Shown here: one piece after another, positions 1 through 64,000 of the stretch | How positions within the stretch are numbered: the first letter of the stretch is position 1 | Layout of the letters: every line of letters starts with the position of its first letter | Assembly (NCBI GenBank): GCA_045627525.1 | Contig: JAZQNW010000001.1 | Location: forward strand, 120,270 to 184,269 | From: Bacilli bacterium | Lineage (GTDB): Bacteria > Bacillota_I > Bacilli_A > RF39 > UBA660 | Direction of reading: 5' to 3' | DNA: 64,000 bases | The notes under the pieces: model-generated | The model's input: only the letters and a program-made list of their open reading frames with translations | The model's database searches: none | What the model was told of the DNA's origin: nothing | Position numbers and translations under genes: made by a program

Positions 1-67
1 ATTATTGATGTTATAAAGACACGCTTTTTTTGATCTGATTTAATCTTATTAACCATAACTACAACTC

Positions 68-1063
68 CTATTCTTCTATATACTTTTTCAAAATATCTGT
101 AACCACTTCATATCCATCATTAGATAAATGTAATCCCTCAACAGTATAATCCAAATCTAAATTACCATCATCATCTAACAAATTGTTATAAACATCAATA
201 TATACTGTATCTTCTTCACTAGCTAATTTTTCTAATTTCTTATTGATTTTCATTATTTTTGAATTAGATCTTTTAGTATCAACAACACTCATATCAATTT
301 TATCATCATCAGTATTATTTATTGGTAAAATTGATTCTAAATAAATCTTACAATAAGGTCTATTCTCTTTTATATTATCTACTATCTTTTTTATATTCTC
401 AACAGTATCATCCATTTCTATATCTTTAACAAAATCATTAGTACCAATTAATATAAAAACTTTAGATGGATTATATTTATATACTCTATTATTCATATTA
501 TTAAGAATATCCTCAGTAGTATTGCCACACACCCCACTATTAACAACAGGGAAATCTTTATAATACTTTTCTAAATCATAAAACTCTGTAATTGAATCTC
601 CTAAAAATAAATAATTATTATCTACTTTAGTATCTTCTACAATTTTAGTTTTAGTGATAACTTTTCCACAGCTTTTATGATCAAAAGTTATGTAATGATA
701 AACAATAAAACTTCCCAATGAAATAACACATAAAACTAAAAATAAAATCCACAAATAAAACTTAATATATGGTCTTTCTTTTTTTGGCATTTCAACTTTT
801 TCATATTTCATTTTTTTTGTTTTTACCGGTTTATATTTATCCATAAAACTAGTATCTAAATTAATAGTAGCATCTAAATCAATTTCTTCACCTTTTTTAT
901 CTTTTACATCAGCTCTACTATATTTACTATCTACTTTAGTCTTTGAAATATATTTATTATTGTTAGAAACATATTTTTTTGAGCTATTATTTTTTTTAGT
1001 ATTTTTATTATTATTTTTTTGTACATTATTTTTATTAGTGCTTTTACTATTTTTATTAGCCAT
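68..1063 (-). CDS. Membrane-anchored SGNH/GDSL-family hydrolase (lipase/esterase-like). The N-terminus is Lys/Asn-rich low-complexity followed by one TM helix.
   Basis: GDS block (YLFLGDSITEF) and GTND block (VFILIGTNDF) fit the SGNH hydrolase fold. A hydrophobic stretch (LWILFLVLCVISLGSFIVY) follows the charged N-terminal tail. Confidence 0.55.
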   Translation of the reverse strand: MANKNSKSTNKNNVQKNNNKNTKKNNSSKKYVSNNNKYISKTKVDSKYSRADVKDKKGEEIDLDATINLDTSFMDKYKPVKTKKMKYEKVEMPKKERPYIKFYLWILFLVLCVISLGSFIVYHYITFDHKSCGKVITKTKIVEDTKVDNNYLFLGDSITEFYDLEKYYKDFPVVNSGVCGNTTEDILNNMNNRVYKYNPSKVFILIGTNDFVKDIEMDDTVENIKKIVDNIKENRPYCKIYLESILPINNTDDDKIDMSVVDTKRSNSKIMKINKKLEKLASEEDTVYIDVYNNLLDDDGNLDLDYTVEGLHLSNDGYEVVTDILKKYIEE

Positions 1064-1124
1064 AACTATACCTCTCTCACTATGAATAATTATATCATAT
1101 TAATCATAAAAAAAAGAGAAATTT

Positions 1125-2273
1125 TTATATTTCTCCTAAAATTAAATCTTTAAATCCACCAATGAACAAATCATAATAACTTAACGGTCTTACATTCTTA
1201 TCTATAATTAAATTTTTACTAGTAACTTCTTTTTCATTATCTAAAACTAATATTTTACCAACTACATTACCTTTTTTTATTGGCAATTTTAAATTATCTA
1301 TTTTTATTTCATACTTATAACTATGTCTAGAATCATCTATATTCTCAGCAACCACTAAATTTTCTTCTAAAATAATTTTAATTTTTTCTTGATTGGCTTT
1401 ATCCAATTTTATTTCTTTTATTATTTCTCCCTTCTTTTTCAATATATTTGTTCTCATATTATTAAAACCATAATCCATTAAATTCATAGCCTGAACATTT
1501 CTGACTTGACTGTTTTCCTCACCTAAAACTATTCCAATTAATCTTAAATTATTTTTTTTTGCTGTAACGGCAATACAATATCCAGCAGCATCGGTATGTC
1601 CCGTTTTTAATCCATCTGCCCCTTCATAAAATCTAACTAGTTTATTTGTGTTAACTAGCCAAAACTTATTATCAGTATTTTCTCGTAAATAGTCTTCATA
1701 AAGTGATGAAAAATCTAATATTTTAGGATGATTAATTACCAACTCTCTAGCAATAATAGCCATATCATAAGCTGTAGAATAATGATTATTTTCATCAAAA
1801 CCAGTACAATTTTTAAACTTTGTATTTTTAAGTCCCAATTCCTGGACTTTTTGATTCATTAATTTTACAAACTTTTCCTCACTACCACTAATATATTCAG
1901 CCATAGCTACAGTAGCATCATTACCACTAGCCATAGAAATACCTTTCATTAAATCTTCAACTGTTATTTTTTCACCTTGACTAATATATATTTGTGATCC
2001 TCCCATATCAGCAGCATTTTTACTAACTGTAACTACATCATTCCATTTTAGTTTACCCTCTTCAATTTTTTCTAAAATTATTATTTGAGCAACCATTTTA
2101 GTCATAGATGCAATAGCGACTCTCTTATTTTCGTTTTTCTTAAATAAAATTTTACCACTTTCAGCTTCAATTAAAATACCACTTACAGCATTACTTATAG
2201 GATCTTCCTTTGCTAATACGCCTATAGGTAAAATAAACAAAGAAATTATTAAAATCTTACATAAAAATTTCAT
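1125..2273 (-). CDS. D-alanyl-D-alanine carboxypeptidase (low-MW PBP, PBP5/DacA/DacF family) with a signal peptide
   Basis: SxxK active-site motif (ASMTKM), SGN motif (MASGNDA) and KTG motif (GLKTGHT) are present, with an N-terminal signal peptide. Confidence 0.85.
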   Translation of the reverse strand: MKFLCKILIISLFILPIGVLAKEDPISNAVSGILIEAESGKILFKKNENKRVAIASMTKMVAQIIILEKIEEGKLKWNDVVTVSKNAADMGGSQIYISQGEKITVEDLMKGISMASGNDATVAMAEYISGSEEKFVKLMNQKVQELGLKNTKFKNCTGFDENNHYSTAYDMAIIARELVINHPKILDFSSLYEDYLRENTDNKFWLVNTNKLVRFYEGADGLKTGHTDAAGYCIAVTAKKNNLRLIGIVLGEENSQVRNVQAMNLMDYGFNNMRTNILKKKGEIIKEIKLDKANQEKIKIILEENLVVAENIDDSRHSYKYEIKIDNLKLPIKKGNVVGKILVLDNEKEVTSKNLIIDKNVRPLSYYDLFIGGFKDLILGEI

Positions 2274-2360
2274 GTATACCTCCTACAATTTTTTATGTAA
2301 AATAATATAAAATTATACATAAATAATACATTTAATGCTATTATATAATTAGGTGATAGT

Positions 2361-3269
2361 ATGGCCGTTGTAAGAAAAAAAAGATTAAAATTAAAAAAGA
2401 AAAACTTTGCAATATTTCTTTTTTGTATTTTTCTAATAATAACAAGTCTCAATTGGGGAATAAAATCTATAACAAAAACCCTAAATAAAAGCAATCAAAA
2501 GAAAGAAACAATAGTAAAAAAAGAAAAACCAGTAAAGAAAAAAGTAGATTCTTTTGAAGAAGAATATAAAAAAGTTGGATATTATAAAGAAGAAAATCTA
2601 GAAAGATATAAAAAATATAAAACTAAATATCCTAATTTAACAACTGAACAAGTAATCACAAATATTAATATTGGATTAGATAATAAATATTATACTAATA
2701 CAAAAGAAGCTAAACACTTAAATAAAAGCTACATATTAGTAAATAAATATAACTATTTAGAAAAAAACTATGTACCAGATAATTTAGAAAAAATAAGTAC
2801 TCAATATGCATTAGCCGGTATGAGATTAATTAGCTATGCAAAAAATGCATTTGAAAATATGGCAAAATCTGCTCAAAAAGAAAACCTTTCAATTATAGCT
2901 ATGTCTAGTTATAGAAGCTATGAATATCAAACAAATTTATATAATAGCTATGTAAAAAGTGATGGCAAAGAAAAGGCAGACACCTATTCTGGAAGACCAG
3001 GATTTTCAGAACATCAAACGGGTTTAGCAGTTGATGTCTATAACGGAAAAGAAAATTACACAAACTTTGGTAATACAAAAGAATTTGAATGGATGAAAAA
3101 AAATGCCTATAAATATGGCTTTATTTTAAGATATCCAAAAGGTAAAGAATTAGAAACAGGATATGAATACGAAACTTGGCACTACAGATATGTTGGCAAA
3201 GAAATTGCTAAATATATTTATGAAAATAATATATCCTATGAAGAATATTATATTAAAAACTTCAAATAA
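2361..3269 (+). CDS. VanY-like D-Ala-D-Ala carboxypeptidase (peptidase M15B), membrane anchored
   Basis: Zn-binding motifs SEHQTGLAVD and ETWHYRYVG are present, with an N-terminal TM segment and the RBS aggtga upstream of the ATG. Confidence 0.8.
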   Translation: MAVVRKKRLKLKKKNFAIFLFCIFLIITSLNWGIKSITKTLNKSNQKKETIVKKEKPVKKKVDSFEEEYKKVGYYKEENLERYKKYKTKYPNLTTEQVITNINIGLDNKYYTNTKEAKHLNKSYILVNKYNYLEKNYVPDNLEKISTQYALAGMRLISYAKNAFENMAKSAQKENLSIIAMSSYRSYEYQTNLYNSYVKSDGKEKADTYSGRPGFSEHQTGLAVDVYNGKENYTNFGNTKEFEWMKKNAYKYGFILRYPKGKELETGYEYETWHYRYVGKEIAKYIYENNISYEEYYIKNFK

Positions 3270-3295
3270 AAAAATTGGAATAAATCCAATTTTTT

Positions 3296-3868
3296 TTAAT
3301 CATAATTTCTCTTAAAAAACTTATATAATCTACAAAAAGCTGTAAATACTAACCATATTACAAAAATTAAATTACTAATTTGAACTAATGATAAAACTAC
3401 ATTATTAGTATATAAGCTAACTAAATCAGTTAAATCAAGTTTATTAATAATAACTACACCTAAAAAACTAAAGAAGAAAAAATACAATAAAGAAAATGTT
3501 ACATAATTAATAACCTTTTTAAATACTGGTATATTTTTACTTACAATTGTAACAATCATTGAAACTATTACAAATAATAATATAAAAAAGTAAACTACAG
3601 GTGAAGGAAAATATATATAATTCAAAACTAACTTTACTAGACTATCAATACAATAGACAGCATATGTACCATTGGTAAGTATCAATACCAACAAAAAAAT
3701 TAAAAATAAAAACGAAATAGCCGAATTAACAACTTTATTTTTATACCTAATATTTAGTATTAAAAACAAACAAAAAAGAAGTGCTAACATGAATAATTCA
3801 ATCTCGAGAAAAGACGAAAAGGAATATTTCAATATTATAGTCAACTTTTCCCAAAGTGATAAAAACAT
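3296..3868 (-). CDS. Hypothetical polytopic membrane protein
   Basis: Several hydrophobic segments are present. I recognise no catalytic motif. Confidence 0.35.
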   Translation of the reverse strand: MFLSLWEKLTIILKYSFSSFLEIELFMLALLFCLFLILNIRYKNKVVNSAISFLFLIFLLVLILTNGTYAVYCIDSLVKLVLNYIYFPSPVVYFFILLFVIVSMIVTIVSKNIPVFKKVINYVTFSLLYFFFFSFLGVVIINKLDLTDLVSLYTNNVVLSLVQISNLIFVIWLVFTAFCRLYKFFKRNYD

Positions 3869-3885
3869 ATGAGCACCTCCAATTA

Positions 3886-4587
3886 CTAAATCATTTCAGA
3901 AATATAAACTGTCTGATGATAGTCATCATTTTTTGTACAAGTAATTAAAGTTAGCGTTGTTTTTTCGTAGTTTCTAGCTATTTTTACAGTCCCTACTTTA
4001 TCAACATTATATTTGTTTACTAATTTATATTGATACTTATTACCACCATAAGTAACAAAAATATCATCACCTATATTTAATTTATATAAATAAGCAAAAA
4101 ACGAAATATAAGCATCACCAGAATGTGCAATTAAAATTAAATTTCCATTTACAACATCTGGCATTGTAGACCCACTAACCAAAGTCACATTGTACTGAAT
4201 ATTATTGTACTTTGAATCAAGACCGTAGAACCCTCTTTTTAATCCTATTTTTGGTATTTCTAATACTCCTAAATATTTATCATAATTAATAGTATATGTT
4301 TGTGCCGGTTCAGAAGGTTGAGGAGATTCCACTACATCATTAGCAACAGGAACCTCTTCAATTACTTCTTCTTTTTCTTCGACCGGTTCTTTAGTAGCAT
4401 CAGAAATTAATATTTGCATATCTGAAAACACAGAATTACGTAACATCAATAAATGATTACCAGTCAAAACAAAAACACCCACAAATACAAGCAAAGAGCC
4501 AAATAATAATATATGACTCTTTTTAATTTTATTTTTTTTAATTAGTTGCTTTTGGTTTAGCATTTGCATAAATAATACCAACACCAC
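3886..4587 (-). CDS. Sortase (class B/pilus-type-like cysteine transpeptidase)
   Basis: An N-terminal TM anchor is followed by a catalytic His region (LILIAHSG) and the TLITC cysteine motif (TLTLITCT). It lies immediately downstream of a VPDTG-motif surface protein. Confidence 0.8.
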   Translation of the reverse strand: MVLVLFMQMLNQKQLIKKNKIKKSHILLFGSLLVFVGVFVLTGNHLLMLRNSVFSDMQILISDATKEPVEEKEEVIEEVPVANDVVESPQPSEPAQTYTINYDKYLGVLEIPKIGLKRGFYGLDSKYNNIQYNVTLVSGSTMPDVVNGNLILIAHSGDAYISFFAYLYKLNIGDDIFVTYGGNKYQYKLVNKYNVDKVGTVKIARNYEKTTLTLITCTKNDDYHQTVYISEMI

Positions 4588-5758
4588 TTAATAGAACTAT
4601 TAGACCAATAAAGTAAACTGTTTGAGCAGTTGACATACCTGTATCAGGCACTTTTAAAACAAACTCATTTGTATCTTCAACATTTGAAGTAGTAATAAAT
4701 ACATTTGTAACTGTTTGAGCTTTTATATCAGTAGTACCAGTAGTATCTTTATATGTTCCTTCAAATTTATATCCAGAATAAGTCTTTACTCCATTTGCAA
4801 CTGCTGTAAATTTAACAGCATTAGCTTTATCAGTAACAGAAGATACAGGAATTCTTATATAAAATTTAACATTTGGTTGAATATTGTTTAAATTTTCAAT
4901 TTTATTACCATTTTCATCAACAACATATGCACCCTTTGGGGCAGTAGTTAATTTAAGACTATATGAATCAAATGGATTATTAGCTGTAACACTAATTAAT
5001 GAAGTTTGATAGTATTTTTGATCTTCACTAATATTAACAGTATTATCAAAGTTAATTCCAAATTTAACTTTATCAATACCTTTAGCAGTAACATCAGATG
5101 AAACTTTCTTAGCAGCTGTCACTACAGGTTTAATATAATTTTCATATAAATTAACATTTTGTTTTATTGGTTCACCTTCACTATCAGCAATACCATTAAC
5201 TTTCATTACATCAGCTTCATTTACTTGCCCTAAATAAAGCCAAACAGCAATTTGAGAAAGCCATGTTTGAAGTTCTTCATCTGATTCAGTAAGACCATCA
5301 AAATTTTTATTTGGATAAATATTAGCCATTAAATACAATAAACCATAACCTTCAGGTCCAGTTATCTCAGTTGTACGAGACAATTCAACATTAGCAGCAT
5401 ATCCACGATCATGCTCTAAACAAAATATATGGTATGGATCTGTGCCACTAGCAGGATTTGTTATTACTGCTGAATAAGGATAAACTCTTAAAGGACTATT
5501 AGTAACTGGTGTACCATTTACTAGAGGAATTATAGTATCACCTGCTTCTTGAGTTCTAATCTTCATAGTATTTGAAGGAAATACCTTTGTCGGATTTACT
5601 TCCTCAGCAAAAGATGTTTGATCCAAACCAATAACAACTAATGACAATACGGCAACAAATACTAACGTTACTGAAGCCATTGCTATTTTTGAATTTGAAA
5701 TTTTTTGAAATAAATTTTGTTTTTTATTATTATGTTCTTCCATATAAATTTTTTCCAT
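4538..5758 (-). CDS. Cell-wall-anchored surface adhesin with a thioester domain (Cpa/TED-like), sorting signal VPDTG plus TM plus charged tail
   Basis: The C-terminus reads VPDTG, then a hydrophobic helix, then KPKATN. A signal peptide is present. The candidate thioester Cys is in HIFCLEHDRG and the Gln in the TQxA(I/V)W-like motif SQIAVW. The start is probably the internal ATG (MEKIY...) with RBS aggtagg. Confidence 0.7.
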   Translation of the reverse strand: MEKIYMEEHNNKKQNLFQKISNSKIAMASVTLVFVAVLSLVVIGLDQTSFAEEVNPTKVFPSNTMKIRTQEAGDTIIPLVNGTPVTNSPLRVYPYSAVITNPASGTDPYHIFCLEHDRGYAANVELSRTTEITGPEGYGLLYLMANIYPNKNFDGLTESDEELQTWLSQIAVWLYLGQVNEADVMKVNGIADSEGEPIKQNVNLYENYIKPVVTAAKKVSSDVTAKGIDKVKFGINFDNTVNISEDQKYYQTSLISVTANNPFDSYSLKLTTAPKGAYVVDENGNKIENLNNIQPNVKFYIRIPVSSVTDKANAVKFTAVANGVKTYSGYKFEGTYKDTTGTTDIKAQTVTNVFITTSNVEDTNEFVLKVPDTGMSTAQTVYFIGLIVLLSGVGIIYANAKPKATN

Positions 5759-5818
5759 ATCATAACCTACCTTTACAAAATCATTATAACACAAATTATT
5801 TATTTTAAAACACTTTTT

Positions 5819-7045
5819 TTATTTTATTGTATAAATATTTTCAAAATTCTTTACGCCAGTTTTTCCATCTTTATAAATATAAGCTAAAATATCACCTTTT
5901 TTAACTTTATCACCAACTAATTTTTCAAGATAAATTCCTACACTATAATCAATAGAATCTTCCTTATTAATTCTTCCTGCCCCAAGTGACACTGATAATT
6001 TTCCTAACTCTAAAGCATCTATATTTTTTACAATTCCATCCTTAGTAGCCTTTATTTTATGAACTTTATCACAAACTTTAATTTTTTGAATATCACCATG
6101 TTGACAATTAACAAATTCTAAAAATTTATTATATGCAGATAAATTATCAATACTCTCAATTACCTGCTTTCTAGCAGCAAGTGGCGTTATTTTTTTACCC
6201 ATACTAACCATCTCTGAAGCAAGTTCTATACACAAATTATATAAATTAGAATGTTTTTCTTCACCCTTTAATATACTAATTGCTTCAACAACTTCAATTG
6301 AATTACCTATTGCTCTACCCAAAGGAACATTCATATCACTAATTATAGTTCTAACCTCACGATTATAAAATTTACCAATCTTTATCATCAACTTGCTTAA
6401 TTTTTTAGCATCTTCTTCCGTTTGTAATAATGCACCTTTTCCAACCTTAATATCAATTAATATTTTATCTGCACCTGATGCTATTTTTTTACTCATTATA
6501 CTGGAAGCAATTAAAGGAATAGAAGAAACTGTACCAGTTACATCTCGTAATGCATAAATTGCTTTATCCATAGGAGCTAAATCAGCAGTTTGTCCAGTAA
6601 CAACCATTCCAATTTTCTTTACTTGTTTTAAAACTTCCTTATCTGTTAAATCTATTTTAAATCCAGGAATACTTTCCAATTTATCAATTGTACCACCTGT
6701 ATATCCTAATCCTCTTCCACTCATTTTAACAACAGGAACTCCTAAACTAGCAACAATAGGAGCAATAATTAAAGTAGTTTTATCACCAACACCACCAGTA
6801 GAATGTTTATCTACTTTAATTCCTGGAATATCTGAAAAATCTAATATATCACCACTATCTATAAAAATCTTAGTAAGAGCATATATTTCTTCATTAGTCA
6901 TTCCATTTATACATATTGCCATTAACAAAGACGACATCTGATAATCCGTTACATTACCATCTAAATATCCATTAAAGAAAAAATCAAGTTCCTTATAATC
7001 AAGTTCTTTTCCTAATCTTTTTTTATTAATAATATCAACTATCAT
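5819..7045 (-). CDS. pdp: Pyrimidine-nucleoside (thymidine) phosphorylase
   Basis: Glycosyl-transferase family-3 motifs are present (HSTGGVGDKTTL and the phosphate-binding region), and the length is typical for Pdp/DeoA. Confidence 0.9.
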   Translation of the reverse strand: MIVDIINKKRLGKELDYKELDFFFNGYLDGNVTDYQMSSLLMAICINGMTNEEIYALTKIFIDSGDILDFSDIPGIKVDKHSTGGVGDKTTLIIAPIVASLGVPVVKMSGRGLGYTGGTIDKLESIPGFKIDLTDKEVLKQVKKIGMVVTGQTADLAPMDKAIYALRDVTGTVSSIPLIASSIMSKKIASGADKILIDIKVGKGALLQTEEDAKKLSKLMIKIGKFYNREVRTIISDMNVPLGRAIGNSIEVVEAISILKGEEKHSNLYNLCIELASEMVSMGKKITPLAARKQVIESIDNLSAYNKFLEFVNCQHGDIQKIKVCDKVHKIKATKDGIVKNIDALELGKLSVSLGAGRINKEDSIDYSVGIYLEKLVGDKVKKGDILAYIYKDGKTGVKNFENIYTIK

Positions 7046-7452
7046 TCCAACACCTTCCTATATATATCTGAATCTCTCATAACAAATCCACAAGATTCAT
7101 ATAAATGATGAGCCACTACGCGTTGCCTTCCAGACGTAAGTTCTAAATACATTGCATTCTCCTTTAAAGCCTCTTCTTCCGCATACATCATCATCTTTTT
7201 GCCTATTCCTTTATTCTGATATTTTGGATCAACGCAAACATAACCAACATTAAAATAATATTTACCCCGAACCACATCTAAAATCTTAGTCATAACAAAG
7301 TATCCACAGATTTTATCATTATAAATTGCAACATATTCAGAGCAATTATCATCTGGAACACAATTGACTTTACCATATCCAAAAACTGATTCTAAAATAT
7401 TATTAACAGCAAAATAATCAGTTATGTCATATTTTCTAATCATAGCATCCAT
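7042..7452 (-). CDS. GNAT-family N-acetyltransferase
   Basis: The acetyl-CoA binding motif (QNKGIGKKMM) is present. The gene is translationally coupled to pdp through a 4-nt overlap. Confidence 0.7.
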   Translation of the reverse strand: MDAMIRKYDITDYFAVNNILESVFGYGKVNCVPDDNCSEYVAIYNDKICGYFVMTKILDVVRGKYYFNVGYVCVDPKYQNKGIGKKMMMYAEEEALKENAMYLELTSGRQRVVAHHLYESCGFVMRDSDIYRKVLE

Positions 7453-7485
7453 ATTATCACCTTACATAAAATATACCACAAGAAC

Positions 7486-7518
7486 AAAAAAAATACTAGC
7501 TAACTAGTATTTTTATTT
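7486..7518 (-). terminator. Rho-independent terminator after the 7528..8055 gene
   Basis: Hairpin atactag-ctaa-ctagtat followed by a T-run on the minus strand. Confidence 0.6.
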
Positions 7519-7527
7519 ACCATATTT

Positions 7528-8055
7528 TTATGATACTTTTCCATTATCATAAGCTTTATACTTTTTAATAGCAATAATAGCGGAAGCCATTTCTAAAATA
7601 TTACCTATAACTATAATATAAGCTCCAACATATACATTATATATGCCCCATAAGAATCCACTAATTAACATAACCCATCTAATATATTTTGGATTTTTAT
7701 AATAAGTAGATACAAATAACAATATGTTAATAACAAGAGGCAATAATGATAAAACACCATCATAAAAAATAACAGAAACAAAAATCAACAACATGATAAA
7801 TATAATAAGTACAATTACTGGTATTTTTTTCTTCTTATTTTCAATATTTATAAAAACAAAATCTTTTACTTCTTCTAATACTTCTATTGACACTCCAGAC
7901 CAAGCACCCTTAATCACATATACAATTAAGTAACATATTGAAGCAAATATTTGAGTTATCAAAATATCTTTTTTCTTTTTAAACTGTACACTCATAACAT
8001 ATAAAAATATAGATGCTATAGATACAACATAATAAAGTATTGTTATAAAATTCAT
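7528..8055 (-). CDS. Hypothetical integral membrane protein (about 5 TM)
   Basis: Hydrophobicity pattern only. Confidence 0.4.
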   Translation of the reverse strand: MNFITILYYVVSIASIFLYVMSVQFKKKKDILITQIFASICYLIVYVIKGAWSGVSIEVLEEVKDFVFINIENKKKKIPVIVLIIFIMLLIFVSVIFYDGVLSLLPLVINILLFVSTYYKNPKYIRWVMLISGFLWGIYNVYVGAYIIVIGNILEMASAIIAIKKYKAYDNGKVS

Positions 8056-8273
8056 AATAATTCACCCAAATCTATTCTTTAAAATACTAAAATAATTATA
8101 CCACATTCCTAAACTAATTGCATAAATTTTCTTTTTTACCCGGTTCTTTTAATCCCAAATATTTATAAATTCCTGTTCTAGCATATATATCACCAAAATC
8201 ATTATAACATAAAAAAATCTATAAATACTTTGTACTTGTAACATCACAATTATATATACAGTTAATTCAACAA

Positions 8274-8302
8274 TAAAAGCAGATTACTCATCTGCTTTCT
8301 TG
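8274..8302 (-). terminator. Rho-independent terminator closing the XRE-to-SSB-like operon and the ssb remnant
   Basis: Hairpin aaagcagat-tactc-atctgcttt. It spans the stop codon of the ssb C-terminal remnant and is followed by T-rich sequence on the minus strand. Confidence 0.6.
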
Positions 8303-8409
8303 CTACTTAAAAATGTTATTTTTTCAGCAATTATATCAATTGAATATTTCTTTTCACCATTAATTTCATGACAATTTGATTGAACTCTTCCTTTAACTCC
8401 AACTAATGG
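8284..8409 (-). pseudogene. ssb: C-terminal remnant of a disrupted ssbB-like single-strand DNA-binding protein gene
   Basis: The minus-strand translation ...PLVGVKGRVQSNCHEINGEKKYSIDIIAEKITFLSSKKADE* aligns to the beta4-beta5 and C-terminal part of canonical SSB (GVDGRLQTRNYE...VTEV.AESVQFL). It has no start codon of its own. It lies in a different frame from the upstream 99-aa ORF. Confidence 0.65.
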
Positions 8410-8431
8410 TTTTTGATAATACAAAAATACA

Positions 8432-8731
8432 CTAAATTTTAAATAAAATATTGTTGTCTAGTTTAGAAACATAAGAGTCAACTATAATTTTAAATCCCCA
8501 TTTAGTATCAATGTGACCACTAATTGCGATACTTTCGTTTTTACATTTTTTTAAATGTTCATAGTCAGGGTTTTCAAATATTACTGGAATATTATATTTA
8601 ATGTTTTGATCATTATCAGATTCTACATTAATAATCATTTTTACTGCTTTATTATTATTCGACTTTATTTTTATCATATTTGATTTTACTCTTCCAATTA
8701 ATAAAACCTCATTATTCAAAGTATTTTTCAT
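8432..8731 (-). CDS. Minimal SSB-like OB-fold protein (divergent, no acidic C-terminal tail), last gene of the inserted operon
   Basis: The N-terminus (NEVLLIGRVKSNMIKIK...AVKMIINVE) resembles the SSB beta1-beta3 region, and the later segment (ISGHIDTKWGFKIIVDSYVSKL) resembles beta4-beta5. A strong RBS (ggaggaa) precedes the ATG. It starts 24 nt after the zinc-ribbon nuclease gene. Confidence 0.5.
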   Translation of the reverse strand: MKNTLNNEVLLIGRVKSNMIKIKSNNNKAVKMIINVESDNDQNIKYNIPVIFENPDYEHLKKCKNESIAISGHIDTKWGFKIIVDSYVSKLDNNILFKI

Positions 8732-8754
8732 TTCCTCCTCACCCCCTATTATAA

Positions 8755-9640
8755 TTATTTACAATATGGACAATTAGTACCTCGTACTCTATATCTTATT
8801 TCAGCTTCCCATTCATGTCCTTTATCACATTTCCACCATACTTTTTTATGTGATCCATTGGTAAACATTTGAGGAATCATTGTTTTATTTTTTTCATAAT
8901 TCCATTCTTTACATAAACTATAATTTGTTGTCATTAAATCGTTGTAACCAACTAATACTTTTTTGTTATTACAATATGGGCAATTAGTCCCACTTATTCT
9001 ATTATAAATAGTTGCTTCCCATTCATGTCCTTTACCACATTTCCACCATACTTTTTTTCCTGAACCACTTTTTAAATCAGTTGGTTTAAGGTTATTATTC
9101 TTCTCATAATTCCATTCTTTCAGTAACAAAGGATTTGTCGTTGCTAAATCATTAATACCTTTTATAGCAGATCTTCCTGAACAATATGGACAACTATTTC
9201 CGTGTGTTCTAGAGTTTATTGTTGCTTCCCATTCATGTCCTTTATTACATTTCCACCATACTTTAAAATTAGACGATTTAGTATAATTTTCTGGATTTTG
9301 ACTATTTTTTTCATAATTCCATTCTTCAATTAACTTAGCATTAGTTGTTCTCAAATCATTAAAACCAAATAGTACTTTTTTACCAGCGCAGTATGGACAA
9401 CCACTTCCTCTTGTCCTTGAAGATACAGTAGCTTCCCATTCATGCTTTTTATCACATTTCCACCAAACCTTAATATCAGATCCAGAATAAATACTCTCAG
9501 GCTTCAAATCTTTATTCTTTTCGTAATTCCATTCTTCTTTTAAATATGAATATTCAACTGCTACAGATTTTTTTTCTAATGCTAACATATAACTTGCTCT
9601 TATATTACTTTCCTCATTGTCTAAATCAAATTTTTTAGTT
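8755..9640. repeat. Intragenic tandem DNA repeats, about 207-210 bp period and 4-5 copies, encoding the zinc-ribbon modules
   Basis: The motif gcttcccattcatgtcctttatcacatttccaccatac recurs near 8804, 9014, 9224 and 9431. This matches the roughly 69-aa protein repeat (EWNYEKN...KVWWKC.KGHEWEA...CPYC). Confidence 0.7.
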
Positions 9641-10416
9641 AAAGGTATATAAGTTTCTAATTCATTAATTACTCTATAAATTTCGTCATTGTTTGGATGT
9701 CGTTTGATAGTTATATAAATATCAGCAGTATCTTTTTCCCCAAGATAGTTTTCTTTAACCCTTATTAGTTTTATTTCATTTTTTTTACAAATATCATATT
9801 TTTTCTTTTCTTTTATATATGAGTCAGTTCCATCATGCCATAGTTCTCCATCATATTCAATTCCTATTTGAAGAGATGGTATATAAATGTCAATTTCCAT
9901 TCCATTGTTAAATATATCATTATATCTATTTACTGTATCGGAATAATTCTTTCTTAAATAATAAAAAAGTACTTGTTCTGGATACGATGTTTGAGTTCTT
10001 TTGCTACAATTAGGACATCCAGTACTTAATGATTTATTATTTCTATTATGCGGAGTTGCTTGCCACTCATATCCGCAAACAGAACATTTCCACCAATATT
10101 TTTTTCCACTTCTTGGGGAAACTAAATCAGAAGATATTTCATTCTTTAGTTCATCAAATTCATTAGCCAATAAAGGATATAATGTTTTTAAATCATTAAC
10201 ACCTTTTATCGCTAATCGCCCAGAACAATAAGGACATTTATGGTTTATTCTTCTATTCACTTTTTGTTTCCAACTATGACCTTTTGTACATAACCACCAT
10301 ACTTCTTTTTCTGAACCAGTAGTCAATTTACTTAAATCGATATTATTATTTTTATTATAATCCCATTGGGACATTAATTCTTTATTGTCAGTAACAAACA
10401 TACTCAAGTTAATCAC
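8755..10416 (-). CDS. Multi-zinc-ribbon protein with a central Vsr/DUF559-like PD-(D/E)xK endonuclease core. Two zinc-ribbon modules lie N-terminal of the core and about five lie C-terminal.
   Basis: About seven repeats of W-x-C-x(2,3)-H-x-W...C-P-x-C (for example KVWWKCDKKHEWEATVSSRTRGSGCPYCAGK) form treble-clef-like zinc ribbons. The central segment MEIDIYIPSLQIGIEYDGELWH...NEIKLIRV matches the Vsr/DUF559 signature (D...IEvDG..H...hhRh). The start is non-ATG (GTG or TTG) or the internal ATG. Confidence 0.6.
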   Translation of the reverse strand: MINLSMFVTDNKELMSQWDYNKNNNIDLSKLTTGSEKEVWWLCTKGHSWKQKVNRRINHKCPYCSGRLAIKGVNDLKTLYPLLANEFDELKNEISSDLVSPRSGKKYWWKCSVCGYEWQATPHNRNNKSLSTGCPNCSKRTQTSYPEQVLFYYLRKNYSDTVNRYNDIFNNGMEIDIYIPSLQIGIEYDGELWHDGTDSYIKEKKKYDICKKNEIKLIRVKENYLGEKDTADIYITIKRHPNNDEIYRVINELETYIPLTKKFDLDNEESNIRASYMLALEKKSVAVEYSYLKEEWNYEKNKDLKPESIYSGSDIKVWWKCDKKHEWEATVSSRTRGSGCPYCAGKKVLFGFNDLRTTNAKLIEEWNYEKNSQNPENYTKSSNFKVWWKCNKGHEWEATINSRTHGNSCPYCSGRSAIKGINDLATTNPLLLKEWNYEKNNNLKPTDLKSGSGKKVWWKCGKGHEWEATIYNRISGTNCPYCNNKKVLVGYNDLMTTNYSLCKEWNYEKNKTMIPQMFTNGSHKKVWWKCDKGHEWEAEIRYRVRGTNCPYCK

Positions 10417-10425
10417 TTCTCCTTT

Positions 10426-11097
10426 TTATAAATCATTACATACTTTTCCAACTTCATATAAGATATCACTTTCATATATTTTATTAAAATTTGAAAATTT
10501 AATTCTACTTAGTTTTCTAAAAAATGGATGATCTATTTGATTTAAATATGCATAATTAGATATATCATTTATTATACAATCAAATAGTTCGTTTACTTCC
10601 TTTATTAGCGAAATCAACTCATATGAATCTATATAGTATTCGTACGTAACGTTCTCATGTTCATTTGTTTCTTTATTAAAAATAGCATCATTAACTTTAA
10701 GACCGAACTTAAACCAGCTATCATTTCCAGAATAATGCGACATTATCTTTGCATCGTGAAGTTTATGTTCATATTTATTTCTAATCTTTTTAATTTTTAT
10801 TAAAACTTCTTTATTATTTATAATAATTTGCTCATATTTTTGTTTTAAATATGGAAGTGATTCATCAAATTCTAATAACCCATCTTTTTTAATTAATTTT
10901 ACTTTTTTTTCATTTACAGAACAATATGGAATTATTCTCGGAATATCCTGAATCAAGTCTAATATTACTTTTGAACCAACATTAAAATCATCTATTGCAT
11001 CCGAACCACATAATTTTATTAATCTTTTATTTGATGTATACAAAACATCTATATATCCATAAATCGCATTAAAGATACTCTCATCCATTTTTTCCAC
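10426..11097 (-). CDS. Hypothetical 223-aa protein with an R-x4-H motif (RNKYEH), possibly a HEPN-like RNase or abortive-infection protein
   Basis: No strong family match by eye. The only motif is R-x4-H in KIRNKYEHKLHD. It starts at GTG or ATG with an RBS (agaggt or aggtgg). It is tightly packed between the XRE gene and the zinc-ribbon gene. Confidence 0.35.
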   Translation of the reverse strand: MEKMDESIFNAIYGYIDVLYTSNKRLIKLCGSDAIDDFNVGSKVILDLIQDIPRIIPYCSVNEKKVKLIKKDGLLEFDESLPYLKQKYEQIIINNKEVLIKIKKIRNKYEHKLHDAKIMSHYSGNDSWFKFGLKVNDAIFNKETNEHENVTYEYYIDSYELISLIKEVNELFDCIINDISNYAYLNQIDHPFFRKLSRIKFSNFNKIYESDILYEVGKVCNDL

Positions 11098-11133
11098 CTC
11101 TACCTCTTAATTATATCATAAAGATGAATATCC

Positions 11134-11418
11134 TTACTCTTCTTGCATAAAGCTATATGTTCTAATTTTTTTAGTATTTCTTTTTAAAATAATTTTGTCA
11201 TTTAAATGATTATCATAAAAAATATCATCTGGATACATTTTAAAAATAGAAGAAATTTTAACTGCCATAATATAATCTAATTTTCTTTTTCCATTTTCTA
11301 TTTGACAATAATATGAAATACTGATTTTCAACATCTTAGCCATATCACTACAGGTATAATTATTAACTTTTCTAAATTGCTTTAAAATTTCATACATATA
11401 CATCACCATAAAAAACAT
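11134..11418 (-). CDS. XRE-family helix-turn-helix transcriptional regulator, first gene of the inserted operon
   Basis: Classic HTH_XRE signature (YTCSDMAKMLKISISYYCQIENGKRKLD). The true start is probably the internal Met (MYEILKQF...). Confidence 0.75.
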   Translation of the reverse strand: MFFMVMYMYEILKQFRKVNNYTCSDMAKMLKISISYYCQIENGKRKLDYIMAVKISSIFKMYPDDIFYDNHLNDKIILKRNTKKIRTYSFMQEE

Positions 11419-11540
11419 TACCGCAAATAATTGAAAAAATCCGCTATTTTTTTACAAATAGGAAAATAATTTAAATTTGAAAGGAGGCTTGATATTTAAG
11501 AAAGTAAGTAGTTATAGGGAAAATTCATTGCATATCCGGA

Positions 11541-11562
11541 AACTATATCCCAACTATATCCC
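11541..11562. repeat. Perfect 11-bp tandem duplication (AACTATATCCC x2) at the right junction of the insertion
   Basis: Positions 11541-11551 and 11552-11562 are identical. The first copy creates the premature TAG (cta at 11543-11545) ending the ssb N-fragment. Confidence 0.8.
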
Positions 11563-11764
11563 CCTTAGAACAATAATTAGATGTATTTTCTGCTACATTT
11601 TCAAAAGCTATACAATCTATAAAATCTGTATCATAAGTACCATCCATATTTTTAAAACTCCTTGGTATAGCCAAAGGAATAGTTGCGACTTTTTTACCTC
11701 CTTCTGATTTATTAATTTTAATATCTCGCGTTAATCTTCCAACCAAAACTATTTGATTTAACAT
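11543..11764 (-). pseudogene. ssb: N-terminal fragment (73 codons) of an ssbB-like SSB gene, truncated at the insertion junction
   Basis: MLNQIVLVGRLTRDIKINKSEGGKKVATIPLAIPRSFKNMDGTYDTDFIDCIAFENVAENTSNYCSKGDIVGI* aligns to the first roughly 70 residues of bacterial SSB ([21 protein letters not shown]...ADFINCV.W...AENVANFLKKGSL.GV). It has a strong RBS (gggaggtg) and stops abruptly at TAG. Confidence 0.7.
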
Positions 11765-11854
11765 ATTTCACCTCCCTTCACAAAGATGATATACAATAAT
11801 ATAAAACTCTACAAATGATCATTTTTAGTATTTGATCATAAATAATGAATAAAA

Positions 11855-11890
11855 AAAAAGAAATTTCCTAAACGAAAATTTCTTTTTTAA
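11855..11890 (-). terminator. Terminator of the suf operon (after sufB)
   Basis: Hairpin agaaatttc-ctaaacg-aaaatttct followed by T-run on minus strand. Confidence 0.55.
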
Positions 11891-11925
11891 TATTATATAT
11901 ATTAATAAAATACAACTTTAATACC

Positions 11926-13239
11926 TCATAAATTTCTTTTTATTAATTGATTTAACTCAACTGCATATTCCATAGGTAATTCTTCTCTAAATCTTTCTAG
12001 AAAGCCTAATACTATTAATTCCATTGCTCTTTCTCTAGAAATGCCTCTACTCATTAAATAGAATAAATTTTCTTCACTTATTTTTGAAACAGTAGCTTCA
12101 TGCTCAATACTACTGCTCATATTAAAGCATGAATTAACAGGTATTGTATCACTTTTAGATTTTTCATCTAAAATTAAAGTATCACATTTAACATTGCTGT
12201 TACTATTTAATGCTCCACTATTAATTAATACTTTGCCACGATAAGTAGCATTACCACCATCTCTAGAAATACTCTTAGAAATTATATTGCTCTTCGTATT
12301 TTTACCTAAATGAATCATCCTAGCACCACTATCTTGTTCTTGACCATTGTTAGCAACAGAAATAGTAATACAAGTACCATTAGAATTATCCCCCTTTAAT
12401 ACACAACAAGGATATTTCATAGTTACCTTACTACCTATGTTACCATCAATCCACTCCATAGTACCATTTTCATCTACTAAAGCTCTTTTTGTAACTAAAT
12501 TGTAAACATTAGTAGCCCAATTTTGAATAGTAGAATAACGACATTTACTATTCTTCCCAACATAAATTTCTACAACAGCTGCATGTAAAGATGACTCACT
12601 ATAAGTAGGAGCAGTACATCCCTCAATATAATGCAAATCACTATTATCATCAACTATAATTAATGTTCTTTCAAATTGCCCCATATTTTTACTATTGATT
12701 CTGAAATAACTTTGTAATGGTCTATCTAAAACAGTGTTAGGTGGTACATAAATAAAGCTACCACCACTAAATACAGCACCATTTAATGCAGCAAATTTAT
12801 TTTCATTATTATTAACAATTTTGCCAAAATATTTTTTTACTAAATCAGGGTATTCCTTCATAGCAACTTCAATTGAAGTAAAAATAACTTTTTTCTTTTC
12901 TAATTCTTCTATCATTTTATGATAAATTACTTCACTCTCATACTGAACACCCATACCACCAAGATGTTTTTCACTTTCTAAAACACCCAGATCATTTAAT
13001 TCATCCTTTACAGGTTTTAAAACATTATTCCAATCACTTTGAATTTTTTCATCTGCCTCAGTATTTTTATAATATATAACATCATCAAAATTAAGATTTA
13101 TTTCAGGACCAAATTTAGGCATTTCTAGTTTCAGAAATTTATTAAAACTATCAACACGAAAATCCCTAACCCAAGAATCTTCATTCTTTTTGTTAGAGAT
13201 TTTTTTTACTTTATCTAAATTAATCCCTTTTATTTCCAC
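11926..13239 (-). CDS. sufB: Fe-S cluster assembly protein SufB
   Basis: The conserved C-terminal SufB/SufD motif (LFYLMSRGISRERAMELIVLGFL) and beta-helix core are present. It lies in sufC-D-S-U-B order. Confidence 0.9.
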   Translation of the reverse strand: MEIKGINLDKVKKISNKKNEDSWVRDFRVDSFNKFLKLEMPKFGPEINLNFDDVIYYKNTEADEKIQSDWNNVLKPVKDELNDLGVLESEKHLGGMGVQYESEVIYHKMIEELEKKKVIFTSIEVAMKEYPDLVKKYFGKIVNNNENKFAALNGAVFSGGSFIYVPPNTVLDRPLQSYFRINSKNMGQFERTLIIVDDNSDLHYIEGCTAPTYSESSLHAAVVEIYVGKNSKCRYSTIQNWATNVYNLVTKRALVDENGTMEWIDGNIGSKVTMKYPCCVLKGDNSNGTCITISVANNGQEQDSGARMIHLGKNTKSNIISKSISRDGGNATYRGKVLINSGALNSNSNVKCDTLILDEKSKSDTIPVNSCFNMSSSIEHEATVSKISEENLFYLMSRGISRERAMELIVLGFLERFREELPMEYAVELNQLIKRNL

Positions 13240-13254
13240 TTATAATCACCAGTC

Positions 13255-13770
13255 TTATTTTACTTTTTGTATATTAACTTCTCTTTGATCAAAAAAATTA
13301 TCCATAGCTTTTTTATGCTTACGATCTTTTAATATGACACCCATTAATGACAAATTCATAGTATCATGTAACCTTTTCTTGGCTATATCTGTTCTATCTT
13401 TAAAATAAAATTTAGATGACAATACATAATCCTCTAGATTTTTGATTGTAATTTCTTTAGGAAATTTATCTCCAAATTTATCATCAACAATTAACCAAAC
13501 TGGTCCACTTTCCTTTGCCTCAGTAAGCTCAACAACACATGTACCATATTCTTCACCTGTTGATACAATCACATTTGTTGTTCCTATTACTCTCTTAAAT
13601 ACAGGGTACTCATCACTTGCAAATATATTCATATAATTTTCATTATCAGTATATAAAATACCATAGGCTAAATTTTGACTAACTTCTAGACCTCTATGAT
13701 CCTCATCATAATATCTAAGTTCAGCTAACTTAAGTCCTGCACTTTTTATTTTTTTATTTTTTACATCCAT
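13255..13770 (-). CDS. Hypothetical 171-aa protein embedded between sufU and sufB
   Basis: ATG with RBS tggaggt. It overlaps the sufU stop by about 17 nt. I recognise no family and it is not SufT/SufA-like by eye. Confidence 0.4.
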   Translation of the reverse strand: MDVKNKKIKSAGLKLAELRYYDEDHRGLEVSQNLAYGILYTDNENYMNIFASDEYPVFKRVIGTTNVIVSTGEEYGTCVVELTEAKESGPVWLIVDDKFGDKFPKEITIKNLEDYVLSSKFYFKDRTDIAKKRLHDTMNLSLMGVILKDRKHKKAMDNFFDQREVNIQKVK

Positions 13771-14191
13771 TTTCTAATACCTCCAATATAGACGTAATTG
13801 CTTGATATGGTATCAAAGCACATCCTTTTCTATTAGGTTGTTTACAAATTTCATCATAAACCGTTAGTTCACCTAGCAAATCCCTATCAAAATTCTTTTC
13901 ATTTATCATAGCAACATAATTTTCAAGTATTTTTTTTGCTTCATTTATACTTTTACCAATCAAAGATCTAATCATTATTGAAGTAGCAGATGTACTAATA
14001 GCACAAGCTTCACCATCAAATCTTATATCAACAATTACATCATCTTCAACTTTCATCATTACATCTAAATCATCGATACAACTTTCACTATTAGTATTAG
14101 TTTTTATATAACTATCATCATTTACCAATCCCCTATTCATAGGATCTTGATAATTATCTAATATTATTTCTCTTCTTAAATTATCATCCAT
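13754..14191 (-). CDS. sufU: SufU/IscU-like Fe-S scaffold (sulfur acceptor)
   Basis: The N-terminus (LRREIILDNYQDPMNRG) and conserved Cys positions match SufU. It lies downstream of sufS. Confidence 0.85.
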   Translation of the reverse strand: MDDNLRREIILDNYQDPMNRGLVNDDSYIKTNTNSESCIDDLDVMMKVEDDVIVDIRFDGEACAISTSATSIMIRSLIGKSINEAKKILENYVAMINEKNFDRDLLGELTVYDEICKQPNRKGCALIPYQAITSILEVLENGCKK

Positions 14192-14199
14192 ATAAACTC

Positions 14200-15393
14200 C
14201 TAAATAACTACTTTAAATATATTATCACTTTTTTCTAAAACTTCAACTAATTTATCAATTTCATCTTTCGTATTATATAAATATAAACTTATTCTAACAG
14301 TATTTTTAACATTTAATTCATCTTTTAACATCTTTGCACAATGATTACCTGCCCTAACATATATATGATAATGATTCAAATATATTGAGCTTTCCTGAGC
14401 AAACACCCCTTCAATATTAAACGCCAAAATACCACTATCAGAATTTTTATTATACATTATTATATTTGGAATTTTTTCTAATTTCTGTACTAAGTATTTT
14501 TTTAGATCTTTTTCATGCTCATGAATCTTTTCCATTCCAATATCCATTAAATATTTTATTGCTGTACTCAAACCAATAACCTCAGCAATAGGTGGAGTGC
14601 CAGCTTCAAATTTTGTTGGAACACTCTTTAATTCATAACTATTATCTTCTTCAAAAAACTGATTCATTCCACCACCATAGCATAGTGGATCCATTTTTTC
14701 TAATAATTCATGTTTTCCAACTAAAACGCCAACCCCAGTAGGAGCTAACATCTTATGACCAGAAAATGATAAAAAATCAATATTTGCTCTTTTAAAATCA
14801 ACTTTTAAATGTGGAACACTTTGAGCCCCATCTACACAAAATAAAATATTATTTTCTAAACATATATTTCCTATTTCATAAATATCTCTAACATCACCTA
14901 TTACATTTGTAATATGTGCAATTGAAATTACTTTAGTTTTATCTGTAATACTCCTTTTTACGCTATCTATTGTTAAAGCATACTCATCATTTAAATCCAT
15001 ATATTTAATAACAATACCTATTTCTTCACTAAGCTTAATCCAAGGTAAAACATTAGAAGCATGTTCTGCTTTAGTAAGTAAAACCTCATCCCCTGCTTTT
15101 AAATATTTTTTCATATATCCAAAAGCAATCATATTAATTGACATTGTAGTTCCACTAGTAAATACAACTTCATCACTATTGCAATTAACAAAATTTGATA
15201 CAACTACTCTTGCTTCATCATATAATTTATTTGTAATAATAGAAGCATCATAATCTCCTCTATGAATATTAGAAGTATGTTCACTATAATACTTTTCCAA
15301 ACTTTCAATTACGCATTTAGGTTTTAAAGTCGTTGCTCCGTTGTCAAAAAAAGCAATATCTTGTTTTAACATTGGGAAATCTTCTCTATGCAA
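14200..15393 (-). CDS. sufS: Cysteine desulfurase SufS (PLP-dependent)
   Basis: The PLP-lysine region (SFSGHKMLAPTGVGVL) and the active-site Cys region (RAGNHCA) are present. It apparently starts at TTG 6 nt after AGGAGG. The N-terminus (MHREDFPMLKQ) matches the SufS consensus start. Confidence 0.9.
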   Translation of the reverse strand: MHREDFPMLKQDIAFFDNGATTLKPKCVIESLEKYYSEHTSNIHRGDYDASIITNKLYDEARVVVSNFVNCNSDEVVFTSGTTMSINMIAFGYMKKYLKAGDEVLLTKAEHASNVLPWIKLSEEIGIVIKYMDLNDEYALTIDSVKRSITDKTKVISIAHITNVIGDVRDIYEIGNICLENNILFCVDGAQSVPHLKVDFKRANIDFLSFSGHKMLAPTGVGVLVGKHELLEKMDPLCYGGGMNQFFEEDNSYELKSVPTKFEAGTPPIAEVIGLSTAIKYLMDIGMEKIHEHEKDLKKYLVQKLEKIPNIIMYNKNSDSGILAFNIEGVFAQESSIYLNHYHIYVRAGNHCAKMLKDELNVKNTVRISLYLYNTKDEIDKLVEVLEKSDNIFKVVI

Positions 15394-15404
15394 ACTAACA
15401 CCTC

Positions 15405-15983
15405 CTAAATATTATTTATCTCATCAATAAATATTTTTATTTTATTTAAATCAATACTATCAGAATTAATTAAAAAACCATTTAATAATAATCTATTAGC
15501 AACTTCCAAAGATATTCCTCTACTCATCATATAAAATAATATTTCTTCCTTAAACTTTCCAATATAAGCAGCATGATTACTATCAACATCATAATTATCT
15601 ATTAATAAATTAGGACAAATAGTACTTTTACCATTGGCCATATTAATAATTTGATTGTCTTGATTACATATACACTTATTACTGCTTTTTGGAACAAAGC
15701 CATCTACATAATAAGTCAATCTATTATCTTTAACATTAACTCCATGATTGAAAACTTCACTTCTCGTATTACTAACTAAATGATTAATTCTTATTTTAAA
15801 ATCATTATCATCATAATTAATATCATTATAATAATAATATAAAGTTACACCAGGAACATTTAAATTAATTTCCACATTACTACTACTATTAATAGCAAAA
15901 TGATATATAATAGTATCTTCGTTTATATCATAAACATAATTACTACTTTTATTATCATCTATAATATATAATATTTTACTCAT
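15405..15983 (-). CDS. sufD: SufD-like Fe-S assembly protein (unusually short, about 190 aa)
   Basis: The C-terminal SufB/D signature (ILFYMMSRGISLEVANRLLLNGFL) is present. The start ATGAGTAA overlaps the sufC stop. Confidence 0.7.
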   Translation of the reverse strand: MSKILYIIDDNKSSNYVYDINEDTIIYHFAINSSSNVEINLNVPGVTLYYYYNDINYDDNDFKIRINHLVSNTRSEVFNHGVNVKDNRLTYYVDGFVPKSSNKCICNQDNQIINMANGKSTICPNLLIDNYDVDSNHAAYIGKFKEEILFYMMSRGISLEVANRLLLNGFLINSDSIDLNKIKIFIDEINNI

Positions 15984-16740
15984 TTGAATCAGTTCCAATC
16001 ATAGCATTAATCCCATTATAGCCATTTTTTTCTATTTCATTTGCTAAATCCATCTTACCTGTTTTTTGAATAGTTCCATCCATCATAACATGTACATAAT
16101 CAGGTTTTATATATTTTAATACTCTAGTATAATGTGTAATTATTAATACTGAAGTTTCAGGGTTTTCTTTTAAATATTCATTAATATTATCACAAACTAT
16201 TTTTAAACTATCTACATCAAGTCCAGAATCAAGTTCATCTAAAATAATAAACTTTGGCTTTAAAAACATCATTTGTAATATTTCATTTTTCTTTTTTTCT
16301 CCACCACTAAATCCCATATTAAGTGACCTATGTAACATTGCTTCATCAAGTTTTACCTTTTTCATAGATTCTTCCATTTGTTTTATAAAACTATAAAGGT
16401 TAACTTTTTCACCAACGCACTCACTTTTTGCAGTTCTTAAAAATTCACTATTAGAAACGCCTTCTATAACAGTTGGATCTTGCATACATAGAAATATACC
16501 AAGCTTTGCCCTATCATTAACATTTGCATTTATAATACTTTTTTTACCAAATAAAATATCACCATTTACAACTTCATACTTATAATGACCCATAACAACT
16601 TTTGATAAAGTACTCTTTCCTGTACCATTAGGTCCCATAATTACATGAACTTCACCAGGTTTTATATTTAACGATAATTTTTTTATAATTTCAATGTCAG
16701 TATTCTTAATTTTTACACTTAAATCTTTAATTTTTAACAT
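15976..16740 (-). CDS. sufC: Fe-S assembly ATPase SufC (ABC ATPase)
   Basis: Walker A (GPNGTGKST), ABC signature (FSGGEKKK) and Walker B (FIILDELDSGLD) are present. The start is probably the internal ATG (MLKIKDL). Confidence 0.9.
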   Translation of the reverse strand: MLKIKDLSVKIKNTDIEIIKKLSLNIKPGEVHVIMGPNGTGKSTLSKVVMGHYKYEVVNGDILFGKKSIINANVNDRAKLGIFLCMQDPTVIEGVSNSEFLRTAKSECVGEKVNLYSFIKQMEESMKKVKLDEAMLHRSLNMGFSGGEKKKNEILQMMFLKPKFIILDELDSGLDVDSLKIVCDNINEYLKENPETSVLIITHYTRVLKYIKPDYVHVMMDGTIQKTGKMDLANEIEKNGYNGINAMIGTDSNE

Positions 16741-16832
16741 AATGCCATCTCCATCTATTAACATATTATACCAAATTTTCTACAAAAAATGTTGGAAAAT
16801 AATAAAAAATATTCTATCACATAAAAATTATA

Positions 16833-16862
16833 AACAAAATAAAAGATGAATAAAATTCATCT
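16833..16862 (-). terminator. Terminator after the 16862..17998 gene
   Basis: Hairpin agatgaat-aaaa-ttcatct plus T-run on minus strand. Confidence 0.55.
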
Positions 16863-17998
16863 TATTTATCAGATTGATCACTATTTAGTAAATCTTGTGC
16901 CTCATCTATTACTTTAGCCAAATTTTGTTTTCCACCTGTTTGAATTTTTAATTCTTCTATTTCAGCCAAAGCTTTACTTAATTTATCCTTTAAATCTTCA
17001 TTTTCTTTTAATATTTTTTTATTAGTCTTATCTAATAATCTTATATCTTTTTCACATGATTTTATTAAATCTTTTTGTTTCTTATTTTGTTCAATAAGTC
17101 TAGTTATAATACTCGTAGCATCAGATAATACATTTTCGTTTCTTTCATCTTCATCTAATTCATTTTCTGAAAAATCAACATTATCATCAGTTATATTTTC
17201 TTCCTTTAAATTTGTATTTTCCGAATCACTTGAACTATCAAAATTTAAATTATTATTTTCCTCATCTTCTACTTCATCAGGAAAATCGTCACCCATTTCT
17301 ATTTTTTGAAAATCAACAGGATTAAGTCTGTTATCTTCTTCTTTTGGTGCATCATTTACTACTGTTTCTTCAGAAGACTTTTCATCTTTCATTTCTATAT
17401 TCTTGGAGTCATCTTGTTTTTGTTTTCCGTTTCCAAGAACAACTTCAATAACTTCTGACTCAGGAATATTTTTACTCAAATATAAAGTATTGTTATTTAA
17501 ACCAATAAAGCTATAATATTCATCATTTAATATATTATTACCATCTAAATCATAAACAGTAGCTTCTGAAAATTGATCATTAAATAAAAAACGTCCACCA
17601 TTTCCCATCATAGCATTCATTTTATCCTTAATAGTAGCAGGAGTAGTTACTAATCTTGCTGCTAATAACGGATCTTTTCTAGCATCACAAGCTTCTATTA
17701 CACTAGGTGTAGTAGGATTTACCTTTTCAACTAAAAATGCTGAATCCAAAATTGATTTAATGGATTTATTTTCAAAAGGAATAATCATATTAGAATCACT
17801 ATCAATAACACCTACATTGGATGCTACAACAAGTGGATCAATAGCTTCAACTAATGCAGTTGATGCAATAATTCGATTATTATTACTTTTTTCACCATCA
17901 ATAAAATAATATTGTTTACCATCATCTGTAATACCATATGTGCATACAATATCACTGCGATCTTTATATTTTACCAATCCTTTTTGAACTTGCATCAT
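16862..17998 (-). CDS. Hypothetical protein with an acidic disordered centre and coiled-coil C-terminus
   Basis: I recognise no motif. The start is probably ATGATG (MMQVQKG) after gggtggtg. The C-terminal 80 aa are heptad-like (LKDKLSKALAEIEELK). Confidence 0.4.
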   Translation of the reverse strand: MMQVQKGLVKYKDRSDIVCTYGITDDGKQYYFIDGEKSNNNRIIASTALVEAIDPLVVASNVGVIDSDSNMIIPFENKSIKSILDSAFLVEKVNPTTPSVIEACDARKDPLLAARLVTTPATIKDKMNAMMGNGGRFLFNDQFSEATVYDLDGNNILNDEYYSFIGLNNNTLYLSKNIPESEVIEVVLGNGKQKQDDSKNIEMKDEKSSEETVVNDAPKEEDNRLNPVDFQKIEMGDDFPDEVEDEENNNLNFDSSSDSENTNLKEENITDDNVDFSENELDEDERNENVLSDATSIITRLIEQNKKQKDLIKSCEKDIRLLDKTNKKILKENEDLKDKLSKALAEIEELKIQTGGKQNLAKVIDEAQDLLNSDQSDK

Positions 17999-18132
17999 AC
18001 TAACACCACCCATTATTCTTATCATAAATAATGATATCACAAATAAGACTTCAAAACAACTACTTTTAAATAAAAATAAAGAAACAAATTTGCATTTTAT
18101 ATAATAAATGATACAATAAAATTGGTGATGAT

Positions 18133-18888
18133 ATGAATGAACAAAAAAAATTAACTATAGGTATGGCAGGATTTACAATAATAATATTTATTTGCTTTGG
18201 AATAATAATTGTAACTGAAAAAACGGCACCTATTTTTGCACCTAGAATAGATAAAAAATTAACAGAATATATAAATAAAAATTATACTGAAGAAAAAAAT
18301 AATTTTGAATTAAAAGATACAATATATACTGAAACGAAATTTAAAAAAATTATTAATTCAAAAGACAATGAAAATTTATATTTCACCCTAACCTATAATA
18401 ACAAAAAAATTACAGACACCTATAAAAGGGATTATTTAGAAGGAAAAACATTAATAACAACCCTAAGTAAAAAATTAGAAAAAGATATATCAAAATTAAC
18501 ATATAATAAAACTTCTGTTTCATTTACAAACAACTTAAATAAATATTCAGAAACAATAAAAGAAAAAATAATTGCTGAAGATAATATTAAAAAACTAAGA
18601 ATATATAATATTAGTCAAGAAATTGAGACATCATGGGATTCTAATGTAATTGCAACTCATATAGAAAAAATAGAAAATAAATTAAAAATCAATGATTATA
18701 ATCCCAAATATTATGAAATAACTATTACAAATAATTTAGATATTGCTCAATCAATAAAAATTAAAAATTTAACTTCTTCTATTATAGAAAATAAAATTAT
18801 GCTAACTCAAATAATTGATGATATAATAAAAAATAAAGAAACAGATATTTTGAAAGAACAAAATATTACATATAAAATTTTAAATTAA
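18133..18888 (+). CDS. Hypothetical membrane-anchored protein (N-terminal TM, Lys/Asn/Ile-rich ectodomain)
   Basis: Single N-terminal hydrophobic helix; no motifs. Confidence 0.4.
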   Translation: MNEQKKLTIGMAGFTIIIFICFGIIIVTEKTAPIFAPRIDKKLTEYINKNYTEEKNNFELKDTIYTETKFKKIINSKDNENLYFTLTYNNKKITDTYKRDYLEGKTLITTLSKKLEKDISKLTYNKTSVSFTNNLNKYSETIKEKIIAEDNIKKLRIYNISQEIETSWDSNVIATHIEKIENKLKINDYNPKYYEITITNNLDIAQSIKIKNLTSSIIENKIMLTQIIDDIIKNKETDILKEQNITYKILN

Positions 18889-18900
18889 GGAGTGATTAAC

Positions 18901-19296
18901 ATGAACGATTGTATATTTTGTAAAATTATTAAAGGTGAAATACCATCTAGCACTGTATATGAAGATGAATTAGTAAAAGTAATAATGAACATAAATCCAA
19001 TTACTAATGGCCACCTATTAATATTACCAAAAAAACACTATGAAAATATTTTTGATATTGAAACAAATATAATTACACATAGTATAGAAATAACTAAAGA
19101 AAAACTATATCCACTTTTAAAAGAAAAATTAAATTGTGAAGGACTAACAATCTTAGAAAACAATTTTTTAGGTCAAGAAATAAAGCATTTTCATATTCAC
19201 CTAATACCTAGATATAAAAATGATAATGCTGAATTAGACTGTAATAAGGAAATTCTTGAAAATTTTGAAAATATTTTTAACAAGTTAGATAATTAA
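18901..19296 (+). CDS. HIT-family (histidine triad) nucleotide hydrolase
   Basis: The H-x-H-x-H-x-x motif (HFHIHLIP) is present. RBS aaggag precedes the start (MNDCIFCKI). Confidence 0.85.
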   Translation: MNDCIFCKIIKGEIPSSTVYEDELVKVIMNINPITNGHLLILPKKHYENIFDIETNIITHSIEITKEKLYPLLKEKLNCEGLTILENNFLGQEIKHFHIHLIPRYKNDNAELDCNKEILENFENIFNKLDN

Positions 19297-19329
19297 TATC
19301 AAATATTTAATTTGGTATTTTTTTATAAA

Positions 19330-19353
19330 AAAAGATAAGAAATCTCTTATCTT
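19330..19353. terminator. Bidirectional terminator between the HIT gene and the small-peptide genes
   Basis: Hairpin agataagaga-tt-tcttatct flanked by A/T runs. Confidence 0.5.
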
Positions 19354-19467
19354 TTAATAACTAATAATTCCGCCTAATATAATAGCAAGTAAAATATATA
19401 ATATAATAATTATAACATAACCATTGCCAGATCTTCTTGTAGTAACATTATTTTCAGAACAACTCAT
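19354..19467 (-). CDS. Small hydrophobic peptide (37 aa), YjcZ-like sporulation peptide family. Not in the ORF track.
   Basis: RBS ggaggtg precedes the ATG. The product is MSCSENNVTTRRSGNGYVIIIILYILLAIILGGIISY, with a Gly/Tyr-containing N-terminus followed by a hydrophobic helix (ILLAIILGG). This resembles the YjcZ consensus ...GFALIVVLFILLIIVGA... Confidence 0.5.
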   Translation of the reverse strand: MSCSENNVTTRRSGNGYVIIIILYILLAIILGGIISY

Positions 19468-19480
19468 TTAAAACACCTCC

Positions 19481-19567
19481 TTAAATATAAGCCCCTAATA
19501 TAATAATTAAAAGAATAAATAATACTAAAATGATGGCATTTGAAGATGAAGATGAACAATTATTCAT
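19481..19567 (-). CDS. Second small hydrophobic peptide (28 aa), YjcZ-like
   Basis: RBS ggagga precedes the ATG. The product is MNNCSSSSSNAIILVLFILLIIILGAYI. The core ILVLFILLIIILGA is nearly identical to the YjcZ core LIVVLFILLIIVGA. Confidence 0.5.
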   Translation of the reverse strand: MNNCSSSSSNAIILVLFILLIIILGAYI

Positions 19568-19698
19568 AGGTTTTCCTCCTTTTTTTATGCTTTCATTTTA
19601 TTTTATGGCAAAACTAAATTTATGTGATTATATATGTCATATTTATTGCAACAAATTGCTTTTTTTGTTATTATAATTAATTGTATAGGAGGAATTTT

Positions 19699-20703
19699 AT
19701 GAAAAAGAATAAATTAATTATTGGACTAAGTAGTCTATTGGTAGTTTCCTTAATTCTTACAGGATGTGGAAAAGCAAAATTAAAAAATGGTGAAGAAATT
19801 GCTGTGAAAGTAAAAGGTGGTAACGTTACTGCTGATCAATATTATAATGAAATCAAAGGAAATAATATCAATACTTTAATAAATATGATTGATCACAAAT
19901 TGCTTGATAAATCATACAAAAAAAGTAATGACGAAGATGAATCAGTAAAAAAACAAATTGATCAAATCAAGAGCTATTATGGTAGTGACGAAGCAACATA
20001 CAAAAATGTATTACAACAATACTTTGGAGTAAGCAGTGAAGATGAATTAGATTCAATGCTACGACTAGAATATAAAAGAAATCAAGCTGTAAAAGATTAC
20101 ATAAGAAAAAATTTATCAAAGCAAGAAATAAAAAATTACTATAACAACAAAATAACTGGTGAAATAAATGCTAGTCACATTTTAATAACTGTTGACGTAG
20201 ATGACAATGCAACAGATGAAGAAAAAGAAGAAGCAGACAAAAAAGCATTAAAAAAAGCAAATAAAGTTATTAAAGAATTAGAAAGTGGAAAAAAATTTGA
20301 AGATTTAGCTAAAAAATATTCAGATGATGAAGCAACAAAAGAAAAAGGTGGAGATTTAGGATATTTCCAACCTAGTGATATGGTTGAAGAATTTGCTAAT
20401 GCCGTTAAAAATTTAAAAAAAGGAAAATATACCAATGAACCAGTAAAAACAAAATATGGTTATCATATAATTCTTAAAAAAGACGAAAAAGAAAAAGAAA
20501 AATTAGACAAAATAAAAAATGATATCAAAGAAAAGTTAACTGATCAAAAACTTAGTGAAGATCCAACATTATACTATCAAACATTAATTGATTACAGAGA
20601 AAGCAAAAATATAACTTGGAATGATAGTAAACTAAAAAAACAATATAAAAAATACATGGAAACATTAATTGAAAATGCAAAAAAATCAACTGAGACAAAA
20701 TAA
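19699..20703 (+). CDS. prsA: Foldase lipoprotein PrsA (parvulin-type PPIase)
   Basis: RBS AGGAGG is present. The lipobox is LTGCGK. The parvulin domain (ASHILI...GGDLGYFQPSDMVEEF) is present. Confidence 0.85.
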   Translation: MKKNKLIIGLSSLLVVSLILTGCGKAKLKNGEEIAVKVKGGNVTADQYYNEIKGNNINTLINMIDHKLLDKSYKKSNDEDESVKKQIDQIKSYYGSDEATYKNVLQQYFGVSSEDELDSMLRLEYKRNQAVKDYIRKNLSKQEIKNYYNNKITGEINASHILITVDVDDNATDEEKEEADKKALKKANKVIKELESGKKFEDLAKKYSDDEATKEKGGDLGYFQPSDMVEEFANAVKNLKKGKYTNEPVKTKYGYHIILKKDEKEKEKLDKIKNDIKEKLTDQKLSEDPTLYYQTLIDYRESKNITWNDSKLKKQYKKYMETLIENAKKSTETK

Positions 20704-20735
20704 AAATTGACTAATAACTAGTCAATTTTTTTATA
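20704..20735. terminator. Bidirectional terminator between convergent prsA and the membrane protein gene
   Basis: Hairpin attgact-aataa-ctagtcaat followed by T-run. Confidence 0.6.
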
Positions 20736-22139
20736 TAATTCAAATTCTTTATGGCCATATATTAATTCATAATCTTTAGAATATTTCAAGTATGTTCTTA
20801 TTGGGTATTTATTAGAAACTAGGAAATAATCAAAATTATATTTATCAATAAGCTTTATATAATCATTGCTTAAAGTAGAAATATTTAAATAATCTCTATA
20901 ATTTAAATTGGTATATAAATCTGCCCTACCATCTATAAAAACATCAATATCATTATATATGAGTTCTCCACCATAATCATACATATTAAATAATTTTTTT
21001 ATAGAGGAATCTTTTATTATAGAAATTACTTCATCATTTAAATATCTCTTATTTAAATTTTTATGCACACGTTGCATACTACAACAAGATAGAATTATTA
21101 AAAGAATAGATAATAGAGATATAGCTAAAGTTATGTTAGAATCATCTTTTCGTTTATCAATATAATTAAAAATTATAAATGTACTTACTATATATGTATA
21201 TCCCCAAAAACGAATACTCTTTATTCCTAAAAAAGCACAAACACCAAAAAGTAATAAATCCATAAAATTAATTTTCTTTTTACTAAACAACATTATAAAA
21301 AATATAAATATAAGAAAAGCATAATAAACATATCCAGATAAACTAGTTAAAGTTGTCGGTTGCCATTCTGAAATATTTTTAATCATAACTGTATCAGACA
21401 TATTAGAATATGGATATATAAACATTTTAAATCCATGAATATTAATACATACAGCAATCATACAAAGAATCATTACTATAAAATATTTTTTTAATTGTAA
21501 TTTACTTATTCTTTCAACTTCAATTTTACTAAATTTAAAAGAAAATAAACCACCAATTATAAACAATAAGCAAAATAAATAACTTAAATTACTAGAACCA
21601 CCATGAACATTAGCCCATACTACTGTAATTATAGGTAAAAAATAAATCTTTTTTGAATTTTCATTATTATACAAATCGTATAAAAACCAAATAGTCAAAG
21701 CTAACAAATTAAAACTAATAAGATGTGGTCTAGCTTGCATAAAAGGCATTAATATAAAAGAACATAAAATCCATACTAACGAAAAAGGTACGTTCTTAAA
21801 AAAATTATTTTTATTACTAAAAAACAATATTAACAATAAAATAAAAATACAAACAAATCCATAAATAATAATATGATATGATTTAAAAACTATTGATAAA
21901 GAATAAATAATAATTTCAAATAGCCACTCATGAGACATCCAGTATTTTCCTCTAGCAAACCATGAAAAAACATCTTTCTTTGTTATACCATTATTAAACA
22001 TATATTCTCCAGTTTTAATATGCCAAAAATAATCACTTTCACGAAATAAAAAAACTAGACAAAATAATGATATAGATAACAATAACAGTAAAAATGATAA
22101 TACTTTTTTATTCTTATTAATAAATTCTTTAATCTTCAT
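20718..22139 (-). CDS. Polytopic membrane protein (10 or more TM), possibly a GT-C-type glycosyltransferase or YfhO-like protein
   Basis: Hydrophobicity is the main evidence. It has a soluble C-terminal domain. The start is probably the internal ATG (MKIKEFINKNKK), which overlaps the recX stop by 11 nt. Confidence 0.4.
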   Translation of the reverse strand: MKIKEFINKNKKVLSFLLLLLSISLFCLVFLFRESDYFWHIKTGEYMFNNGITKKDVFSWFARGKYWMSHEWLFEIIIYSLSIVFKSYHIIIYGFVCIFILLLILFFSNKNNFFKNVPFSLVWILCSFILMPFMQARPHLISFNLLALTIWFLYDLYNNENSKKIYFLPIITVVWANVHGGSSNLSYLFCLLFIIGGLFSFKFSKIEVERISKLQLKKYFIVMILCMIAVCINIHGFKMFIYPYSNMSDTVMIKNISEWQPTTLTSLSGYVYYAFLIFIFFIMLFSKKKINFMDLLLFGVCAFLGIKSIRFWGYTYIVSTFIIFNYIDKRKDDSNITLAISLLSILLIILSCCSMQRVHKNLNKRYLNDEVISIIKDSSIKKLFNMYDYGGELIYNDIDVFIDGRADLYTNLNYRDYLNISTLSNDYIKLIDKYNFDYFLVSNKYPIRTYLKYSKDYELIYGHKEFELYKKID

Positions 22140-22881
22140 AATACAAACCTTTTTGATATAATTTTTCTTTAATTTTGTATTCCAATTCCTTACCAGAATA
22201 TTTAGAACTAAGCTTTTTATACAATTTATTATATTCCCTTTCAATCATCTCTTTATCATTTTTAAATGTGTATGTATCTATAATAGAATTAATAATACTA
22301 TATTCATATCCCAAAGTAATTAAATCACTAATTATTTTATTTTTTAACACCACACCACCTCTAGTATGATTACTTTTTATAGATTTATTAATAATTTTAT
22401 TAATTTTTTCTATTTGTATATCCTTATCAAAAGCACCTATTTCATCTTCTATTATATCAGAATCAACACCTTTATCATGCAATTCCTTTACTATTCTATA
22501 AGGTCCTCTAGATGTGGTAATTATTTGATTTTGAATATAACTTTTAGTAAAAATTCTATCATCTAAATATTTTTTATTTTTTAATTCATCTATAGCAAAA
22601 TCAATATATTCTAAAGGATATTCTTTTTTAACTAAATAATTTTTCATCTCTTTAATACTCTTAGCCCTAGAGTTTAATGATTTTAAAGCTACATAAAATA
22701 CATCCCATTTATTATTTAATTCTACAACTTTATTTAATAAAGTATCATTAACCTCATGATTTATTGTGAGTTGAAAAAAAATTATAACTTGATCATAAAC
22801 TTCTAAATCATTTCCAGAATCAAAAATAATTTTATAACGATCAGTTTTAGTTTTTCTTAATCCAACTATTTTCAAAAACAT
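22129..22881 (-). CDS. recX: RecA regulator RecX
   Basis: The repeated helical modules carry the YLDDRIFTKSYIQN..GPYRIVKELHDKGV signature, which is RecX-like (YLDDARFAESYVRS...GP.RIRQEL.QKGI). Confidence 0.65.
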   Translation of the reverse strand: MFLKIVGLRKTKTDRYKIIFDSGNDLEVYDQVIIFFQLTINHEVNDTLLNKVVELNNKWDVFYVALKSLNSRAKSIKEMKNYLVKKEYPLEYIDFAIDELKNKKYLDDRIFTKSYIQNQIITTSRGPYRIVKELHDKGVDSDIIEDEIGAFDKDIQIEKINKIINKSIKSNHTRGGVVLKNKIISDLITLGYEYSIINSIIDTYTFKNDKEMIEREYNKLYKKLSSKYSGKELEYKIKEKLYQKGLYYED

Positions 22882-22921
22882 CACCCAACTAAAGTATAGC
22901 AAAAAAAAAGAAAGAAAACTA

Positions 22922-23125
22922 CTAGTCTTTCTTTTTTACTTCAATCAAACCTTCTGATATTTCTTCAAGTGCCCTACCAATATTTTTAGCGCTTTTGTAC
23001 TCTGATTCTGGCATTTGTAAATAACCGTCTTTAGATATTTCTTTACTTCTTCTAGCCGCTATATGAACAAGTTCATATTTTGAATCAACAATGTTAAGTA
23101 ATTTGTCGATCGAAGGATAAATCAT
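22922..23125 (-). CDS. rpoZ: RNA polymerase omega subunit
   Basis: MIYPSIDKLLNIVDSKYELVHIAARRSKEI...AKNIGRALEEISEGLIE matches Firmicute RpoZ ([30 protein letters not shown]...ALEEIDAGLL). The called ORF runs further upstream. The real start is the ATG at 23123-23125 with RBS gggagtg. Confidence 0.8.
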   Translation of the reverse strand: MIYPSIDKLLNIVDSKYELVHIAARRSKEISKDGYLQMPESEYKSAKNIGRALEEISEGLIEVKKKD

Positions 23126-23243
23126 TCGTATCACACTCCCTATTATTAGGATACCCTTATCAAAAAAATTAATCAATAAACATGACACAATTAGACACTT
23201 TCGTTTACACAACAATTTACAAATAAAAAAGATAAGCATTTGC

Positions 23244-23585
23244 TTATCTAAAATTACAGCATGAACCACATTGAACATTACTTACTGTGTTTTCTTCTGA
23301 ACAAGAATACTCAGGTCTATAAGTATGTTTATAAACATGGTGATTTATTATTCTAGTGTGAATCGGACAAACATGTGGTACTTCATGAACAATAGTCTTA
23401 TGAACCACTTTTTCTTGTACTGCTTCACTAACTGGATTCATCATCTGACCGCCTTGCATATTTTGAGTAGAATAATTCATCATATTAATATCAACATTCA
23501 TGTCATTATCAATAACATTATTGTTACCAATTACAGAAGAATCAAAGTCAAAATTAGGCATATTAGTCATACCTTGATCAAACAT
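23244..23585 (-). CDS. CotD-like inner spore coat protein (His/Pro-rich, C-terminal Cys cluster)
   Basis: It has VHxxxVHxxPHxCPxHT-type spacing and a C-terminal CGSCC, which resembles Bacillus CotD. The N-terminal Met/Asn/Gln-rich region is low complexity. Confidence 0.45.
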   Translation of the reverse strand: MFDQGMTNMPNFDFDSSVIGNNNVIDNDMNVDINMMNYSTQNMQGGQMMNPVSEAVQEKVVHKTIVHEVPHVCPIHTRIINHHVYKHTYRPEYSCSEENTVSNVQCGSCCNFR

Positions 23586-23656
23586 AATATAAATACCTCC
23601 TCTAATTTATATTATGTAAATTAGACTATTTAGCTACCATTTACGCCCAACTATAT

Positions 23657-24973
23657 TTAAAATGGTAATTTCATATTACCGCTTGTCATTTGTTTCATCA
23701 TTTTTTTCATTTGGTCAAATTGTTGAAGTAACTTATTTACTTCTTGAACTGAAGTACCACTTCCCGAAGCAATTCTTGTCTTACGACTAGCCTTAATTAT
23801 CTCAGGATGTCTTCTTTCTTGTGGAGTCATAGATAATACTATAGCTTCTATATGAGCCAAATCTTTAGGATTTACTTTTACATTTGTAAGTCCCATCTTT
23901 TTTGCTCCAGGAATCAGTTTTATTAAATTTTCTAATGGTCCTAATTTTTTCATTTGTTTCATAGTAGATAAAAAATCTTCTAAATCAAATTTTCCTTGTT
24001 GCATCTTTTTTGCTGTCTTTTCAGCTTCTTTTTCATCTATAGCTTCTGTTGCTTTTTCAACTAAAGAAACTATGTCACCCATTCCCAAAATTCTACCAGC
24101 TGTTCGTTCAGGATCAAAATAATCTAATCCATCCATCTTTTCTGAAGTACCAATAAATTTAATAGGAACATTTGTTAAATGTCTAACAGATAAAGCTACA
24201 CCACCTCTAGTATCTCCATCTAATTTAGTTAAAATAACACCAGTAAGTGGTAATTTATCATTAAAACCAGTAATAACATTTATAGCATCTTGCCCCATCA
24301 TAGCGTCAATTACTAATAATATTTCATCAGGATTGATAGTATCCTTAATATTTATTAATTCATTCATTAATTCTTCATCAATATGCAATCTACCAGCTGT
24401 ATCTATTAAAACATAATCATTACCATTATCTTTAGCATAATTAATAGCATTAGTACTTATTTCTACAGGGTTTTTCTTTCCCTCTTCATAAACTTCAATA
24501 TTTAATTGCTTTCCTAATTGTTTTAATTGATCAATAGCCGCTGGTCTATAAACATCACATGCAACTAATAATGGCTTTTTAGCACGCTTCTTTCTTAAAA
24601 AATTAGCAAGTTTAGCTATACTTGTAGTTTTTCCTGATCCTTGCAAACCAACTAACATTAAAGTAGCTGGATTTCCTTTTAAATTCAATGGAGCATTTTC
24701 TCCACCAAGCAAGTTTACTAATTCATCTTTTACTATTTTAACAAACAAATCACCAGGATTAATGCTACTAGCAACTTCTTCACCTAAAGCTTTTTCCTTA
24801 ACAGTATTTGTAAATTCTTTAACAACTTTATAATTAACATCCGCTTCTAATAAGGCTAGTCTTATTTCCCTCATCATATCAGAAATATTTTCTTCTGTTA
24901 TTTTCCCATAGCCTTTAATTTTATGCAAAGCGTTTTGTAATCTATCTCCTAAACTTTCAAACATTTTCATCAC
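23657..24973 (-). CDS. ffh: Signal recognition particle protein Ffh (SRP54)
   Basis: N, G and M domains are present: GLQGSGKTT, DTAGR, and a Met-rich C-terminal M domain. Confidence 0.95.
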   Translation of the reverse strand: MMKMFESLGDRLQNALHKIKGYGKITEENISDMMREIRLALLEADVNYKVVKEFTNTVKEKALGEEVASSINPGDLFVKIVKDELVNLLGGENAPLNLKGNPATLMLVGLQGSGKTTSIAKLANFLRKKRAKKPLLVACDVYRPAAIDQLKQLGKQLNIEVYEEGKKNPVEISTNAINYAKDNGNDYVLIDTAGRLHIDEELMNELINIKDTINPDEILLVIDAMMGQDAINVITGFNDKLPLTGVILTKLDGDTRGGVALSVRHLTNVPIKFIGTSEKMDGLDYFDPERTAGRILGMGDIVSLVEKATEAIDEKEAEKTAKKMQQGKFDLEDFLSTMKQMKKLGPLENLIKLIPGAKKMGLTNVKVNPKDLAHIEAIVLSMTPQERRHPEIIKASRKTRIASGSGTSVQEVNKLLQQFDQMKKMMKQMTSGNMKLPF

Positions 24974-24984
24974 CTATTAATAAT

Positions 24985-25030
24985 TATAACAAAAGAAAAT
25001 AATAATACCAATAAAAAAATAGCATTATAA
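24985..25030 (-). terminator. Terminator after the HerA-like gene (upstream of the ffh promoter)
   Basis: Hairpin atagcatt-ataa-atgctat followed by T-run on minus strand. Confidence 0.55.
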
Positions 25031-25037
25031 ATGCTAT

Positions 25038-27575
25038 TTAATTAACTATTGTTACTAATGGTGTACCAGAATCAGTTCTTGGAATTGTAGAATTAGATCC
25101 ACCACTTCCTCCAAAAAATGAATTACCACTATTATCACCATCACTATTTGATTCATTTAAATTAGGCGGAACAATTCGCACTGTTCCATAATCATCATCC
25201 TTTTTGTTAACATCTACTGTTGGAACTACTGCTGTTTGATTAGCAGCAATATCTAAAGAACTTGGTATTGTAAAAGAATTTTGTGGAACTATTCCAGCTC
25301 TTTCATCTTCACTAGTAGTTGTAAAATCAGGTATAGCTGATTGCAAATTTACATTATCCATTGGAAATCCACCAACAGGTAGTGAAAAATTATTATTGAT
25401 ACCATTTAAAATATCATCAGTAAATGAGTTAGTATTTGACATCATATTTATTTTATTTAAATCAGCAACTCCTAAACCTGTAGTAACATTTGAATTATTT
25501 AAATTATTATTCACAGGAATATTATTGTTTTGAATATTACTACTATTATTCATTTCACTAGGTGGTTGTGGAATTGACAAAATAGCATCATTACTATTTT
25601 CTAAGAATGGATTTTTAGGAATATTATTCATCGAATTCACAGTAGGCACTGATGAAGTATTAGTTTGCTGTATAAAAGCAGGCTGTTGAGTAGGCATAGA
25701 AATAGGTGCAGATTGTTGAACTGGCATAGTACTAGGAATAGATGATTGAGGCATAGAATTAGAATTTACACTATTAGTATTACCTCCACTAGTATTAACA
25801 CTACCATTACCATTCCAAATAGATACAACATCACAGTTTCCACTCCAAGGAGCAGGATCTGGCATTTCCATTTTTACTATCAATGGTATTCTAAAAGCCA
25901 TACCAAAGCCTAAACAAGTACCAGCTTGTAAAGTTTTTTGCTTTTCAACTATTTCATCACTGATATTTGGAACCATCTTTCGAATATAATCAACATCAAC
26001 TGGATGGTTCATTTTAAATATTAAGAAATTTGAACATTGAGATATAACAGTATCAGAAAGTTCTACTGGTCTCTGAGAAATAAGTCCCAAAATAACACCA
26101 TATTTACGTCCTTCTTTAGCAATTCTTTCAAACACATTATATCCAATTAAAAATCTATCTGTATCATTTTGAATATATCTATGAGCTTCCTCAACTATAA
26201 TATGAAAAGGTATACTAGCTCTATTTGGTAAAGCCTTAGAAAATTCAAATATCAATCTTGAATAAATTTTAGTAATAACTTTTGCAAAATCATCATCTAC
26301 ATCATCTAAATTTATATTAATAATTTGATATTTATTATTATTACTAATTAACATAGATGATAAATAAGATTCTAATGTAATATATTCAGGATAATCAAAG
26401 AATTTTGCATTTTCACCAACAATTAGTGAATGCAATCTAACTTTAATAGTAACAGCATCACCATAAGTATTTTCATTTCTTAACCATCCTTCACTAATTA
26501 AAGTAAAGTTTAAAGCTTTTTCTAATGTATCTAAATCAAAATACACTCCACCTTTAGGCTCATAATTATCATATTCTGCTTTAATAAAAGATGAAACATA
26601 CTCAGTTAATAAAACACTTTCGGAAAATTGACCTTGATTATCAATTAAAAAACATTCTCTAAATTTTCTTGTATATCCAATTCCTTGCACTGGAGCTTCT
26701 AAATTAAACTGTTGAGTAGAACAACTTGCTAAAATTGAAAAAATCTCATTTCTCTTATTAGGAGAAGTTTCATTAGTATAAAGAATAGTCATAATTGCCT
26801 TAGCAATTAAATGATTTTTATAATTTTCAGCATCCATGTCTTTTTGAGAAAATATCAATGCTAGTTTCAACATTCTTTCAATTATAGGTAATTGTGAATG
26901 GTTAGTAACTTGTAACAATAAAGCAAGATCATCTACATTTAATAAAAAGATTGGAAGTCTTAATTTTTCAGCATTTGTACCAACTTCATTAGTACTATAA
27001 AAACGATAATGATAATTGGAATTTATACTATTCAAATTACTAAAGGCATTATAATATTCACCAGAAGAGTCAAACATTATAATATTGGCTTTATATGGGA
27101 AAAGTCTTTGATCATGAAACATATTTTGAAATAATCTAGAAATACCACAACTCTTACCAGAACCACTATTACCAAAAATGGCAAAATGATTACTGAAAAA
27201 ATTATTTACATCTAAAAACACGGGATAATCATTATAAAACGGACTAACCCCAAGTTTCATATATCCTTGAGCATCTTGACCAGTAATTAAAGGAACTTCA
27301 CTCTGATCTATTACTCTAACTTTAGCATCCAAAGATGGTTTACGTATAACCCCGCCCATCAATTTACCATTTACGATTTCACCTAAAAATCTAATTTTTA
27401 CAATGTCACCATCTAAATCATCTACTTCACCCAAAATTTTCTTCAAATTATCTTCAAAAATAACATGAAGATTCATTAAGTTGATAGTAACATTAGTTCC
27501 TTCAACTAATTTAACATTAGCAGAATGGTCACTTATATAAATTATTCTATCAAACATAAAAAAAGCCCCTTCCAT
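25038..27575 (-). CDS. HerA-type ATPase of the FtsK/HerA P-loop superfamily (DUF87-like). It has an N-terminal HAS-barrel and a roughly 280-aa disordered Asn/Ser/Pro/Gln-rich C-terminal tail.
   Basis: Walker A is FAIFGNSGSGKS. Walker B (DEAH-type) is HIIVEEAHRY. The arginine-finger region is ILGLISQRPVELSDTVISQCSNFLIFKMNHPVD, matching the HerA signature. The N-terminal beta-barrel region is VKLVEGTNV...GDIVKIRFLGEI. The low-complexity tail starts near residue 565. Confidence 0.7.
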   Translation of the reverse strand: MEGAFFMFDRIIYISDHSANVKLVEGTNVTINLMNLHVIFEDNLKKILGEVDDLDGDIVKIRFLGEIVNGKLMGGVIRKPSLDAKVRVIDQSEVPLITGQDAQGYMKLGVSPFYNDYPVFLDVNNFFSNHFAIFGNSGSGKSCGISRLFQNMFHDQRLFPYKANIIMFDSSGEYYNAFSNLNSINSNYHYRFYSTNEVGTNAEKLRLPIFLLNVDDLALLLQVTNHSQLPIIERMLKLALIFSQKDMDAENYKNHLIAKAIMTILYTNETSPNKRNEIFSILASCSTQQFNLEAPVQGIGYTRKFRECFLIDNQGQFSESVLLTEYVSSFIKAEYDNYEPKGGVYFDLDTLEKALNFTLISEGWLRNENTYGDAVTIKVRLHSLIVGENAKFFDYPEYITLESYLSSMLISNNNKYQIININLDDVDDDFAKVITKIYSRLIFEFSKALPNRASIPFHIIVEEAHRYIQNDTDRFLIGYNVFERIAKEGRKYGVILGLISQRPVELSDTVISQCSNFLIFKMNHPVDVDYIRKMVPNISDEIVEKQKTLQAGTCLGFGMAFRIPLIVKMEMPDPAPWSGNCDVVSIWNGNGSVNTSGGNTNSVNSNSMPQSSIPSTMPVQQSAPISMPTQQPAFIQQTNTSSVPTVNSMNNIPKNPFLENSNDAILSIPQPPSEMNNSSNIQNNNIPVNNNLNNSNVTTGLGVADLNKINMMSNTNSFTDDILNGINNNFSLPVGGFPMDNVNLQSAIPDFTTTSEDERAGIVPQNSFTIPSSLDIAANQTAVVPTVDVNKKDDDYGTVRIVPPNLNESNSDGDNSGNSFFGGSGGSNSTIPRTDSGTPLVTIVN

Positions 27576-27595
27576 TCTTTCCCTATCTTAATATG

Positions 27596-27624
27596 ATTAT
27601 ACAAATAAATTAATAATTTTACAA
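27596..27624 (-). promoter_or_regulatory. Sigma-A-like promoter of the HerA-like gene
   Basis: On the minus strand the sequence is TTGTAA, a 17-nt spacer, then TATAAT. It lies between the ylxM terminator and the HerA-like start. Confidence 0.5.
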
Positions 27625-27625
27625 G

Positions 27626-27658
27626 AAAAAAAGATAAGAATATTTAAATCTTATCTAA
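27626..27658 (-). terminator. Terminator after ylxM
   Basis: Hairpin agataagat-ttaaata-ttcttatct plus T-run on minus strand. Confidence 0.55.
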
Positions 27659-27662
27659 ACTA

Positions 27663-27959
27663 CTAATATAATAAATCAGTTAAATTTGATTTTAATTTTT
27701 CATCTTGAATATTTTCAATTATTTCATTAAGAATTTTGCTTTTTTCTCTCAACTTAAGTATAGATTCATAATAATTTAATTTATCAGTAACGTTTTTAAC
27801 CTGCTTATGTATAGCATTTCTACTTACACCATAATTTTCTGCCATCTCACTAAGACTTAAATTGTTAAAATAATAATTTTCAAAATACTCTTTTTGTTTA
27901 TATGTAAGTAATTCACCATACAAATCATATAATTCAGTAAAATAAATAACTTCTTCCAT
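27663..27959 (-). CDS. ylxM: YlxM/UPF0122 putative DNA-binding protein (ffh-operon partner)
   Basis: ELYDLYGELLTYKQKEYFENYYFNNLSLSEMAENYGVSRNAIHKQV matches the YlxM consensus (LfDFYg.LLT.KQ...elYY.dDLSL.EIAE...VSRQAV). Confidence 0.8.
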   Translation of the reverse strand: MEEVIYFTELYDLYGELLTYKQKEYFENYYFNNLSLSEMAENYGVSRNAIHKQVKNVTDKLNYYESILKLREKSKILNEIIENIQDEKLKSNLTDLLY

Positions 27960-27961
27960 AA

Positions 27962-28216
27962 TTAGCTCCTCATAATTCCAACTACATCAAGTGCTATTAA
28001 AAATATACCTATCAATATATATATAATTGTAACTATATTTTTTTTATAAAACAATTGATTATTTACAGCCATTATAAACAAGTCTATGCCTAAAATTAAT
28101 TCTAAAAATATCCATAAATCTCTATTAACTAAAAAAGCTATAAATAAAAATATTGTAAAAATCGTTAGTATTAGTTGGCTCATACTAAAAATTTCTTTTA
28201 ATTTTTTATGTTTCAT
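27962..28216 (-). CDS. Small 2-TM membrane protein, hypothetical
   Basis: Two hydrophobic helices; between ftsY and ylxM. Confidence 0.35.
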   Translation of the reverse strand: MKHKKLKEIFSMSQLILTIFTIFLFIAFLVNRDLWIFLELILGIDLFIMAVNNQLFYKKNIVTIIYILIGIFLIALDVVGIMRS

Positions 28217-28225
28217 CTAAATCAC

Positions 28226-29272
28226 CTACAATAAATCTTTGAATAAACCATAAATATATTTTTCAATATCAAAAACCTGTAAATCTTCCTTAGCTTCACC
28301 TAAACCAATAAATTTAACTGGTAATCCTACATTTTCTTTTATTGCAAGCACAATTCCACCTTTAGCAGTACCATCAAGTTTTGTTAAAACTATTCCTGTA
28401 ATATCAGTTATTTCTTTAAATGCTTTAGCTTGGCTTATTCCGTTTTGACCAGTAGTAGCATCTATTATTAGTAAAGTTTCATGTGGACCATTTTCAACTT
28501 GTGCACTAATTACTTTATTTATTTTTTCTAATTCATTCATTAAATTTACTTTATTTTGTAATCTACCAGCAGTGTCTATTAATACAACATCATAATTATC
28601 ATCCTTAGCTTTTGCCAAACCATCAAAAACAACACTAGCTGGATCACTATCATCTTTGCCATAAAACCCAACATCTATTTTTTTGCTCCACTCTTCTAAC
28701 TGTTTTACAGCACCTGCTCTAAATGTATCAGCTCCAACTAATAAAACCTTTTTTCCTTCATTCTTCATATTCCAAGCTAATTTTCCGATAGTAGTAGTTT
28801 TACCAACACCATTTACACCAACTACTAGAATAACTGTTGGAGATTCTTTTGAATAATTAATTTTACTAGATAGAACTTCATCATTAACATAAATTATAAA
28901 TAATTCATCAACAATTATTTCTTTAAGATCATCAGGATTTTCTATAGATTCTTTTTTTACACGATCCTTCAATCTATCAACAAAATCCATTACAGTATTA
29001 ACACCTATGTCAGCCATTATAAGTATTTCTTCTAACTCTTCAAAATATTCTTCATTTATTTTTTTATATTTATTAGTAAGATTAGCAAGTTTCGAAACAA
29101 AGTCATGTCTAGATTTAGTTAAACCTTTTTCATAAACTTTTACGCTTTTTTTATCATTCTCTGATAATTTTACACCATCGTTTTTATTATCTATAGACTT
29201 TTCGTTTTTTTCAATGTCTTTTTCTAAAGATGCATCTTTAAACATATTTTTAATTTTACTAAACAATCCCAT
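28226..29272 (-). CDS. ftsY: SRP receptor FtsY
   Basis: The NG domain is present (GVNGVGKTTTIGKLA, DTAGR, TKLDGTAKGG). The probable start is MGLFSKIKNMF with RBS agaggtga. Confidence 0.95.
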   Translation of the reverse strand: MGLFSKIKNMFKDASLEKDIEKNEKSIDNKNDGVKLSENDKKSVKVYEKGLTKSRHDFVSKLANLTNKYKKINEEYFEELEEILIMADIGVNTVMDFVDRLKDRVKKESIENPDDLKEIIVDELFIIYVNDEVLSSKINYSKESPTVILVVGVNGVGKTTTIGKLAWNMKNEGKKVLLVGADTFRAGAVKQLEEWSKKIDVGFYGKDDSDPASVVFDGLAKAKDDNYDVVLIDTAGRLQNKVNLMNELEKINKVISAQVENGPHETLLIIDATTGQNGISQAKAFKEITDITGIVLTKLDGTAKGGIVLAIKENVGLPVKFIGLGEAKEDLQVFDIEKYIYGLFKDLL

Positions 29273-29420
29273 ACTATCACCTCTATTTACAATATAGTTA
29301 TTTTTATTGAAAAACTTTTCTAGTTCAAACAATCAAAACTATCAAATTTATTGTATCAAAATGTCAAATTAAAGTCTACTAAATAGATATGTAAAATAAA
29401 AAATACTAACTAAAGAAAAG

Positions 29421-29449
29421 TAGACAAACAAAAAAAAGTATAGTATAAT
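29421..29449 (+). promoter_or_regulatory. Candidate sigma-A promoter of the RNase J gene
   Basis: TAGACA - 17 nt - TATAAT about 40 nt upstream of the RBS. Confidence 0.45.
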
Positions 29450-29490
29450 TTCATAGTTAGTTCTTTAAATAACTTAAGAAAGGAGTTTAT

Positions 29491-31167
29491 ATGATTAAAC
29501 AAAAAACCAATGAAACTAAAATTATTGTTTTAGGTGGTTTAGGAGAAGTCGGAAAAAATATGTATTGTGTAATGCATAAAGACTCAATTATTATTATCGA
29601 TGCCGGTGTTAGTTTTCCTGAAAGTGAACTTATGGGAATAGACTATGTATTACCAGATTTCACATTTTTAAAAGAAAATGAAAGTAAAATTAAAGCTTTA
29701 TTTATAACTCATGGACATGAAGACCATATAGGTGGAATACCTTATCTTCTTCAAAGTATTAATATTCCGGCTATTTACGCTCCTAATCACGCTAAAGAAT
29801 TAATTGCAGTAAAATTACAAGATCGTAATATAAGATATGATAATTTATATGTTTACAATGAAAATACAAGATTAAAATTTAAAGATATTGAAGTTGAATT
29901 TTTTAGAACTACTCACTCTATTCCAGATTCACATGGAATAAGTATAACTACTCCAGACGGAAGAATAGTAACAACAGGAGACTATAAATTTGACTTAACA
30001 CCTATAGGACCAATGGCTGACTTATATAAAATGGCCTGCCTAGGAGAAAAAGGTGTTGATGTTTTAATAGGCGATTCAACAAATGCCTTAAATGAAGGCT
30101 TTTCAAATAGTGAATCAAAAGTTGACGAAACTTTAGGGGAAATGTTTGATAAATGTAAAAATAATCGTATTATCATCGCTACTTTTGCTTCCAATATATA
30201 TCGTGTAAAACACATATTTGAAACATGTTATAAGCATAATCGTAGAATTTGTATATTTGGACGTAGTATGGAAAATAACATCAACATTTCTATTAACGGT
30301 GGATATATTGACCATAAGGAATTGCTTATTTCACCAGAAGAAGCTAATAATTTAAAACCTGGAGAAGTTGCTATTTTATGTACCGGTTCTCAAGGTGAAC
30401 CCCTAGCAGCACTATCTAGAATTTCAAATGGCACACATAAACAAATAAAATTAAGACCTGATGATGTAGTAATTTTCTCATCAAGTGCTATTCCAGGAAA
30501 TGCTTTAAGTATTTCAAAAACAATTAACAAATTATATTTAAAAGGCGTAAAAGTTTATACAAATGATAATTTAGGTGATTTACATACATCAGGACACGCT
30601 AATGAAGAAGAAATCAAATTAATGATTAGACTTTTAAAACCTAAATACTTAATGCCATTTCACGGAGATTATAGAATGCTAAAAAAACAAGCTAATATAG
30701 GTATTGACTGTGGAATTCCAAAAGAAAATACATTTATTCTTAAAAATGGTGATAGTTTAGTCTTAAAAAATCATGTTATCACAAAAGGCGATAGTATGCC
30801 CGGAGCTGATATATATGTAGACGGTAACCGTATAGGTGAAGTTGGAAGTGCAGTATTAAAAGATCGTAAAATTATGGCTAATGATGGTATATTAGTAGTA
30901 ATAGCTAATATTGATATGAAAAACAGACAACTATTAATCAAGCCTAATATTACTACTAGAGGTTTCATACTTGTAAATGAAAACGAAGAACTAATTCATA
31001 AAATTGAAAACAAAGCTGAAGAAATAATTCTTAGAGATTTACAAGATTCAAGAATAAATTACACAGCATTAAAAACAAGTATAACTGAACAATTATATCC
31101 ATTTATTAATGAATTAACTGGCAGAAAGCCAATAATTTTACCAATATTTTTAGACATAAAGAGATAA
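29491..31167 (+). CDS. rnj: Ribonuclease J (metallo-beta-lactamase/beta-CASP)
   Basis: HGHEDHIGG motif, beta-CASP motifs, length 558 aa. Confidence 0.95.
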   Translation: MIKQKTNETKIIVLGGLGEVGKNMYCVMHKDSIIIIDAGVSFPESELMGIDYVLPDFTFLKENESKIKALFITHGHEDHIGGIPYLLQSINIPAIYAPNHAKELIAVKLQDRNIRYDNLYVYNENTRLKFKDIEVEFFRTTHSIPDSHGISITTPDGRIVTTGDYKFDLTPIGPMADLYKMACLGEKGVDVLIGDSTNALNEGFSNSESKVDETLGEMFDKCKNNRIIIATFASNIYRVKHIFETCYKHNRRICIFGRSMENNINISINGGYIDHKELLISPEEANNLKPGEVAILCTGSQGEPLAALSRISNGTHKQIKLRPDDVVIFSSSAIPGNALSISKTINKLYLKGVKVYTNDNLGDLHTSGHANEEEIKLMIRLLKPKYLMPFHGDYRMLKKQANIGIDCGIPKENTFILKNGDSLVLKNHVITKGDSMPGADIYVDGNRIGEVGSAVLKDRKIMANDGILVVIANIDMKNRQLLIKPNITTRGFILVNENEELIHKIENKAEEIILRDLQDSRINYTALKTSITEQLYPFINELTGRKPIILPIFLDIKR

Positions 31168-31192
31168 TTAATTATCTCTTTTTTAATTGAAA
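31160..31192. terminator. Terminator after rnj
   Basis: Hairpin agagataatt-aattatctct followed by TTTTTT. Confidence 0.6.
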
Positions 31193-31543
31193 ATATAAAT
31201 CATTTTTTATTGCTAAAACAAAATTTTGATAATCACATTGAGTAAATAAAGCCAACTGAAAATAAAACATTCTCTCCCATTTAGAATCAACTTTAATTAA
31301 TTCTAAATAATACTCCCATTTTAAACTATTTAATTTATCATAAAAAATAGGAAAACATAAATAAAATTGTTGCATTGAATAAATATTAATTCTATCAAAA
31401 CAATCTGTAACACCAAAATAGTATTGATAATACTCCGAATATTTTTTAATAGAGTTAGAATACTTATTCTGATTTAAAAATACTTTTTTTCCTATATTCC
31501 AAAATATAAATAGTCGATTTTTATTGTTTAATATTTTAATCAC
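31172..31543 (-). CDS. Hypothetical 123-aa protein
   Basis: ORF only; Tyr/Phe-rich, no motifs. Confidence 0.3.
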   Translation of the reverse strand: MIKILNNKNRLFIFWNIGKKVFLNQNKYSNSIKKYSEYYQYYFGVTDCFDRINIYSMQQFYLCFPIFYDKLNSLKWEYYLELIKVDSKWERMFYFQLALFTQCDYQNFVLAIKNDLYFQLKKR

Positions 31544-31591
31544 CTCACTATATTATTATCAAAAAATAATAATATAACAAAAAAAAGAAGC

Positions 31592-33148
31592 CTATCTAGC
31601 TTCTTCTTGTGCTCTTGTTTCACGTACTACTGTAATCTTTACAGTACCAGGATATTTCATAGTTGCCTCTATTTTTTCTTTTACTTCACGAGCTATTTGA
31701 TGTGCACCTAAATCATCAACATCTTCAGGTTTTACAATTACTCTTAATTCTCGACCAGCTTGTACAGCAAATGCTTTATCAACACCTTCTATTTGATTAC
31801 CAACTTCTTCAAGCTGAGTCAAACGTTGAATATAGTTTTCTAAAGAATCATTACGAGCACCAGGACGAGATGCAGACAATGCATCAGCTATAGCAACTAT
31901 TGTAGATATTACACTAGTTGCTTGAGTATCACCGTGATGTGAAGCAATAGAATTTATAACTACTTCATTCTCTTTATATTTTTTAGCAATATCAACGCCA
32001 ATTTCAACATGACTACCTTCAATTTCATGATCAATTGCTTTACCTATATCATGTAATAACCCAGCTCTTTTTGCTAAAGAAACGTTTTCCCCTAATTCCC
32101 CAGCTAACAATCCTGATAACTGAGCAACTTCAATTGAATGTTGTAATGCATTTTGACCATAACTAGTTCTAAAATGTAACTTACCTATTGTTTCAATTAA
32201 ATCTGGATCAAATTTTGTTAGTCCCAATTCAAATGTAGCTTCTTGACCATAATCAATAATTTTTTGTTTCATATCTTTGCAAACTTTATCATATAACTCT
32301 TCAATACGAGTAGGATGAATTCTACCATCTTTAATTAAACTTTCCAAAGTAACTCTAGCAATTTCTCTTCTTAAAGGATCAAAACTAGATAAAACTACCG
32401 CTTCAGGAGTATCATCAATAATTAAATCTACACCTGTAATTGCTTCTATAGTACGAATATTACGACCTTCACGACCAATAATTCTACCTTTCATTTCATC
32501 AGTTGGTAAATCTACAACTGTAACTGTTTGATCACTCGCAATATCAGCTGCATATTTTTGCATAGAACTAACAATTAATTCACGAGCTGTTTTATCAGCT
32601 GTTAACCTTGCCTCATTTTCAGCCTCACGAATATATTCAGTTATTTCTTTACTCATATTTTCTCTTACTTGACTCATAACTAATTCACGAGCCTTTTCTT
32701 TACTGAAACCTGAAATTTTTTCCAATAAATCTAATTGTTCTTTTTTTATTTCATCCACTTTACTCTTTTCAACTTGGATTTCATCTAAACGATCTGAAAG
32801 CTTAGCTTCTCTTTCTTCAAGAGATGCTTCACGTTTTTGAAACATTTCATCACGCTTATCAATATTCGCTTCACGCTGAAGCAAACGTTGTTCAGACGCT
32901 TTCATTTCCTCTTTTTTTTCACGAATTTCTTTATCTAAATCCATTTTGATTTTATGAGCTTCTTCTTTTTGTTCAATAGCAGCATCCCTTTTGATTTTAT
33001 CAACATCTTTTTTCGCTTGATTAATCATATTCTCTGCTTTTTTTACTGCTTTACTCACTTTTAAACTATTTATAACAAAAGCTATTATAAATCCAACTAG
33101 CAATCCAACTGCTATAAGTAAAATGGAGAATCCTATATTGTTTTCCAT
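31592..33148 (-). CDS. rny: Ribonuclease Y
   Basis: It has an N-terminal TM, a coiled coil, a KH domain and an HD domain ([10 protein letters not shown]). The start is MENNIGF after GGAGGAA. Confidence 0.95.
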
Positions 33149-33189
33149 AAATTCCTCCATCTAGACCATAAAAATAATAATCTAATTAT

Positions 33190-33218
33190 ATTGTAGTTTT
33201 ATTTTTTTTGCTTGTCAA
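33190..33218 (-). promoter_or_regulatory. Sigma-A promoter of rny
   Basis: Minus strand TTGACA - 17 nt - TACAAT, about 35 nt upstream of RBS. Confidence 0.55.
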
Positions 33219-33242
33219 GGAAAAGAAAAAGCACATACGTGC

Positions 33243-34643
33243 TTAATCAAAATACTTTTTTATTGTATCATAGTCAGAATATTTAATTTTTTTATTTCCT
33301 ATAGCCATATAATTATCACGACCTTTACCAATAATTAAAACAGCATCACCTGATTTAGCCATTGAAAAAGCACTATAAATTGCTTCTTTCCTATCAACAA
33401 TTATGTCATAATTTTTCAATGGACTGTTATCTATCATTTGATCTATTATGTCATAAACCGATTCATTCCGTGGATCATCCATAGTAAAAATAACAAATCC
33501 TGCATTTTCTAATAATAATTTCCCTATTTTACTTCTTTTTTCTTTTTCACGACCACCTGCTGCTCCAGTAACAACAATAACTCTATTATATTTTTTATAT
33601 TCATCCAATATATTCTTAATAGCGTTATAAGTATGAGCATAATCTAAAACAATTTCATAACTCTGACCAAAATTTAATTTTTCTCCCCGACCAATAATAG
33701 TAGATATATTATTTATTCTATTAATGATTTTTTCAGCAGGAATATCTTTATACTTGCAAATTAAAAAAGCAAGTGTCAAATTAAAAGAATTATATTTACC
33801 ATTCAAAGGACTAACAATATTATAATTAATACCATTTTTATCACTAATATTAAATTCTATTCCATTTTCTTTTTTAGCAAAATTAGAAATTATGAAGTCA
33901 TTTGATAAAGAATATCCAAAATGTATAACACGTTTATCGACAATTTTTTTACAATTATTGTCATCACCATTTACAAAAATTATTCCTTCATCTTTTAAAT
34001 AATCTATCAACTTAAATTTAGATTGACAGTAATTATCAATATTACCATGAATATTTAAATGGTCTTCAGTAATATTAGTATAAGCAATTACATCAAATTT
34101 TAATTTATTTATTCTCCCATGTAAAAGAGCCTCACTTGACACTTCCATTACAACATCTTTACACTTACGTTTTTTTATTTGATAAAAACATTCATATAAT
34201 TCAAAAATACATGGAGTAGTATTAGAAGTATCAAAATGTTCACCATCAATATCGACACCATTTGTACCTATATATGCTATTTTATGAAAAGATTCAACAA
34301 TTTTATCTATAAGAGAAGCAGTTGTAGTTTTACCATCAGTACCTGTAATACCAATTATATTAAAATCATCCGGATTAATATCAAAATATTTTTGACATAA
34401 ATCAGAAAATATATCATCAACATTATCCATTACTACTAAAGGAACAGGTAAATCTAATTTCCTATCAGCAATAACAGCAACCGCTCCATTAGCAATTGCA
34501 TCATTAATAAAATTAGTATGATCAACATTAAAACCATGTGTAGCTACAAACAAATATCCGGGTTTGACTTTTCTAGAATCATCAGCTATTCCAGCTATTT
34601 CAATATCAAAAATACAATCTACAATATCACAAAGTTTTTTCAT
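33243..34643 (-). CDS. murE: Mur ligase family protein, most likely UDP-N-acetylmuramoyl-L-alanyl-D-glutamate--2,6-diaminopimelate/L-lysine ligase (MurE-like)
   Basis: Mur ligase P-loop (GITGTDGKTTT) and central/C-terminal ligase domains are present. The start is MKKLCDI after GGAGG. Specific substrate assignment is uncertain. Confidence 0.6.
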   Translation of the reverse strand: MKKLCDIVDCIFDIEIAGIADDSRKVKPGYLFVATHGFNVDHTNFINDAIANGAVAVIADRKLDLPVPLVVMDNVDDIFSDLCQKYFDINPDDFNIIGITGTDGKTTTASLIDKIVESFHKIAYIGTNGVDIDGEHFDTSNTTPCIFELYECFYQIKKRKCKDVVMEVSSEALLHGRINKLKFDVIAYTNITEDHLNIHGNIDNYCQSKFKLIDYLKDEGIIFVNGDDNNCKKIVDKRVIHFGYSLSNDFIISNFAKKENGIEFNISDKNGINYNIVSPLNGKYNSFNLTLAFLICKYKDIPAEKIINRINNISTIIGRGEKLNFGQSYEIVLDYAHTYNAIKNILDEYKKYNRVIVVTGAAGGREKEKRSKIGKLLLENAGFVIFTMDDPRNESVYDIIDQMIDNSPLKNYDIIVDRKEAIYSAFSMAKSGDAVLIIGKGRDNYMAIGNKKIKYSDYDTIKKYFD

Positions 34644-34723
34644 ATTTCCTCCTAAATTATTATATGACAATTAATAAAAATAGCATAAAAAAATTATATA
34701 ACTAAAAAAAAAGAAAAGCAATT

Positions 34724-35758
34724 CTACTTTTCTTTCTTCTCTTTATCATCAGGAATAGTAATATCGTAATATTCCCTTACCTTTTTTTCAAGTTCCTCTT
34801 TTAACTCAATATTGTCTTTTAATAAAAGTTTAACATTTTCTTTACCTTGGCCCAATTTTTCATCTTGATATGAATACCAAGCCCCAGTCTTATTTATAAT
34901 ACCAGCTTCAGCTGCTAAATCTATAATTTCTCCTTCTCTTGATACACCTTCTCCATACATAATATCAACAACAGCAGTTTTAAATGGTGGTGCCACTTTA
35001 TTTTTAACAACTTTAATTGTTGTCTTATTACCAACAACCCCATCACCCATTTTTAGCTGTTCATTACGACGTATATCTAAACGAACTGAAGCATAAAATT
35101 TTAACGCTCTACCACCAGGAGTAGTTTCAGGATTACCAAACATAACTCCTACTTTTTCGCGTAACTGATTAATAAAAATACAAGTAGTATTAGTTTTATT
35201 AATGGTACCAGATAATTTTCTTAAAGCTTGAGACATTAAACGCGCTTGAAGTCCAACATGTGAATCACCCATTTCGCCATCAATTTCAGCCTGTGGAACT
35301 AAAGCTGCAACAGAATCAATAACAATAATACTAACAGCTTCACTTCTAACTAAAGCATCACATATTTCTAAAGCTTGCTCACCAGTATCTGGTTGAGAAA
35401 GTAACAACTCATCAATATTAACACCTAATCTTTCAGCATAAACTGGATCTAATGCATGTTCTGCATCAATAAATGCCGCTCTACCTCCAGCTTTTTGATG
35501 TTCAGCTATAGCCTGTAAAGCAAAAGTTGTTTTACCACTAGATTCAGGTCCATAAATTTCTATAATTCTACCACGAGGATATCCACCTACACCTAAAGCA
35601 ATATCTAAAGATAAACATCCACTAGAACAAACATCAACTTTTATATGCTTGTTATCACCAAGTTTCATAATTGATCCTTTACCAAATTGCTTTTCAATAT
35701 CATTTAATACTTGTTCTAAAGCTTTATCTTTAGACACTTCTTTACTAACTGTTTTCAT
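34724..35758 (-). CDS. recA: Recombinase RecA
   Basis: GPESSGKTT Walker A, L1/L2 loops, highly conserved throughout. Confidence 0.97.
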
Positions 35759-35828
35759 ATTTCCTCCTAAAGTTCAATAACTTACAAATCAATTGTATAA
35801 TATATTTAAATAAATTGCAACACTTTTT

Positions 35829-35842
35829 CGAACGAATGTTTT
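35829..35842. promoter_or_regulatory. Candidate LexA (Cheo/DinR) box upstream of recA
   Basis: CGAACGAATGTTTT resembles the Firmicute SOS box CGAAC-N4-GTTCG (the right half is degenerate, GTTTT). It lies about 85 nt upstream of the recA start. Confidence 0.4.
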
Positions 35843-35875
35843 ATTAAATTACCAGTAAATTTTTACCAAAAAATA

Positions 35876-35905
35876 AAAAATCCTCAATAAATAAGGATTT
35901 TTCAA
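35876..35905 (-). terminator. Terminator after pgsA
   Basis: Hairpin aatccttatt-tattgaggatt plus T-run on minus strand. Confidence 0.55.
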
Positions 35906-35917
35906 GTAATATTTTTC

Positions 35918-36523
35918 TTAATTTTTTGTTTTTGAAAAAATTAAATCTTTATTCATAGAATAATACTTGCAAGCTGATACAATAGACATAATACATGCAA
36001 AATATAATAATAATTGATTAAATCTTATACCAATAAATTCAAATGGCATATTATAAATGAATGTTAAGAATGTTCCAACCATTAAAGCACCTGTTTTAAT
36101 CTTTCCAGCGCCAATAGCAGCAACAACTTTACCCTTTGCAGCAGCTTCCATTTTAATAGCATTTACAATTACATCTCTTAAAACTATTATAACTGGAATA
36201 ATTTCATTAATAAAACCTTGAGCTGCTAAAATTATTAATACTGAATTAACTAAAACCTTATCTGCAATAGCATCTAACATTTTACCAGTATCAGTAACAA
36301 GATTGTATTTACGAGCAATTCTACCATCAAAAAAATCTGTAATACTAGCAACTGCAAATATAAATCCTGAAATTAAATATTGCAAACCAACAGGTGAAGA
36401 AATACCTGAAATATTATACTCTGGGAAATGAATTCCTACAGCATAAAAAGGAAATACTAATAAAATAATTACTACAACAGTTAAAATAAGTCTAAGAACT
36501 GTAAGTTTATTAGGCAAGTTCAT
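35918..36523 (-). CDS. pgsA: CDP-diacylglycerol--glycerol-3-phosphate 3-phosphatidyltransferase
   Basis: CDP-alcohol phosphatidyltransferase motif DFFDGRIARK...GKMLDAIADKVL; start MNLPNKLTVLRL after AGGAG. Confidence 0.9.
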   Translation of the reverse strand: MNLPNKLTVLRLILTVVVIILLVFPFYAVGIHFPEYNISGISSPVGLQYLISGFIFAVASITDFFDGRIARKYNLVTDTGKMLDAIADKVLVNSVLIILAAQGFINEIIPVIIVLRDVIVNAIKMEAAAKGKVVAAIGAGKIKTGALMVGTFLTFIYNMPFEFIGIRFNQLLLYFACIMSIVSACKYYSMNKDLIFSKTKN

Positions 36524-37001
36524 AAAATTCTCCTTTCGCCACATTTGGCATTAATTCCTCACTTCTCGTAGGTGCCTTATTAATTGCACTAATAATTAAA
36601 TAAAGAACTACAAAAAGTAAAATAATACCAACAATAGACCATATAAAAGGCCATGGTCCTATTTTTTTCTTATATTCTTTTGTATAAGGGGACTGAGCTT
36701 TTTTTTCTGACTCTTCTAATTTTTTTTGAGCCAATTTAATATCTTCTAAAGAAATTTTAGATGTATGTTCAAATAAAAATCCATTAAATTCATCTACTAC
36801 TTTATCTGGATTTAATCCTAAATATTTAGCATATTGCTTAATATATTCTTTTAAATCATAAACATCCTTAAAAGCTTTGACATTACCACTTTCTATATTT
36901 TCAAGCTGAGATGATGTTAAATCTAAATCATCAGCAGCTTCTAACAAACTAACACCATTGCTGATTCTAGTCTGCTTTAAGTAAGCTCCTAACTCTTTCA
37001 T
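36510..37001 (-). CDS. rodZ: RodZ/YmfM-like HTH membrane protein
   Basis: It has an N-terminal XRE-type HTH (LGAYLKQTRISNGVSLLEAADDLDLTSSQLENIE) followed by a TM helix. It is in the conserved position upstream of pgsA. Confidence 0.6.
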   Translation of the reverse strand: MKELGAYLKQTRISNGVSLLEAADDLDLTSSQLENIESGNVKAFKDVYDLKEYIKQYAKYLGLNPDKVVDEFNGFLFEHTSKISLEDIKLAQKKLEESEKKAQSPYTKEYKKKIGPWPFIWSIVGIILLFVVLYLIISAINKAPTRSEELMPNVAKGEFYELA

Positions 37002-37017
37002 ATAACACCTCACTAAT

Positions 37018-37395
37018 AATAAACAATAAATATAAATAAGCCATGTTCTGTTCCTAGTAAACTAGGCGACAAACATTTATCTACTAATTTCTTAGTCCCT
37101 AACTCCATTCATTTTTTTTGTTAGGACTCCCCTACCAAATTTGGGTTTCTCGCTCGCGGGGTTTACCACGTTTCACTCTTTCGTTTCCAAAAGCATCGTC
37201 ACTGCGGCACTTTACAGTATAAATCATATCAAAAAGACTTAGATTTATTAACCGCCGTTAGTAAAAACTACCCTAGGTTATTTTTTCCCTAGGCACGATC
37301 ACTACAGACATCTCAGTCTGTGCGAGCATGGACTTTCCTCAAGGATCTCAAGAATCCCAGCGTTTGTCTATATATTAATTGTTATTATCTCTTCT
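37018..37395 (-). ncRNA. rnpB: RNase P RNA, bacterial type B
   Basis: The minus strand contains GAGGAAAGUCCAUGCUCGCAC (P4 5' strand), ...GUGAAACGUGGUAAACCCCGCGAGCGAGAAACCCAAAUUUGGUAGGGGA... and ...AACAGAACAUGGCUUA, nearly identical to the B. subtilis rnpB conserved regions. The GC-rich island lies between gpsB and rodZ as in Bacillus. Ends are uncertain by about 20 nt. The 5' region probably overlaps the gpsB stop. Confidence 0.85.
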
Positions 37396-37713
37396 ATTAG
37401 CATAAACCATCTTTTCAAGTTGTGATAATCTACGCAAAATATCAACGTTAGTAACTTCCATAGAATCGCTATTGCGAACTACTTCCATATTTAACTTAGA
37501 ATTTCGAAGTTCCTGCTTTAGATTAACAATTTCAGCCATCAATTCAGCTTTTTCTTTTTCCAAATTGTTAATAATGTCAACAAATTGCTCATAATCACCA
37601 ATAATAACATCTAAAAATTGATCTACTTCTTTTAATCGATAACCACGTGTATCAATTTTGAAATCTTTTTCTAAAATATCTTGTGGTTTAAGAGTAATCT
37701 TATTTTGATACAT
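37375..37713 (-). CDS. gpsB: Cell-cycle protein GpsB (DivIVA-domain)
   Basis: LKPQDILEKDFKIDTRGYRLKEVDQFLDVIIGDYEQF matches the GpsB/DivIVA N-domain. It is adjacent to rnpB as in B. subtilis. Confidence 0.8.
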   Translation of the reverse strand: MYQNKITLKPQDILEKDFKIDTRGYRLKEVDQFLDVIIGDYEQFVDIINNLEKEKAELMAEIVNLKQELRNSKLNMEVVRNSDSMEVTNVDILRRLSQLEKMVYANRRDNNN

Positions 37714-38008
37714 ACATATCACCAATCCCTTACAGTAATATTATGGCATTATTGATCTTTTTTGTCAATTGCTAACATATTGAACATATATGCAATATTG
37801 CTTTCAATACTAATCTCTCTCATATTATCTAACATTCTATTTATAACTTTGATAACTTCCAAATTATTCATATAATCACCACTTACATAATAATACAAAA
37901 AAACATTAAAATTTTATTTTCGACAAAACTAGATAAAATTTATCATAAAAAATAGGAAAATATAGAAAAATTTTAATTAATATAGTATAATGAATGATAG
38001 GTGATGAG

Positions 38009-38575
38009 ATGAATTATCCAAATGGTATAAAAAAAGAAAAAAATAATGAAATAACATTTGGTAATAGAGGTATGGCCTTAGAAAATGATCTAAATCTAAC
38101 CAACGAATATTATCGTGAAATAGATAAAGCAATCATATATAAAAAACCAACCCCTATAAAAATTACAAAAGTAAACTATCCATCGCGAGACAAAGCTGTA
38201 ATAAAAGAAGCATTTTTTACAGTACCATCTACTACAGACTATAATGGAATATATAAAGGTAAATATATTGATTTTGAAGCAAAAGAAACAAAAAATAAAA
38301 CTTCTTTTTCTTTAAGTAACATACATGTTCATCAAATAAATCATTTAAAAAATATATATAAACACAATGGTATATCATTTATAATAGTCAGATTTAGTAG
38401 TTTAAACGAAACTTATTTATTAATGGCACAAGATTTAATAAATTTTATTAACGAAACATCAAGAAAATCTATACCATTATCTTTCTTTAAAGAAAAAGCT
38501 TATCTCATAAAAGAAGGATACATTCCTAGAATAGATTATTTAAAAATAATTGATCAAATAATTGGAGGGGTCTAA
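38009..38575 (+). CDS. recU: Holliday junction resolvase RecU
   Basis: It has RecU-family length and motifs (GMALENDLNLTNEYY...DFEAKET) and is in the recU-ponA operon arrangement. The start is MNYPNG after AGGTGA. Confidence 0.8.
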   Translation: MNYPNGIKKEKNNEITFGNRGMALENDLNLTNEYYREIDKAIIYKKPTPIKITKVNYPSRDKAVIKEAFFTVPSTTDYNGIYKGKYIDFEAKETKNKTSFSLSNIHVHQINHLKNIYKHNGISFIIVRFSSLNETYLLMAQDLINFINETSRKSIPLSFFKEKAYLIKEGYIPRIDYLKIIDQIIGGV

Positions 38576-38576
38576 T

Positions 38577-41498
38577 ATGGCAAAAAAAGAAATAAAAAAA
38601 AGAATACCTGTTTCTAAAGGTAATACAAAAAAAACAACACAAATAAATAATAGAAATAATCAAAAAGTAAAGAAAAGAATACCACAAAAAAATTCAAAGG
38701 CTAATCAAAAAGAAAAAACTATTTGTCTAATATCATATATATTATTAGTAATATTAACTACAGTAACATTAGGAATTTTCTTTGGTTTATTTGTTGCTTT
38801 AGGTATAGCAATAATAGTTGGTGTATCTAAATTAATAAAAAAAGCAAACTCAGACAAAAGTAAAAAAAGTATATTAAAAACTATTTTGATAATAATACTA
38901 AGTCTTGGAGTTTTAGGATTAGTTTTATTTAGTGGATTTATTGTTATTGTAAAAGTAAAAGCTGATTTGCTATACAAAGGAAACGAAGAAAAGCTAAATA
39001 CACCTGAAAACACAACATTCCTAGATAGCAATGGTGAAGAATATGCCAAATTAGGTAGTGAAATGCGTGAAAAAGTTACTTATGATCAACTTCCAGAAGT
39101 ATTAGTTGACGCTATCGTTGCTACTGAAGATTCAAGATTTTTTCAACATAATGGATTTGATGCCCCACGTTTTTCAAAAGCTATTATAGGACACCTTGCA
39201 GGTAAATCAAATGCTGGTGGAGCTTCAACATTAACAATGCAAGTTGTTAAAAATACTTTCACTGATGCTAGCGCATCACATGGTATTAAAGGTGGAATAA
39301 GAAAAGCTGAAGATATTTACCTAGCAATATTTAAAGTTGAAAAAAACTTTACAAAACAACAAATAATTGAATTTTATGTAAACAACCACTATTTAGGTGG
39401 AAATATATATGGTGTAGAAGAAGCTGCTAATGCTTACTTTGGTAAAAGCGTAAGCGAATTAAACTTAAGTGAAGCTGCTATCTTAGCTGGTATGTTTAAA
39501 TCTCCAGTCACTTATAGACCTACAGCATATCCAGAAAATGCTGCTAAGCGTAGAAAAACTGTTTTATATTTAATGAGAAGACATGGATATATAACAAAAG
39601 AAGAAGAAGCTTTAGCAAATAGTATTCCTGTAGAATCATTAGTTAGTAATGGAACAACAGGAACATCAAGTGAATATCAAGGATATATTGATACAGTTGT
39701 TGAAGAAATAAAAGATAGATGGGGAATAAATGCCTATACTACTCCACTTCTTGTATATACTAATTTAGATCGTTCAAGACAAAATGCAGTAAATAGCGTA
39801 ATGAATGGTGAAAGTTATTCATGGATAAATGACAAAGTTCAATCAGGAGTTGCAGTTATTGATACTGAAACAGGAAAAATTTTAGCAATTGGTAATGGTC
39901 GTAACGTTAATGGTAGAACCGCTGATAACATTAATCAATTTAATTATGCTACCAGTATAAAAAGACAACCCGGATCATCTGCTAAACCACTATTTGACTA
40001 TGCCCCAGGTATAGAATACAATAACTGGTCAACATATACGCAATTTGTAGATGGACCATACACATATTCAAATGGACATTCAATAAAAAACTGGGATGGT
40101 GGATATTATGGACAAATATCTTTAAGAAGAGCACTATCTACATCACGTAATATTCCAGCATTAAAAGCATTCCAACAAGTTGATAATGCAAAAATAAGAG
40201 ATTTCGTTGCAAGACTTGGAATACATCCAGAAGTATGCTCAACAGGATATACATATAAACAATTAAAAGATGGAACACTTACTTGTGTTAATAATAATAA
40301 ACCTAGTGATACTGAAGATCCTAGTAATGTTCATGAAGCACACTCAATTGGAGCCTTTACTGGTACTAATCCAGTAGAAATGGCAGCTGCATATTCTGCA
40401 TTCTCAAATGGTGGAACATATCATGAGCCAACTACTATATCTAAAATAATAAATAAAGGATCAAATGAAGAACTAAAATTAGATTTAATAGTAAATGAAA
40501 ATGTTATGGGTGAAGATACAGCATTCATGATATCAAGTGTTTTACAAGATGTTAACTTAAATGGTGGAAATCCACAATATGTAGCACGTAAAACAGGAAC
40601 TACAAACTATGATGATAACACAATGGCAAAAAACCATTTACCTGGAGATGCCATTAGAGATTCATGGATAGTTGGATACTCTAGTAAAACGGCAATAGCT
40701 GTTTGGTATGGATATGACTTTATAGATAGTGAATATTGCTTGCATAACATTCCAGCAACTATTCAAAAAGATAAAATATTCAATGCTCTAATAAATGCTG
40801 GAGCAATGGAACATAACAGAACACCATTTAAACAACCTGATAGTGTTGTCAAAGTTGGAGTAATAGCAGGATCTGAAACACCTAAATTAGCACCTAGTGG
40901 ATATACTGGAACAATAACATATGAATATTTCAAAAAAAATTATCAACCAACTGAAACATACACAAATGAAAAATTAGGAAAAGTAGATAATTTTAATGCA
41001 AGTTATTTAAATAAAAAGGTTTACTTAAAATGGAATGGTCTAAATAACAACGGATATGATTCAATTACATATTATATTTATCATGATTCAACATTAATCG
41101 GTAAAACAGAATCAACTTCTTATACATACACACCTACTGGTAGCCCATATGGAACATATAAAGTTGTGGCTAATGCTTATAAAGATGGTAATTTATTAGA
41201 AGGAACACCTGCAACACAAACAATAAAAGATAATAATTCCGCTCCTGAACAAGAAGAAAAAGATAATTTAACACTAACTTATAGTGGACCAACGATTATC
41301 CCAGAAAGTGGATCACTTGAACTATCAACATCAGATTTCACTGTTAAAAACAATAATTCACCTGTATCAGCAACACTTAATTCTTGTACACCATCTACAA
41401 TTGATACAGCCATTAGAAAAGTAATAGTATGTAATGTAAAATATAAAAACCAAACATATAACTTATCAACTACTATAGAATTTAAAAGAAATGAATAA
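38577..41498 (+). CDS. ponA: Bifunctional class A penicillin-binding protein PBP1A (glycosyltransferase plus transpeptidase) with an extra C-terminal domain
   Basis: The GT51 motif is EDSRFFQHNGFD. The transpeptidase motifs SxxK, SxN and KTG (RKTGTT) are present. It has an N-terminal TM and a strong RBS ggagggg. Confidence 0.9.
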   Translation: MAKKEIKKRIPVSKGNTKKTTQINNRNNQKVKKRIPQKNSKANQKEKTICLISYILLVILTTVTLGIFFGLFVALGIAIIVGVSKLIKKANSDKSKKSILKTILIIILSLGVLGLVLFSGFIVIVKVKADLLYKGNEEKLNTPENTTFLDSNGEEYAKLGSEMREKVTYDQLPEVLVDAIVATEDSRFFQHNGFDAPRFSKAIIGHLAGKSNAGGASTLTMQVVKNTFTDASASHGIKGGIRKAEDIYLAIFKVEKNFTKQQIIEFYVNNHYLGGNIYGVEEAANAYFGKSVSELNLSEAAILAGMFKSPVTYRPTAYPENAAKRRKTVLYLMRRHGYITKEEEALANSIPVESLVSNGTTGTSSEYQGYIDTVVEEIKDRWGINAYTTPLLVYTNLDRSRQNAVNSVMNGESYSWINDKVQSGVAVIDTETGKILAIGNGRNVNGRTADNINQFNYATSIKRQPGSSAKPLFDYAPGIEYNNWSTYTQFVDGPYTYSNGHSIKNWDGGYYGQISLRRALSTSRNIPALKAFQQVDNAKIRDFVARLGIHPEVCSTGYTYKQLKDGTLTCVNNNKPSDTEDPSNVHEAHSIGAFTGTNPVEMAAAYSAFSNGGTYHEPTTISKIINKGSNEELKLDLIVNENVMGEDTAFMISSVLQDVNLNGGNPQYVARKTGTTNYDDNTMAKNHLPGDAIRDSWIVGYSSKTAIAVWYGYDFIDSEYCLHNIPATIQKDKIFNALINAGAMEHNRTPFKQPDSVVKVGVIAGSETPKLAPSGYTGTITYEYFKKNYQPTETYTNEKLGKVDNFNASYLNKKVYLKWNGLNNNGYDSITYYIYHDSTLIGKTESTSYTYTPTGSPYGTYKVVANAYKDGNLLEGTPATQTIKDNNSAPEQEEKDNLTLTYSGPTIIPESGSLELSTSDFTVKNNNSPVSATLNSCTPSTIDTAIRKVIVCNVKYKNQTYNLSTTIEFKRNE

Positions 41499-41509
41499 AA
41501 AATACTAGT

Positions 41510-42130
41510 TCAATTAGAACTAGTATTTTTTTTACATATATTACTTAATTTACAATCTAAACATTTAGGATTAAGAGATTTACAATGATATCTTCCAAAT
41601 AAAACTAACTGAAGATGTCGTCTAGCCCACTCTTTTTTAGGAAATACTTCCATCAACTTTTCTTCTATTTTTAAAACGTTATCATTAATATCAGCAAGTC
41701 CTAATCTTTTTGAAACTCTTTCAACATGAGTATCTACAGCAATAGCTGGAATGTTATAATATTCACTTAAAAATACATTAATAGTCTTTCTACCAACACC
41801 CGGTAATTTTTCCAACTCTTTTCTATCAGTAGGAACAACACAATTATAACAGTCCACTAAAATACGAGCTATTTCTTTAACATAAACTGCTTTTTTTCTA
41901 AAAGAACCGATTGGTCTAATAATTAATTCCAAATCACGTAATTTAGCATTCTTTAATGAAACTAAATCCGAATATTGATTAAATAATATTGGAGTAACTA
42001 CATTAACTCTCCTATCAGTGCTTTGAGCACTTAAAACTATAGCAATTAATAATTCATAATCATTATTATAATGAAGTTCACATTGTGGATTTGGAAACAA
42101 TTCATCCAAATAACTACCTATCTTATTCAT
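41510..42130 (-). CDS. nth: Endonuclease III (DNA glycosylase/AP lyase)
   Basis: HhH-GPD domain (LPGVGRKTINV) and the 4Fe-4S cluster loop (C-x6-C-x2-C-x5-C) are present. The start overlaps the dnaD stop. Confidence 0.9.
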   Translation of the reverse strand: MNKIGSYLDELFPNPQCELHYNNDYELLIAIVLSAQSTDRRVNVVTPILFNQYSDLVSLKNAKLRDLELIIRPIGSFRKKAVYVKEIARILVDCYNCVVPTDRKELEKLPGVGRKTINVFLSEYYNIPAIAVDTHVERVSKRLGLADINDNVLKIEEKLMEVFPKKEWARRHLQLVLFGRYHCKSLNPKCLDCKLSNICKKNTSSN

Positions 42131-42797
42131 CATCATCATCAAACCAATTCCAATCAACAATTTCCATATCAACATTATCCGTATTTTCTTTAATACTTTT
42201 ACGCTTTTTACGGTTATTTTCAACATCATCAGGAGTTTTTATTCCATTTTTACTCCATTCGTACAATATTTTATCTATATATCTTAAATTAGACACACCA
42301 TTAAATGTCGCTTCTTTTACAGCCTCTTTTATCAAAGCCTCACTAAAATCGTTGTCTAACCATGCTTTAATTATTTCAAATTCTATTGGACTTAAAGTTC
42401 TTCCAAATTCTTTTTCAATTAATTCAAAAATTTGTACCCCATCATTTTTAGATACACTATTAACTTCTTCCATCGTAATTAATGACAATTTACTATAAAA
42501 ACCATCTAATAAAATAACTTCTTCCATAATTCCCTTGTCATTTTTTAAGACTTCAACTTGAATCAATTTTTTATCATTAAGAATATCTACATAATTCATA
42601 ACATCAGAAAGCTCTATTCCCAAATCAGCAGAAAATTTAGCTGGATCAAATAAAAATTTGTTTCCAGAATTATATAAATACATTAAAAATACAAATTCAT
42701 CTATTTTTAATGATAAATCTTTATAATGTTGAAGCAAAAACAAAGGTATAACTAAATGACCTTGTTTAAATATATCAATTAATTTAGCACCTTTCAT
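42123..42797 (-). CDS. dnaD: Replication initiation/membrane attachment protein DnaD
   Basis: It has a DnaD N-domain and a DnaD-like C-domain (YEWSKNGIKTPDDV) and shows dnaD-nth synteny. Confidence 0.75.
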   Translation of the reverse strand: MKGAKLIDIFKQGHLVIPLFLLQHYKDLSLKIDEFVFLMYLYNSGNKFLFDPAKFSADLGIELSDVMNYVDILNDKKLIQVEVLKNDKGIMEEVILLDGFYSKLSLITMEEVNSVSKNDGVQIFELIEKEFGRTLSPIEFEIIKAWLDNDFSEALIKEAVKEATFNGVSNLRYIDKILYEWSKNGIKTPDDVENNRKKRKSIKENTDNVDMEIVDWNWFDDDDE

Positions 42798-42838
42798 AGC
42801 ATCATCCCCATTAAGTTAATATAATAACATATTTTTTA

Positions 42839-43933
42839 TTAATTAGCATATTTATTGACAATAAACTTAATTAAATCAGTATTTTTATTTGGTATTTTTT
42901 TGTATAAAACCTCATGAATTAAATCACTATATATTTCCTTCAAATATTTACCAGGTTTCTTATTTAAAGCATTAGTAATATCATCACACGTGATATCTAA
43001 ATCATTTCTTGAATTAATAGGCAATTTTATATATGATTCAGTGATAGCTTTCTTGTCTATTCCCTTTATACCACCAGCAACACAATTAACATATAAACCA
43101 TATCGATATAGTGTCATTGGATCCAAATTATTAAGTTTTAATGCTTCATTAACATCTTTTATAATATTTAATTCATTACTAGAAAAAGGATATTTATCAC
43201 TGACATCTAATACACTCCATATAGATATTAAATCATCAGTATTTTTTACATCTTTTAACTTATCTAATTCTAAGTCTATATCCAATCCTAATTCCAATAA
43301 TAATTTTATTCCTTTTAAACTATTAGTACTACCAAATATTTTATCTAACTCTTCTTTTTTTCTATGATAAGACAAATTCTTTAACAAATATTTTGTTTCT
43401 CTTATTGATTTTTTTACATCATCATCTAAATTAAAATCTAAAATTGTAGCAAATCTAACAGCTCTTAGTATTCTCAAACAATCCTCTTCAAATCTAACTT
43501 TAGCTGGACCAATAGTTTTAACTATTCTATTATCTATATCAATACGACCACCTAATAAATCAACTATGTTACCATCTTGATCCATGCATATAGAATTTAT
43601 AGTAAAATCTCTGCGTATCAAATCATCATATAAATTATCTATATAACGAATTTCCCCAGGTCTTCTATTTTTTACATAATTTATTTCTTGCCTATATGTA
43701 GTTATTTCATATCTTACACCAGACTTAATTACAGTAACAGATCCATAATCCTCATTAGGTAAACAACAATCCTCAAACATTTCTTTTATTTGTCTTGGAG
43801 TTGCATTAGTAGCTATATCAATATCATTTGATTCAATTCCTAAAATATAATCTCTAACAAAACCACCAACTATATAAGCCTCATATCCATTTTTATTAAT
43901 TTCTTTGATAAATTTCAAGGCTAGTTCTAACAT
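42839..43933 (-). CDS. cca: CCA-adding tRNA nucleotidyltransferase
   Basis: Pol-beta-type head domain (GGFVRDYILG...DIDIAT) and RNA-binding motif RRDFTINS are present. Confidence 0.85.
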   Translation of the reverse strand: MLELALKFIKEINKNGYEAYIVGGFVRDYILGIESNDIDIATNATPRQIKEMFEDCCLPNEDYGSVTVIKSGVRYEITTYRQEINYVKNRRPGEIRYIDNLYDDLIRRDFTINSICMDQDGNIVDLLGGRIDIDNRIVKTIGPAKVRFEEDCLRILRAVRFATILDFNLDDDVKKSIRETKYLLKNLSYHRKKEELDKIFGSTNSLKGIKLLLELGLDIDLELDKLKDVKNTDDLISIWSVLDVSDKYPFSSNELNIIKDVNEALKLNNLDPMTLYRYGLYVNCVAGGIKGIDKKAITESYIKLPINSRNDLDITCDDITNALNKKPGKYLKEIYSDLIHEVLYKKIPNKNTDLIKFIVNKYAN

Positions 43934-44023
43934 GTCTACACCACCATCTCTTAAATATTATACCAAAATTAATTTATTAGAACAACTTTCCAAAAAAAGA
44001 ACCTCATATGAGGTTCTAAAAAA

Positions 44024-44296
44024 CTAGTTAATAGCGTCTTTTAATGCACTACCAGCTTTAAAAGTAACAGCTTTTCTAGCAGCGATTGGAACAACTTCTC
44101 CAGTTCTTGGATTACGTCCTTCACGAGCAGCTCTTTCAGATACTCCAAAAGTACCAAATCCAACTAGTGGAACTTTATCTCCTTTTACTAATGCTTCAGT
44201 AATAGCACCAAAAGTAGCATCAATTGCTCTAGTAGCATCTGCTTTAGTTAATCCAGTCTTTTTAGCTACTGCTTCTACTAATTCAACTTTTTTCAT
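44024..44296 (-). CDS. hup: DNA-binding protein HU
   Basis: MKKVELVEAVAKKTGLTKADATRAIDA...GFGTFGVSERAAREGRNPRTGE; start after GGGAGG. Confidence 0.9.
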   Translation of the reverse strand: MKKVELVEAVAKKTGLTKADATRAIDATFGAITEALVKGDKVPLVGFGTFGVSERAAREGRNPRTGEVVPIAARKAVTFKAGSALKDAIN

Positions 44297-44405
44297 ATTA
44301 ATAATACCTCCCAATATTAATTAAGCATTCTTCAATATGCTTACATATAAAATTTACCATGATTTATATCAAATTGCAAGTAAATACAATGAAATTTACA
44401 TACTT

Positions 44406-44738
44406 TTACTTAAGTTTTTTATCAATAGAAGTCAACAATTCAATGATATGTCCTATTGAATAGAAAAACAAACATAAAATAAGACTTGCAAACCAGAAAA
44501 CTATCATCAAAAAGAAATTAAATTCTGTGACTAAACAAGCATCACTATATAAATATGTTGATGAACTACAAGCAGGAAATAAATTACCTAGCACTATGCC
44601 AAAGATAAAACAAATTATAAAAGTAATAATAGAAAATTTTTGATAACCATTAAACTTTTGCTTACCAATTGATTTCTCAATACTATTAATTTTAGGAAGC
44701 TCAATCTTTTGATTATATATTTCTTCAAACATATCCAT
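44406..44738 (-). CDS. Hypothetical small membrane protein
   Basis: Hydrophobic helices only. Confidence 0.3.
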   Translation of the reverse strand: MDMFEEIYNQKIELPKINSIEKSIGKQKFNGYQKFSIITFIICFIFGIVLGNLFPACSSSTYLYSDACLVTEFNFFLMIVFWFASLILCLFFYSIGHIIELLTSIDKKLK

Positions 44739-44739
44739 A

Positions 44740-45588
44740 TTATTTTGCCCCCTTTTTTGATTTACTCTTACTTTTCACTTCATCTATTGCCTTATTAGAC
44801 TTACTTTTTACTTCACTTATTACCTCATTGGACTTATTTTTTACTTCTTCTACTAATTTATCAGATACCTCTTTTGCTTCATCTATTATCTTTTCACTTT
44901 TTTCAGAAAAATTATCTTTTATTTCAATAACTTTTTCACGATATTCATCAAAATTACCATTATTATTTATATTTTTCTTCTTCTTATCCAAAAAAGCACC
45001 ATATAAATAAACAAATTTAGCTAATAAAATTATATATATACAATCAAATGTCGCTAGAACAACTCCATTAAGTGTAGTAGATGAAATTAAACTAACAGTG
45101 TATAAAATAATTTCTACTATTACAATCCCTCTAAAATACCATTCATTAGTTAATTCATTAAAAGGTGATTCTTTTAATTTAAAATCTTTCCAAAGAATAG
45201 TTCCTCTTAAAAATGTATGAAAAAAATAAATAAAAATAAGTGCATTTAAAGAACAAGATAACAATGTAGTTAAACCAAAAGATTGAAATATAGTTAATAT
45301 ACTAGTTACAAATGTAAGAAAAAAGATTATCAACATAATTAAACTAGAATAATCAAAATATTTCTTTCCTGTTTTTGTTTTTAAAGAAATAAAATACACT
45401 AAAGCTATCATATATGTAATATTATGATTAAGAACATTTTGAAACATTTTAATTGCACTAATTTCTCTATTTATAGAAAAAGATTGACTACTAACAATAA
45501 TTACAGAAATTATAATAATTAACAACCAAGTAATTGTTGAAGCATTATTATACCAATCTTTTTTTTCTTGACTTTTTTCTAAGCTCAT
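44740..45588 (-). CDS. Hypothetical membrane protein with C-terminal (E/K)-rich repeats (EVKNKSNEVISEVKSKSNKAIDEVKSKS)
   Basis: Four or more TM segments plus repetitive charged tail; no motifs. Confidence 0.35.
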   Translation of the reverse strand: MSLEKSQEKKDWYNNASTITWLLIIIISVIIVSSQSFSINREISAIKMFQNVLNHNITYMIALVYFISLKTKTGKKYFDYSSLIMLIIFFLTFVTSILTIFQSFGLTTLLSCSLNALIFIYFFHTFLRGTILWKDFKLKESPFNELTNEWYFRGIVIVEIILYTVSLISSTTLNGVVLATFDCIYIILLAKFVYLYGAFLDKKKKNINNNGNFDEYREKVIEIKDNFSEKSEKIIDEAKEVSDKLVEEVKNKSNEVISEVKSKSNKAIDEVKSKSKSKKGAK

Positions 45589-45706
45589 GAAATCACCATC
45601 CTAATACAAGTATAGCATAAAAAAGTAAGGCTGATTTAAATAATATAATTTTTCTTTAAAAGTTTACAATAATATGATATAATACGAGTGAATTGGAGGG
45701 GATATT

Positions 45707-47014
45707 ATGTCATTACCTACAGTAGCATTAGTTGGAAGACCAAATGTTGGTAAGTCTACCCTATTTAATAAAATAGTTGGCAAAAAAATATCAATAATTG
45801 AAGATATACCAGGGGTAACTAGAGATAGAATTTATCAAGAAGCAAAATATAATAAAAAGAAATTTTATTTAGTTGATACTGGTGGTATTGATATAAGTAA
45901 CGAAACATTTAATAATGAAATAAAAATTCAAGCTGAAGTAGCTATAAAAGAAGCTGACGTTGTAATATTTATTGTCGATGGAAAAGAAGGATTAACAGCT
46001 AACGATCTAATTGTAAGAGATATTCTAAGAAAAAGTAATAAAAAAACTGTTGTAGCAATTAATAAAATAGATGTAAAAGATGCCCAAGATAATCTATATG
46101 ACTTCTATGAACTTGGATTTGACACATATATACCTATAAGTAGTATTCATAATACTGGTTTTGTAGAATTAATGGATATAGTTACAAGTGATTTTAATGA
46201 AAAGGAAGAAATTGAAGATTCACGTTTAAAATTTTCCATTATTGGAAGACCAAATGTCGGTAAAAGTAGTTTGATGAACGCATTATTAAATGAAGAAAGA
46301 GTTGTTGTTTCAAATATTGCAGGAACAACAAGAGATTCAATTGATTCAGTTTTAAAATATCATAATGAAGAATACGTATTAATAGATACTGCCGGTATGA
46401 GAAAAAAAGGCAAAGTATTTGAAAGTGTTGAAAAATACAGTTTATTAAGATCACTAAAAGCAATTGATCGCAGCGATATTTGTTTAGTTGTGATTAATGC
46501 CGAAGAAGGAATAACTGAACATGATAAACACATTGCTGGATACGCTATCGAAAAAGGAAAAGGTCTAATATTTGTAGTAAACAAATGGGATACAGTAAAA
46601 GATCAAACTATTAATGAATTTGAAAAATTAATGCGTGCAGAATTTCAATTCGCAACATATGCACCAATAGTTTATCTATCAGCATTAACTAAAAAAAGAA
46701 TACATACTCTTATGCCAGAAGTAATAAAAGTGGCTGAAAATATAAAACGTGAAGTAAAAACAAGTCTTATAAATGAAGTTATATTAGATGCCTATCAATT
46801 AAATATACCACCTTCATATAAAGGTAAAAGATTAAAAATATACTTTACATCACAAACAGGTACAAAACCTCCTAAATTTACTTTTAGGGTAAACAATAAA
46901 GGATTAGTTCACTTTTCATATGAAAGATATTTAGAAAATAAGATACGAGAAAGTTTTGATTTTACTGGCACTCCTATTGTATTACAATTTAAAAATAGAA
47001 ACGATCAAGATTAA
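45707..47014 (+). CDS. der: GTPase Der/EngA (tandem GTPase domains plus KH-like)
   Basis: Two G domains are present (GRPNVGKST repeated, DTGG, NKxD). A strong RBS ggagggg precedes the start. Confidence 0.95.
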   Translation: MSLPTVALVGRPNVGKSTLFNKIVGKKISIIEDIPGVTRDRIYQEAKYNKKKFYLVDTGGIDISNETFNNEIKIQAEVAIKEADVVIFIVDGKEGLTANDLIVRDILRKSNKKTVVAINKIDVKDAQDNLYDFYELGFDTYIPISSIHNTGFVELMDIVTSDFNEKEEIEDSRLKFSIIGRPNVGKSSLMNALLNEERVVVSNIAGTTRDSIDSVLKYHNEEYVLIDTAGMRKKGKVFESVEKYSLLRSLKAIDRSDICLVVINAEEGITEHDKHIAGYAIEKGKGLIFVVNKWDTVKDQTINEFEKLMRAEFQFATYAPIVYLSALTKKRIHTLMPEVIKVAENIKREVKTSLINEVILDAYQLNIPPSYKGKRLKIYFTSQTGTKPPKFTFRVNNKGLVHFSYERYLENKIRESFDFTGTPIVLQFKNRNDQD

Positions 47015-47025
47015 GAGGTAAATTT

Positions 47026-47316
47026 ATGATAATTGGTAATAATTATACTTCAAATCCACAAAAAAACTTTGAAAATTCACGATTCAATACAAATAATAAT
47101 CGTAAGCAATATCCAAAAGAACAAGCTAAAAATAATTTTTCAAATAATCTTTTAACAAAAGAATTAAATACATATAAATATACAGATCCAAAGAATAAAA
47201 ATCAAATGTATGATAAATCATTAGCAATGCTTCACGAACGATTAGAAAATAAAACAATCACACTAGAAGAATTCAATAAAAAATGTGAAGAGTTAGCTAA
47301 AAGAAGAAATAGTTAG
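47026..47316 (+). CDS. Hypothetical small protein with a SHOCT-like C-terminus
   Basis: The C-terminal LHERLENKTITLEEFNKKCEELAKRR resembles the SHOCT motif. The N-terminal half is Asn/Lys-rich. Confidence 0.3.
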   Translation: MIIGNNYTSNPQKNFENSRFNTNNNRKQYPKEQAKNNFSNNLLTKELNTYKYTDPKNKNQMYDKSLAMLHERLENKTITLEEFNKKCEELAKRRNS

Positions 47317-47361
47317 AACAATAAAAAAACTTCTACATATAATTATGTAGGAGGTTTTTTT

Positions 47362-47601
47362 ATGTTTGGAGATAACTTTTTTAAAAAAGTAGAAAAAAAA
47401 ACCAATATCGATAAAAATACAATCATTGCATTAGCTCAAAAATTACAAAATTCTAATATGAAAGATGAAAAAACTTTACATGAAGTAATAAAAGATATTA
47501 GTAATATGACTGGAAAAGAAATAACAAAAGAAAAAGAAGAAAAAATTATTAACGCGATTTTAAAAGATAATATTCCAAAAAACATTGATAAAATGTTTTA
47601 A
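47362..47601 (+). CDS. Hypothetical small protein (79 aa), possibly a sporulation-associated SpoVIF/DUF2624-like peptide
   Basis: RBS ggaggt precedes the start. It is positioned immediately upstream of spoIVA. The assignment rests on weak recall only. Confidence 0.25.
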   Translation: MFGDNFFKKVEKKTNIDKNTIIALAQKLQNSNMKDEKTLHEVIKDISNMTGKEITKEKEEKIINAILKDNIPKNIDKMF

Positions 47602-47678
47602 ACAAAGCTATGCTTTGTTTTTATTTATCATATTTCAAAAATACATAACATAAATTTTATTGAATAAGGAGATAATAT

Positions 47679-49154
47679 ATGGATAAACAAGAAATTATTA
47701 AAAATATAGCTAAAAGAACCGGAGGAGATATTTATCTTGGTGTAGTTGGTGCTGTTAGAACTGGTAAATCAACTTTTATAAAAAAAATGGTAGAAACATT
47801 AATAGTTCCTAACATTGAAGATGAATATGAAAGAAAACGCGCCTTAGATGAAATACCACAAAGCGCTGCTGGAAAAATAATTATGACAACAGAACCAAAA
47901 TTTGTTCCTAATAATGCAGCAAATATTAAAATTGATGATTTTTCATGTAATATAAGAATGATTGATTGCGTTGGTTATATGATAGATAAAGCTCAAGGTG
48001 CTAGCGATGAAAATGGACCTAGGATGGTAAAAACTCCTTGGTATACAGAAGAAATTCCTTTTGTTGAAGCAGCTGAAATAGGAACAGAAAAAGTAATAAA
48101 AGATCATTCAACAATTGGTATTGTCGTAACAACAGATGGTTCTATTGGTGAATTTGACAGATCAGATTACTTAGAAGCAGAAAACAGAGTAATAGATGAG
48201 TTAAAAAATATTGGTAAACCATTTATAGTAGTTCTAAATTCAACTCATCCAACTTTACCAGAAACTGAAAAGTTGGCTGAAAAATTAAGCTCAGAACACA
48301 ATGTACCAGTACTTCCAATAAGTATTGAATCAATGAGTGAAAAAGATATGTATAACATCTTAAAAGCTGCATTATATGAATTTCCAGTTTTAGAAGTAAA
48401 AATAAATATGCCAGAATGGATTACCATATTAAATCCAGATCATCCAATTAAAAAAAGTTATATTGAATCAATAAAAGAAAGTGTTATAGAAATAGATAAA
48501 TTAAAAGATATAGATAATATAACAAGCCACTTTTTAGAAAATGATAAAATTGAAAAAAGTTATCTATCAGATATTGACCCATCTACAGGAATAATTACCG
48601 TAAATTTAACTGCTCCAAATAATCTTTATAATCAAACATTAAACGACATTATTGAAATAGACATTACTAATAAAGCTGAACTATTAGCACTATTCCAAGA
48701 ATATAACACTACAAAAAAAGAATATAATCAAATAAAATATGCTTTAAAAATGGTAAAACAAACAGGATATGGAGTCGCAACACCATCCATAGAAGATATG
48801 AAACTAAATAAACCAGAAATAATAAAACAAGGTCCTAGATATGGTGTAAAATTAAAAGCAGTAGCACCTTCAATACACATGATAAGAGTTGATGTCGAAT
48901 CAACATTTGAACCAATAATCGGTAGCGAAGTACAAAGTAAAGAACTAATTGACTATCTAATGAAAGATCACGACAAAAATCCAAAAGAAATTTGGAAAAG
49001 CGAAATATTTGGCCGTAGTCTAGATTCAATCGTTCAAGAAGGTATCCAATCAAAAATAAATTTAATGCCAGATAATATTAGATTTAAACTTCAAACAACC
49101 CTATCAAAAGTTGTTAATAAAGGTTCAAACAATATGATAGCTATAGTAATATAA
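47679..49154 (+). CDS. spoIVA: Stage IV sporulation protein A (spore coat basement-layer ATPase)
   Basis: The N-terminus IIKNIAKRTGGDIYLGVVGAVRTGKSTFIKKMVETLIVPNI is nearly identical to B. subtilis SpoIVA (DIFKDIAERTGGDIYLGVVGPVRTGKSTFIKKFMELVVIPNI). The length is 491 aa. RBS aaggag precedes the start. Confidence 0.92.
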   Translation: MDKQEIIKNIAKRTGGDIYLGVVGAVRTGKSTFIKKMVETLIVPNIEDEYERKRALDEIPQSAAGKIIMTTEPKFVPNNAANIKIDDFSCNIRMIDCVGYMIDKAQGASDENGPRMVKTPWYTEEIPFVEAAEIGTEKVIKDHSTIGIVVTTDGSIGEFDRSDYLEAENRVIDELKNIGKPFIVVLNSTHPTLPETEKLAEKLSSEHNVPVLPISIESMSEKDMYNILKAALYEFPVLEVKINMPEWITILNPDHPIKKSYIESIKESVIEIDKLKDIDNITSHFLENDKIEKSYLSDIDPSTGIITVNLTAPNNLYNQTLNDIIEIDITNKAELLALFQEYNTTKKEYNQIKYALKMVKQTGYGVATPSIEDMKLNKPEIIKQGPRYGVKLKAVAPSIHMIRVDVESTFEPIIGSEVQSKELIDYLMKDHDKNPKEIWKSEIFGRSLDSIVQEGIQSKINLMPDNIRFKLQTTLSKVVNKGSNNMIAIVI

Positions 49155-49179
49155 AAACGATAAAATCGTTTTTATTTTT

Positions 49180-49629
49180 TTATAAATTAATAGCTTTTGA
49201 CAAAACATTTCTAAGCTCTAATCCATATATAAATCTACCAAAGTCAACAACATCATTTATATTTAATATATCATCAACCAAACAATAATATTTATCATTA
49301 AAAAATTTAATATTCTTTAAATTCTTAAGTATAAAAAAATTATCAGTTTCAAAATAAATTTTTTCATCATATAAAACTATAATTCTTAAATCTAATGTGT
49401 CAGAATAATCTAAATCATCCAATTTTATAATATCCAAAAATGTACCTAATTTTTCATTTAAATATACTTTAACTTTATAAAATTGTTTTAAATTAAGTTT
49501 ATTCTTAAGTTGATTAATAATTTTTTTAATCTCTTCTACTATTTTTTTCTTATCGTAATTACTAAAATTAAAATATAAATTGCTCATATATATATAATAA
49601 TTATTATATATATCCTTCTCTATTTTCAT
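49180..49629 (-). CDS. Hypothetical 149-aa protein
   Basis: ORF only. Confidence 0.3.
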   Translation of the reverse strand: MKIEKDIYNNYYIYMSNLYFNFSNYDKKKIVEEIKKIINQLKNKLNLKQFYKVKVYLNEKLGTFLDIIKLDDLDYSDTLDLRIIVLYDEKIYFETDNFFILKNLKNIKFFNDKYYCLVDDILNINDVVDFGRFIYGLELRNVLSKAINL

Positions 49630-49680
49630 ATATTCACCTAATAATAATATATGAAAAAAACCTAGATTAGCATCTAAGTT

Positions 49681-50277
49681 TTAATTATTTTCTTCTAAAA
49701 TTGTTTGTTCTATTTTTCTTAAAACATCTTTAACCCCTAGTTTAGTAAGACTAGAAAAAACTATTAAATCATCTCCTACTACTAAATCTAAAGAATCTAA
49801 AATCATTTTCAAATTTTTTTCTTTTTTACTACCACCTATTTTATCAGCTTTAGTAGCAATTATAGTTACTGGCAAATTATAATATTTTAAAAAATTATAC
49901 ATCAACAAATCATCTTCAGTTGGTTTCATTCTAAAATCTATTAATAAAAAGACTCTTTTTAAGTTATCTCTTTTTTCAAGATATTCCTCAATCATCATTC
50001 CAAACTTAGCTTGTGTTTTCTTATCTGTTGCTGCATAACCATAACCAGGTACATCAATCAAATAAAACATATCATTAACACCATAAAAATTTAAAGTTTG
50101 TGTTTTACCAGGTCTAGAAGAAGTATGAGCTAAATTTTTACGAGATAAAATTGAATTGATAAAACTACTTTTTCCAACATTACTACGGCCAACTAATAAA
50201 AACTCTGGTCTATTATCTTCTGGATATTGGCTTCTCCTCGTTGCAATAATATCTAAATTTGCTTCCTTAATTACCAT
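49681..50277 (-). CDS. engB: Ribosome-biogenesis GTPase EngB/YsxC
   Basis: GRSNVGKSS, DVPGYG, TKADK motifs. Confidence 0.9.
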   Translation of the reverse strand: MVIKEANLDIIATRRSQYPEDNRPEFLLVGRSNVGKSSFINSILSRKNLAHTSSRPGKTQTLNFYGVNDMFYLIDVPGYGYAATDKKTQAKFGMMIEEYLEKRDNLKRVFLLIDFRMKPTEDDLLMYNFLKYYNLPVTIIATKADKIGGSKKEKNLKMILDSLDLVVGDDLIVFSSLTKLGVKDVLRKIEQTILEENN

Positions 50278-51232
50278 AATTTTCCTCCTCTAAACTCCTT
50301 TTATATTCACCTAAAAATTTATCTAAATCTGAAATTAAATTCATAGCTTCAGCAAAAGTTTTTAACTTAGCACCTGATGCTTGTTCATGACCTCCACCAT
50401 TATAAGCTTCTGCTATTTGATTAATCTTTGGACCTCTAGATCTTATAGAAACTCTTATTTGATCATTTTTTATATCTTCAGTAACCGTAGCCCAAACTAA
50501 TACTTCATCAATAAAATTAAAATTATTTACCATATTTCCGGCAGAAGCACTATCTACTTCAAATTGATTAAGAACATCATTAGTTATCTTAATAAAACCT
50601 AAGTTATTTTTTGTAACTATCATATTAGAAGCAATATAACCCTCTAATCTAACTTCATTTAATGGTCTCACATATAACCTTTGATAAAGTGAAGCAATTT
50701 CTAATTTATATTTTCTCAAATAATCTGAAACAAGCATAAATGTATCAGCAGTACAGCTATTAAATAAAAATCTGTTTGAATCACTTACTAATCCCATAAA
50801 AAGCTTCTCAGCTATTTCCTTATTACATTTCAATGGAGTCTCTTTTATTATTTTCATAATAATTTCTGATGCAGATGAAGCTTTATCCTCTATTAATTCT
50901 AAATCACAATATTTTTCAATAAAGGGATGATGATCTATCTTTATAGTATAATTATAACCACCAATATCAACCATATCTACTCTTTTTTTGTCAGGAGTAT
51001 CAGTTATTATCAAAAGCGCATTATTAGTTTTTTCATACTTATCAAGCTTACCTAAAAAATTAAACTTTGAACTTCCAGTACCAAAAGAATATACCTTTTT
51101 TTCTGGAAAAGTCAATCTAATAGAATCCCTTAGGGCTATTTGACTAGCCATAGCATCCGGATCAACTCCAATATGACGAGCGATGACAATTGTATCATAC
51201 TCTTTTATTTTATCAAAAATTTTATTATACAT
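50267..51232 (-). CDS. nrnA: DHH/DHHA1 phosphoesterase (NrnA-like nanoRNase/pAp phosphatase)
   Basis: DHH motif (DHHP), DHHA1 GGGH motif; start MYNKIFDKI after AGGAAA. Confidence 0.8.
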   Translation of the reverse strand: MYNKIFDKIKEYDTIVIARHIGVDPDAMASQIALRDSIRLTFPEKKVYSFGTGSSKFNFLGKLDKYEKTNNALLIITDTPDKKRVDMVDIGGYNYTIKIDHHPFIEKYCDLELIEDKASSASEIIMKIIKETPLKCNKEIAEKLFMGLVSDSNRFLFNSCTADTFMLVSDYLRKYKLEIASLYQRLYVRPLNEVRLEGYIASNMIVTKNNLGFIKITNDVLNQFEVDSASAGNMVNNFNFIDEVLVWATVTEDIKNDQIRVSIRSRGPKINQIAEAYNGGGHEQASGAKLKTFAEAMNLISDLDKFLGEYKRSLEEENYGN

Positions 51233-51242
51233 TTCACATTTC

Positions 51243-52424
51243 CTATCTAACAATTAATTGAACAGTATCCCTAGCAATCATTAATTCTTCGTCTGTAGGA
51301 ATAACATAAACCGCTACACTTGAATCATCAGAACTGATTTTTACTGTCTCACCACGACTATTATTTTTATCATCATCAACTCTAACTCCAAGGCAAGCTA
51401 ATCTATCACATATTTCTTTTCTAATGTAAGGATTATTCTCACCAACACCAGCAGTAAATGCAATAACGTCAGCTCCACCTAATAATACGTAATACTGAGC
51501 AATATAATCGACAACTCGTCGTAAATATTTATTTAAAGCTGTTTTTGCTTTTTCATCGTCTTCTTCACATTTAGCTAAAATATCTCTCATATCACTACTA
51601 TATTCACTAAGTCCAAGTAAACCACTTTGTTTATTTAAGTCATCCAAAACTTCACCGGCATTTTTGCCTTCTTGTTCCATCACATAAGTTATTATTGATG
51701 GATCTATATCTCCAGAGCGAGTTCCCATCATAATTCCTGATAATGGAGTAAATCCCATTGTAGTATCAATACAATGACAATCTTTAACTGCACAAATTGA
51801 GCCACCGCTTCCAATATGACAACTAATAAGTTTAAAATGATCTGTACCTAATATATCTTTAACTGAATTAGTAATAAATCTATGACTAGTACCATGAAAA
51901 CCATATTTTCTTACTCCATAATTTTCATACCACTTGTAAGGAACTGGATATAAGAATGTTTCTTTTTTCATGTTTTGATGAAAAGCTGTATCAAACACAC
52001 CTACCATTGGAACGTCAGGTAATACTTCCCTAAATGCATTAATTCCAAGAATATTAGCTGGATTATGTAATGGTGCAAAATCCTTAAATAAATCTAAATC
52101 ACTTACTACTTCATCTGTAATTAAAACTGATTTATTATATTTATCTTTTCCATGAACAAGTCTATGTCCTACACCATTAATTTCATTTAATGATTTAATT
52201 ATATCTAAACTAATTAAACGATCTAGCATAATTTTAACAGCATCAGTATGATTGTTTAATTCAACTTCTTCAGTTATTTTTTCACCATTATACTTTATAG
52301 TATAAAAACTACCATCAATTCCTATTCTCTCAAATACTCCACTAACAATAACACTTTCATCCGTCATATCAAATAAACTAAATTTTAAAGAACTACTTCC
52401 TGTATTTATTGATAATATTTTCAC
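51243..52424 (-). CDS. ackA: Acetate kinase
   Basis: The start is VKILSINTGSSSLKF (AckA N-terminal ATP site). The phosphotransfer histidine (GFHGTSH) and other acetokinase motifs are present. The probable start is GTG with RBS agaggga. The ORF track extends further upstream. Confidence 0.9.
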   Translation of the reverse strand: MKILSINTGSSSLKFSLFDMTDESVIVSGVFERIGIDGSFYTIKYNGEKITEEVELNNHTDAVKIMLDRLISLDIIKSLNEINGVGHRLVHGKDKYNKSVLITDEVVSDLDLFKDFAPLHNPANILGINAFREVLPDVPMVGVFDTAFHQNMKKETFLYPVPYKWYENYGVRKYGFHGTSHRFITNSVKDILGTDHFKLISCHIGSGGSICAVKDCHCIDTTMGFTPLSGIMMGTRSGDIDPSIITYVMEQEGKNAGEVLDDLNKQSGLLGLSEYSSDMRDILAKCEEDDEKAKTALNKYLRRVVDYIAQYYVLLGGADVIAFTAGVGENNPYIRKEICDRLACLGVRVDDDKNNSRGETVKISSDDSSVAVYVIPTDEELMIARDTVQLIVR

Positions 52425-52525
52425 AAAATCCCTCTTTTCTAAATCTATTAACATTATACTACAAAGCGCACAATAAGAAAAGAAAAACAAAAGATAGATC
52501 CTTTAGACCTATCTTTTAAGCTAAA

Positions 52526-52738
52526 CTATTTATTAGTGTAGCTTCCACTTACTTGATTTAAACCATTTTGTACTAAACGTCTTGTAATTTCACCACCAAC
52601 TGAACCATTAGCACGGCTAGTAGCATCAGCGCCTAAATTAACACCAAATTCATTTGCTATTTCATATTTCATTTTATCAATAGCTTGTTTAGCACCTGGA
52701 ACTCTCATTTTCATAGAAGAATTCTTTGTATTATTCAT
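52526..52738 (-). CDS. Alpha/beta-type small acid-soluble spore protein
   Basis: [33 protein letters not shown] is the canonical SASP signature. Confidence 0.95.
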
Positions 52739-52807
52739 TATTTCACCTCCTATACACTAGTAGGTTGTGAAATTTTTTACAAATAATACATATTTTTCAT
52801 TGGTAAT

Positions 52808-53995
52808 TTATAACAAATCACTAAATTCATTTAACATATCATCATTAACTTGAATTGTATTTAAATTTTTAACAGCTTCATCTATCATAGTACTATAATC
52901 AAATTTATTTTCTTCAAAAACCGCTACAGTAAGTTTAGGATTAATTACAGGATGTCTAGGAACAAATACTGTACAGCAATCTTCAAAAGGTAAAACACTT
53001 ATATCGTAAGTATCAATTTTACGAGCTATATCTATTATTTCTAATTTATCTAAGCAAGCAACAGGTCTAATAACCGGAACATTAGTAACTTCATTAATAA
53101 CTGACATACTAGTTAAAGTTTGAGAAGCTACTTGACCAATAGACTCACCATTTATTATTACATATCCATCTCGTTGTTTTACAATTTTTTCCATAATACG
53201 ATACATCATTCTACGCATAATAGTAATACAATAATCTGGACGACAATTTTTATATATTGCTTCTTGTATTGGAGTAAAATTAACAACATGTAAATTAATA
53301 CAATCTGTATAATCAACTAATTTTTTAGTAAGATCTACAACTTTATTTCTAGCCTCTAAACTGGTATGAGGCATTGCTTCAAAATAAACAGCTTCTATCT
53401 TAATACCACGTTTCATTGCTAAATATCCTGCCACTGGTGAATCAATTCCACCAGATAACATAAGCATTCCCTTTGGTTGAGTACCAACAGGATATCCACC
53501 ACTTCCATTATAACTATTCAAATAAATAAAACTTCTTTCTTCTCTCACTTCAACTTGAACTAATATATCAGGATTATGAACATCTACTTTTATATTTTCA
53601 ACATTTTTAAGTATTGTTCCACCCACAATTCTACTAATTTCCACACTATCTTGTGGAAATTCTTTATAACTACGCTTAGTTTCCACTTTAAATGTTGAAA
53701 AAGTTTTATCTTTTAAAATTTGAACAGCAGCGTCTTTTATAGATTCAATATTAGTATCAACAATATTTGCTATATGATACATATGAATACCAAAGATTTT
53801 ATCAATTACTAATTTAATAGATTCTAATTCTTCATCCTTAAATTCAATATACATTCTAGCTCTATCTTTAGTAATCTTAACATCAAAATTTCTTAACTTA
53901 TTTTTAACATTATTATATAACGTATTAATAAAAAAATTACGATTTGCCTTTTTTGTACTAAGTTCACCATATTTAATTAAGATAACTTTATTCAT
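52808..53995 (-). CDS. thiI: tRNA 4-thiouridine synthase ThiI
   Basis: THUMP domain plus PP-loop (LSGGIDSPVA). Confidence 0.9.
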   Translation of the reverse strand: MNKVILIKYGELSTKKANRNFFINTLYNNVKNKLRNFDVKITKDRARMYIEFKDEELESIKLVIDKIFGIHMYHIANIVDTNIESIKDAAVQILKDKTFSTFKVETKRSYKEFPQDSVEISRIVGGTILKNVENIKVDVHNPDILVQVEVREERSFIYLNSYNGSGGYPVGTQPKGMLMLSGGIDSPVAGYLAMKRGIKIEAVYFEAMPHTSLEARNKVVDLTKKLVDYTDCINLHVVNFTPIQEAIYKNCRPDYCITIMRRMMYRIMEKIVKQRDGYVIINGESIGQVASQTLTSMSVINEVTNVPVIRPVACLDKLEIIDIARKIDTYDISVLPFEDCCTVFVPRHPVINPKLTVAVFEENKFDYSTMIDEAVKNLNTIQVNDDMLNEFSDLL

Positions 53996-54067
53996 AAATC
54001 AATCACCACGCATATTTTAGCATAAAAATATAAAATTGTATATAAAAATACAGACATTGTCTGTATT

Positions 54068-55783
54068 TTAAATACCTTCATTATTAAACAACTTAGTAGT
54101 AATATCACTATCAAAAATTTCAATAGACTTTATAGCTATATCCAAAGCTCTTTTATAATCACCCATAAAAAATTTCTTTTTAGCATCACTTAAACCAGCA
54201 TCAACTTCTTTAAAAAATCTATATCTATTACCATATACAATAGCAATTTCAGCACATTGAGCTGTTCTAATCATATTATTAGTAGTATTATACAATTTTA
54301 ATACTAAATCTCTAGCGGTATCTACTCTTGTATTTAAAGTCTTTATAACAATCGGCTTTTTCTCTAATTCTTTTATTACTTCCATAATAGCTTCATTAGC
54401 CTCAGATAATTGAACAAAATAATTATCTGTAATAACAGGCAACTTATAACTACGCATTTGCTTTTTACATTGCTTTAAAAACTTTTGAATTTCATCTAAT
54501 TGCTCACGAGCTCTTATTTCATCATCATACATATTGCCAAGAGACTTTAATGCCTTATCTAAATTATCCTCAGTTGTCTTTAATCTAACAGTTAAATCGT
54601 CAATCTCTTTATGAACAGAAGAATATGGTGAAGACTTAACTTCAACCTTAGACAATAATTTTTTATATTCATCATTAATAACAACTAAATCTTTATTAAC
54701 ATTATGAATTATTTCTACATCTGCATCATTCAAATCATATAAATTTTTTATATCATCTAATTGATTATAAATATCACTAACTAATTTATTAGTCTTTTTT
54801 ATCTTACGAGAAAAGTCTTTTTCTGCCTCTTCATAAACTTTACGAGCTAATCTTTCTTTTTCAAAATCTATAAATAAAGAATCCAAATATTCAAGAATAG
54901 TTTTTAAATCAAACATACACCCTTCAAGATTTAAAACAGAAACTTTAGCCAACGTATTTTCAACATTTTTTTTAATTTCTTCTAAATTATAATCAATATT
55001 TAAATAGTCTAATTGATACCCTCTCTTTACTAATTCATCATAATTAGCTTTTACTTCATTAACCCTTTTTGGAATAAACTGCTTAGCCATTAATAAAATA
55101 TCTGGCACTTCATTAACTATTATTTCAATATGTTCTATCATTGCATCTAAAGCTTTGACAATATGAACTACTTCATTATACTCATTTTGATCCATTGATT
55201 TTTCAAAATCTAAAAAACGTCTTTCAATATTTTCAAACTGTAAAGCAATAGCATCCTGCATATTTTCATATAACTGCCTATGATCTTGAAAATCTTTATT
55301 TAAAACTCTATATTTAGTCTTTAATTTAGTAACAATAGCTCTATATTTTTCTTCACTCAAAGTAATATCCTTTATTTCTTCAAGTAAATGGTCCGCTGCT
55401 TCTCTAACTTTATAAATTTCCATTTCTGTTTTAGCAATATGATATTTACAAGATTTATAATCTCTTTTATCAACATAAATATCAAGATCAATTAACATAT
55501 CATCAACTAAAGTTAATCTATTTTCTCTAATATCAATAAATGTATCGTGCCATTTATTATATTTTTCTTCCATTTTATCATTTTTAATTATTGGTTCAAC
55601 TTTACTTAATTCAACCAAAACAGGAGTAGACGCAACCATATTACGTTCCATTTCTAATGTTTTAATTTTATTTCTATAACTTTTCGTTTCAAAATGTCTA
55701 ATAAGGTAAAGTATAACAGCTACTACCGCTAACGCCAAAGCAATAGATACAATAATCATTAATTGTCCTGACATACTTATCAC
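54068..55783 (-). CDS. ezrA: Septation ring formation regulator EzrA
   Basis: It has an N-terminal TM, roughly 540 aa of coiled coil of EzrA length, and sspA-thiI-ezrA synteny as in Bacillus. Confidence 0.75.
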   Translation of the reverse strand: MISMSGQLMIIVSIALALAVVAVILYLIRHFETKSYRNKIKTLEMERNMVASTPVLVELSKVEPIIKNDKMEEKYNKWHDTFIDIRENRLTLVDDMLIDLDIYVDKRDYKSCKYHIAKTEMEIYKVREAADHLLEEIKDITLSEEKYRAIVTKLKTKYRVLNKDFQDHRQLYENMQDAIALQFENIERRFLDFEKSMDQNEYNEVVHIVKALDAMIEHIEIIVNEVPDILLMAKQFIPKRVNEVKANYDELVKRGYQLDYLNIDYNLEEIKKNVENTLAKVSVLNLEGCMFDLKTILEYLDSLFIDFEKERLARKVYEEAEKDFSRKIKKTNKLVSDIYNQLDDIKNLYDLNDADVEIIHNVNKDLVVINDEYKKLLSKVEVKSSPYSSVHKEIDDLTVRLKTTEDNLDKALKSLGNMYDDEIRAREQLDEIQKFLKQCKKQMRSYKLPVITDNYFVQLSEANEAIMEVIKELEKKPIVIKTLNTRVDTARDLVLKLYNTTNNMIRTAQCAEIAIVYGNRYRFFKEVDAGLSDAKKKFFMGDYKRALDIAIKSIEIFDSDITTKLFNNEGI

Positions 55784-55881
55784 CTCTACTCTATATAGTA
55801 TTATTTTATCACATAAAACCTACAATTTTCTACTATTTTAATAAATTATTAATTATTTTAATCACGCATTATTAAAAATCC

Positions 55882-55910
55882 TTGACATATCAACAAACTT
55901 CCACTATAAT
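55882..55910 (+). promoter_or_regulatory. Sigma-A promoter of rpsD, with a roughly 150-nt leader candidate for S4 autoregulation
   Basis: TTGACA - 17 nt - TATAAT with perfect consensus. The leader 55911-56063 precedes the RBS aaggaga. Confidence 0.6.
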
Positions 55911-56063
55911 TAATAATGCAAATTAACTTGAAACAGCAGATTTGGAATATTTTAAAGTGTTTTCTGTATTAGTAGTAACTATTGCTGTTTATGCGAAAAG
56001 AAGACTCCCTAAAATATGACTAAATCATTTCAGTAATTGCAAATAAAAGAAAGGAGATGCCTT

Positions 56064-56666
56064 ATGTCAAGATATACTGGTCCTAGTTATAAACAAGCTC
56101 GTCGTGTTGGATTTTCAATCAGTGAAACTGGTAAAGAATTAGCTCGTCGTAGCTATGGTCCTGGTCAACATGGTGCTGCTCGTAAGAGTAAACCAACTGA
56201 ATATGCTATTCAATTAAAAGAAAAGCAAAAAGTACGTTTCATGTATGGTTTAAATGAAAGACAATTTCATAAAACTTTCGTTGAAGCTGAAAAAATGAAA
56301 GGTGTACACGGTACTAACTTCTTAAGATTACTTGAATCTCGTTTAGATAACTTAGTATACCGTACTGGTTTTGCTAGTACACGTCGTGGTGCTAGACAAC
56401 TTGTTAACCATGGACATGTAACAGTTAATGGTAAAAAAGTTGATATTCCATCATACAGAGTTAAAGTTGGAGATGTTATTTCATTAAAAGATGACGACAA
56501 AAACTTAAAAGTTGTTGAAGAATCATTATCTAAAGTAACTAAACGTGTTGAATTCATATCATATGATGAAAACAAAAAAGAATGTACTTACGTAAGATTA
56601 CCTGAAAGAAATGAACTTAACGCTGATATTGATGAATCATTAATCGTTGAATTCTATAATAAGTAA
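56064..56666 (+). CDS. rpsD: 30S ribosomal protein S4
   Basis: [19 protein letters not shown]...; the real start is the ATG at 56064 (the ORF track extends upstream). Confidence 0.95.
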
Positions 56667-56667
56667 T

Positions 56668-56698
56668 AAAAAGATGCTAACTAGCATCTTTTTTTGTT
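56668..56698 (+). terminator. Terminator after rpsD
   Basis: Hairpin agatgcta-ac-tagcatct followed by TTTTTTTG. Confidence 0.7.
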
Positions 56699-56731
56699 TT
56701 ATTATCACATTATATAGAATTTAATCATAAA

Positions 56732-57271
56732 TTATAAATCTACTTCTATCTCCTCAAAATAACAATTAGGTATTTGAATATCTAATAAATTCCCATTTAA
56801 ATCCTTTTTATTTAGAATATGATGAAATGCTCTACATGGTGCACCATGAGTTACAATCAAAATATCCTTTCCATCATAATTTTCCTTAACATATCTTAAA
56901 AAATCTTTGCAACGATTAAAAACATCTTGAACTTTTTCTATCCCCAAGTCACCATTATTTGCCTCATAATCCCAATATTTTTTTGCATCATATAAAGATC
57001 TATCTTTTCCTTCTAATTCTCCCATATTTCTCTCAACAAGCCTCATATCTGGAAAAGTTTCTACTCTCTCACCTATTAAAATAATTGCTGTTTCAACAGT
57101 TCTTAAAAGCGGAGACATAAAACAAATATCATAATGTTTATCCTTTATTTTTTCCTTTAATTTTCGACATTGTCTTCTACCAGTTTCATTTAAATATGCA
57201 TTCGATAATCCTTGTATTTTATTTTCATAATTAAAATCTGTTTCACCATGCCTTACTAATGTAATTCTCAT
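56732..57271 (-). CDS. Histidine phosphatase (phosphoglycerate mutase family)
   Basis: RHG motif (ITLVRHGETDFN) and the second His region (VTHGAPCRA). Confidence 0.8.
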   Translation of the reverse strand: MRITLVRHGETDFNYENKIQGLSNAYLNETGRRQCRKLKEKIKDKHYDICFMSPLLRTVETAIILIGERVETFPDMRLVERNMGELEGKDRSLYDAKKYWDYEANNGDLGIEKVQDVFNRCKDFLRYVKENYDGKDILIVTHGAPCRAFHHILNKKDLNGNLLDIQIPNCYFEEIEVDL

Positions 57272-58497
57272 TACCTAACCTCCAAAACTTTAAAAGCATC
57301 ACTATAAATTATAAATTTACTAAGATAGCTTCCATCTTCATATGAAGAATAATCAGATACAAAATAATTATTATCAATAACTTTTATATCAGTAAAATGA
57401 TCATCCCTCTCTTCTCCGTATTTGACTAACTTAACTAATTTTAAATCATCCTTATATTTTGCTATTATACCATCATATTTTAATATATTAACATTAGTAT
57501 TATCCTTATTAGAATCATTCACAGCAGACGAACCAATAACAATTAAGTCATTATTTTCATTTTTTATAATTCGATTAAAACGATCATTTTCTATTTCTTC
57601 ATAACTACTTTCCGTTACATAATTACAATTAAAATCATATTTTACCAATAAAGCATCAACTCTTGCATCATTTTGATTTGTCATTTTTTTTGCACCACTA
57701 ACAATTAAACTATTATCGGAATCTACAATGCTAGTAAAGCCAAAATTATCAGTATATTTGTAATCATTACTATCTATATAATTACCATCTAAATCGTACT
57801 TAACAATAATTCCTAAACGATCAGAATCTTTACCAACAACATAAATATTATTATTAATAATAATTACATCATTAAAAATAGCTGATTTATTATTACCAAA
57901 ATTTCTCTGCCATAACAATTTACCATTTTTATCATATTTTACTAATAAAGCTCCACCATCAGATGAATTACCTAAAGTCATATCCTCATATATACTTTGT
58001 CCAACAACAATATAACCATCTTCTACAACTTTTACATTTACAAATTTTGAATTACCTAAAATTTGCAAAGAATTTTCAAATAAAATTTCACCAGCTGCAT
58101 CATATTTTACAATAAGAGCTGTGCGTAAATTTTTCTTTCTTTCCCTATTAGTAGCTTGATAACTTCCAACAGCAATACTTTCACCATTATCATTAGCAAC
58201 TCCTAAAAATACACTATTATAACCTTTATTATAAATTTTCTCATATTTTTTATTACTTTTAATATCAAATTTAGTTATTTTTGCTTTTTCATAATGCTTT
58301 TTATTATCATTGTTACTACCAACAGCAACGTAATCTTTTAAAACAACATCCATAGCATTAATACTATCAAAATAAATTGACTGAGCTGATTTCAAGAAGG
58401 TAGAATACGCCAAATAAAATAATTCCACACCCAAAAGAATACCACATACAATAGAAATTTTTTTAAATAATTTTAATACATTTTTTTGCATATACAC
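57271..58497 (-). CDS. Membrane-anchored repeat protein (four or more roughly 50-aa blades, beta-propeller-like)
   Basis: Repeats of hhVVG..(5-20)..DAhLVKYDxxG (for example YIVVGQS...GGALLVKYDKNGKLLW, IYVVGKD...LGIIVKYDLDGNYI, LIVSGAKK...DALLVKYDFNCNYV) follow an N-terminal TM segment. Confidence 0.4.
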   Translation of the reverse strand: MYMQKNVLKLFKKISIVCGILLGVELFYLAYSTFLKSAQSIYFDSINAMDVVLKDYVAVGSNNDNKKHYEKAKITKFDIKSNKKYEKIYNKGYNSVFLGVANDNGESIAVGSYQATNRERKKNLRTALIVKYDAAGEILFENSLQILGNSKFVNVKVVEDGYIVVGQSIYEDMTLGNSSDGGALLVKYDKNGKLLWQRNFGNNKSAIFNDVIIINNNIYVVGKDSDRLGIIVKYDLDGNYIDSNDYKYTDNFGFTSIVDSDNSLIVSGAKKMTNQNDARVDALLVKYDFNCNYVTESSYEEIENDRFNRIIKNENNDLIVIGSSAVNDSNKDNTNVNILKYDGIIAKYKDDLKLVKLVKYGEERDDHFTDIKVIDNNYFVSDYSSYEDGSYLSKFIIYSDAFKVLEVR

Positions 58498-58585
58498 CCT
58501 CCTTATAATAATATTATCAAAAAGAAATATCTTTTACCACAATAAAAAAGAAAATAATTTTAAAAATTATTTTCCAGTGTAAAAT

Positions 58586-59812
58586 CTAGCAAAATGCACC
58601 TATATAATATTTCTTTTTTCCTCTTCTTACCACTGCATATTTTAAACCAATGCATTTATCCTTTGTAACAACAAAATCTAAATCTGTAACCTTATCACCA
58701 TTAAAGTTTATAGAACCATTACCAATAAATTCTCTAGCTTCTCGTTTACTAGAACAAATTTTATTATCAACTAATAAATCTATCAATAATGTATCCTCTT
58801 TAATTTCAAATTTAGGAGCATCTTTAAACAATTCCTCTATTTCCTCAGAGTTTAATCCTTTTACATTGCCACTAAATAAAGCTTCACTCATTCTTACTGC
58901 TTTATTAAATTCGTCTTCTCCATGTAAATCACAAATAATTTCACGAGCCAACGCTTTATGAGCTTCTCTTAATTCAGGATGATCATTATGCTTTTTCTCT
59001 AAATCTTCTATTTCTTCTCGTGATAAGAATGTCAACATTTTTAGATATTGAATAATCATCGAATCTTCCAAATTAACTAAATATTGATATAACTCATAAC
59101 TTGACGTTTTATTCTTATCAAGCCATAAAGCATTGCCTTCACTTTTACCAAACTTTTTACCTGTTGAATCAGTAACCAAAGGCATAACCATACCATAAGC
59201 TTCTTTATCTAATTTTTTTCTAATTAATTCTATTCCAGAAGTAATATTTCCCCATTGATCAGAACCAGCAACTTGTAAAGTACAATTTCTAGTTTCATAT
59301 AAATGTAAGAAATCTAAAGCTTGCAAAATCATATAAGAAAATTCAGCATATGTAATTCCTGTTTCTAATCTAGTCTTTACTTTATCCTTTGCTAACATAT
59401 AATTTACATTAAAAAACTTACCATAGTCACGTAAAAAATCTATTACGTTAATATCTTTAGTCCAATCAAAATTATTAACAACTTCAAAACCAAATATTTT
59501 CTCAGCTTGCGCTTTTAAACCAGCAAAATTCTTTTCTACTGCTTCCTTAGTAATCATAGGTCTTTCTGCTGTTGGCTTAGGATCACCAATCATACCAGTT
59601 GCTCCACCTACCAATAATAATGGATGATGTCCAGCATTAGCAAGTCTTCTACATATCAAAAATGATGAATAATGACCTATGTGCATAGAATCAGCAGTTG
59701 GATCAGTTCCTATATAAAAAGTAAGACCACCTTCATTTAACTTATCTATTAATTCAGGACTACTAATATCTTGTATTAATCCTCTCCATTTTAAATCTTC
59801 ATAAACTGTCAT
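58586..59812 (-). CDS. tyrS: Tyrosine--tRNA ligase
   Basis: HIGH (ADSMHIGH) and KMSKS (KFGKS) motifs are present, with a C-terminal S4 domain. Confidence 0.95.
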   Translation of the reverse strand: MTVYEDLKWRGLIQDISSPELIDKLNEGGLTFYIGTDPTADSMHIGHYSSFLICRRLANAGHHPLLLVGGATGMIGDPKPTAERPMITKEAVEKNFAGLKAQAEKIFGFEVVNNFDWTKDINVIDFLRDYGKFFNVNYMLAKDKVKTRLETGITYAEFSYMILQALDFLHLYETRNCTLQVAGSDQWGNITSGIELIRKKLDKEAYGMVMPLVTDSTGKKFGKSEGNALWLDKNKTSSYELYQYLVNLEDSMIIQYLKMLTFLSREEIEDLEKKHNDHPELREAHKALAREIICDLHGEDEFNKAVRMSEALFSGNVKGLNSEEIEELFKDAPKFEIKEDTLLIDLLVDNKICSSKREAREFIGNGSINFNGDKVTDLDFVVTKDKCIGLKYAVVRRGKKKYYIGAFC

Positions 59813-60354
59813 TTTCTTTCCTCCTCTAATTTCAAAATCTTTACTTTCTTTATATCATGACCATAATCTTTATATATGCTATCAACACTTTTAGTAGTAA
59901 TATTTTCTTCACTAAATCCTAAAAATTCAAGCGTATTATATACAGATTCTTCACTTGGCCCTTCAATTTCCATATATGTTGGTATTAATGGCCAATAATC
60001 AATATCTATTTCAACCCCATTCAATGTATATTGCATTCTTCTATTTTCTTGATACCCTCGTGCTTCATAACCTAATTCCTTTAATATTAGATTACATCTG
60101 TCAAAATCATCAACAGTAATTTCCAATTCTTGCGTACCATCAATCTTTGAAGTAACAACATTTTTTATTGTAAGAGTTGTATCAACTCCATTTGTACGAA
60201 GACGTATCCATTTAGAATCTTCTTTAGGAATAAAATCATATACATATCTTCTTTGCAAACGATCCCATTCAAAATTTGCTCCTACACTTTCTAATTTTTT
60301 TATCACTTCATTAACATCAATTTCTAATATTCTAACTTCATATTCAGTATGCAT
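59809..60354 (-). CDS. CYTH-domain protein (triphosphate tunnel metalloenzyme; CyaB/ThTPase-like)
   Basis: The N-terminal EYEVRIL (ExExK-like) motif, the later RLRTNG...LTIK segment and YMEIEG fit the CYTH tunnel. The start is MHTEYEV after AGGAG, with a 4-nt overlap with tyrS. Confidence 0.7.
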   Translation of the reverse strand: MHTEYEVRILEIDVNEVIKKLESVGANFEWDRLQRRYVYDFIPKEDSKWIRLRTNGVDTTLTIKNVVTSKIDGTQELEITVDDFDRCNLILKELGYEARGYQENRRMQYTLNGVEIDIDYWPLIPTYMEIEGPSEESVYNTLEFLGFSEENITTKSVDSIYKDYGHDIKKVKILKLEEERK

Positions 60355-60375
60355 AAAATCTCCTTTCAACAAAAA

Positions 60376-60570
60376 AACTATCCTCCATAAGGACGAATAG
60401 TTCGCGGTACCACCTTACTTCATAGTAAAACTATGCACTCAACATCTTAACGCGATATACGATTTTCTCATAATAATGTAATTCATGATTAACTGATATT
60501 AGTTTCCACCAAACACTAATTCTCTATAAAATGCAATAAATCACTACTAAGTTATTAATCATCAAAAATA
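60376..60570 (-). promoter_or_regulatory. T-box riboswitch leader (Tyr specifier UAC) controlling the CYTH-tyrS operon
   Basis: The minus strand carries the conserved T-box AAGGUGGUACCGCG, with UGGU complementary to the acceptor end and an A discriminator. Stem I has AGUGA/AGAGA GA-motifs and a specifier loop GAAUUACA (UAC is Tyr). The terminator helix CUAUUCGUCC...GGAGGAUAG is followed by UUUUUUU. Confidence 0.75.
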
Positions 60571-60577
60571 TAAAAAT

Positions 60578-60605
60578 ATTATAACATAAAATTATTCTTT
60601 ATCAA
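60578..60605 (-). promoter_or_regulatory. Promoter of the T-box leader and CYTH-tyrS operon
   Basis: Minus strand TTGATA - 16 nt - TGtTATAAT (extended -10). Confidence 0.5.
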
Positions 60606-60634
60606 TAAAAAAAATAAGCTAAGCTTATTTTTTA
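60606..60634 (-). terminator. Terminator after the YtxH-like gene
   Basis: Hairpin ataagct-a-agcttat flanked by A/T runs. Confidence 0.55.
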
Positions 60635-61035
60635 GTCTTTTCTTCTAATTTTTTTACTATAGCTTTAGTAGAATCAACAACTTTTGTTTTCAATTCTTCA
60701 GCAGAGTCACGTAATACAGGTGTTCCTTTTTCTATAGCCATATCTACTAATTCTTGAGTTTTAGTTTTTAATTCTTTAATTTTACTTTTAGCAACATCTA
60801 AAACTTCTTCTTTATCTAAATCTGCTAGATCTGCTTTAATATCTTTTACCTTTTTATCAAATGCTTTTTTTATATCTTCGACTTCTAAATTTTTAACTTC
60901 TTTTGTTAAATTATCTAATTTAGCTTTTAATTCTTTTCTAGTTTTACTACCTTCTTTAGGAGCAAATAATACACCTAAACCTGCACCAATGGCAGCACCT
61001 AAAGCTAATTTCCCTAAACCACTTTTTTTACTCAT
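60625..61035 (-). CDS. YtxH-like (DUF948) general-stress membrane-associated protein
   Basis: It has a Gly-zipper N-terminus (GKLALGAAIGAGLGVLFAP) followed by a long Lys/Glu-rich helix. The start is MSKKSG after GGAGGA. Confidence 0.6.
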   Translation of the reverse strand: MSKKSGLGKLALGAAIGAGLGVLFAPKEGSKTRKELKAKLDNLTKEVKNLEVEDIKKAFDKKVKDIKADLADLDKEEVLDVAKSKIKELKTKTQELVDMAIEKGTPVLRDSAEELKTKVVDSTKAIVKKLEEKTKK

Positions 61036-61327
61036 CAATATCATCCTCCTCTTGATTTTTTGATTTTTTTCTTTTAAATACTTTTAATAAAGTTCCAGTT
61101 AAAGTACTTACTAAAGTATCGCTGATACCAGTAAATACTGCTGTAGTTTTATCGATAATTGCAAAGATTCCATTTAATGAATTAAGTTTTTTATCAACAT
61201 CATCTACAACTTTATCCACTTTATCTAATAATACTATAACTTTGACTCCCAAAATTATTAGTACTACTAATAGTATAATCCCCAAAGTATATAATAATAC
61301 CGGTAAAAAATAACTTATAAAATTCAT
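61028..61327 (-). CDS. DUF948-like small membrane protein (YtxG-like)
   Basis: N-terminal TM then helical segment; conserved pairing with YtxH-like gene. Confidence 0.45.
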   Translation of the reverse strand: MNFISYFLPVLLYTLGIILLVVLIILGVKVIVLLDKVDKVVDDVDKKLNSLNGIFAIIDKTTAVFTGISDTLVSTLTGTLLKVFKRKKSKNQEEDDIDE

Positions 61328-61338
61328 AATATTCTCCT

Positions 61339-62403
61339 TTACTCTTGATCTTGATACATTGAATCAATTAAATCAAATAAATTGTCATCGTCTAAATCAT
61401 CATTTTTATCATTTTTTTTATTTTCACTATCATCTGGCTCTACTATTGGCAATCGATCAGGAATTAAATCTGTAGCATATACTTCTTTTTCTCTTCTTGG
61501 TGTAGTACTCTTTTTACCTGCATCAACATAATCAACATTGTATTCTAATCCTAAATCTTGATAATATTCTATCGCATCACCCATAGTAACTTCCTTAACT
61601 TCAGGAGTTGCTTCCTCATTTAAATCTACAAATAGATTAGACTCCTCCTCTACTTCAAAAGTTGGTGATTCTAATTTTTCTTCAAACCTCTTGGCAGTTT
61701 CATTGTCTTCACCATAAGCTTTCATTCTAACTTCATCAACAGATAACTTATCTTTAGAAAAACTACTAGAAGGACGAATTTCACGTTTTTGAACAACATC
61801 TTCTTTTTTATAATTTTTATCTAAAATACCATAAATTGGTGAAATTATTGGAGATGGTCTAAAATAATTTCTTTCTTCTTTCCTATCATAAGCATTATAT
61901 TCACTAACACTATTACGAGGTGATTCATCTTCACCATAAGGTAAATGCTTCTTTTCTGGCTTACTTGGATATAAAGGTTTCTCTGGACGATTATTAGAAT
62001 AAGTTTCTTTTTCTATAACTTTAACTATTTGCGGTTCTATTTCTGGATAATCAGGTTCCTCTTCAACTTTAAAGTCATCATCATCCAAAATCATAAAATC
62101 ATTGTGTTTTTCTGAAAGATTAGCAGGAATAACAGGTTCAAATTCTTCAGTTTCAAATTTTAAACTATCATTTTTTTCTTCTTTTCTATCAGGTAAAACA
62201 ACTTTTTTAGCTATAGGTTTATTTTCGACTTCATCTTCATAATCCACATTTTCTACCTTTAACTTTTCTTTAATTGCGCTCTTCACACTACCCTTAGATT
62301 TATTTCCTGTTTTCTTCGGAACAGGTTTCTTTTTTGGTTTTTCTTCAACCTCAACATATTCTTCTTCAAAAAGTACATTTTTTAATTTATCAAGTATACC
62401 CAT
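61339..62403 (-). CDS. Hypothetical acidic, Glu/Lys/Pro-rich low-complexity protein
   Basis: ORF with strong codon continuity; no motifs. Confidence 0.3.
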   Translation of the reverse strand: MGILDKLKNVLFEEEYVEVEEKPKKKPVPKKTGNKSKGSVKSAIKEKLKVENVDYEDEVENKPIAKKVVLPDRKEEKNDSLKFETEEFEPVIPANLSEKHNDFMILDDDDFKVEEEPDYPEIEPQIVKVIEKETYSNNRPEKPLYPSKPEKKHLPYGEDESPRNSVSEYNAYDRKEERNYFRPSPIISPIYGILDKNYKKEDVVQKREIRPSSSFSKDKLSVDEVRMKAYGEDNETAKRFEEKLESPTFEVEEESNLFVDLNEEATPEVKEVTMGDAIEYYQDLGLEYNVDYVDAGKKSTTPRREKEVYATDLIPDRLPIVEPDDSENKKNDKNDDLDDDNLFDLIDSMYQDQE

Positions 62404-62420
62404 GAACTCACCTCTTTATA

Positions 62421-63080
62421 TTATTCATCATCAAGTTCCAATTCTTCTTGATCCTTAGCCTTACTATATTCCTTATCATATCGGCTAACAACTTCTAAAA
62501 AGTCTTCTTGTGAAGTCTCTGTATCAAACAATGTGAAAATTTCTTCAGCATAACTTAATACATTATCACCAATTAAACTTTCCAAAATCTTATCATTAAA
62601 TTTAATAGATCTAAGTATATAACACATATTATCTATAACATAAGATAAACTTTTCTTATCAGCTATAGTCTCAATTTTGGCATAATTAAATACCATTTCT
62701 ACATAATACTTTCCCTTAGACTCATTTATTTCAATATAACCTTCACTTTTATTGTAACTCAATTTACTAGAATAATAAGCTGAATCATTAACCTCATATG
62801 TACTTGGTATTTTGTGATATCGACTAATAGCATCAACATATAAATAATATTTATTATTATATTTATCTCTTAAAACTGCGTTGTATTCTTGTTTGTTAAG
62901 AAATTTTAAACCCTCTGGAATATAATATTTATATCCTTCAAAATTAACATTATAAAACTTGTTTTTTTCACTAAGCAAAGTTTTAATGTTCTTAGCATAA
63001 TCATTTTTATCAAGAGGCGTAACACTACAGCCTGTCATAAAAATTAAAATTGTAGAGAGCAAAACTATTAATTTTTTCAT
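62421..63080 (-). CDS. Hypothetical lipoprotein
   Basis: Signal peptide with lipobox (LIFMTGCS). Confidence 0.45.
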   Translation of the reverse strand: MKKLIVLLSTILIFMTGCSVTPLDKNDYAKNIKTLLSEKNKFYNVNFEGYKYYIPEGLKFLNKQEYNAVLRDKYNNKYYLYVDAISRYHKIPSTYEVNDSAYYSSKLSYNKSEGYIEINESKGKYYVEMVFNYAKIETIADKKSLSYVIDNMCYILRSIKFNDKILESLIGDNVLSYAEEIFTLFDTETSQEDFLEVVSRYDKEYSKAKDQEELELDDE

Positions 63081-63152
63081 ATTTCACCTACTCTTATTAC
63101 ATTATATCAAATTTTTTTCAAATGTAAAAATATTTTCTATTGTTTTACTATA

Positions 63153-63788
63153 TTAGACATCATCTTTTACCGCAACTACAGAATAAATAGGCATTCCTTT
63201 ATCAGCAAATTTATCTTCATATTCCGTAGTTATTCTAAATGGATCATCTACTTCATGTAAATCAAAACTAATATCTTTTAAAACATAACCATATTCACTG
63301 AAACTCATTAATGAATATATATACAAATCCCTATTATCAGTTCTCATATATATTTTTTTTGAATCCTTAAATATGCCATCGTATTTTTCTAAGAATACCT
63401 TACTTGATAATCTTCTTGAACTATGTCGAATTTTAGGCCATGGATCTGAAAAATTTAAATAAATTCTGTCAACTTCACTAGAAAAAACTTTATCTATCAT
63501 CAATGCATCCATTCTAACAATTATCAAATTATCTAAACCATCAGGAATTTTAGGTAAACATCTAGCAACTATACTATCGAATTTTTCTATACCAATAAAA
63601 TTAATATTTGGATATTTTATAGCATTTTCAATAATAAATTTCCCTTTTCCCATACCAATTTCAATATATATTGGTTGAACCTTTTTAAATTTTTTATTCC
63701 AATTACCAACATATCTTTCAGGATTCCTTACTAAATATTTTGAATTATTCATTATTTCTTCTTTATTTTTAACATTTCTAAGTCTCAT
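63153..63788 (-). CDS. trmB: tRNA (guanine46-N7)-methyltransferase
   Basis: SAM-binding motif (IEIGMGKGKF) and TrmB-family length. Confidence 0.85.
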   Translation of the reverse strand: MRLRNVKNKEEIMNNSKYLVRNPERYVGNWNKKFKKVQPIYIEIGMGKGKFIIENAIKYPNINFIGIEKFDSIVARCLPKIPDGLDNLIIVRMDALMIDKVFSSEVDRIYLNFSDPWPKIRHSSRRLSSKVFLEKYDGIFKDSKKIYMRTDNRDLYIYSLMSFSEYGYVLKDISFDLHEVDDPFRITTEYEDKFADKGMPIYSVVAVKDDV

Positions 63789-63859
63789 AAAATCACCACT
63801 TATATTTTATCACAAATTAATAAATAACGCATATAATAAAAAGAAAGACAGGTTGATAA

Positions 63860-64000
63860 TATGAATAATATGCCTTACCCTTTTATGCCACCAATAATAT
63901 ACCCTCAAATAAATTATGACGAAGAATTAAAAAAAATAAGATATGAAATAGAAGAAATAAAAAAAAGAATTGATCAATTAGAAAATAAACATACTAAAAA
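63860..64000 (+). CDS. Hypothetical protein, 5' partial (continues beyond window)
   Basis: ATG at 63860; MNNMPYPFMPPIIYPQ... then coiled-coil-like sequence; truncated by window end. Confidence 0.3.

Follow-up and report, generated by a model that had tools for sequence, protein, structure and literature searches.

We found that two open reading frames in the window, the 64-kb stretch of DNA analysed here, are parts of one SsbB-type SSB gene that has been split by an insertion (Table 1). In the explanation that we favour, with a probability of roughly one half, the one-off insertion of a compact, integrase-less, horizontally acquired four-gene defence or addiction islet at codon 72 made this ssb paralogue a pseudogene.

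One SsbB-type gene in two pieces

The preliminary description had read the two pieces as one gene, and alignment to the SSB family model and to B. subtilis SsbB bore this out, as the pieces score as halves of a single domain. Joined, they encode a protein of 109 aa, not the ~113 aa first given, which covers Pfam SSB positions 1-104 of 104 (80.9 bits). This restored protein aligned without a break over residues 1-106 with B. subtilis SsbB (PDB 3vdy; E 5.6e-24), its best solved-structure match, and it has no acidic C-terminal tip. In the N-terminal fragment, codons 1-72 (11550..11764) are ssb sequence and the final codon and stop (...G-I-stop) derive from the insert. The C-terminal remnant is still open, within a frame spanning 8284..8424 on the minus strand, and has diverged slightly beyond the family baseline (62.6% vs 70.5%). 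It had been described as start-less; an in-frame TTG is present at 8424, although we saw no Shine-Dalgarno-like sequence upstream of it.

Uninterrupted copies were sought, and intact empty-site alleles were found in syntenic relatives, which are MAGs with the gene at the same chromosomal position (L001-L004). Intact ssb homologues are 109-113 aa long and 72-82% identical, mostly at 97-100% coverage. Gene order is sufS-sufU-sufB-ssb...thymidine phosphorylase...sortase in L001-L003, with sufC and sufD additionally present in L001, and sufB-ssb-acetyltransferase-thymidine phosphorylase-sortase-VanY in L004. A search for a same-species empty allele found none. Blastn against the relatives placed the break points at window positions 11550 and 8403, and the N-terminal fragment aligned to L001/L004 as far as 11550/11543. 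The interrupted paralogue adjoins the suf operon, downstream of it, in the genome of an uncultured, gut-type, low-GC Bacilli/'Tenericutes'-like bacterium.

The CCAACTA heptamer reported earlier is present, exactly, at both junctions. The probability that two sites at this fixed distance share a 7-mer is about 3e-4 in this window, or about 2e-3 with 3 nt of register slack. A target-site duplication is one reading of the repeat; the 7-bp crossover core of a trans-acting recombinase fits equally well. The left junction is also spanned by an exact 11-bp tandem repeat, absent from the preliminary description, in which one unit is ssb codons G-D-I-V and the other holds the insert's first 9 nt. This is the sole tandem repeat of at least 8 nt with a period of 10-13 in window positions 7500-12500 (chance about 3e-4), and a simple target duplication does not predict it.

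Table 1. Features of the split ssb gene and its insert (window coordinates)
Feature	Position	Strand	Details
Intergenic region sufB/ssb	11765..11925	-	sufB terminator-like hairpin (-10.3 kcal/mol, z -2.3); ssb ribosome-binding site GGGAGGTGAAAT before ATG
N-terminal ssbB fragment ORF	11543..11764	-	73 aa; Pfam SSB positions 1-74 of 104, 58.4 bits, E 8e-16
11-bp exact tandem repeat across left junction	11541..11562	.	AACTATATCCC x2 (+ strand), GGGATATAGTT x2 (gene strand)
7-bp direct repeat, left copy	11550..11556	.	CCAACTA (+ strand), TAGTTGG (gene strand)
Insert	8406..11549	-	3,144 bp; absent from syntenic relatives; blastn break points and junction alignment
Insert left end, non-coding	11419..11549	-	presumed promoter/operator region of XRE operon
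XRE-family helix-turn-helix regulator	11134..11418	-	94-aa ORF; Pfam HTH_19 E 1e-9, HTH_3 E 4e-7
223-aa protein, probably HEPN-like	10426..11097	-	unannotated family of about 208 aa
553-aa nuclease	8755..10416	-	two DUF4379 fingers, Vsr/DUF559-like PD-(D/E)xK core (about residues 140-225), four more DUF4379 fingers
SSB/PriB-like OB-fold protein	8432..8731	-	99 aa; AF2 pLDDT 84; Foldseek
7-bp direct repeat, right copy	8399..8405	.	CCAACTA; just 26 nt past stop codon of 99-aa gene
C-terminal ssbB remnant	8284..8405	-	codons 71-109 and stop; Pfam SSB positions 71-104, 15.6 bits; blastn to L001/L004
Intrinsic terminator of ssb	8262..8305	-	overlaps ssb stop codon; -16.3 kcal/mol, z -4.1; then UUUUAUUGUUG

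Genes of the insert

The insert consists of an upstream non-coding region and four tightly spaced, co-oriented genes, as described earlier, with strong ribosome-binding sites and almost nothing more. Its AT skew, -0.11 to -0.24, departs from that of the flanks (about +0.03 to -0.09), while GC is similar. In agreement with the preliminary description, we detected neither an integrase nor a transposase nor terminal inverted repeats in the insert; nor was intron RNA seen. On the plus strand, an outward-facing AAAGGAGG in the non-coding left end precedes a TTG ORF (11477..11707), and a consensus promoter scan of this end gave an uninformative signal in AT-rich DNA. Read-through of the operon into the ssb terminator, proposed earlier, is plausible, that hairpin being the sole strong one among folds 3' of the cassette.

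The regulator matched PHROG 3 'transcriptional repressor' (E 1e-13) and PADLOC HTH_VI (E 1e-10). The family of the 223-aa protein has an invariant RNKYEH motif (R106-N-K-Y-E-H111, an Rx4H) and a helical bundle with a three-stranded beta insert. Its weak matches to HEPN_Apea, LA2681, AbiU2 and HepS are all sub-threshold, and Foldseek against the PDB returned nothing significant; motif and matches together suggest that the family is probably HEPN-like. The 553-aa protein matched DUF4379 six times (E 1e-115) as well as PHROG 559, 681 and 3339, annotated 'HNH/homing endonuclease'. No Pfam nuclease model reached threshold on it. Its designation as Vsr-like is supported by the Vsr/DUF559-type invariant residues of the central domain (E174, D176, E187-Y-D-G190, H194 and K206), kept in at least 99% of 97 homologues. 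For the 99-aa protein we found no sequence-family match, and 13 homologous cluster representatives apart from itself; Foldseek with its AF2 model gave PriB, SSB and SsbB as top matches (E 3e-5 to 5e-4, TM 0.6-0.7), so that by predicted structure it appears SSB-like, as had been suggested.

In an exact-sequence look-up, three cassette proteins proved to be singletons in 90%-identity clustering, and the other two, in the exact ORF form given, were not found; nuclease and 223-aa entries that are 100% identical, with shorter N-termini, were recovered on the same 291-kb contig. This one NCBI contig, from one assembly, is alone in carrying the insertion and holds the sole copy of the cassette known; the same cassette was sought in other genomes and not found. 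None of the three non-regulatory cassette proteins matched a PADLOC model.

Relatives of the cassette genes in other genomes

Of about 45 loci with a relative of the 223-aa gene or of the nuclease, none had an adjoining ssb. These loci lie at the secA 3' end, beside R-M, TIR or AbiH genes, or in integrase or serine-recombinase islands, and the HEPN-like gene is often found at the secA 3' end in other genomes and never in ssb. With a single copy of the cassette known and no related locus beside ssb, the earlier proposal that the cassette targets an ssb gene was not supported.

Three other genomes have the HEPN-like gene next to the nuclease gene. The nuclease lies upstream of the HEPN-like gene in L014 and L018, where it shows weak DUF559/MTES_1575 matches and NUMOD1; in L054, a 70%-identical relative, the DUF4379-like ORF on the downstream side is truncated, and in L051 an HNH nuclease occupies the same slot. 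Neighbours of the HEPN-like family include DpnII R-M, TIR and AbiH genes plus integrases, and among 142 neighbouring proteins, pooled for a Pfam scan, there were 6 phage integrases, 4 ResIII and two each of GmrSD_N, type I S subunits, Schlafen helicases, RhuM and Fic. In other loci the pair occurs without the XRE and OB-fold genes, and the four genes may therefore not form one system.

Explanations for the insertion

We infer that the cassette may serve in defence or abortive infection or as a selfish nuclease. Under the favoured reading, the islet would have entered by one recombination event, with a crossover or staggered cut within TAGTTGG and the recombining enzyme acting in trans; either a circular form integrated via the 7-bp core, or a staggered break was followed by fill-in. 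Transcription would start both at the islet's own XRE-controlled promoter and, by read-through, at that of ssb, with transcripts ending at the old ssb terminator. The functional core would be the recurring pair of HEPN-like protein and zinc-finger Vsr-like DNase, most likely a module for abortive infection, defence or addiction. In this scheme invading or damaged DNA would be the substrate of the DNase, and RNA that of the HEPN-like protein; the resulting ssDNA would be bound, as sensor or protector, by the SSB/PriB-like protein, with repression of the operon left to the XRE protein. By analogy, such a combination appears mechanistically plausible from the triggers of two HEPN abortive-infection tRNases, DNA breakdown products for ApeA (bioRxiv 10.64898/2026.01.26.701840) and SSB-bound ssDNA for DARNA (bioRxiv 10.64898/2026.02.22.705581). 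The choice of ssbB as insertion site would be incidental, and the cell could bear its loss, since growth does not require SsbB-type proteins.

An unlikely alternative is a cassette driven by its nuclease, in which the 553-aa enzyme is a free-standing homing endonuclease that cleaves intact ssb in its conserved GDIVGVKGR-coding stretch (putative target GGGGATATAGTTGGAGTTAAAGG), the whole cassette being copied or captured into the break and its SSB-like gene compensating for lost ssb function. CapR/DUF4379/DUF723-related domains joined to an EDxHD/Vsr-like domain have been proposed as a large unrecognised homing endonuclease outgroup (PMC12350094), so the insertion may have been self-driven. This would fit the PHROG annotations and the 175 phage records with nuclease relatives, which are called '(putative) homing endonuclease', the NUMOD1/I-HmuI-like modules on relatives, and the sharing of one slot next to the HEPN-like gene by Vsr-like and HNH families, a pattern characteristic of free-standing homing endonuclease genes. 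There is precedent for Vsr-like homing endonucleases between halves of broken DNA-metabolism genes (PMC2677866); here the insertion falls in the most conserved part of ssb and an SSB-fold gene ends the cassette. Yet the insertion was seen once, with no nuclease or cassette relative in or beside ssb; the closest full-length nuclease homologue is plain cargo inside a serine-recombinase island; and three other genes, including a regulator, would be unusual for a homing endonuclease unit. Moreover, homologous repair leaves no target duplication, whereas a 7-bp repeat is present, and I-Bth0305I, the one characterised family member, leaves 2-nt rather than 7-nt overhangs (PMC3239194).

The recurrence of the HEPN-like gene at secA raises a quite unlikely route, mis-integration in trans by a tyrosine integrase of a non-autonomous secA-3'-end islet carrying this gene into a secondary ssb site (putatively GATATAGTT) resembling the islets' tandem 11-bp sites (GATAnnGTT). 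Coding sequence of the secA tail is duplicated downstream of the islet in L018, L020, L024 and L051 (22-35 bp, 88-95% identity; in L014, only an 11-nt exact match), and a tandem TTAGATA(nn)TT x2 with a period of 11-12 lies 0-10 nt past the HEPN-like stop codon and again after secA, an arrangement that integrase arm-type sites would show. Some of these loci, though not L014 and L018, contain integrase ORFs, the junction unit GATAtaGTT resembles GATAcaGTT (L014) and GATAcgGTT (L051), and a 7-bp overlap is typical of tyrosine recombinases. However, the tandem in the window sits at the crossover itself and not 80-150 bp off in an arm, the right end of the insert holds only one degenerate unit, no inverted core-type sites around TAGTTGG could be read from the sequence, and the motif similarity is short in AT-rich DNA; nor did the recombinases of related loci, used as queries, find an integrase in the 64-kb window. 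That same lack of a recombinase in element or window weighs against a regulated intervening element, which we regard as very improbable, whose precise excision at the 7-bp repeat, for example under competence, would restore ssbB as with skin in sigK or the Listeria comK prophage. Excision at the exact repeat would restore the reading frame without a scar, both fragments are still open and ssbB is a competence gene in B. subtilis, but divergence of the C-terminal remnant somewhat exceeds the family baseline and no second example was found. It is likewise very improbable that the arrangement is an assembly artefact (a chimeric MAG contig) or a functional gene in pieces, with fragments made separately and reassembled, for example by split inteins. 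One contig alone carries these proteins, and fractured genes with a Vsr-like endonuclease between the halves are known (PMC2677866); a chimeric join, however, would not give a clean 7-bp duplication with halves in register and flanks matching both sides, and the N-terminal fragment ends two codons past the junction, the C-terminal one lacks a ribosome-binding site, and there are no intein blocks (neither an N-intein of about 100 aa nor a C-intein of about 35 aa).

The one-off islet insertion that we favour has partial counterparts among known systems. The interrupted gene resembles SsbB of B. subtilis and S. aureus, the short competence-type paralogue, in its single OB domain, similar length and missing acidic tip, but identity to B. 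subtilis SsbB is moderate and the gene is broken here. Like HEPN abortive-infection RNases (ApeA, HepS, DARNA; HEPN/MNT toxins), the 223-aa family combines an R-N-x-x-x-H motif and a helical bundle with defence-island surroundings; it differs in its beta insert and in being paired with a DNase rather than standing alone, and PADLOC gave no ApeA match for the 223-aa protein. ApeA is also much larger. The nuclease shares with EDxHD/Vsr-like homing endonucleases (I-Bth0305I, PMC3239194; the CapR/DUF4379-like outgroup, PMC12350094) repeated ~60-aa zinc-finger modules, a Vsr-like catalytic domain with conserved acidic and His residues, and NUMOD modules in relatives, although its nuclease domain is central between fingers and not C-terminal, the cassette has no intron or intein, and homing is putative here. 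Fractured genes produced by free-standing homing endonucleases (Dassa et al., 2009, PMC2677866; phage Aeh1 nrdA split by mobE) likewise have a Vsr-related endonuclease gene with its own control elements between the halves of a conserved DNA-metabolism gene. In contrast to these, ssbB has no split-intein halves, its downstream half lacks translation signals, and the insert holds four genes instead of one, lies in a bacterial chromosome instead of a phage and is flanked by a 7-bp repeat. In integrase-less islets and cis-mobilisable elements with att repeats, in skin (sigK) and in the comK prophage, an accessory segment also interrupts a gene with short direct repeats at its bounds, and duplicated secA 3' ends border the islands that house relatives of the cargo described here; the present repeat is only 7 bp, a recombinase gene is absent, excision is hypothetical, and the target, ssb, differs from that of the islands in which the cargo's relatives reside.

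The split ssb gene and its intact relatives

We compared the two ssb pieces flanking the 3,144-bp, four-gene insert with the Pfam SSB model (PF00436) and with B. subtilis SsbB. The N fragment, whose 73 codons end in ...NYCSKGDIVGI* and are preceded by the strong ribosome-binding site stated in the preliminary description, aligned to positions 1-74 of 104 (58.4 bits), and the C remnant, translating as ...KPLVGVKGRVQSNCHEINGEKKYSIDIIAEKITFLSSKKADE*, aligned to positions 71-104 (15.6 bits). Joined through their common heptamer, the halves gave a 109-aa protein matching positions 1-104 (80.9 bits). Its best relative of solved structure is SsbB (3vdy; E 5.6e-24), to which it aligned with no interruption. 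The pieces are thus parts of one SSB gene with a continuous frame across the join, as had been proposed, with a restored length of 109 aa rather than the ~113 aa first estimated. The restored protein ends in ...FLSSKKADE and lacks an acidic interaction tip; its homologues of 109-113 aa have K/E-rich tails without DDD-(I/L)PF. With its full OB domain, short length and missing acidic tip, the restored gene has the predicted profile of an SsbB-type SSB. No second ssb was found elsewhere within the 64-kb window.

Homologues of the restored protein number in the thousands; the best of them (109-113 aa; 72-82% identity, mostly at 97-100% coverage) come from 'Bacilli bacterium' and 'Tenericutes bacterium' MAGs. 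At three related loci (L001-L003), sufS-sufU-sufB is followed by an intact ssb and then by thymidine phosphorylase and sortase genes, with sufC and sufD also present in L001. A fourth locus, L004, has the order sufB-ssb-acetyltransferase-thymidine phosphorylase-404 aa-sortase-190 aa-VanY, which is the order of the window minus the insert and one extra membrane-protein gene. In blastn comparisons, the window segments on either side of the insert aligned to adjoining positions of the intact loci with an overlap of a few bases. Because of this intact context in relatives, and of the blastn and junction alignments, we regard the insertion as real, lineage-specific and 3,144 bp long plus one repeat copy. 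In the search of related genomes suggested in the preliminary description, empty sites were recovered at these four loci, and the same cassette was not found in any other ssb. The site showed no repeated occupation in different lineages, the window holding the only occupied ssb although empty alleles exist. An exact search of JGI metagenomes with the restored empty-site 28-mer gave no match, so no same-species empty allele was found.

The C remnant is still open yet slightly more diverged (62.6% against a family baseline of 70.5%), and the N part is near its baseline (84% against 87%), so the insertion event is neither brand new nor ancient.

Two further features of this neighborhood were observed. 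The extra gene of the window codes for a multi-pass membrane protein of 175 aa and is located between ssb and the gene for the acetyltransferase; its absence from the otherwise collinear L004 makes this a second indel adjoining ssb. A gene with a prepilin-type N-methylation domain (PF07963) lies just upstream of the suf-ssb block in L001, a possible tie to competence or pseudopilus functions.

Coordinates of features in the window and in related loci
Locus	Feature	Position (strand)
Window	Insert	8406..11549 (-)
Window	ssb N fragment	11543..11764 (-)
Window	ssb C remnant, open frame	8284..8424 (-)
Window	XRE regulator gene	11134..11418
Window	223-aa protein gene	10426..11097
Window	553-aa nuclease gene	8755..10416
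Window	99-aa OB-fold protein gene	8432..8731
Window	CCAACTA copies	8399-8405; 11550-11556
Window	11-bp tandem repeat	11541-11562
Window	Antisense TTG ORF	11477-11707 (+)
Window	175-aa membrane protein gene	7528-8055 (-)
Window	Segments adjoining in intact loci (blastn)	13200..11550; 8403..8262
L001	PF07963 gene	1-390
L005	HEPN-like gene and DpnII-type R-M	45-3481
L009	HEPN-like gene and its neighbors	5603-7619
L051	327-aa HNH nuclease gene	1165-2148
L055	Island with nuclease homologue	1928-8304
L018	secA tail and downstream copy	6602-6652; 8784-8870
L020	secA tail and downstream copy	5624-5655; 8840-8871
L024	secA tail and downstream copy	7766-7800; 10122-10156
L051	secA tail and downstream copy	981-1002; 2888-2909
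L014	TTAGATA(nn)TT x2	6516/8628/8872
L017	TTAGATA(nn)TT x2	7688
L018	TTAGATA(nn)TT x2	6709/8632/8917
L024	TTAGATA(nn)TT x2	7890/9975
L025	TTAGATA(nn)TT x2	4444
L051	TTAGATA(nn)TT x2	2769

Junctions and tests of mobility

An exact copy of CCAACTA lies at each junction, where the preliminary description had placed it, as in the target-site duplications of insertion sequences and transposons; a 7-mer common to two sites at a fixed distance has a chance of ~3e-4 in the window. The junctions align as GGGGATATAGTTGG|GATATAGTTTCC... and ...AAACCATTAGTTGG|AGTTAAAGG against the intact GGnGATATnGTnGGnGTAAAGG. The restored, uninterrupted ssb junction reads GGGGATATAGTTGGAGTTAAAGG, and AAACCATTAGTTGGGATATAGTTTCC is the sequence expected at the circle junction of an excised insert. 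In addition, an exact 11-bp tandem repeat (GGGATATAGTT x2 on the gene strand) spans the left junction, the edge next to the N fragment, one unit belonging to ssb and the other forming the insert's first bases. In terms of integrase att-type features, the junctions thus offer a 7-bp identical core, with no inverted sites around it, and the 11-bp tandem on the left. The left junction can also be parsed as a crossover of 5 bp in TAGTT and a subsequent tandem duplication of 11 bp, the latter shifting the N fragment out of frame into G-I-stop. An outward-facing AAAGGAGG and, behind it, a TTG ORF start inside the insert's left end and run antisense into the N fragment. They may be the remaining, truncated 5' part of a gene that formerly ran divergently from the XRE gene; the insert would then be a fragment of something larger.

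As already reported, the insert carries no integrase, transposase or terminal inverted repeats: its products comprise an HTH protein, a HEPN-like protein, a zinc-finger nuclease and an OB-fold protein, with no tyrosine or serine recombinase among them, and no inverted repeat pairs its two ends. Phmmer searches with seven recombinases from related loci gave no match in the window's ORFs, and the insert ends showed only chance-level short matches elsewhere in the window or the fetched loci. Only 26 nt separate the last stop from the repeat, where an attC needs at least 57 nt, and the insert has its own upstream non-coding region and regulator, so we rejected an integron cassette. Likewise rejected were a group I/II intron or other RNA element (nothing in Rfam at E up to 1), a phage origin of the DNA (no blastn match to 50,697 phage records) and a split-intein reading (no intein blocks, and an N fragment that stops two codons after the junction). 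The HEPN-like and OB-fold families were absent from viral contigs. PADLOC-DB 2.0 returned only HTH models, matching the XRE protein, and zero families for the other three products at E up to 1. By these searches the cassette does not qualify as an IS, integron cassette, intron, integrase island or any PADLOC system.

The four products and the loci of their relatives

All four genes of the insert are co-oriented, have strong ribosome-binding sites and are separated from one another by no more than 36 nt; upstream of the first lies a non-coding stretch of 131 nt. Its GC content equals that of the flanks, and its AT skew differs. Of the hairpins folded downstream of the cassette, only the old ssb terminator is strong (-16.3 kcal/mol, z -4.1), which makes the proposed read-through into the ssb remnant and its terminator plausible; our terminator scan missed this hairpin, and separate folding revealed it. 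A consensus promoter scan gave counts equal to shuffled expectation and is uninformative in such AT-rich DNA. By exact-sequence look-up, the nuclease, the OB-fold protein and the ssb N fragment are singleton clusters at 90% identity from one 291-kb NCBI contig; exact contig look-ups with the nuclease returned no record. The exact XRE and 223-aa ORFs were not found by this look-up, and a 220-aa entry from the same contig is 100% identical to the 223-aa protein.

The gene identities in the preliminary description held, with XRE supported by an HTH profile, the Vsr-like nuclease by conserved residues and the SSB-like protein by Foldseek. The 553-aa nuclease has six DUF4379 treble-clef zinc fingers (E 1e-115) flanking a central domain whose E174, D176, E187-Y-D-G190, H194 and K206, conserved at ≥99% in 97 homologues, form a Vsr/DUF559 pattern. 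Its relatives show weak DUF559/MTES_1575 matches and NUMOD1/I-HmuI modules; PHROGs 559, 681 and 3339 and 175 phage records name them (homing) endonucleases, and this architecture has been only proposed to represent homing endonucleases (PMC12350094). The 99-aa protein has no sequence family, and its AF2 model (pLDDT 84) matches SSB/PriB OB domains (Foldseek E 3e-5 to 5e-4). The 223-aa protein, also without a family assignment, belongs to a small family of ~208 aa (47 members besides its own entry) in which R106 and H111 are invariant in 46 sequences, within RNKYEHKxH; RNKYEH fits the Rx4H (Rx4-6H) signature of HEPN RNases. AF2 models it (pLDDT 88.6) as a bundle of helices with a three-stranded insert; Foldseek returned nothing significant for it. 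Member-by-member Pfam searches gave sub-threshold matches to HEPN_Apea (10/46), LA2681, AbiU2, DUF4145 and pEK499 HEPN, and a PDB profile search reached HepS at E 0.33. On these features the odds lean modestly toward a HEPN-like protein, and we refer to it as such.

We found the HEPN-like gene in the genomes of 34 species and in several metagenomic contigs; at none of these loci was there an ssb in the vicinity. The idea that the cassette targets an ssb gene is therefore not borne out, the window being a single occurrence. The HEPN-like genes of L014 and L018 are immediately preceded by a gene for a DUF4379/Vsr-like nuclease with 36-38% identity to that of the window, and in L054, the closest relative (70% identity), the HEPN-like gene is immediately followed by a truncated DUF4379-like ORF, the order also seen in the window. 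In L051 the upstream slot holds an HNH nuclease (327 aa, with a Lys/Glu-rich repeat region), located between secA and the HEPN-like gene and overlapping the latter's start, in the same position as the nucleases of L014 and L018. At other loci, the HEPN-like gene immediately precedes a complete DpnII-type R-M system (DpnII with two methylases; L005, one contig), sits between genes for a 124-aa unknown and a 291-aa TIR-domain protein (L009), or is found among AbiH, integrases and serine recombinases; the DpnII R-M and TIR genes could represent alternative partner effectors. Among 142 neighboring proteins scanned together, integrases, SecA, ResIII, methylases, GmrSD_N, Schlafen helicases, RhuM and Fic predominated; Imp-YgjV membrane proteins occurred three times among the family's neighbors. 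This adjacency and these island neighbors indicate that the HEPN-like/nuclease pair is a recurring module of mobile or defence islands, to which the XRE and OB-fold genes are local additions.

Among full-length homologues of the nuclease, the closest (47% identity, 837 aa, with more DUF4379 repeats) is cargo of a small island that lies between tex and smpB and also encodes a large serine recombinase of 543 aa (L055). It has no HEPN-like or OB-fold partner there, and a 241-aa unknown protein follows it in the HEPN-like gene's place. The OB-fold family is tiny, with members in unrelated short contigs and no consistent gene context, as its three metagenomic loci were too short or unrelated.

In nine loci, secA lies immediately upstream. 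The coding sequence of its zinc-binding tail (CGSGKKYKxCCG, within NDPCPCGSGKKYKxCCGK*) recurs downstream of small HEPN-like-carrying islets in L018, L020, L024 and L051, and L014 has only an 11-nt exact match there. This duplication implies that the islets are located within the 3' end of secA and bring a substitute for its tail; the downstream copy and terminator in L018 resemble the native tail of L024. A tandem TTAGATA(nn)TT x2 with a period of 11-12 lies 0-10 nt past the HEPN-like stop codon in L014, L018, L025 and L051, and again after secA in L014, L018, L024 and L017, against a background of ~1 such 11-12-period tandem of any sequence per 4.3 kb. Judged from sequence, this is apparently the layout of attL/attR with arm-type sites of a tyrosine-integrase island, and the motif itself looks like integrase arm-type sites or an operator; no integrase was found in the L014 and L018 islets. 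The repeat at the left junction of the window is the only comparable tandem within 7500-12500, and its core GATAtaGTT is similar to GATAcaGTT (L014) and GATAcgGTT (L051).

Origin of the insert and comparison with known systems

Together, these data support one insertion event, in which an accessory islet lacking an integrase turned a dispensable SsbB-type gene into a pseudogene. The inserting enzyme would have acted in trans, with the crossover or stagger within TAGTTGG, the gene-strand form of the repeat. The islet is most likely a defence, abortive-infection or addiction module, in which a HEPN-like RNase would be paired with the zinc-finger Vsr-like DNase, the XRE repressor would control the islet and the SSB-like protein would handle or sense ssDNA. 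Such a combination is plausible given that the HEPN tRNase ApeA is switched on by deoxydinucleotides from DNA degradation (bioRxiv 10.64898/2026.01.26.701840) and DARNA by SSB-presented ssDNA (bioRxiv 10.64898/2026.02.22.705581), which proves nothing for the insert itself.

From the sequences at the junctions we rejected an assembly artefact or a functional split gene. Homing into ssb driven by the nuclease, whose relatives bear homing-endonuclease names, loses weight because the cassette occurs only once, a 7-bp repeat flanks it and all relatives lie in contexts other than ssb. Further rival readings are mis-integration by a secA-island integrase at a look-alike site in ssb, on which the GATA-type tandem bears, and a regulated excisable element. 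A bolder scheme, which we consider very improbable, is a novel type of integrase-free mobile element. In this scheme the cassette's multi-zinc-finger Vsr-like nuclease would itself cut a conserved DNA-metabolism gene in a staggered fashion, and the element would enter there with a 7-bp duplication. Its cargo would be a replacement SSB-fold protein and a HEPN toxin serving addiction or defence, and its recognition sites the tandem 11-bp GATAnnGTT units at islet boundaries. If the nuclease is indeed the insertion engine, or the 11-bp units are recombination sites, small islets would have a new way to move; otherwise, the single insertion favored here is a well-documented but ordinary case in which a dispensable ssbB became a pseudogene.

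The locus provides a clean, datable case of an accessory cassette lacking a mobility gene inside a conserved gene, with an ancestral state recoverable from relatives. It also brings to light an unannotated ~208-aa family, probably HEPN-like, which is a candidate new defence or addiction module since it recurs beside homing-type nucleases and inside defence or mobile islands. The closest known arrangement is the 'fractured gene' (PMC2677866), in which a DNA-metabolism gene is broken by a free-standing Vsr-like endonuclease; unlike fractured genes, the locus lacks the defining split inteins and its insert is a four-gene operon. The cassette is a variant of defence or selfish-nuclease islets combined with gene disruption by an islet, distinguished by its unannotated HEPN-like family and an unexplained junction structure.

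Follow-up and report, generated by a model that had tools for sequence, protein, structure and literature searches.

What is a zinc-ribbon protein with a nuclease-like core doing inside an interrupted ssb gene? This question is raised by a 553-aa open reading frame in a 64,000-nucleotide stretch of a Bacilli bacterium genome (contig JAZQNW010000001.1), hereafter the window, which an initial annotation made from the sequence alone described as a Vsr/DUF559-like endonuclease surrounded by zinc-ribbon repeats, in a combination that it did not recognise as a described defence or toxin family. We asked how the gene is placed in ssb, what sort of enzyme it encodes and whether this enzyme more probably serves its own spread or the defence of its host.

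A four-gene cassette interrupts an ssb paralogue

The disruption of ssb that had been proposed from the sequence was confirmed by comparison with intact alleles. The 5′ fragment (11543..11764; this and all other features given here are on the minus strand), detected by Pfam SSB (E 8e-16) and tblastn, comprises 73 codons (11764-11546) and a stop codon, the latter being contributed by the cassette, while the 3′ fragment (8287..8406) comprises 40 codons corresponding to residues 70-109 of the reconstructed protein. Between them lies an insertion of ~3.15 kb (8406..11549), delimited by alignment with intact alleles and by the synteny of relatives. The same alignment revealed a 7-bp direct repeat, TAGTTGG, at the upstream ssb/cassette junction (11550..11556) and at the downstream cassette/ssb junction (8399..8405), with GATATAGTT in tandem just downstream of the upstream copy. 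Reconstruction of the intact site gave ...GGGGATATAGTTGGAGTTAAAGGAAG..., which reads ...GGTGATATTGTTGGTGTTAAAGG... in relatives. The insertion point falls in the codons for GD-IVG|VKGR, the most conserved SSB block, in which residues G68, G72, K74, G75 and R76 are invariant in 20 relatives.

When one genome was scanned for each species, an intact and contiguous 109-aa ssb (53-83% identity) was found at 80 loci, all in related genomes of uncultured gut Bacilli or of the "Mycoplasma sp. CAG:877" type. As in the window, this gene is flanked by sufB/D on one side (56/80 loci) and by GNAT and pyrimidine-nucleoside-phosphorylase genes on the other (58/80), and no homologue of the four cassette genes was found at any of the 80 loci. 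Since ssb is split by the insertion here and intact in these relatives, the ssb paralogue is a pseudogene in this genome; no second ssb is present within the window. Altogether, these comparisons show that the cassette is foreign and horizontally acquired, and that it inactivated a non-canonical 109-aa ssb paralogue.

The cassette consists of four co-oriented, tightly packed ORFs. The first (11134..11418) encodes a 94-aa XRE-family HTH regulator (Pfam HTH_19, E 1e-9, and HTH_3), for which only generic HTH models were matched in PADLOC-DB v2. The second (10426..11097), ending 9 bp upstream of the nuclease gene, encodes a 223-aa HEPN-like protein from a family of 48 proteins of ~208 aa without Pfam domain, across which the HEPN-type motif R106-x4-H111 is invariant. 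The nuclease gene is then followed by the last ORF (8432..8731), an orphan of 99 aa (ORF99) that matched only itself among 5.8 billion proteins. ORF99 had been read as an SSB-like gene; however, it has no Pfam or NCBIfam SSB match, and its hhalign comparison with the local SSB profile was weak (probability 18.6%, 39 N-terminal columns), which, together with the self-match, leaves this assignment unsupported.

Zinc-ribbon modules flank a predicted Vsr-like nuclease core

The 553-aa ORF (8755..10416; ORF call and Pfam), its zinc-ribbon motif (W-W-x-C-x2-3-H-x-W...C-P-x-C) and its central segment (MEIDIY...GIEYDGELWH...IKLIRV) were all found as initially described. Pfam DUF4379 (PF14311) matched the protein over six stretches with E 1.4e-115 (377.9 bits, the cut-off being 24.5). 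This domain is labelled "probable treble clef zinc finger domain" in Pfam. Motif and HMM mapping, from which the module boundaries were set, gave six modules arranged as 2 + 4 around the core, instead of the approximately seven (2 + 5) counted before: module 1 (10222..10371, aa 16-65), module 2 (10003..10164, aa 85-138), module 3 (9385..9537, aa 294-344), module 4 (9178..9327, aa 364-413), module 5 (8968..9120, aa 433-483) and module 6 (8758..8910, aa 503-553). Putative zinc ligands are complete in 6/6 modules, five being of the CHCC type (C-x3-H...C-P-Y-C, as in module 1) and one, module 2, of the CCCC type (C-x2-C...C-P-N-C). It is plausible that the zinc ribbons flanking the core bind DNA.

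The measured repeat period of 207-210 bp agrees with the ~207 bp noted initially. The accompanying view of repeats that are near-perfect at the DNA level and recently expanded did not hold: the C-terminal modules share 66-76% identity in DNA and 59-67% in protein, and Tandem Repeats Finder detected no array within the nuclease gene. Moreover, every module found its best match in another family member (0.56-0.73 identity) rather than inside its own protein (0.43-0.67). Since the modules are nearer to those of other proteins, they are old family components, and a recent tandem expansion is ruled out by these three observations. The nuclease position within the array varies among the 119 best homologues (e.g., 5+5, 6+2 or 4+6), which carry 8-12 modules (median 10), so that the six found here are the fewest among the top matches.

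The core itself (9541..10002; aa 139-292, 154 aa) is less easily recognised when it is searched alone: its match to Pfam REase_MTES_1575 was sub-threshold (E 0.16), and neither Pfam Vsr nor DUF559 (PF04480) matched it. Of the profile searches suggested by the initial annotation, the DUF4379 one was thus positive and the DUF559/Vsr one, on the window core, negative. We then considered the family, using an alignment of 44 diverse members. REase_MTES_1575, introduced in PMC3710099 as a new restriction-endonuclease fold of the Vsr family, matched 31/44 family cores, DUF2726 25/44 and DUF559 3/44, and 3/44 cores also matched the N-terminal, Vsr-like domain of PvuRts1I, a modification-dependent enzyme. 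The core family profile hit the homing endonuclease I-Bth0305I (catalytic domain, PDB 3R3P) with E 9e-4, and the AlphaFold2 core model built from the family alignment reached a pLDDT of 91 and a pTM of 0.85.

The conserved residues of the core are E147, E174, D176, E187, D189, G190, H194, E203, K206 and R219. Invariant positions of the 44-core alignment are S6, Y15, E36, D38, E49, D51, G52, H56, K68 and R81, which in the numbering of the 553-aa protein are S144, Y153, E174, D176, E187, D189, G190, H194, K206 and R219. When the putative active site was mapped from the 3r3p alignment and the published description (PMC3239194), E147 corresponded to E170 of I-Bth0305I and E25 of Vsr, D176 to D196 and D51, H194 to H213 and H69, and E203 to D222 and D97; these four residues are invariant or in the majority among the 44 family members. 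The replacement of I-Bth0305I D222 by E203 is conservative, and D189 stands at the position of I-Bth0305I N208 and Vsr H64. With the fold modelled and the catalytic residues present, the original fold call is supported: the core is predicted to adopt a Vsr/DUF559-like PD-(D/E)xK-type nuclease fold of the EDxHD type, with its catalytic residues kept.

Could the protein nevertheless lack a nuclease role at present and be a catalytically inert or domesticated DNA-binding protein, such as a regulator or a relic? Its low module number, which makes it the shortest protein among the top matches, and the lack of close relatives found would be consistent with this, but every family-invariant catalytic position is intact, the ORF is uninterrupted and no module has lost its zinc ligands, and we consider this explanation quite improbable. 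Judging from sequence and model, the 553-aa protein is most simply taken as a predicted DNA-cutting enzyme and as one ordinary member of a family that has been recognised recently, rather than as a new kind of system.

The family is large and points towards a homing-like role

An exhaustive search (E <= 1e-3) returned core homologues in 2974 clusters at 50% identity. Full-length relatives number >8000, are for the most part 600-960 aa long and from gut Firmicutes metagenomes and, where named, are called "zinc-ribbon domain-containing protein". Overall, the family ranges over gut Firmicutes, Bacillus plasmids, phages and giant viruses. None of the metagenome relatives exceeded 51% identity to the 553-aa protein and no second copy of its gene was found; without any relative above this value, there is no sign of recent spread.

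The 553-aa protein matched PHROG 559 ("HNH endonuclease") with E 1e-65 over both zinc ribbons and core, it also matched PHROG 681 ("endonuclease"), and its match to PHROG 3339 ("homing endonuclease") was limited to the core. Relatives were found in 175 phage records, including T5-like, Listeria and Klebsiella phages, under labels that vary between homing, HNH or GIY-YIG endonuclease and DUF4379. Among viral predicted structures, the core model matched a "treble clef zinc finger" protein of a Listeria phage, zinc-ribbon proteins of Klosneuvirus and Terrestrivirus, and "homing endonucleases" of Staphylococcus and Enterococcus phages.

Considering this kinship with homing endonucleases, the phage and giant-virus members, the absence of a conserved partner (see below) and the insertion into a DNA-metabolism gene at a conserved block, the explanation that we favour, with somewhat more than even confidence, is that the protein is a free-standing, homing-endonuclease-like, selfish and site-specific DNA endonuclease. 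In such a scheme, the two + four zinc ribbons would bind DNA as a modular array, recognising a long target and positioning the nuclease on it; cleavage would be Mg2+-dependent, with H194 acting as the general base by analogy with Vsr and I-Bth0305I; and a double-strand cut would require dimerisation, as in I-Bth0305I. The nuclease may itself have cut ssb, letting the cassette in.

Several features count against textbook homing, namely that there is no intron or intein, that the host gene was destroyed, that a 7-bp repeat flanks the insertion and that close relatives are missing. The E value of only 0.16 that the window core obtained on its own against MTES_1575 and the occurrence of homologues beside defence genes also weaken the homing reading. 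Free-standing homing-endonuclease genes do exist, so that the lack of an intron or intein does not exclude homing-like behaviour.

Neighbouring genes and a possible role in defence

The initial annotation had pointed to XRE, HEPN-like and SSB-like genes as potential companions of the nuclease. When the XRE, 223-aa, ORF99 and SSB proteins were searched by tblastn against 61 loci carrying nuclease homologues, nothing recurred, and a Pfam tally of 115 neighbour proteins was heterogeneous. Integrases, resolvases, HNH nucleases, methyltransferases, IS66/IS6 transposases and restriction-modification genes were among the neighbours of the homologues. No conserved partner gene or methyltransferase was found beside the homologues. 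The homologue with the closest core has a 221-aa gene upstream, which is not related to that for the 223-aa protein. Conversely, the 223-aa family was never beside a DUF4379 nuclease in the loci examined, and lies elsewhere upstream of variable genes encoding a TIR protein, a DpnII restriction-modification system or unknown products. The tblastn result, the heterogeneous neighbours and the unrelated 221-aa gene led us to reject the existence of a conserved four-gene system.

A second explanation is that the protein is a stand-alone, restriction-like defence nuclease and that the cassette is a mini defence island directed against phage or plasmid DNA, possibly modified, rather than towards its own spread. 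The adjacent 223-aa protein with its invariant Rx4H HEPN motif fits this idea, as do the TIR proteins and the DpnII system adjoining its homologues, the type I HsdR with an FRG protein and the NERD protein found next to nuclease homologues, the PvuRts1I-type matches of 3/44 cores and the operon-like packing of the four cassette genes. However, no PADLOC-DB v2 model was matched by the nuclease, the 223-aa protein or ORF99, the homologues come without a conserved partner or methyltransferase, and many relatives are encoded by phages or giant viruses and labelled as homing endonucleases. In addition, 6-12 putative DNA-binding modules would be more in keeping with a long, specific site than with broad restriction. 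We therefore regard a role in defence as the main, though rather unlikely, alternative to the homing-like nuclease that we favour.

How the cassette may have entered ssb

If the nuclease is homing-like, one may expect to find it in an intron or an intein. Rfam searches of positions 7900-12000 gave no group I or II intron, either at gathering thresholds or at E values up to 10. The non-coding sequence of the cassette amounts to only ~130 nt and 26 nt, which leaves no room for a ribozyme, and the junctions fall outside the group I/II splice-boundary rules; the intron hypothesis was rejected on these grounds, and an intein is excluded by stop codons. Other searches for an origin gave little: the cassette DNA had no match in phages, its matches in a plasmid collection were confined to the zinc-ribbon repeats, and nothing was returned for the 223-aa protein or ORF99 when viral contigs were scanned. 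Promoter and terminator scans performed no better than on shuffled sequence.

In its appearance, the 7-bp repeat is closer to the filled-in ends of a staggered cut, to an attachment core or to microhomology than to the outcome of homologous repair. This brings in a third explanation, in which the nuclease would mobilise a nuclease-only, transposon-like cassette through a staggered cut at TAGTTGG, the fill-in of which would generate a 7-bp target duplication. The direct repeat flanking the insertion exactly, the tandem GATATAGTT footprint at the left junction and the absence of any recombinase among the four cassette ORFs are in line with such a process. Against it, terminal inverted repeats are absent from the cassette ends, neither a second cassette copy in the window nor a related cassette in 145 loci was found, and the homologues do not sit within a conserved cassette; an integrase acting in trans and using the repeat as its attachment core, or end joining at a microhomology, would explain the repeat equally well. 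Furthermore, Vsr-like nucleases are, to our knowledge, not known as transposases. We consider this explanation highly improbable.

A bolder proposal, which we likewise hold to be improbable, combines two ideas: that the DUF4379 modules could read DNA position by position, in analogy to zinc-finger or TALE arrays, and that the nuclease alone could drive the insertion of an intron-less cassette into conserved coding sequence with a 7-bp duplication. If the arrays do read DNA in a modular manner, they may offer a new scaffold for engineered nucleases, and if the nuclease alone drives cassette insertion, this would be a form of nuclease-driven mobility that has not been described before. For the homing-like endonuclease that we favour, the locus offers a natural experiment: as the empty site is defined exactly in 80 related genomes, the intact ssb is directly usable as a candidate target.

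Comparison with known nucleases

The homing endonuclease closest to the core, I-Bth0305I (PDB 3R3P), is reported to make double-strand breaks as a dimer (PMC3239194) and uses a histidine general base as Vsr does. It has an N-terminal NUMOD/HTH region and a C-terminal nuclease and is encoded in a group I intron in a phage recA gene, whereas in the 553-aa protein the nuclease is central and has a zinc-ribbon array on either side, D189 replaces N208, and the gene lies, without an intron, in a multi-gene cassette on a bacterial chromosome. The resemblance to Vsr (PDB 1CW0) and DUF559 (PDB 3HRL) is limited to 14-15% identity, six zinc ribbons are added, and the intercalating tryptophans that belong to the T:G-mismatch machinery of Vsr (PMC3239194) are absent from the 553-aa protein.

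Similar enzymes have been described in phage group I/II introns, where homing endonuclease genes encode 3-5 CapR/DUF4379/DUF723-like modules and an EDxHD/Vsr-like nuclease, and where thousands of unannotated relatives were seen as a large unrecognised homing-endonuclease outgroup (PMC12350094, NAR 2025). Compared by description, these enzymes and the 553-aa protein share several ~60-aa zinc-ribbon-type modules and a Vsr-like nuclease. In the four proteins of that study, which are encoded in introns, 3-5 modules precede a C-terminal nuclease, whereas the protein described here has 2 + 4 modules and a central nuclease, and is free-standing and bacterial.

Finally, the Lausannevirus and Insectomime ISTM_159 proteins carry DUF4379 four times, together with a restriction-endonuclease domain (PMC5513546). 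These giant-virus "putative restriction endonucleases" and the phage endonucleases of PHROG 559/681/3339 are viral instead of chromosomal, and their modules differ in number and in order, but they have in common with the 553-aa protein the association of several DUF4379 domains with a restriction-endonuclease-like domain. PHROG 559/681/3339 and the two studies (PMC5513546 and PMC12350094) thus cover the same domain combination, so that the initial impression of an undescribed one must be abandoned. The locus instead adds one member to a family that databases and the 2025 paper already see as homing-endonuclease-like, and that is very large (~3000 core clusters and >8000 full-length relatives) and biochemically uncharacterised.

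The cassette and neighboring sites in the window

At the upstream junction between ssb and the cassette (window positions 11540-11560, minus strand), the 9-mer GATATAGTT was found twice in tandem (GATATAGTTGG-GATATAGTTTCC), which comes on top of the 7-bp TAGTTGG repeat at the cassette flanks and may be the footprint of a templated or microhomology repair. The same upstream end of the cassette carries a GGAGG ribosome-binding site followed by a TTG start (11477-11549, plus strand) that points outward, divergent from the XRE gene, and reading from this start crosses the junction into antisense ssb. The GGAGG/TTG pair may mark the 5' remnant of a gene that was cut off at the junction and, if that was the case, this would suggest that the cassette is a piece of a larger element.

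A gene encoding a YgjV-like inner-membrane protein (7528-8055, minus strand; PF10688, E 1e-18) sits between ssb and the GNAT gene. In the closest relatives (L001-L004), there is no room for this gene because ssb ends approximately 140 bp before GNAT, and its site is a second variable spot adjoining the cassette insertion.

Elsewhere in the window, a sortase gene and the end of the gene for a 418-aa surface protein overlap (3886-5794 for the pair, minus strand). The surface protein has a membrane anchor at its C-terminal end and a weak match to a thioester domain (E 9e-4). The window also contains a class B RNase P RNA (37032-37376, minus strand, 287 bits) and a T-box leader (60386-60571, minus strand, 101 bits), and it has no tRNA gene in any part of its 64 kb.

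Relatives of the cassette proteins in other genomes

The 223-aa protein of the cassette (10426-11097, minus strand) belongs to an unannotated family of approximately 48 members, in which a HEPN-like motif, R-x4-H, is invariant. At loci from other genomes (L082, L146-L150), the genes that follow its homologs vary but are of effector type: some loci have a TIR protein, others a DpnII restriction-modification system or an unknown protein of 631 aa. In front of the homologs there is often a conserved ORF of 124 aa or else a gene for a KilA-N protein. The gene for the 223-aa protein may be a defense or abortive-infection gene, undescribed so far.

As for the nuclease, one homolog locus (L086, 5001-9554) has a tandem pair of DUF4379/Vsr-like nuclease genes, for proteins of 914 and 587 aa, and next to them lie genes for a NERD/topoisomerase-zinc-ribbon protein and for a protein of 1497 aa. 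Sporosarcina phage Lietuvens (L152, 3680-4726) encodes a 348-aa DUF4379 protein in which no copy of the Vsr-like core of the window nuclease was detectable (E above 0.01), so that DUF4379 arrays appear to combine with different partners or with none. The phage gene lies between the DNA helicase and primase genes, a position that is typical for a free-standing homing-endonuclease gene.

Follow-up and report, generated by a model that had tools for sequence, protein, structure and literature searches.

The herA-like gene at 25038..27557 on the minus strand of the window (the whole 64,000-nucleotide stretch of DNA analyzed here) encodes a HerA-type ATPase of a solo subfamily. By sequence, this subfamily and the HerA subunits of SIR2-HerA anti-phage cassettes are sister groups. 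On balance, we lean towards reading it as a vertically inherited, non-defence HerA motor whose C-terminal tail would combine a linker with a docking peptide. Such a protein would act as a hexameric, ATP-driven translocase or remodeller of nucleic acid, most likely dsDNA, and would serve chromosome maintenance instead of defence. Within the subclade that includes the window, the gene appears to have turned into its own transcription unit and to have gained a disordered C-terminal linker of ~255 aa, the terminal peptide of which (TDxGxPL[VI]x[LI]) may tether the HerA ring to a partner. Both the proposed substrate and the proposed housekeeping role are inferred from the family to which the protein belongs and from the way the gene evolves.

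Bacterial HerA is currently understood mainly as an anti-phage subunit, in SIR2-HerA or DUF4297-HerA, or as a partner of NurA. A HerA clade that is partnerless, vertically inherited and constrained to the level of ffh argues for a cellular, non-defence role of the HerA ring, and may provide a natural example of either a domesticated immune motor or its housekeeping ancestor.

Family assignment and catalytic motifs

Matches in Pfam, PADLOC and the PDB agree on the HerA (DUF87) assignment proposed in an earlier note on this DNA. The Pfam DUF87 family (PF01935) is matched at 73.7 bits against a cutoff of 23.2, and ten PADLOC HerA models match at 117-375 bits, with PDLC04102 as the best-matching HMM family (375 bits, residues 99-589). 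Sequence matches in the PDB are to HerA structures only, at E 1e-42 to 1e-66, the best being the HerA of DUF4297-HerA (8xau, 9c1m; PMC11291478), from which the protein differs in an unalignable middle region (~232-418).

The Walker A motif GNSGSGKS (27150..27173, minus strand; residues 135-142, numbered here and below on the 845-aa ORF) places K141 in alignment with K157 of 8xau HerA, and the Walker B motif HIIVEEAH lies at 26181..26204 (minus strand; residues 458-465). In DUF4297-HerA, R455/K456 of HerA (8xau) form the trans-acting arginine finger (PMC11291478). Because these residues align with R490/K491 in EGRKYG (26097..26114, minus strand; residues 488-493), the finger is predicted there and not in the conserved SQRP...SQCSNF block (26025..26078, minus strand; SQRP 500-503, SQCSNF 512-517), where it had been placed before. 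Walker A, Walker B and EGRKYG are invariant among 40 family members. Judged by alignment to 8xau, the protein has kept all three catalytic elements (Walker A, Walker B, trans-acting R/K finger), which supports the HerA call of the earlier note.

The N-terminal beta-rich region (27312..27554, minus strand; residues 8-88) is a probable HAS-type beta-barrel. It is all beta-strand at pLDDT 70-80, and is the sole such part of an AF2 model with a mean pLDDT of 34.9, built from an 11-sequence alignment of close homologues; a profile-based homologue search for a deeper alignment returned relatives at ≥78% identity only, nearly all at 84-89%. Profile alignment to HerA structures starts at residue 44-52.

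FtsK, SpoIIIE and SftA are likewise ring motors of the FtsK-HerA superfamily, and E. coli FtsK carries a long Pro/Gln-rich linker. The herA product differs from them in lacking the FtsK-type motor (PHLLVAGxTGSGKS) and in matching no FtsK chain at E ≤1e-3. A replacement of FtsK/SpoIIIE by HerA was rejected, as FtsK-type ORFs coexist with HerA in the relatives L053, L067, L075 and L079; the window itself contains no FtsK or HerA paralogue. The protein is likewise distinct from conjugative coupling and VirB4-type ATPases, with TrwB_AAD_bind at 16.5 bits, under the cutoff of 20.5, and no conjugation genes nearby.

Gene structure and transcription unit

The gene forms a single unbroken ORF at 25038..27575 (minus strand, 845 aa). 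The ATG at 27557 is the most likely true start, giving 839 aa plus stop, because homologues begin with MFDR and a conserved GGAAGGGG Shine-Dalgarno sequence lies 8 nt upstream. The in-frame ATG at 27575 would add MEGAFF, a stretch that is more likely the Shine-Dalgarno region itself. All genes of the neighbourhood lie on the minus strand, in the order ftsY (28226..29332), a 2-TM ORF (27962..28216), ylxM (UPF0122; 27663..27959), herA and ffh (23657..24973). The conserved neighbour ylxM is thus upstream of herA, and ffh, downstream, has its own TTGGTA-17-TATAAT promoter at 25011..24983.

The TTGTAA-17-TATAAT promoter attributed to herA in the earlier note is present at 27596..27624 (minus strand) and resembles the sigma-A type. 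Across 8 species it is invariant at the -35 (CTTG) and -10 (TATAAT) elements, with the remaining spacer varying; promoter-like sites across the region as a whole are not commoner than chance (49 found, 42.5 expected). The leader (27566..27586, minus strand), comprising an ATAGGG element and the GGAAGGGG Shine-Dalgarno sequence, is also conserved in orthologues. The flanking terminators that had been proposed correspond to terminator-like AT-rich hairpins with T-runs: AGATAAGA/TCTTATCT after ylxM (27625..27656, minus strand), of which 27656..27632 folds at -7.1 kcal/mol, and ATAGCAT/ATGCTAT with T7 after herA (25012..25037, minus strand), of which 25037..25019 folds at -7.9 kcal/mol. A terminator scan requiring ≥3 G-C pairs called none, since both hairpins have too few G-C pairs for its threshold; inspection and folding revealed them. 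Most of the orthologous spacers inspected contain such AT-rich hairpins, and among herA-ffh spacers all seven do. In the window's subclade, herA has the sequence features expected of a putative independent transcription unit.

The C-terminal tail

The low-complexity tail (25041..25814, minus strand) follows W587. It is N/S/P/T-rich and acidic (N 17%, S 14%, P 9%, T 9%; net charge -13), and N, S, P, Q, T and G sum to 60% of its residues versus 32% of the core. The tail is probably disordered, as had been suggested, although at about 255-258 aa it is shorter than the ~280 aa given before. An origin as tandem-repeat DNA was rejected, no DNA tandem repeats being present.

Whether the tail is conserved or taxon-specific, a point raised in the earlier note, depends on the part considered. 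The long tail is confined to a subclade at ≥76% identity, and sister species (57-65% identity) and most of the family are without it. Among orthologues its length ranges from 82 to 423 aa, and most of it evolves near-neutrally, with dN/dS of 0.4-0.7 and many indels. The exception is the terminal peptide IPRTDSGTPLVTIVN (25041..25085, minus strand), whose consensus is P-x-TD-x-G-x-PL-[VI]-x-[LI]. Across 40 non-redundant tails, no other element of the tail reaches 80% conservation, and the peptide occurs in no other ORF within 1.29 Mb of related DNA. Two further motifs are conserved at subclade level by homologue comparison, namely GGFPMDNVNLQSAIPDF (25323..25373, minus strand), in which PDF is nearly invariant in close relatives, and IPKNPFLE (25599..25622, minus strand).

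A mostly near-neutral tail with a strongly conserved C-terminal peptide fits a flexible linker with a docking motif, and lends no support to prion-like behaviour, phase separation or coat association. FtsZ and SSB are organized in the same manner, as a core, a disordered linker and a conserved C-terminal peptide. The likeness of the herA product to them, a fast-evolving linker of variable length ending in a short conserved peptide, would be organizational only and not homology, the herA fold being unrelated. Two candidate identities for the tail motifs, the beta-clamp motif (QLxLF) and the FtsZ C-terminal peptide (compared through one FtsZ C-terminus), were set aside for mismatched hydrophobic spacing and charge; both comparisons are leads only. 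The conserved peptide offers an experimental handle toward the partner and pathway.

Conserved gene order and selection

The family survey covered 86 loci (1.29 Mb) from uncultured Bacilli MAGs, labelled Bacilli, Tenericutes or Mycoplasmatota. All 29 related loci at ≥57% core identity share the order ftsY-(2TM)-ylxM-herA. The placement of herA after ylxM, which the earlier note read as breaking a universal ftsY-ylxM-ffh arrangement, is thus the norm among them and not an insertion confined to this genome. In tail-less sister species the ylxM-herA gap is just 2-22 nt, which suggests co-transcription. Elsewhere in the HerA tree the context is again uniform within each clade, as yqeG-yqeH-herA, herA-sepF-divIVA or gatCAB..herA..tcdA-gpsA-rarA-xer. 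This sharing of one gene context within each clade indicates that the subfamily is inherited vertically. The contexts differ among clades, and no single pathway is indicated by them. The paralogues L008 and L086 come from a single MAG, which raises the possibility that sub-functions have diverged within the family.

The herA core is under purifying selection about as strong as that on the essential gene ffh. Leaving out the more distant L008 pair, where all genes score higher, dN/dS is 0.04-0.08 for the herA core, 0.04-0.06 for ffh, 0.08-0.17 for ftsY and 0.18-0.24 for ylxM, and core amino-acid identity is 88-89% for HerA and 90% for Ffh. The gene is, by sequence comparison, not on mobile elements, as its best plasmid relatives reach ≤31% identity and are SIR2-linked, and the phage search returned no relative, only a terminase P-loop match. 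A plasmid search with ffh DNA gave no match.

The same locus and tail are thus common and strongly conserved, which narrows the novelty earlier claimed for the gene. That novelty stands in so far as no homologue has been characterized, all being annotated merely as 'DUF87 domain-containing protein'. Literature searches on HerA with ylxM, and on DUF87 in Firmicutes with FtsK, did not find the subfamily described.

Relation to SIR2-HerA and other partnered systems

As the earlier note had stated, no SIR2, DUF4297, NurA or conjugation partner adjoins herA. The window has no SIR2, nuclease or conjugation gene next to herA, and it likewise lacks there the DUF4297 (Cap4-like) nuclease of DUF4297-HerA; by Pfam, the neighbours are YlxM, Ffh, the 2-TM protein and FtsY. 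Neighbour clustering across the 86 loci yielded no recurrent partner among immediate neighbours.

The closest sister clade is the HerA of SIR2-HerA (PDLC04102 type; PDB 8j4u/8su9; Paenibacillus sp. 453MF, PMC11472057), which is 30-40% identical and shares Walker A, Walker B and the arginine finger. Neighbour joining separates solo from SIR2-linked herA in 100 of 100 bootstrap replicates. In the outgroup of the next-closest HerA (30-35% identity), SIR2 lies directly upstream of herA in 78 of 80 metagenomic loci, and the remaining two have no upstream DNA; this metagenome scan used alignment A4 as query, the single query P0135 having given no matches. Loci L087 and L088 point the same way. In contrast, a tblastn search with two SIR2 proteins matched nothing in the window and nothing in the 86 related loci. 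The solo protein also differs in its N-terminal 40-80 residues, which are unalignable, and, in the window's subclade, in the added ~255-aa tail, predicted to be disordered.

This relationship admits two further readings. One, which we consider possible but distinctly less probable, is that a defence HerA lost its SIR2 effector and was domesticated in a large lineage of uncultured gut Bacilli, where it would have become a core and possibly essential factor of the chromosome or cell cycle. Paralogues of the family adjoin sepF-divIVA and sit in the SRP operon. Under this reading, one abundant subclade would have evolved a hub in the manner of FtsZ or SSB, in which a disordered linker with a C-terminal docking peptide couples the ring to a cellular partner.

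The other, that the protein still acts against phage, as a sensor or motor with an effector encoded elsewhere or recruited through the C-terminal peptide, appears unlikely. In its favour, every one of the closest characterized relatives is a defence HerA, SIR2 is linked to the sister group, and recruitment of an effector in trans by the tail is conceivable. However, herA holds a fixed position in core operons across many species, in contexts that are coherent within clades, and its core dN/dS (~0.05) equals that of ffh. The absence of SIR2 from 1.29 Mb of related DNA also weighs against this role, and so does the requirement of both genes for defence by SIR2-HerA (PMC11472057). Scores for the defence families are low: the NCBIfam anti-phage HerA equivalogs fall far below cutoff (NF042944, 166.7 versus 850 bits; NF042943, 143.6 versus 800), and PDLC04102 is matched at ~370-375 bits, half of the 740-800 bits of its true members.

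Other candidate roles

Some members of the wider FtsK-HerA superfamily, VirB4 and EssC among them, are ATPases of protein secretion, and herA could conceivably encode an SRP or membrane-targeting accessory ATPase that works with YlxM, Ffh and FtsY on proteins or RNPs and not on DNA. YlxM serves the SRP as an accessory protein, binding to Ffh and to scRNA (PMC8546722), and both the constant position of herA after ylxM at ≥57% identity and the short gap in tail-less species, with the co-translation and co-regulation it suggests, would suit such a role. We nevertheless give it little credence, because the other clades of the subfamily occupy unrelated contexts (sepF-divIVA, yqeG-yqeH, gatCAB/rarA), in the window's clade hairpins separate herA from both ylxM and ffh and the gene has its own promoter, and every sequence relative of solved structure is a HerA associated with nucleic acid.

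A role in resecting double-strand breaks, as a helicase resembling the HerA of archaea or Deinococcus and paired with an unlinked NurA-like nuclease, is about equally doubtful; being a housekeeping role directed at DNA, it overlaps in part with the favoured non-defence motor. Structures of archaeal HerA match at E ~1e-43, that of HerA-NurA (4d2i) at E 3.8e-43 with the family profile, and share the family and catalytic core. The NCBIfam DSB-repair HerA models match weakly (91-107 bits versus cutoffs of 800-970), and recA, recX, rarA and xer lie near herA in several contexts. Yet the proximity of recA and recX is ordinary Firmicute synteny, the protein is closer to bacterial defence HerAs than to archaeal ones, and no NurA or other nuclease gene is adjacent or operonic at the window locus or in any of the 86 loci (0/86).

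A role specific to sporulation, as a scaffold or a phase-separating factor whose N-rich tail forms a prion-like domain, comes close to the prion-like, phase-separation or coat role suggested earlier and is very improbable: the genome does encode SpoIVA (47679..49154 in the window), in keeping with the sporulating host proposed in that note, the small protein after ffh is weakly CotD-like and the tail is 17% Asn, but the conserved promoter resembles the sigma-A type, the tail is missing in sister species and most of the family and is near-neutral save for its terminal peptide, and low-complexity sequence rich in Asn is to be expected at a genomic GC content of ~27%.

For the non-defence motor that we favour, the herA gene would mark an uncharacterized piece of core biology in its hosts. 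These organisms are prevalent uncultured gut Bacilli, and some herA variants occur on hundreds of contigs.

HerA identity and start site

By its sequence, the protein encoded between ylxM and ffh is an intact HerA ATPase, as the earlier note had proposed. Pfam DUF87, the HerA central domain, matches at 73.7 bits (cutoff 23.2), the PADLOC HerA model PDLC04102 at 375 bits over residues 99–589, and nine further PADLOC HerA models at 117–218 bits. The solved structures that match by sequence are exclusively HerA (9c1m, 8xau from DUF4297-HerA, 8ziq, 8wiv, 8j4u from SIR2-HerA, and archaeal 4d2i), with E-values down to 1e-42 from the single sequence and 1.8e-66 from a 40-member family profile; neither search returned an FtsK chain from the PDB. 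K141 of the Walker A motif (GNSGSGKS) aligns with K157, the Walker A lysine of 8xau HerA, and R490/K491 of EGRKYG align with R455/K456, its trans-acting arginine finger (PMC11291478). This alignment places the arginine finger at R490/K491 rather than at the SQRP arginine favoured previously. In 40 diverse family members the Walker A, Walker B (HIIVEEAH) and EGRKYG residues never vary. Support for the HAS-barrel is indirect: residues 8–88, all beta, form the sole confident part of an AF2 model that otherwise failed (mean pLDDT 34.9).

The gene is one uninterrupted minus-strand ORF (25038..27575) of 845 residues, whose numbering is used here. Orthologues start at MFDR, and a conserved Shine-Dalgarno sequence, GGAAGGGG, occupies the segment separating the two in-frame ATGs, so the true start is most likely ATG 27557, predicting 839 residues.

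A solo branch related to SIR2-linked HerA

One rival reading is a defence motor whose effector is unlinked. NCBIfam anti-phage HerA equivalogs score 144–167 bits against cutoffs of 800–850, and true PDLC04102 members reach 740–800 bits versus about 365 for the window's subfamily. The best plasmid relatives, both of the PDLC04102-type protein P0153 and of the window core (the ATPase part up to W587, to which they are at most 31% identical), lie directly downstream of 'SIR2 family protein' genes. In the next-closest HerA group, 30–35% identical to the window core and represented by 80 loci from the metagenome scan, SIR2 is directly upstream in 78, the upstream DNA of the other two being too short to judge. 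As anticipated, no Sir2 partner is near the window gene, whose neighbours are ylxM and ffh; tblastn with two SIR2 proteins found none in the window or 86 related loci (1.29 Mb in total).

Solo HerA, which has no partner gene, separates from the SIR2-linked type with 100/100 NJ bootstrap support; solo proteins are at least 36% identical to one another (mean 48%) and at most 40% identical to the others (mean 33%). These comparisons identify solo HerA as sister to SIR2-linked HerA. The solved SIR2-HerA complex has SIR2 docked on the beta-barrels of HerA, and defence needs both proteins (PMC11472057). Solo proteins do not align over the N-terminal 40–80 residues of the SIR2-linked type, which would fit a SIR2-docking interface that was lost or never present.

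Occurrence and gene contexts

The first homology search yielded thousands of proteins; the top 120 come from gut metagenomes, with 79–89% core identity and 709–942 residues. The best 80 loci from a family-profile scan of species-representative genomes are all from uncultured MAGs, mostly labelled Bacilli, Tenericutes, Mycoplasmatota or Bacillota (for example Ca. Onthousia, Ca. Coprosoma, Coprobacillus sp. CAG:605 and Firmicutes CAG:321). In source annotation the homologues are just 'DUF87 domain-containing protein', and our literature searches turned up neither a solo core-genome HerA nor a link to ylxM.

The window's minus-strand order is ftsY (28226..29332), a small 84-residue ORF with two TM segments (27962..28216), ylxM (27663..27959), herA, ffh (23657..24973), a 113-residue His/Cys-rich ORF (23244..23585), rpoZ and recX; ftsY, ylxM, ffh and rpoZ were assigned by Pfam/NCBIfam, and recX through RecX Pfam domains recorded for its orthologues. 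When the window's neighbours were mapped onto the 86 loci, herA proved not to be an insertion peculiar to this genome: ftsY-(2TM)-ylxM lies directly upstream in all 29 loci with at least 57% core identity, a set that includes metagenome loci L001–L006 and one locus with just the 2-TM ORF in the ylxM position. That herA follows ylxM is therefore the rule; ffh comes next downstream in 13 of the 29. Below 55% identity, neighbour clustering and Pfam place herA elsewhere: between gatCAB and tcdA-gpsA-rarA-xer, after yqeG-yqeH, or in front of sepF-divIVA. Each context corresponds to one clade in the NJ tree, the signature of vertical inheritance, and window-type HerA is thus vertically inherited.

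The 2-TM protein has no Pfam or NCBIfam match. In 12 related loci this slot is filled by its homologues (cluster C4), which L001–L006 lack; the protein goes with ftsY and ylxM rather than with HerA where HerA lies in other contexts. The His/Cys-rich ORF is kept 3' of ffh in about ten related loci, in a slot where we would presume rpsP in B. subtilis-like genomes, and its match to the CotD spore-coat family is sub-threshold (17.4 bits, cutoff 22). One MAG, SIG199 (SVAJ01), carries two herA paralogues, a tailed copy in the SRP context (L008, 82% identical to window HerA) and another directly upstream of sepF-divIVA (L086, 44% identical), so a second copy may exist in the window's genome beyond these 64 kb.

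Transcription unit

The promoter scan places TTGTAA-17-TATAAT at 27624..27596 on the minus strand. As 49 promoter-like sites were found in the region against 42.5 expected by chance, this match alone means nothing. In the ylxM-herA spacers of eight aligned species, however, the -35 CTTG, the -10 TATAAT and an ATAG leader element are invariant, against a mean column identity of 54% in the variable remainder, and the promoter resembles the sigma-A type. The terminator scan gave no match because it demands three G-C pairs; inspection and folding located AT-rich hairpins with T-runs directly after ylxM (27656..27632, minus) and directly after herA (25037..25019, minus). Similar hairpins occur in all seven herA-ffh spacers and most ylxM-herA spacers among those examined. 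The conserved promoter and recurrent hairpins confirm herA as its own transcription unit in the window's clade. In tail-less species (57–65% identity) the ylxM-herA gap is 2–22 nt, which implies co-transcription.

Between the -10 box and the Shine-Dalgarno, an ATAGGG(T/A)A element (27577..27586, minus) is conserved in seven of the eight species and may mark the region where transcription starts or serve a regulatory function.

Constrained core and variable tail

Compared with orthologues in L001 and L004, the HerA core is strongly constrained, with dN/dS of 0.04–0.08 beside 0.04–0.06 for ffh, 0.08–0.17 for ftsY and 0.18–0.24 for ylxM, while the tail reaches 0.4–0.7 with dozens of indel columns; dS is about 1, near saturation, so these ratios are approximate, but the ranking of genes is clear. 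Amino-acid identity is 88–89% for the core and 90% for Ffh. With L008, which is more distant, dN/dS rises for every gene (HerA core 0.14, ffh 0.10, tail about 1.2).

The tail is indeed of low complexity, but shorter than the approximately 280 residues first proposed, comprising about 255–258 residues after W587, the last conserved core residue. Asn makes up 17% of it, Ser 14%, and Pro and Thr 9% each; charged and hydrophobic residues are scarce, the net charge is -13, and no tandem DNA repeats encode it. A long tail (total length 674–1010 residues) and separate promoter are confined to the subclade with at least 76% identity; to that extent the tail is taxon-specific. Close relatives share the islands IPxNPFLE, TDDxL, GGYSLDN..VQSALPDF, YGxVRIxPP and the C-terminus, whereas in a comparison of 40 non-redundant tails nothing but the C-terminal peptide P-x-TD-x-G-x-PL-[VI]-x-[LI] reaches 80% conservation or more. 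No other ORF across the sampled 1.29 Mb has the TDxGxPL[VI] motif. In more distant tailed members (L010, P0122) a related motif, x-L-[VI]-x-[LF], is present in as many as about ten copies.

Overall, a conserved core is followed by a fast-evolving linker that varies in length, and a conserved terminal peptide closes the protein. FtsZ and SSB carry docking peptides on such a layout, and by this likeness the tailed HerA may do so too. The layout argues for partner tethering rather than prion-like aggregation; Asn-richness is expected at a genomic GC content of about 27%.

Several smaller features were observed in the tails. Some orthologue tails are far longer than the window's, such as the 423-residue tail of L010 (4072..7104), and those of L010 and P0122 hold about ten copies of x-L-V-[SN]-[FL]-N; P0121 has three copies of EHNPALDFG. 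The tails of L011, L013 and P0121 end in an acidic run plus DF(A/D), recalling acidic SSB tips. IPKNPFLE (25599..25622) loosely resembles the FtsZ C-terminal peptide, a weak lead: the sole FtsZ in related loci (L075, 989..2122) ends ...DTPSFLRPNY, and spacing and charge differ. GC skew is +0.15 over the tail DNA (25250..25749) and -0.2 to -0.4 in surrounding minus-strand genes, probably a codon-composition effect of the N/S/P/T-rich tail.

Possible functions

The family is known and the motor is the same; what is new is that its genomic setting follows another logic and that a tail of linker plus peptide has been added. The evolutionary pattern is clear, and an unusual one among bacterial HerA proteins, but the function is inferred. 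HerA would form a hexameric ring that spends ATP moving along or remodelling nucleic acid, with dsDNA as the most likely substrate, and would serve a housekeeping process. In the window's subclade, the C-terminal peptide would bring the ring to a partner, or a partner onto the ring.

An SRP-linked ATPase working with YlxM finds its best argument in the operonic coupling of tail-less species, and YlxM binds Ffh and scRNA (PMC8546722). A repair helicase of the HerA-NurA kind was also considered; across the 86 loci no neighbour is common to every clade, and the neighbours include neither a nuclease nor SIR2. A further rival is a sporulation scaffold. The organism is a walled endospore-former, encoding SpoIVA (47679..49154, plus), EzrA (54068..55783, minus) and a class A PBP (38562..41498, plus), but the sigma-A-like promoter and the mostly tail-less family speak against that reading. 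Replacement of FtsK is excluded, since FtsK ORFs co-exist with HerA in four related loci (L053, L067, L075, L079).

In these distant family members, FtsK/SpoIIIE-type genes (PHLLVAGxTGSGKSVCIN) lie within 8 kb of herA, and the L075 order is ftsK - M16 peptidases - herA - sepF - divIVA - dnaE.

Other features of the window

MAGs of close relatives carry the label 'Mycoplasmatota' or 'Tenericutes' in the databases despite the walled endospore-former gene set. A 553-residue protein (8755..10416, minus) consists of six DUF4379 treble-clef zinc-finger repeats (E 1.4e-115). An apparently multi-TM ORF of 508 residues (20718..22244, minus), lacking a Pfam match, overlaps the recX 3' end by about 115 nt, so its annotated start is probably too far upstream. 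An ORF of about 120 residues (31172..31543, minus) has only the N-terminal DUF1016 (YhcG-like) domain, and relatives keep it between rny and the gene for RNase J (L001 copy, 4366..4725); it may be a truncated nuclease remnant. At the gathering threshold, the window's only Rfam matches are RNase P RNA class B (37032..37376, minus, 287 bits) and one T-box leader (60386..60571, minus, 101 bits).
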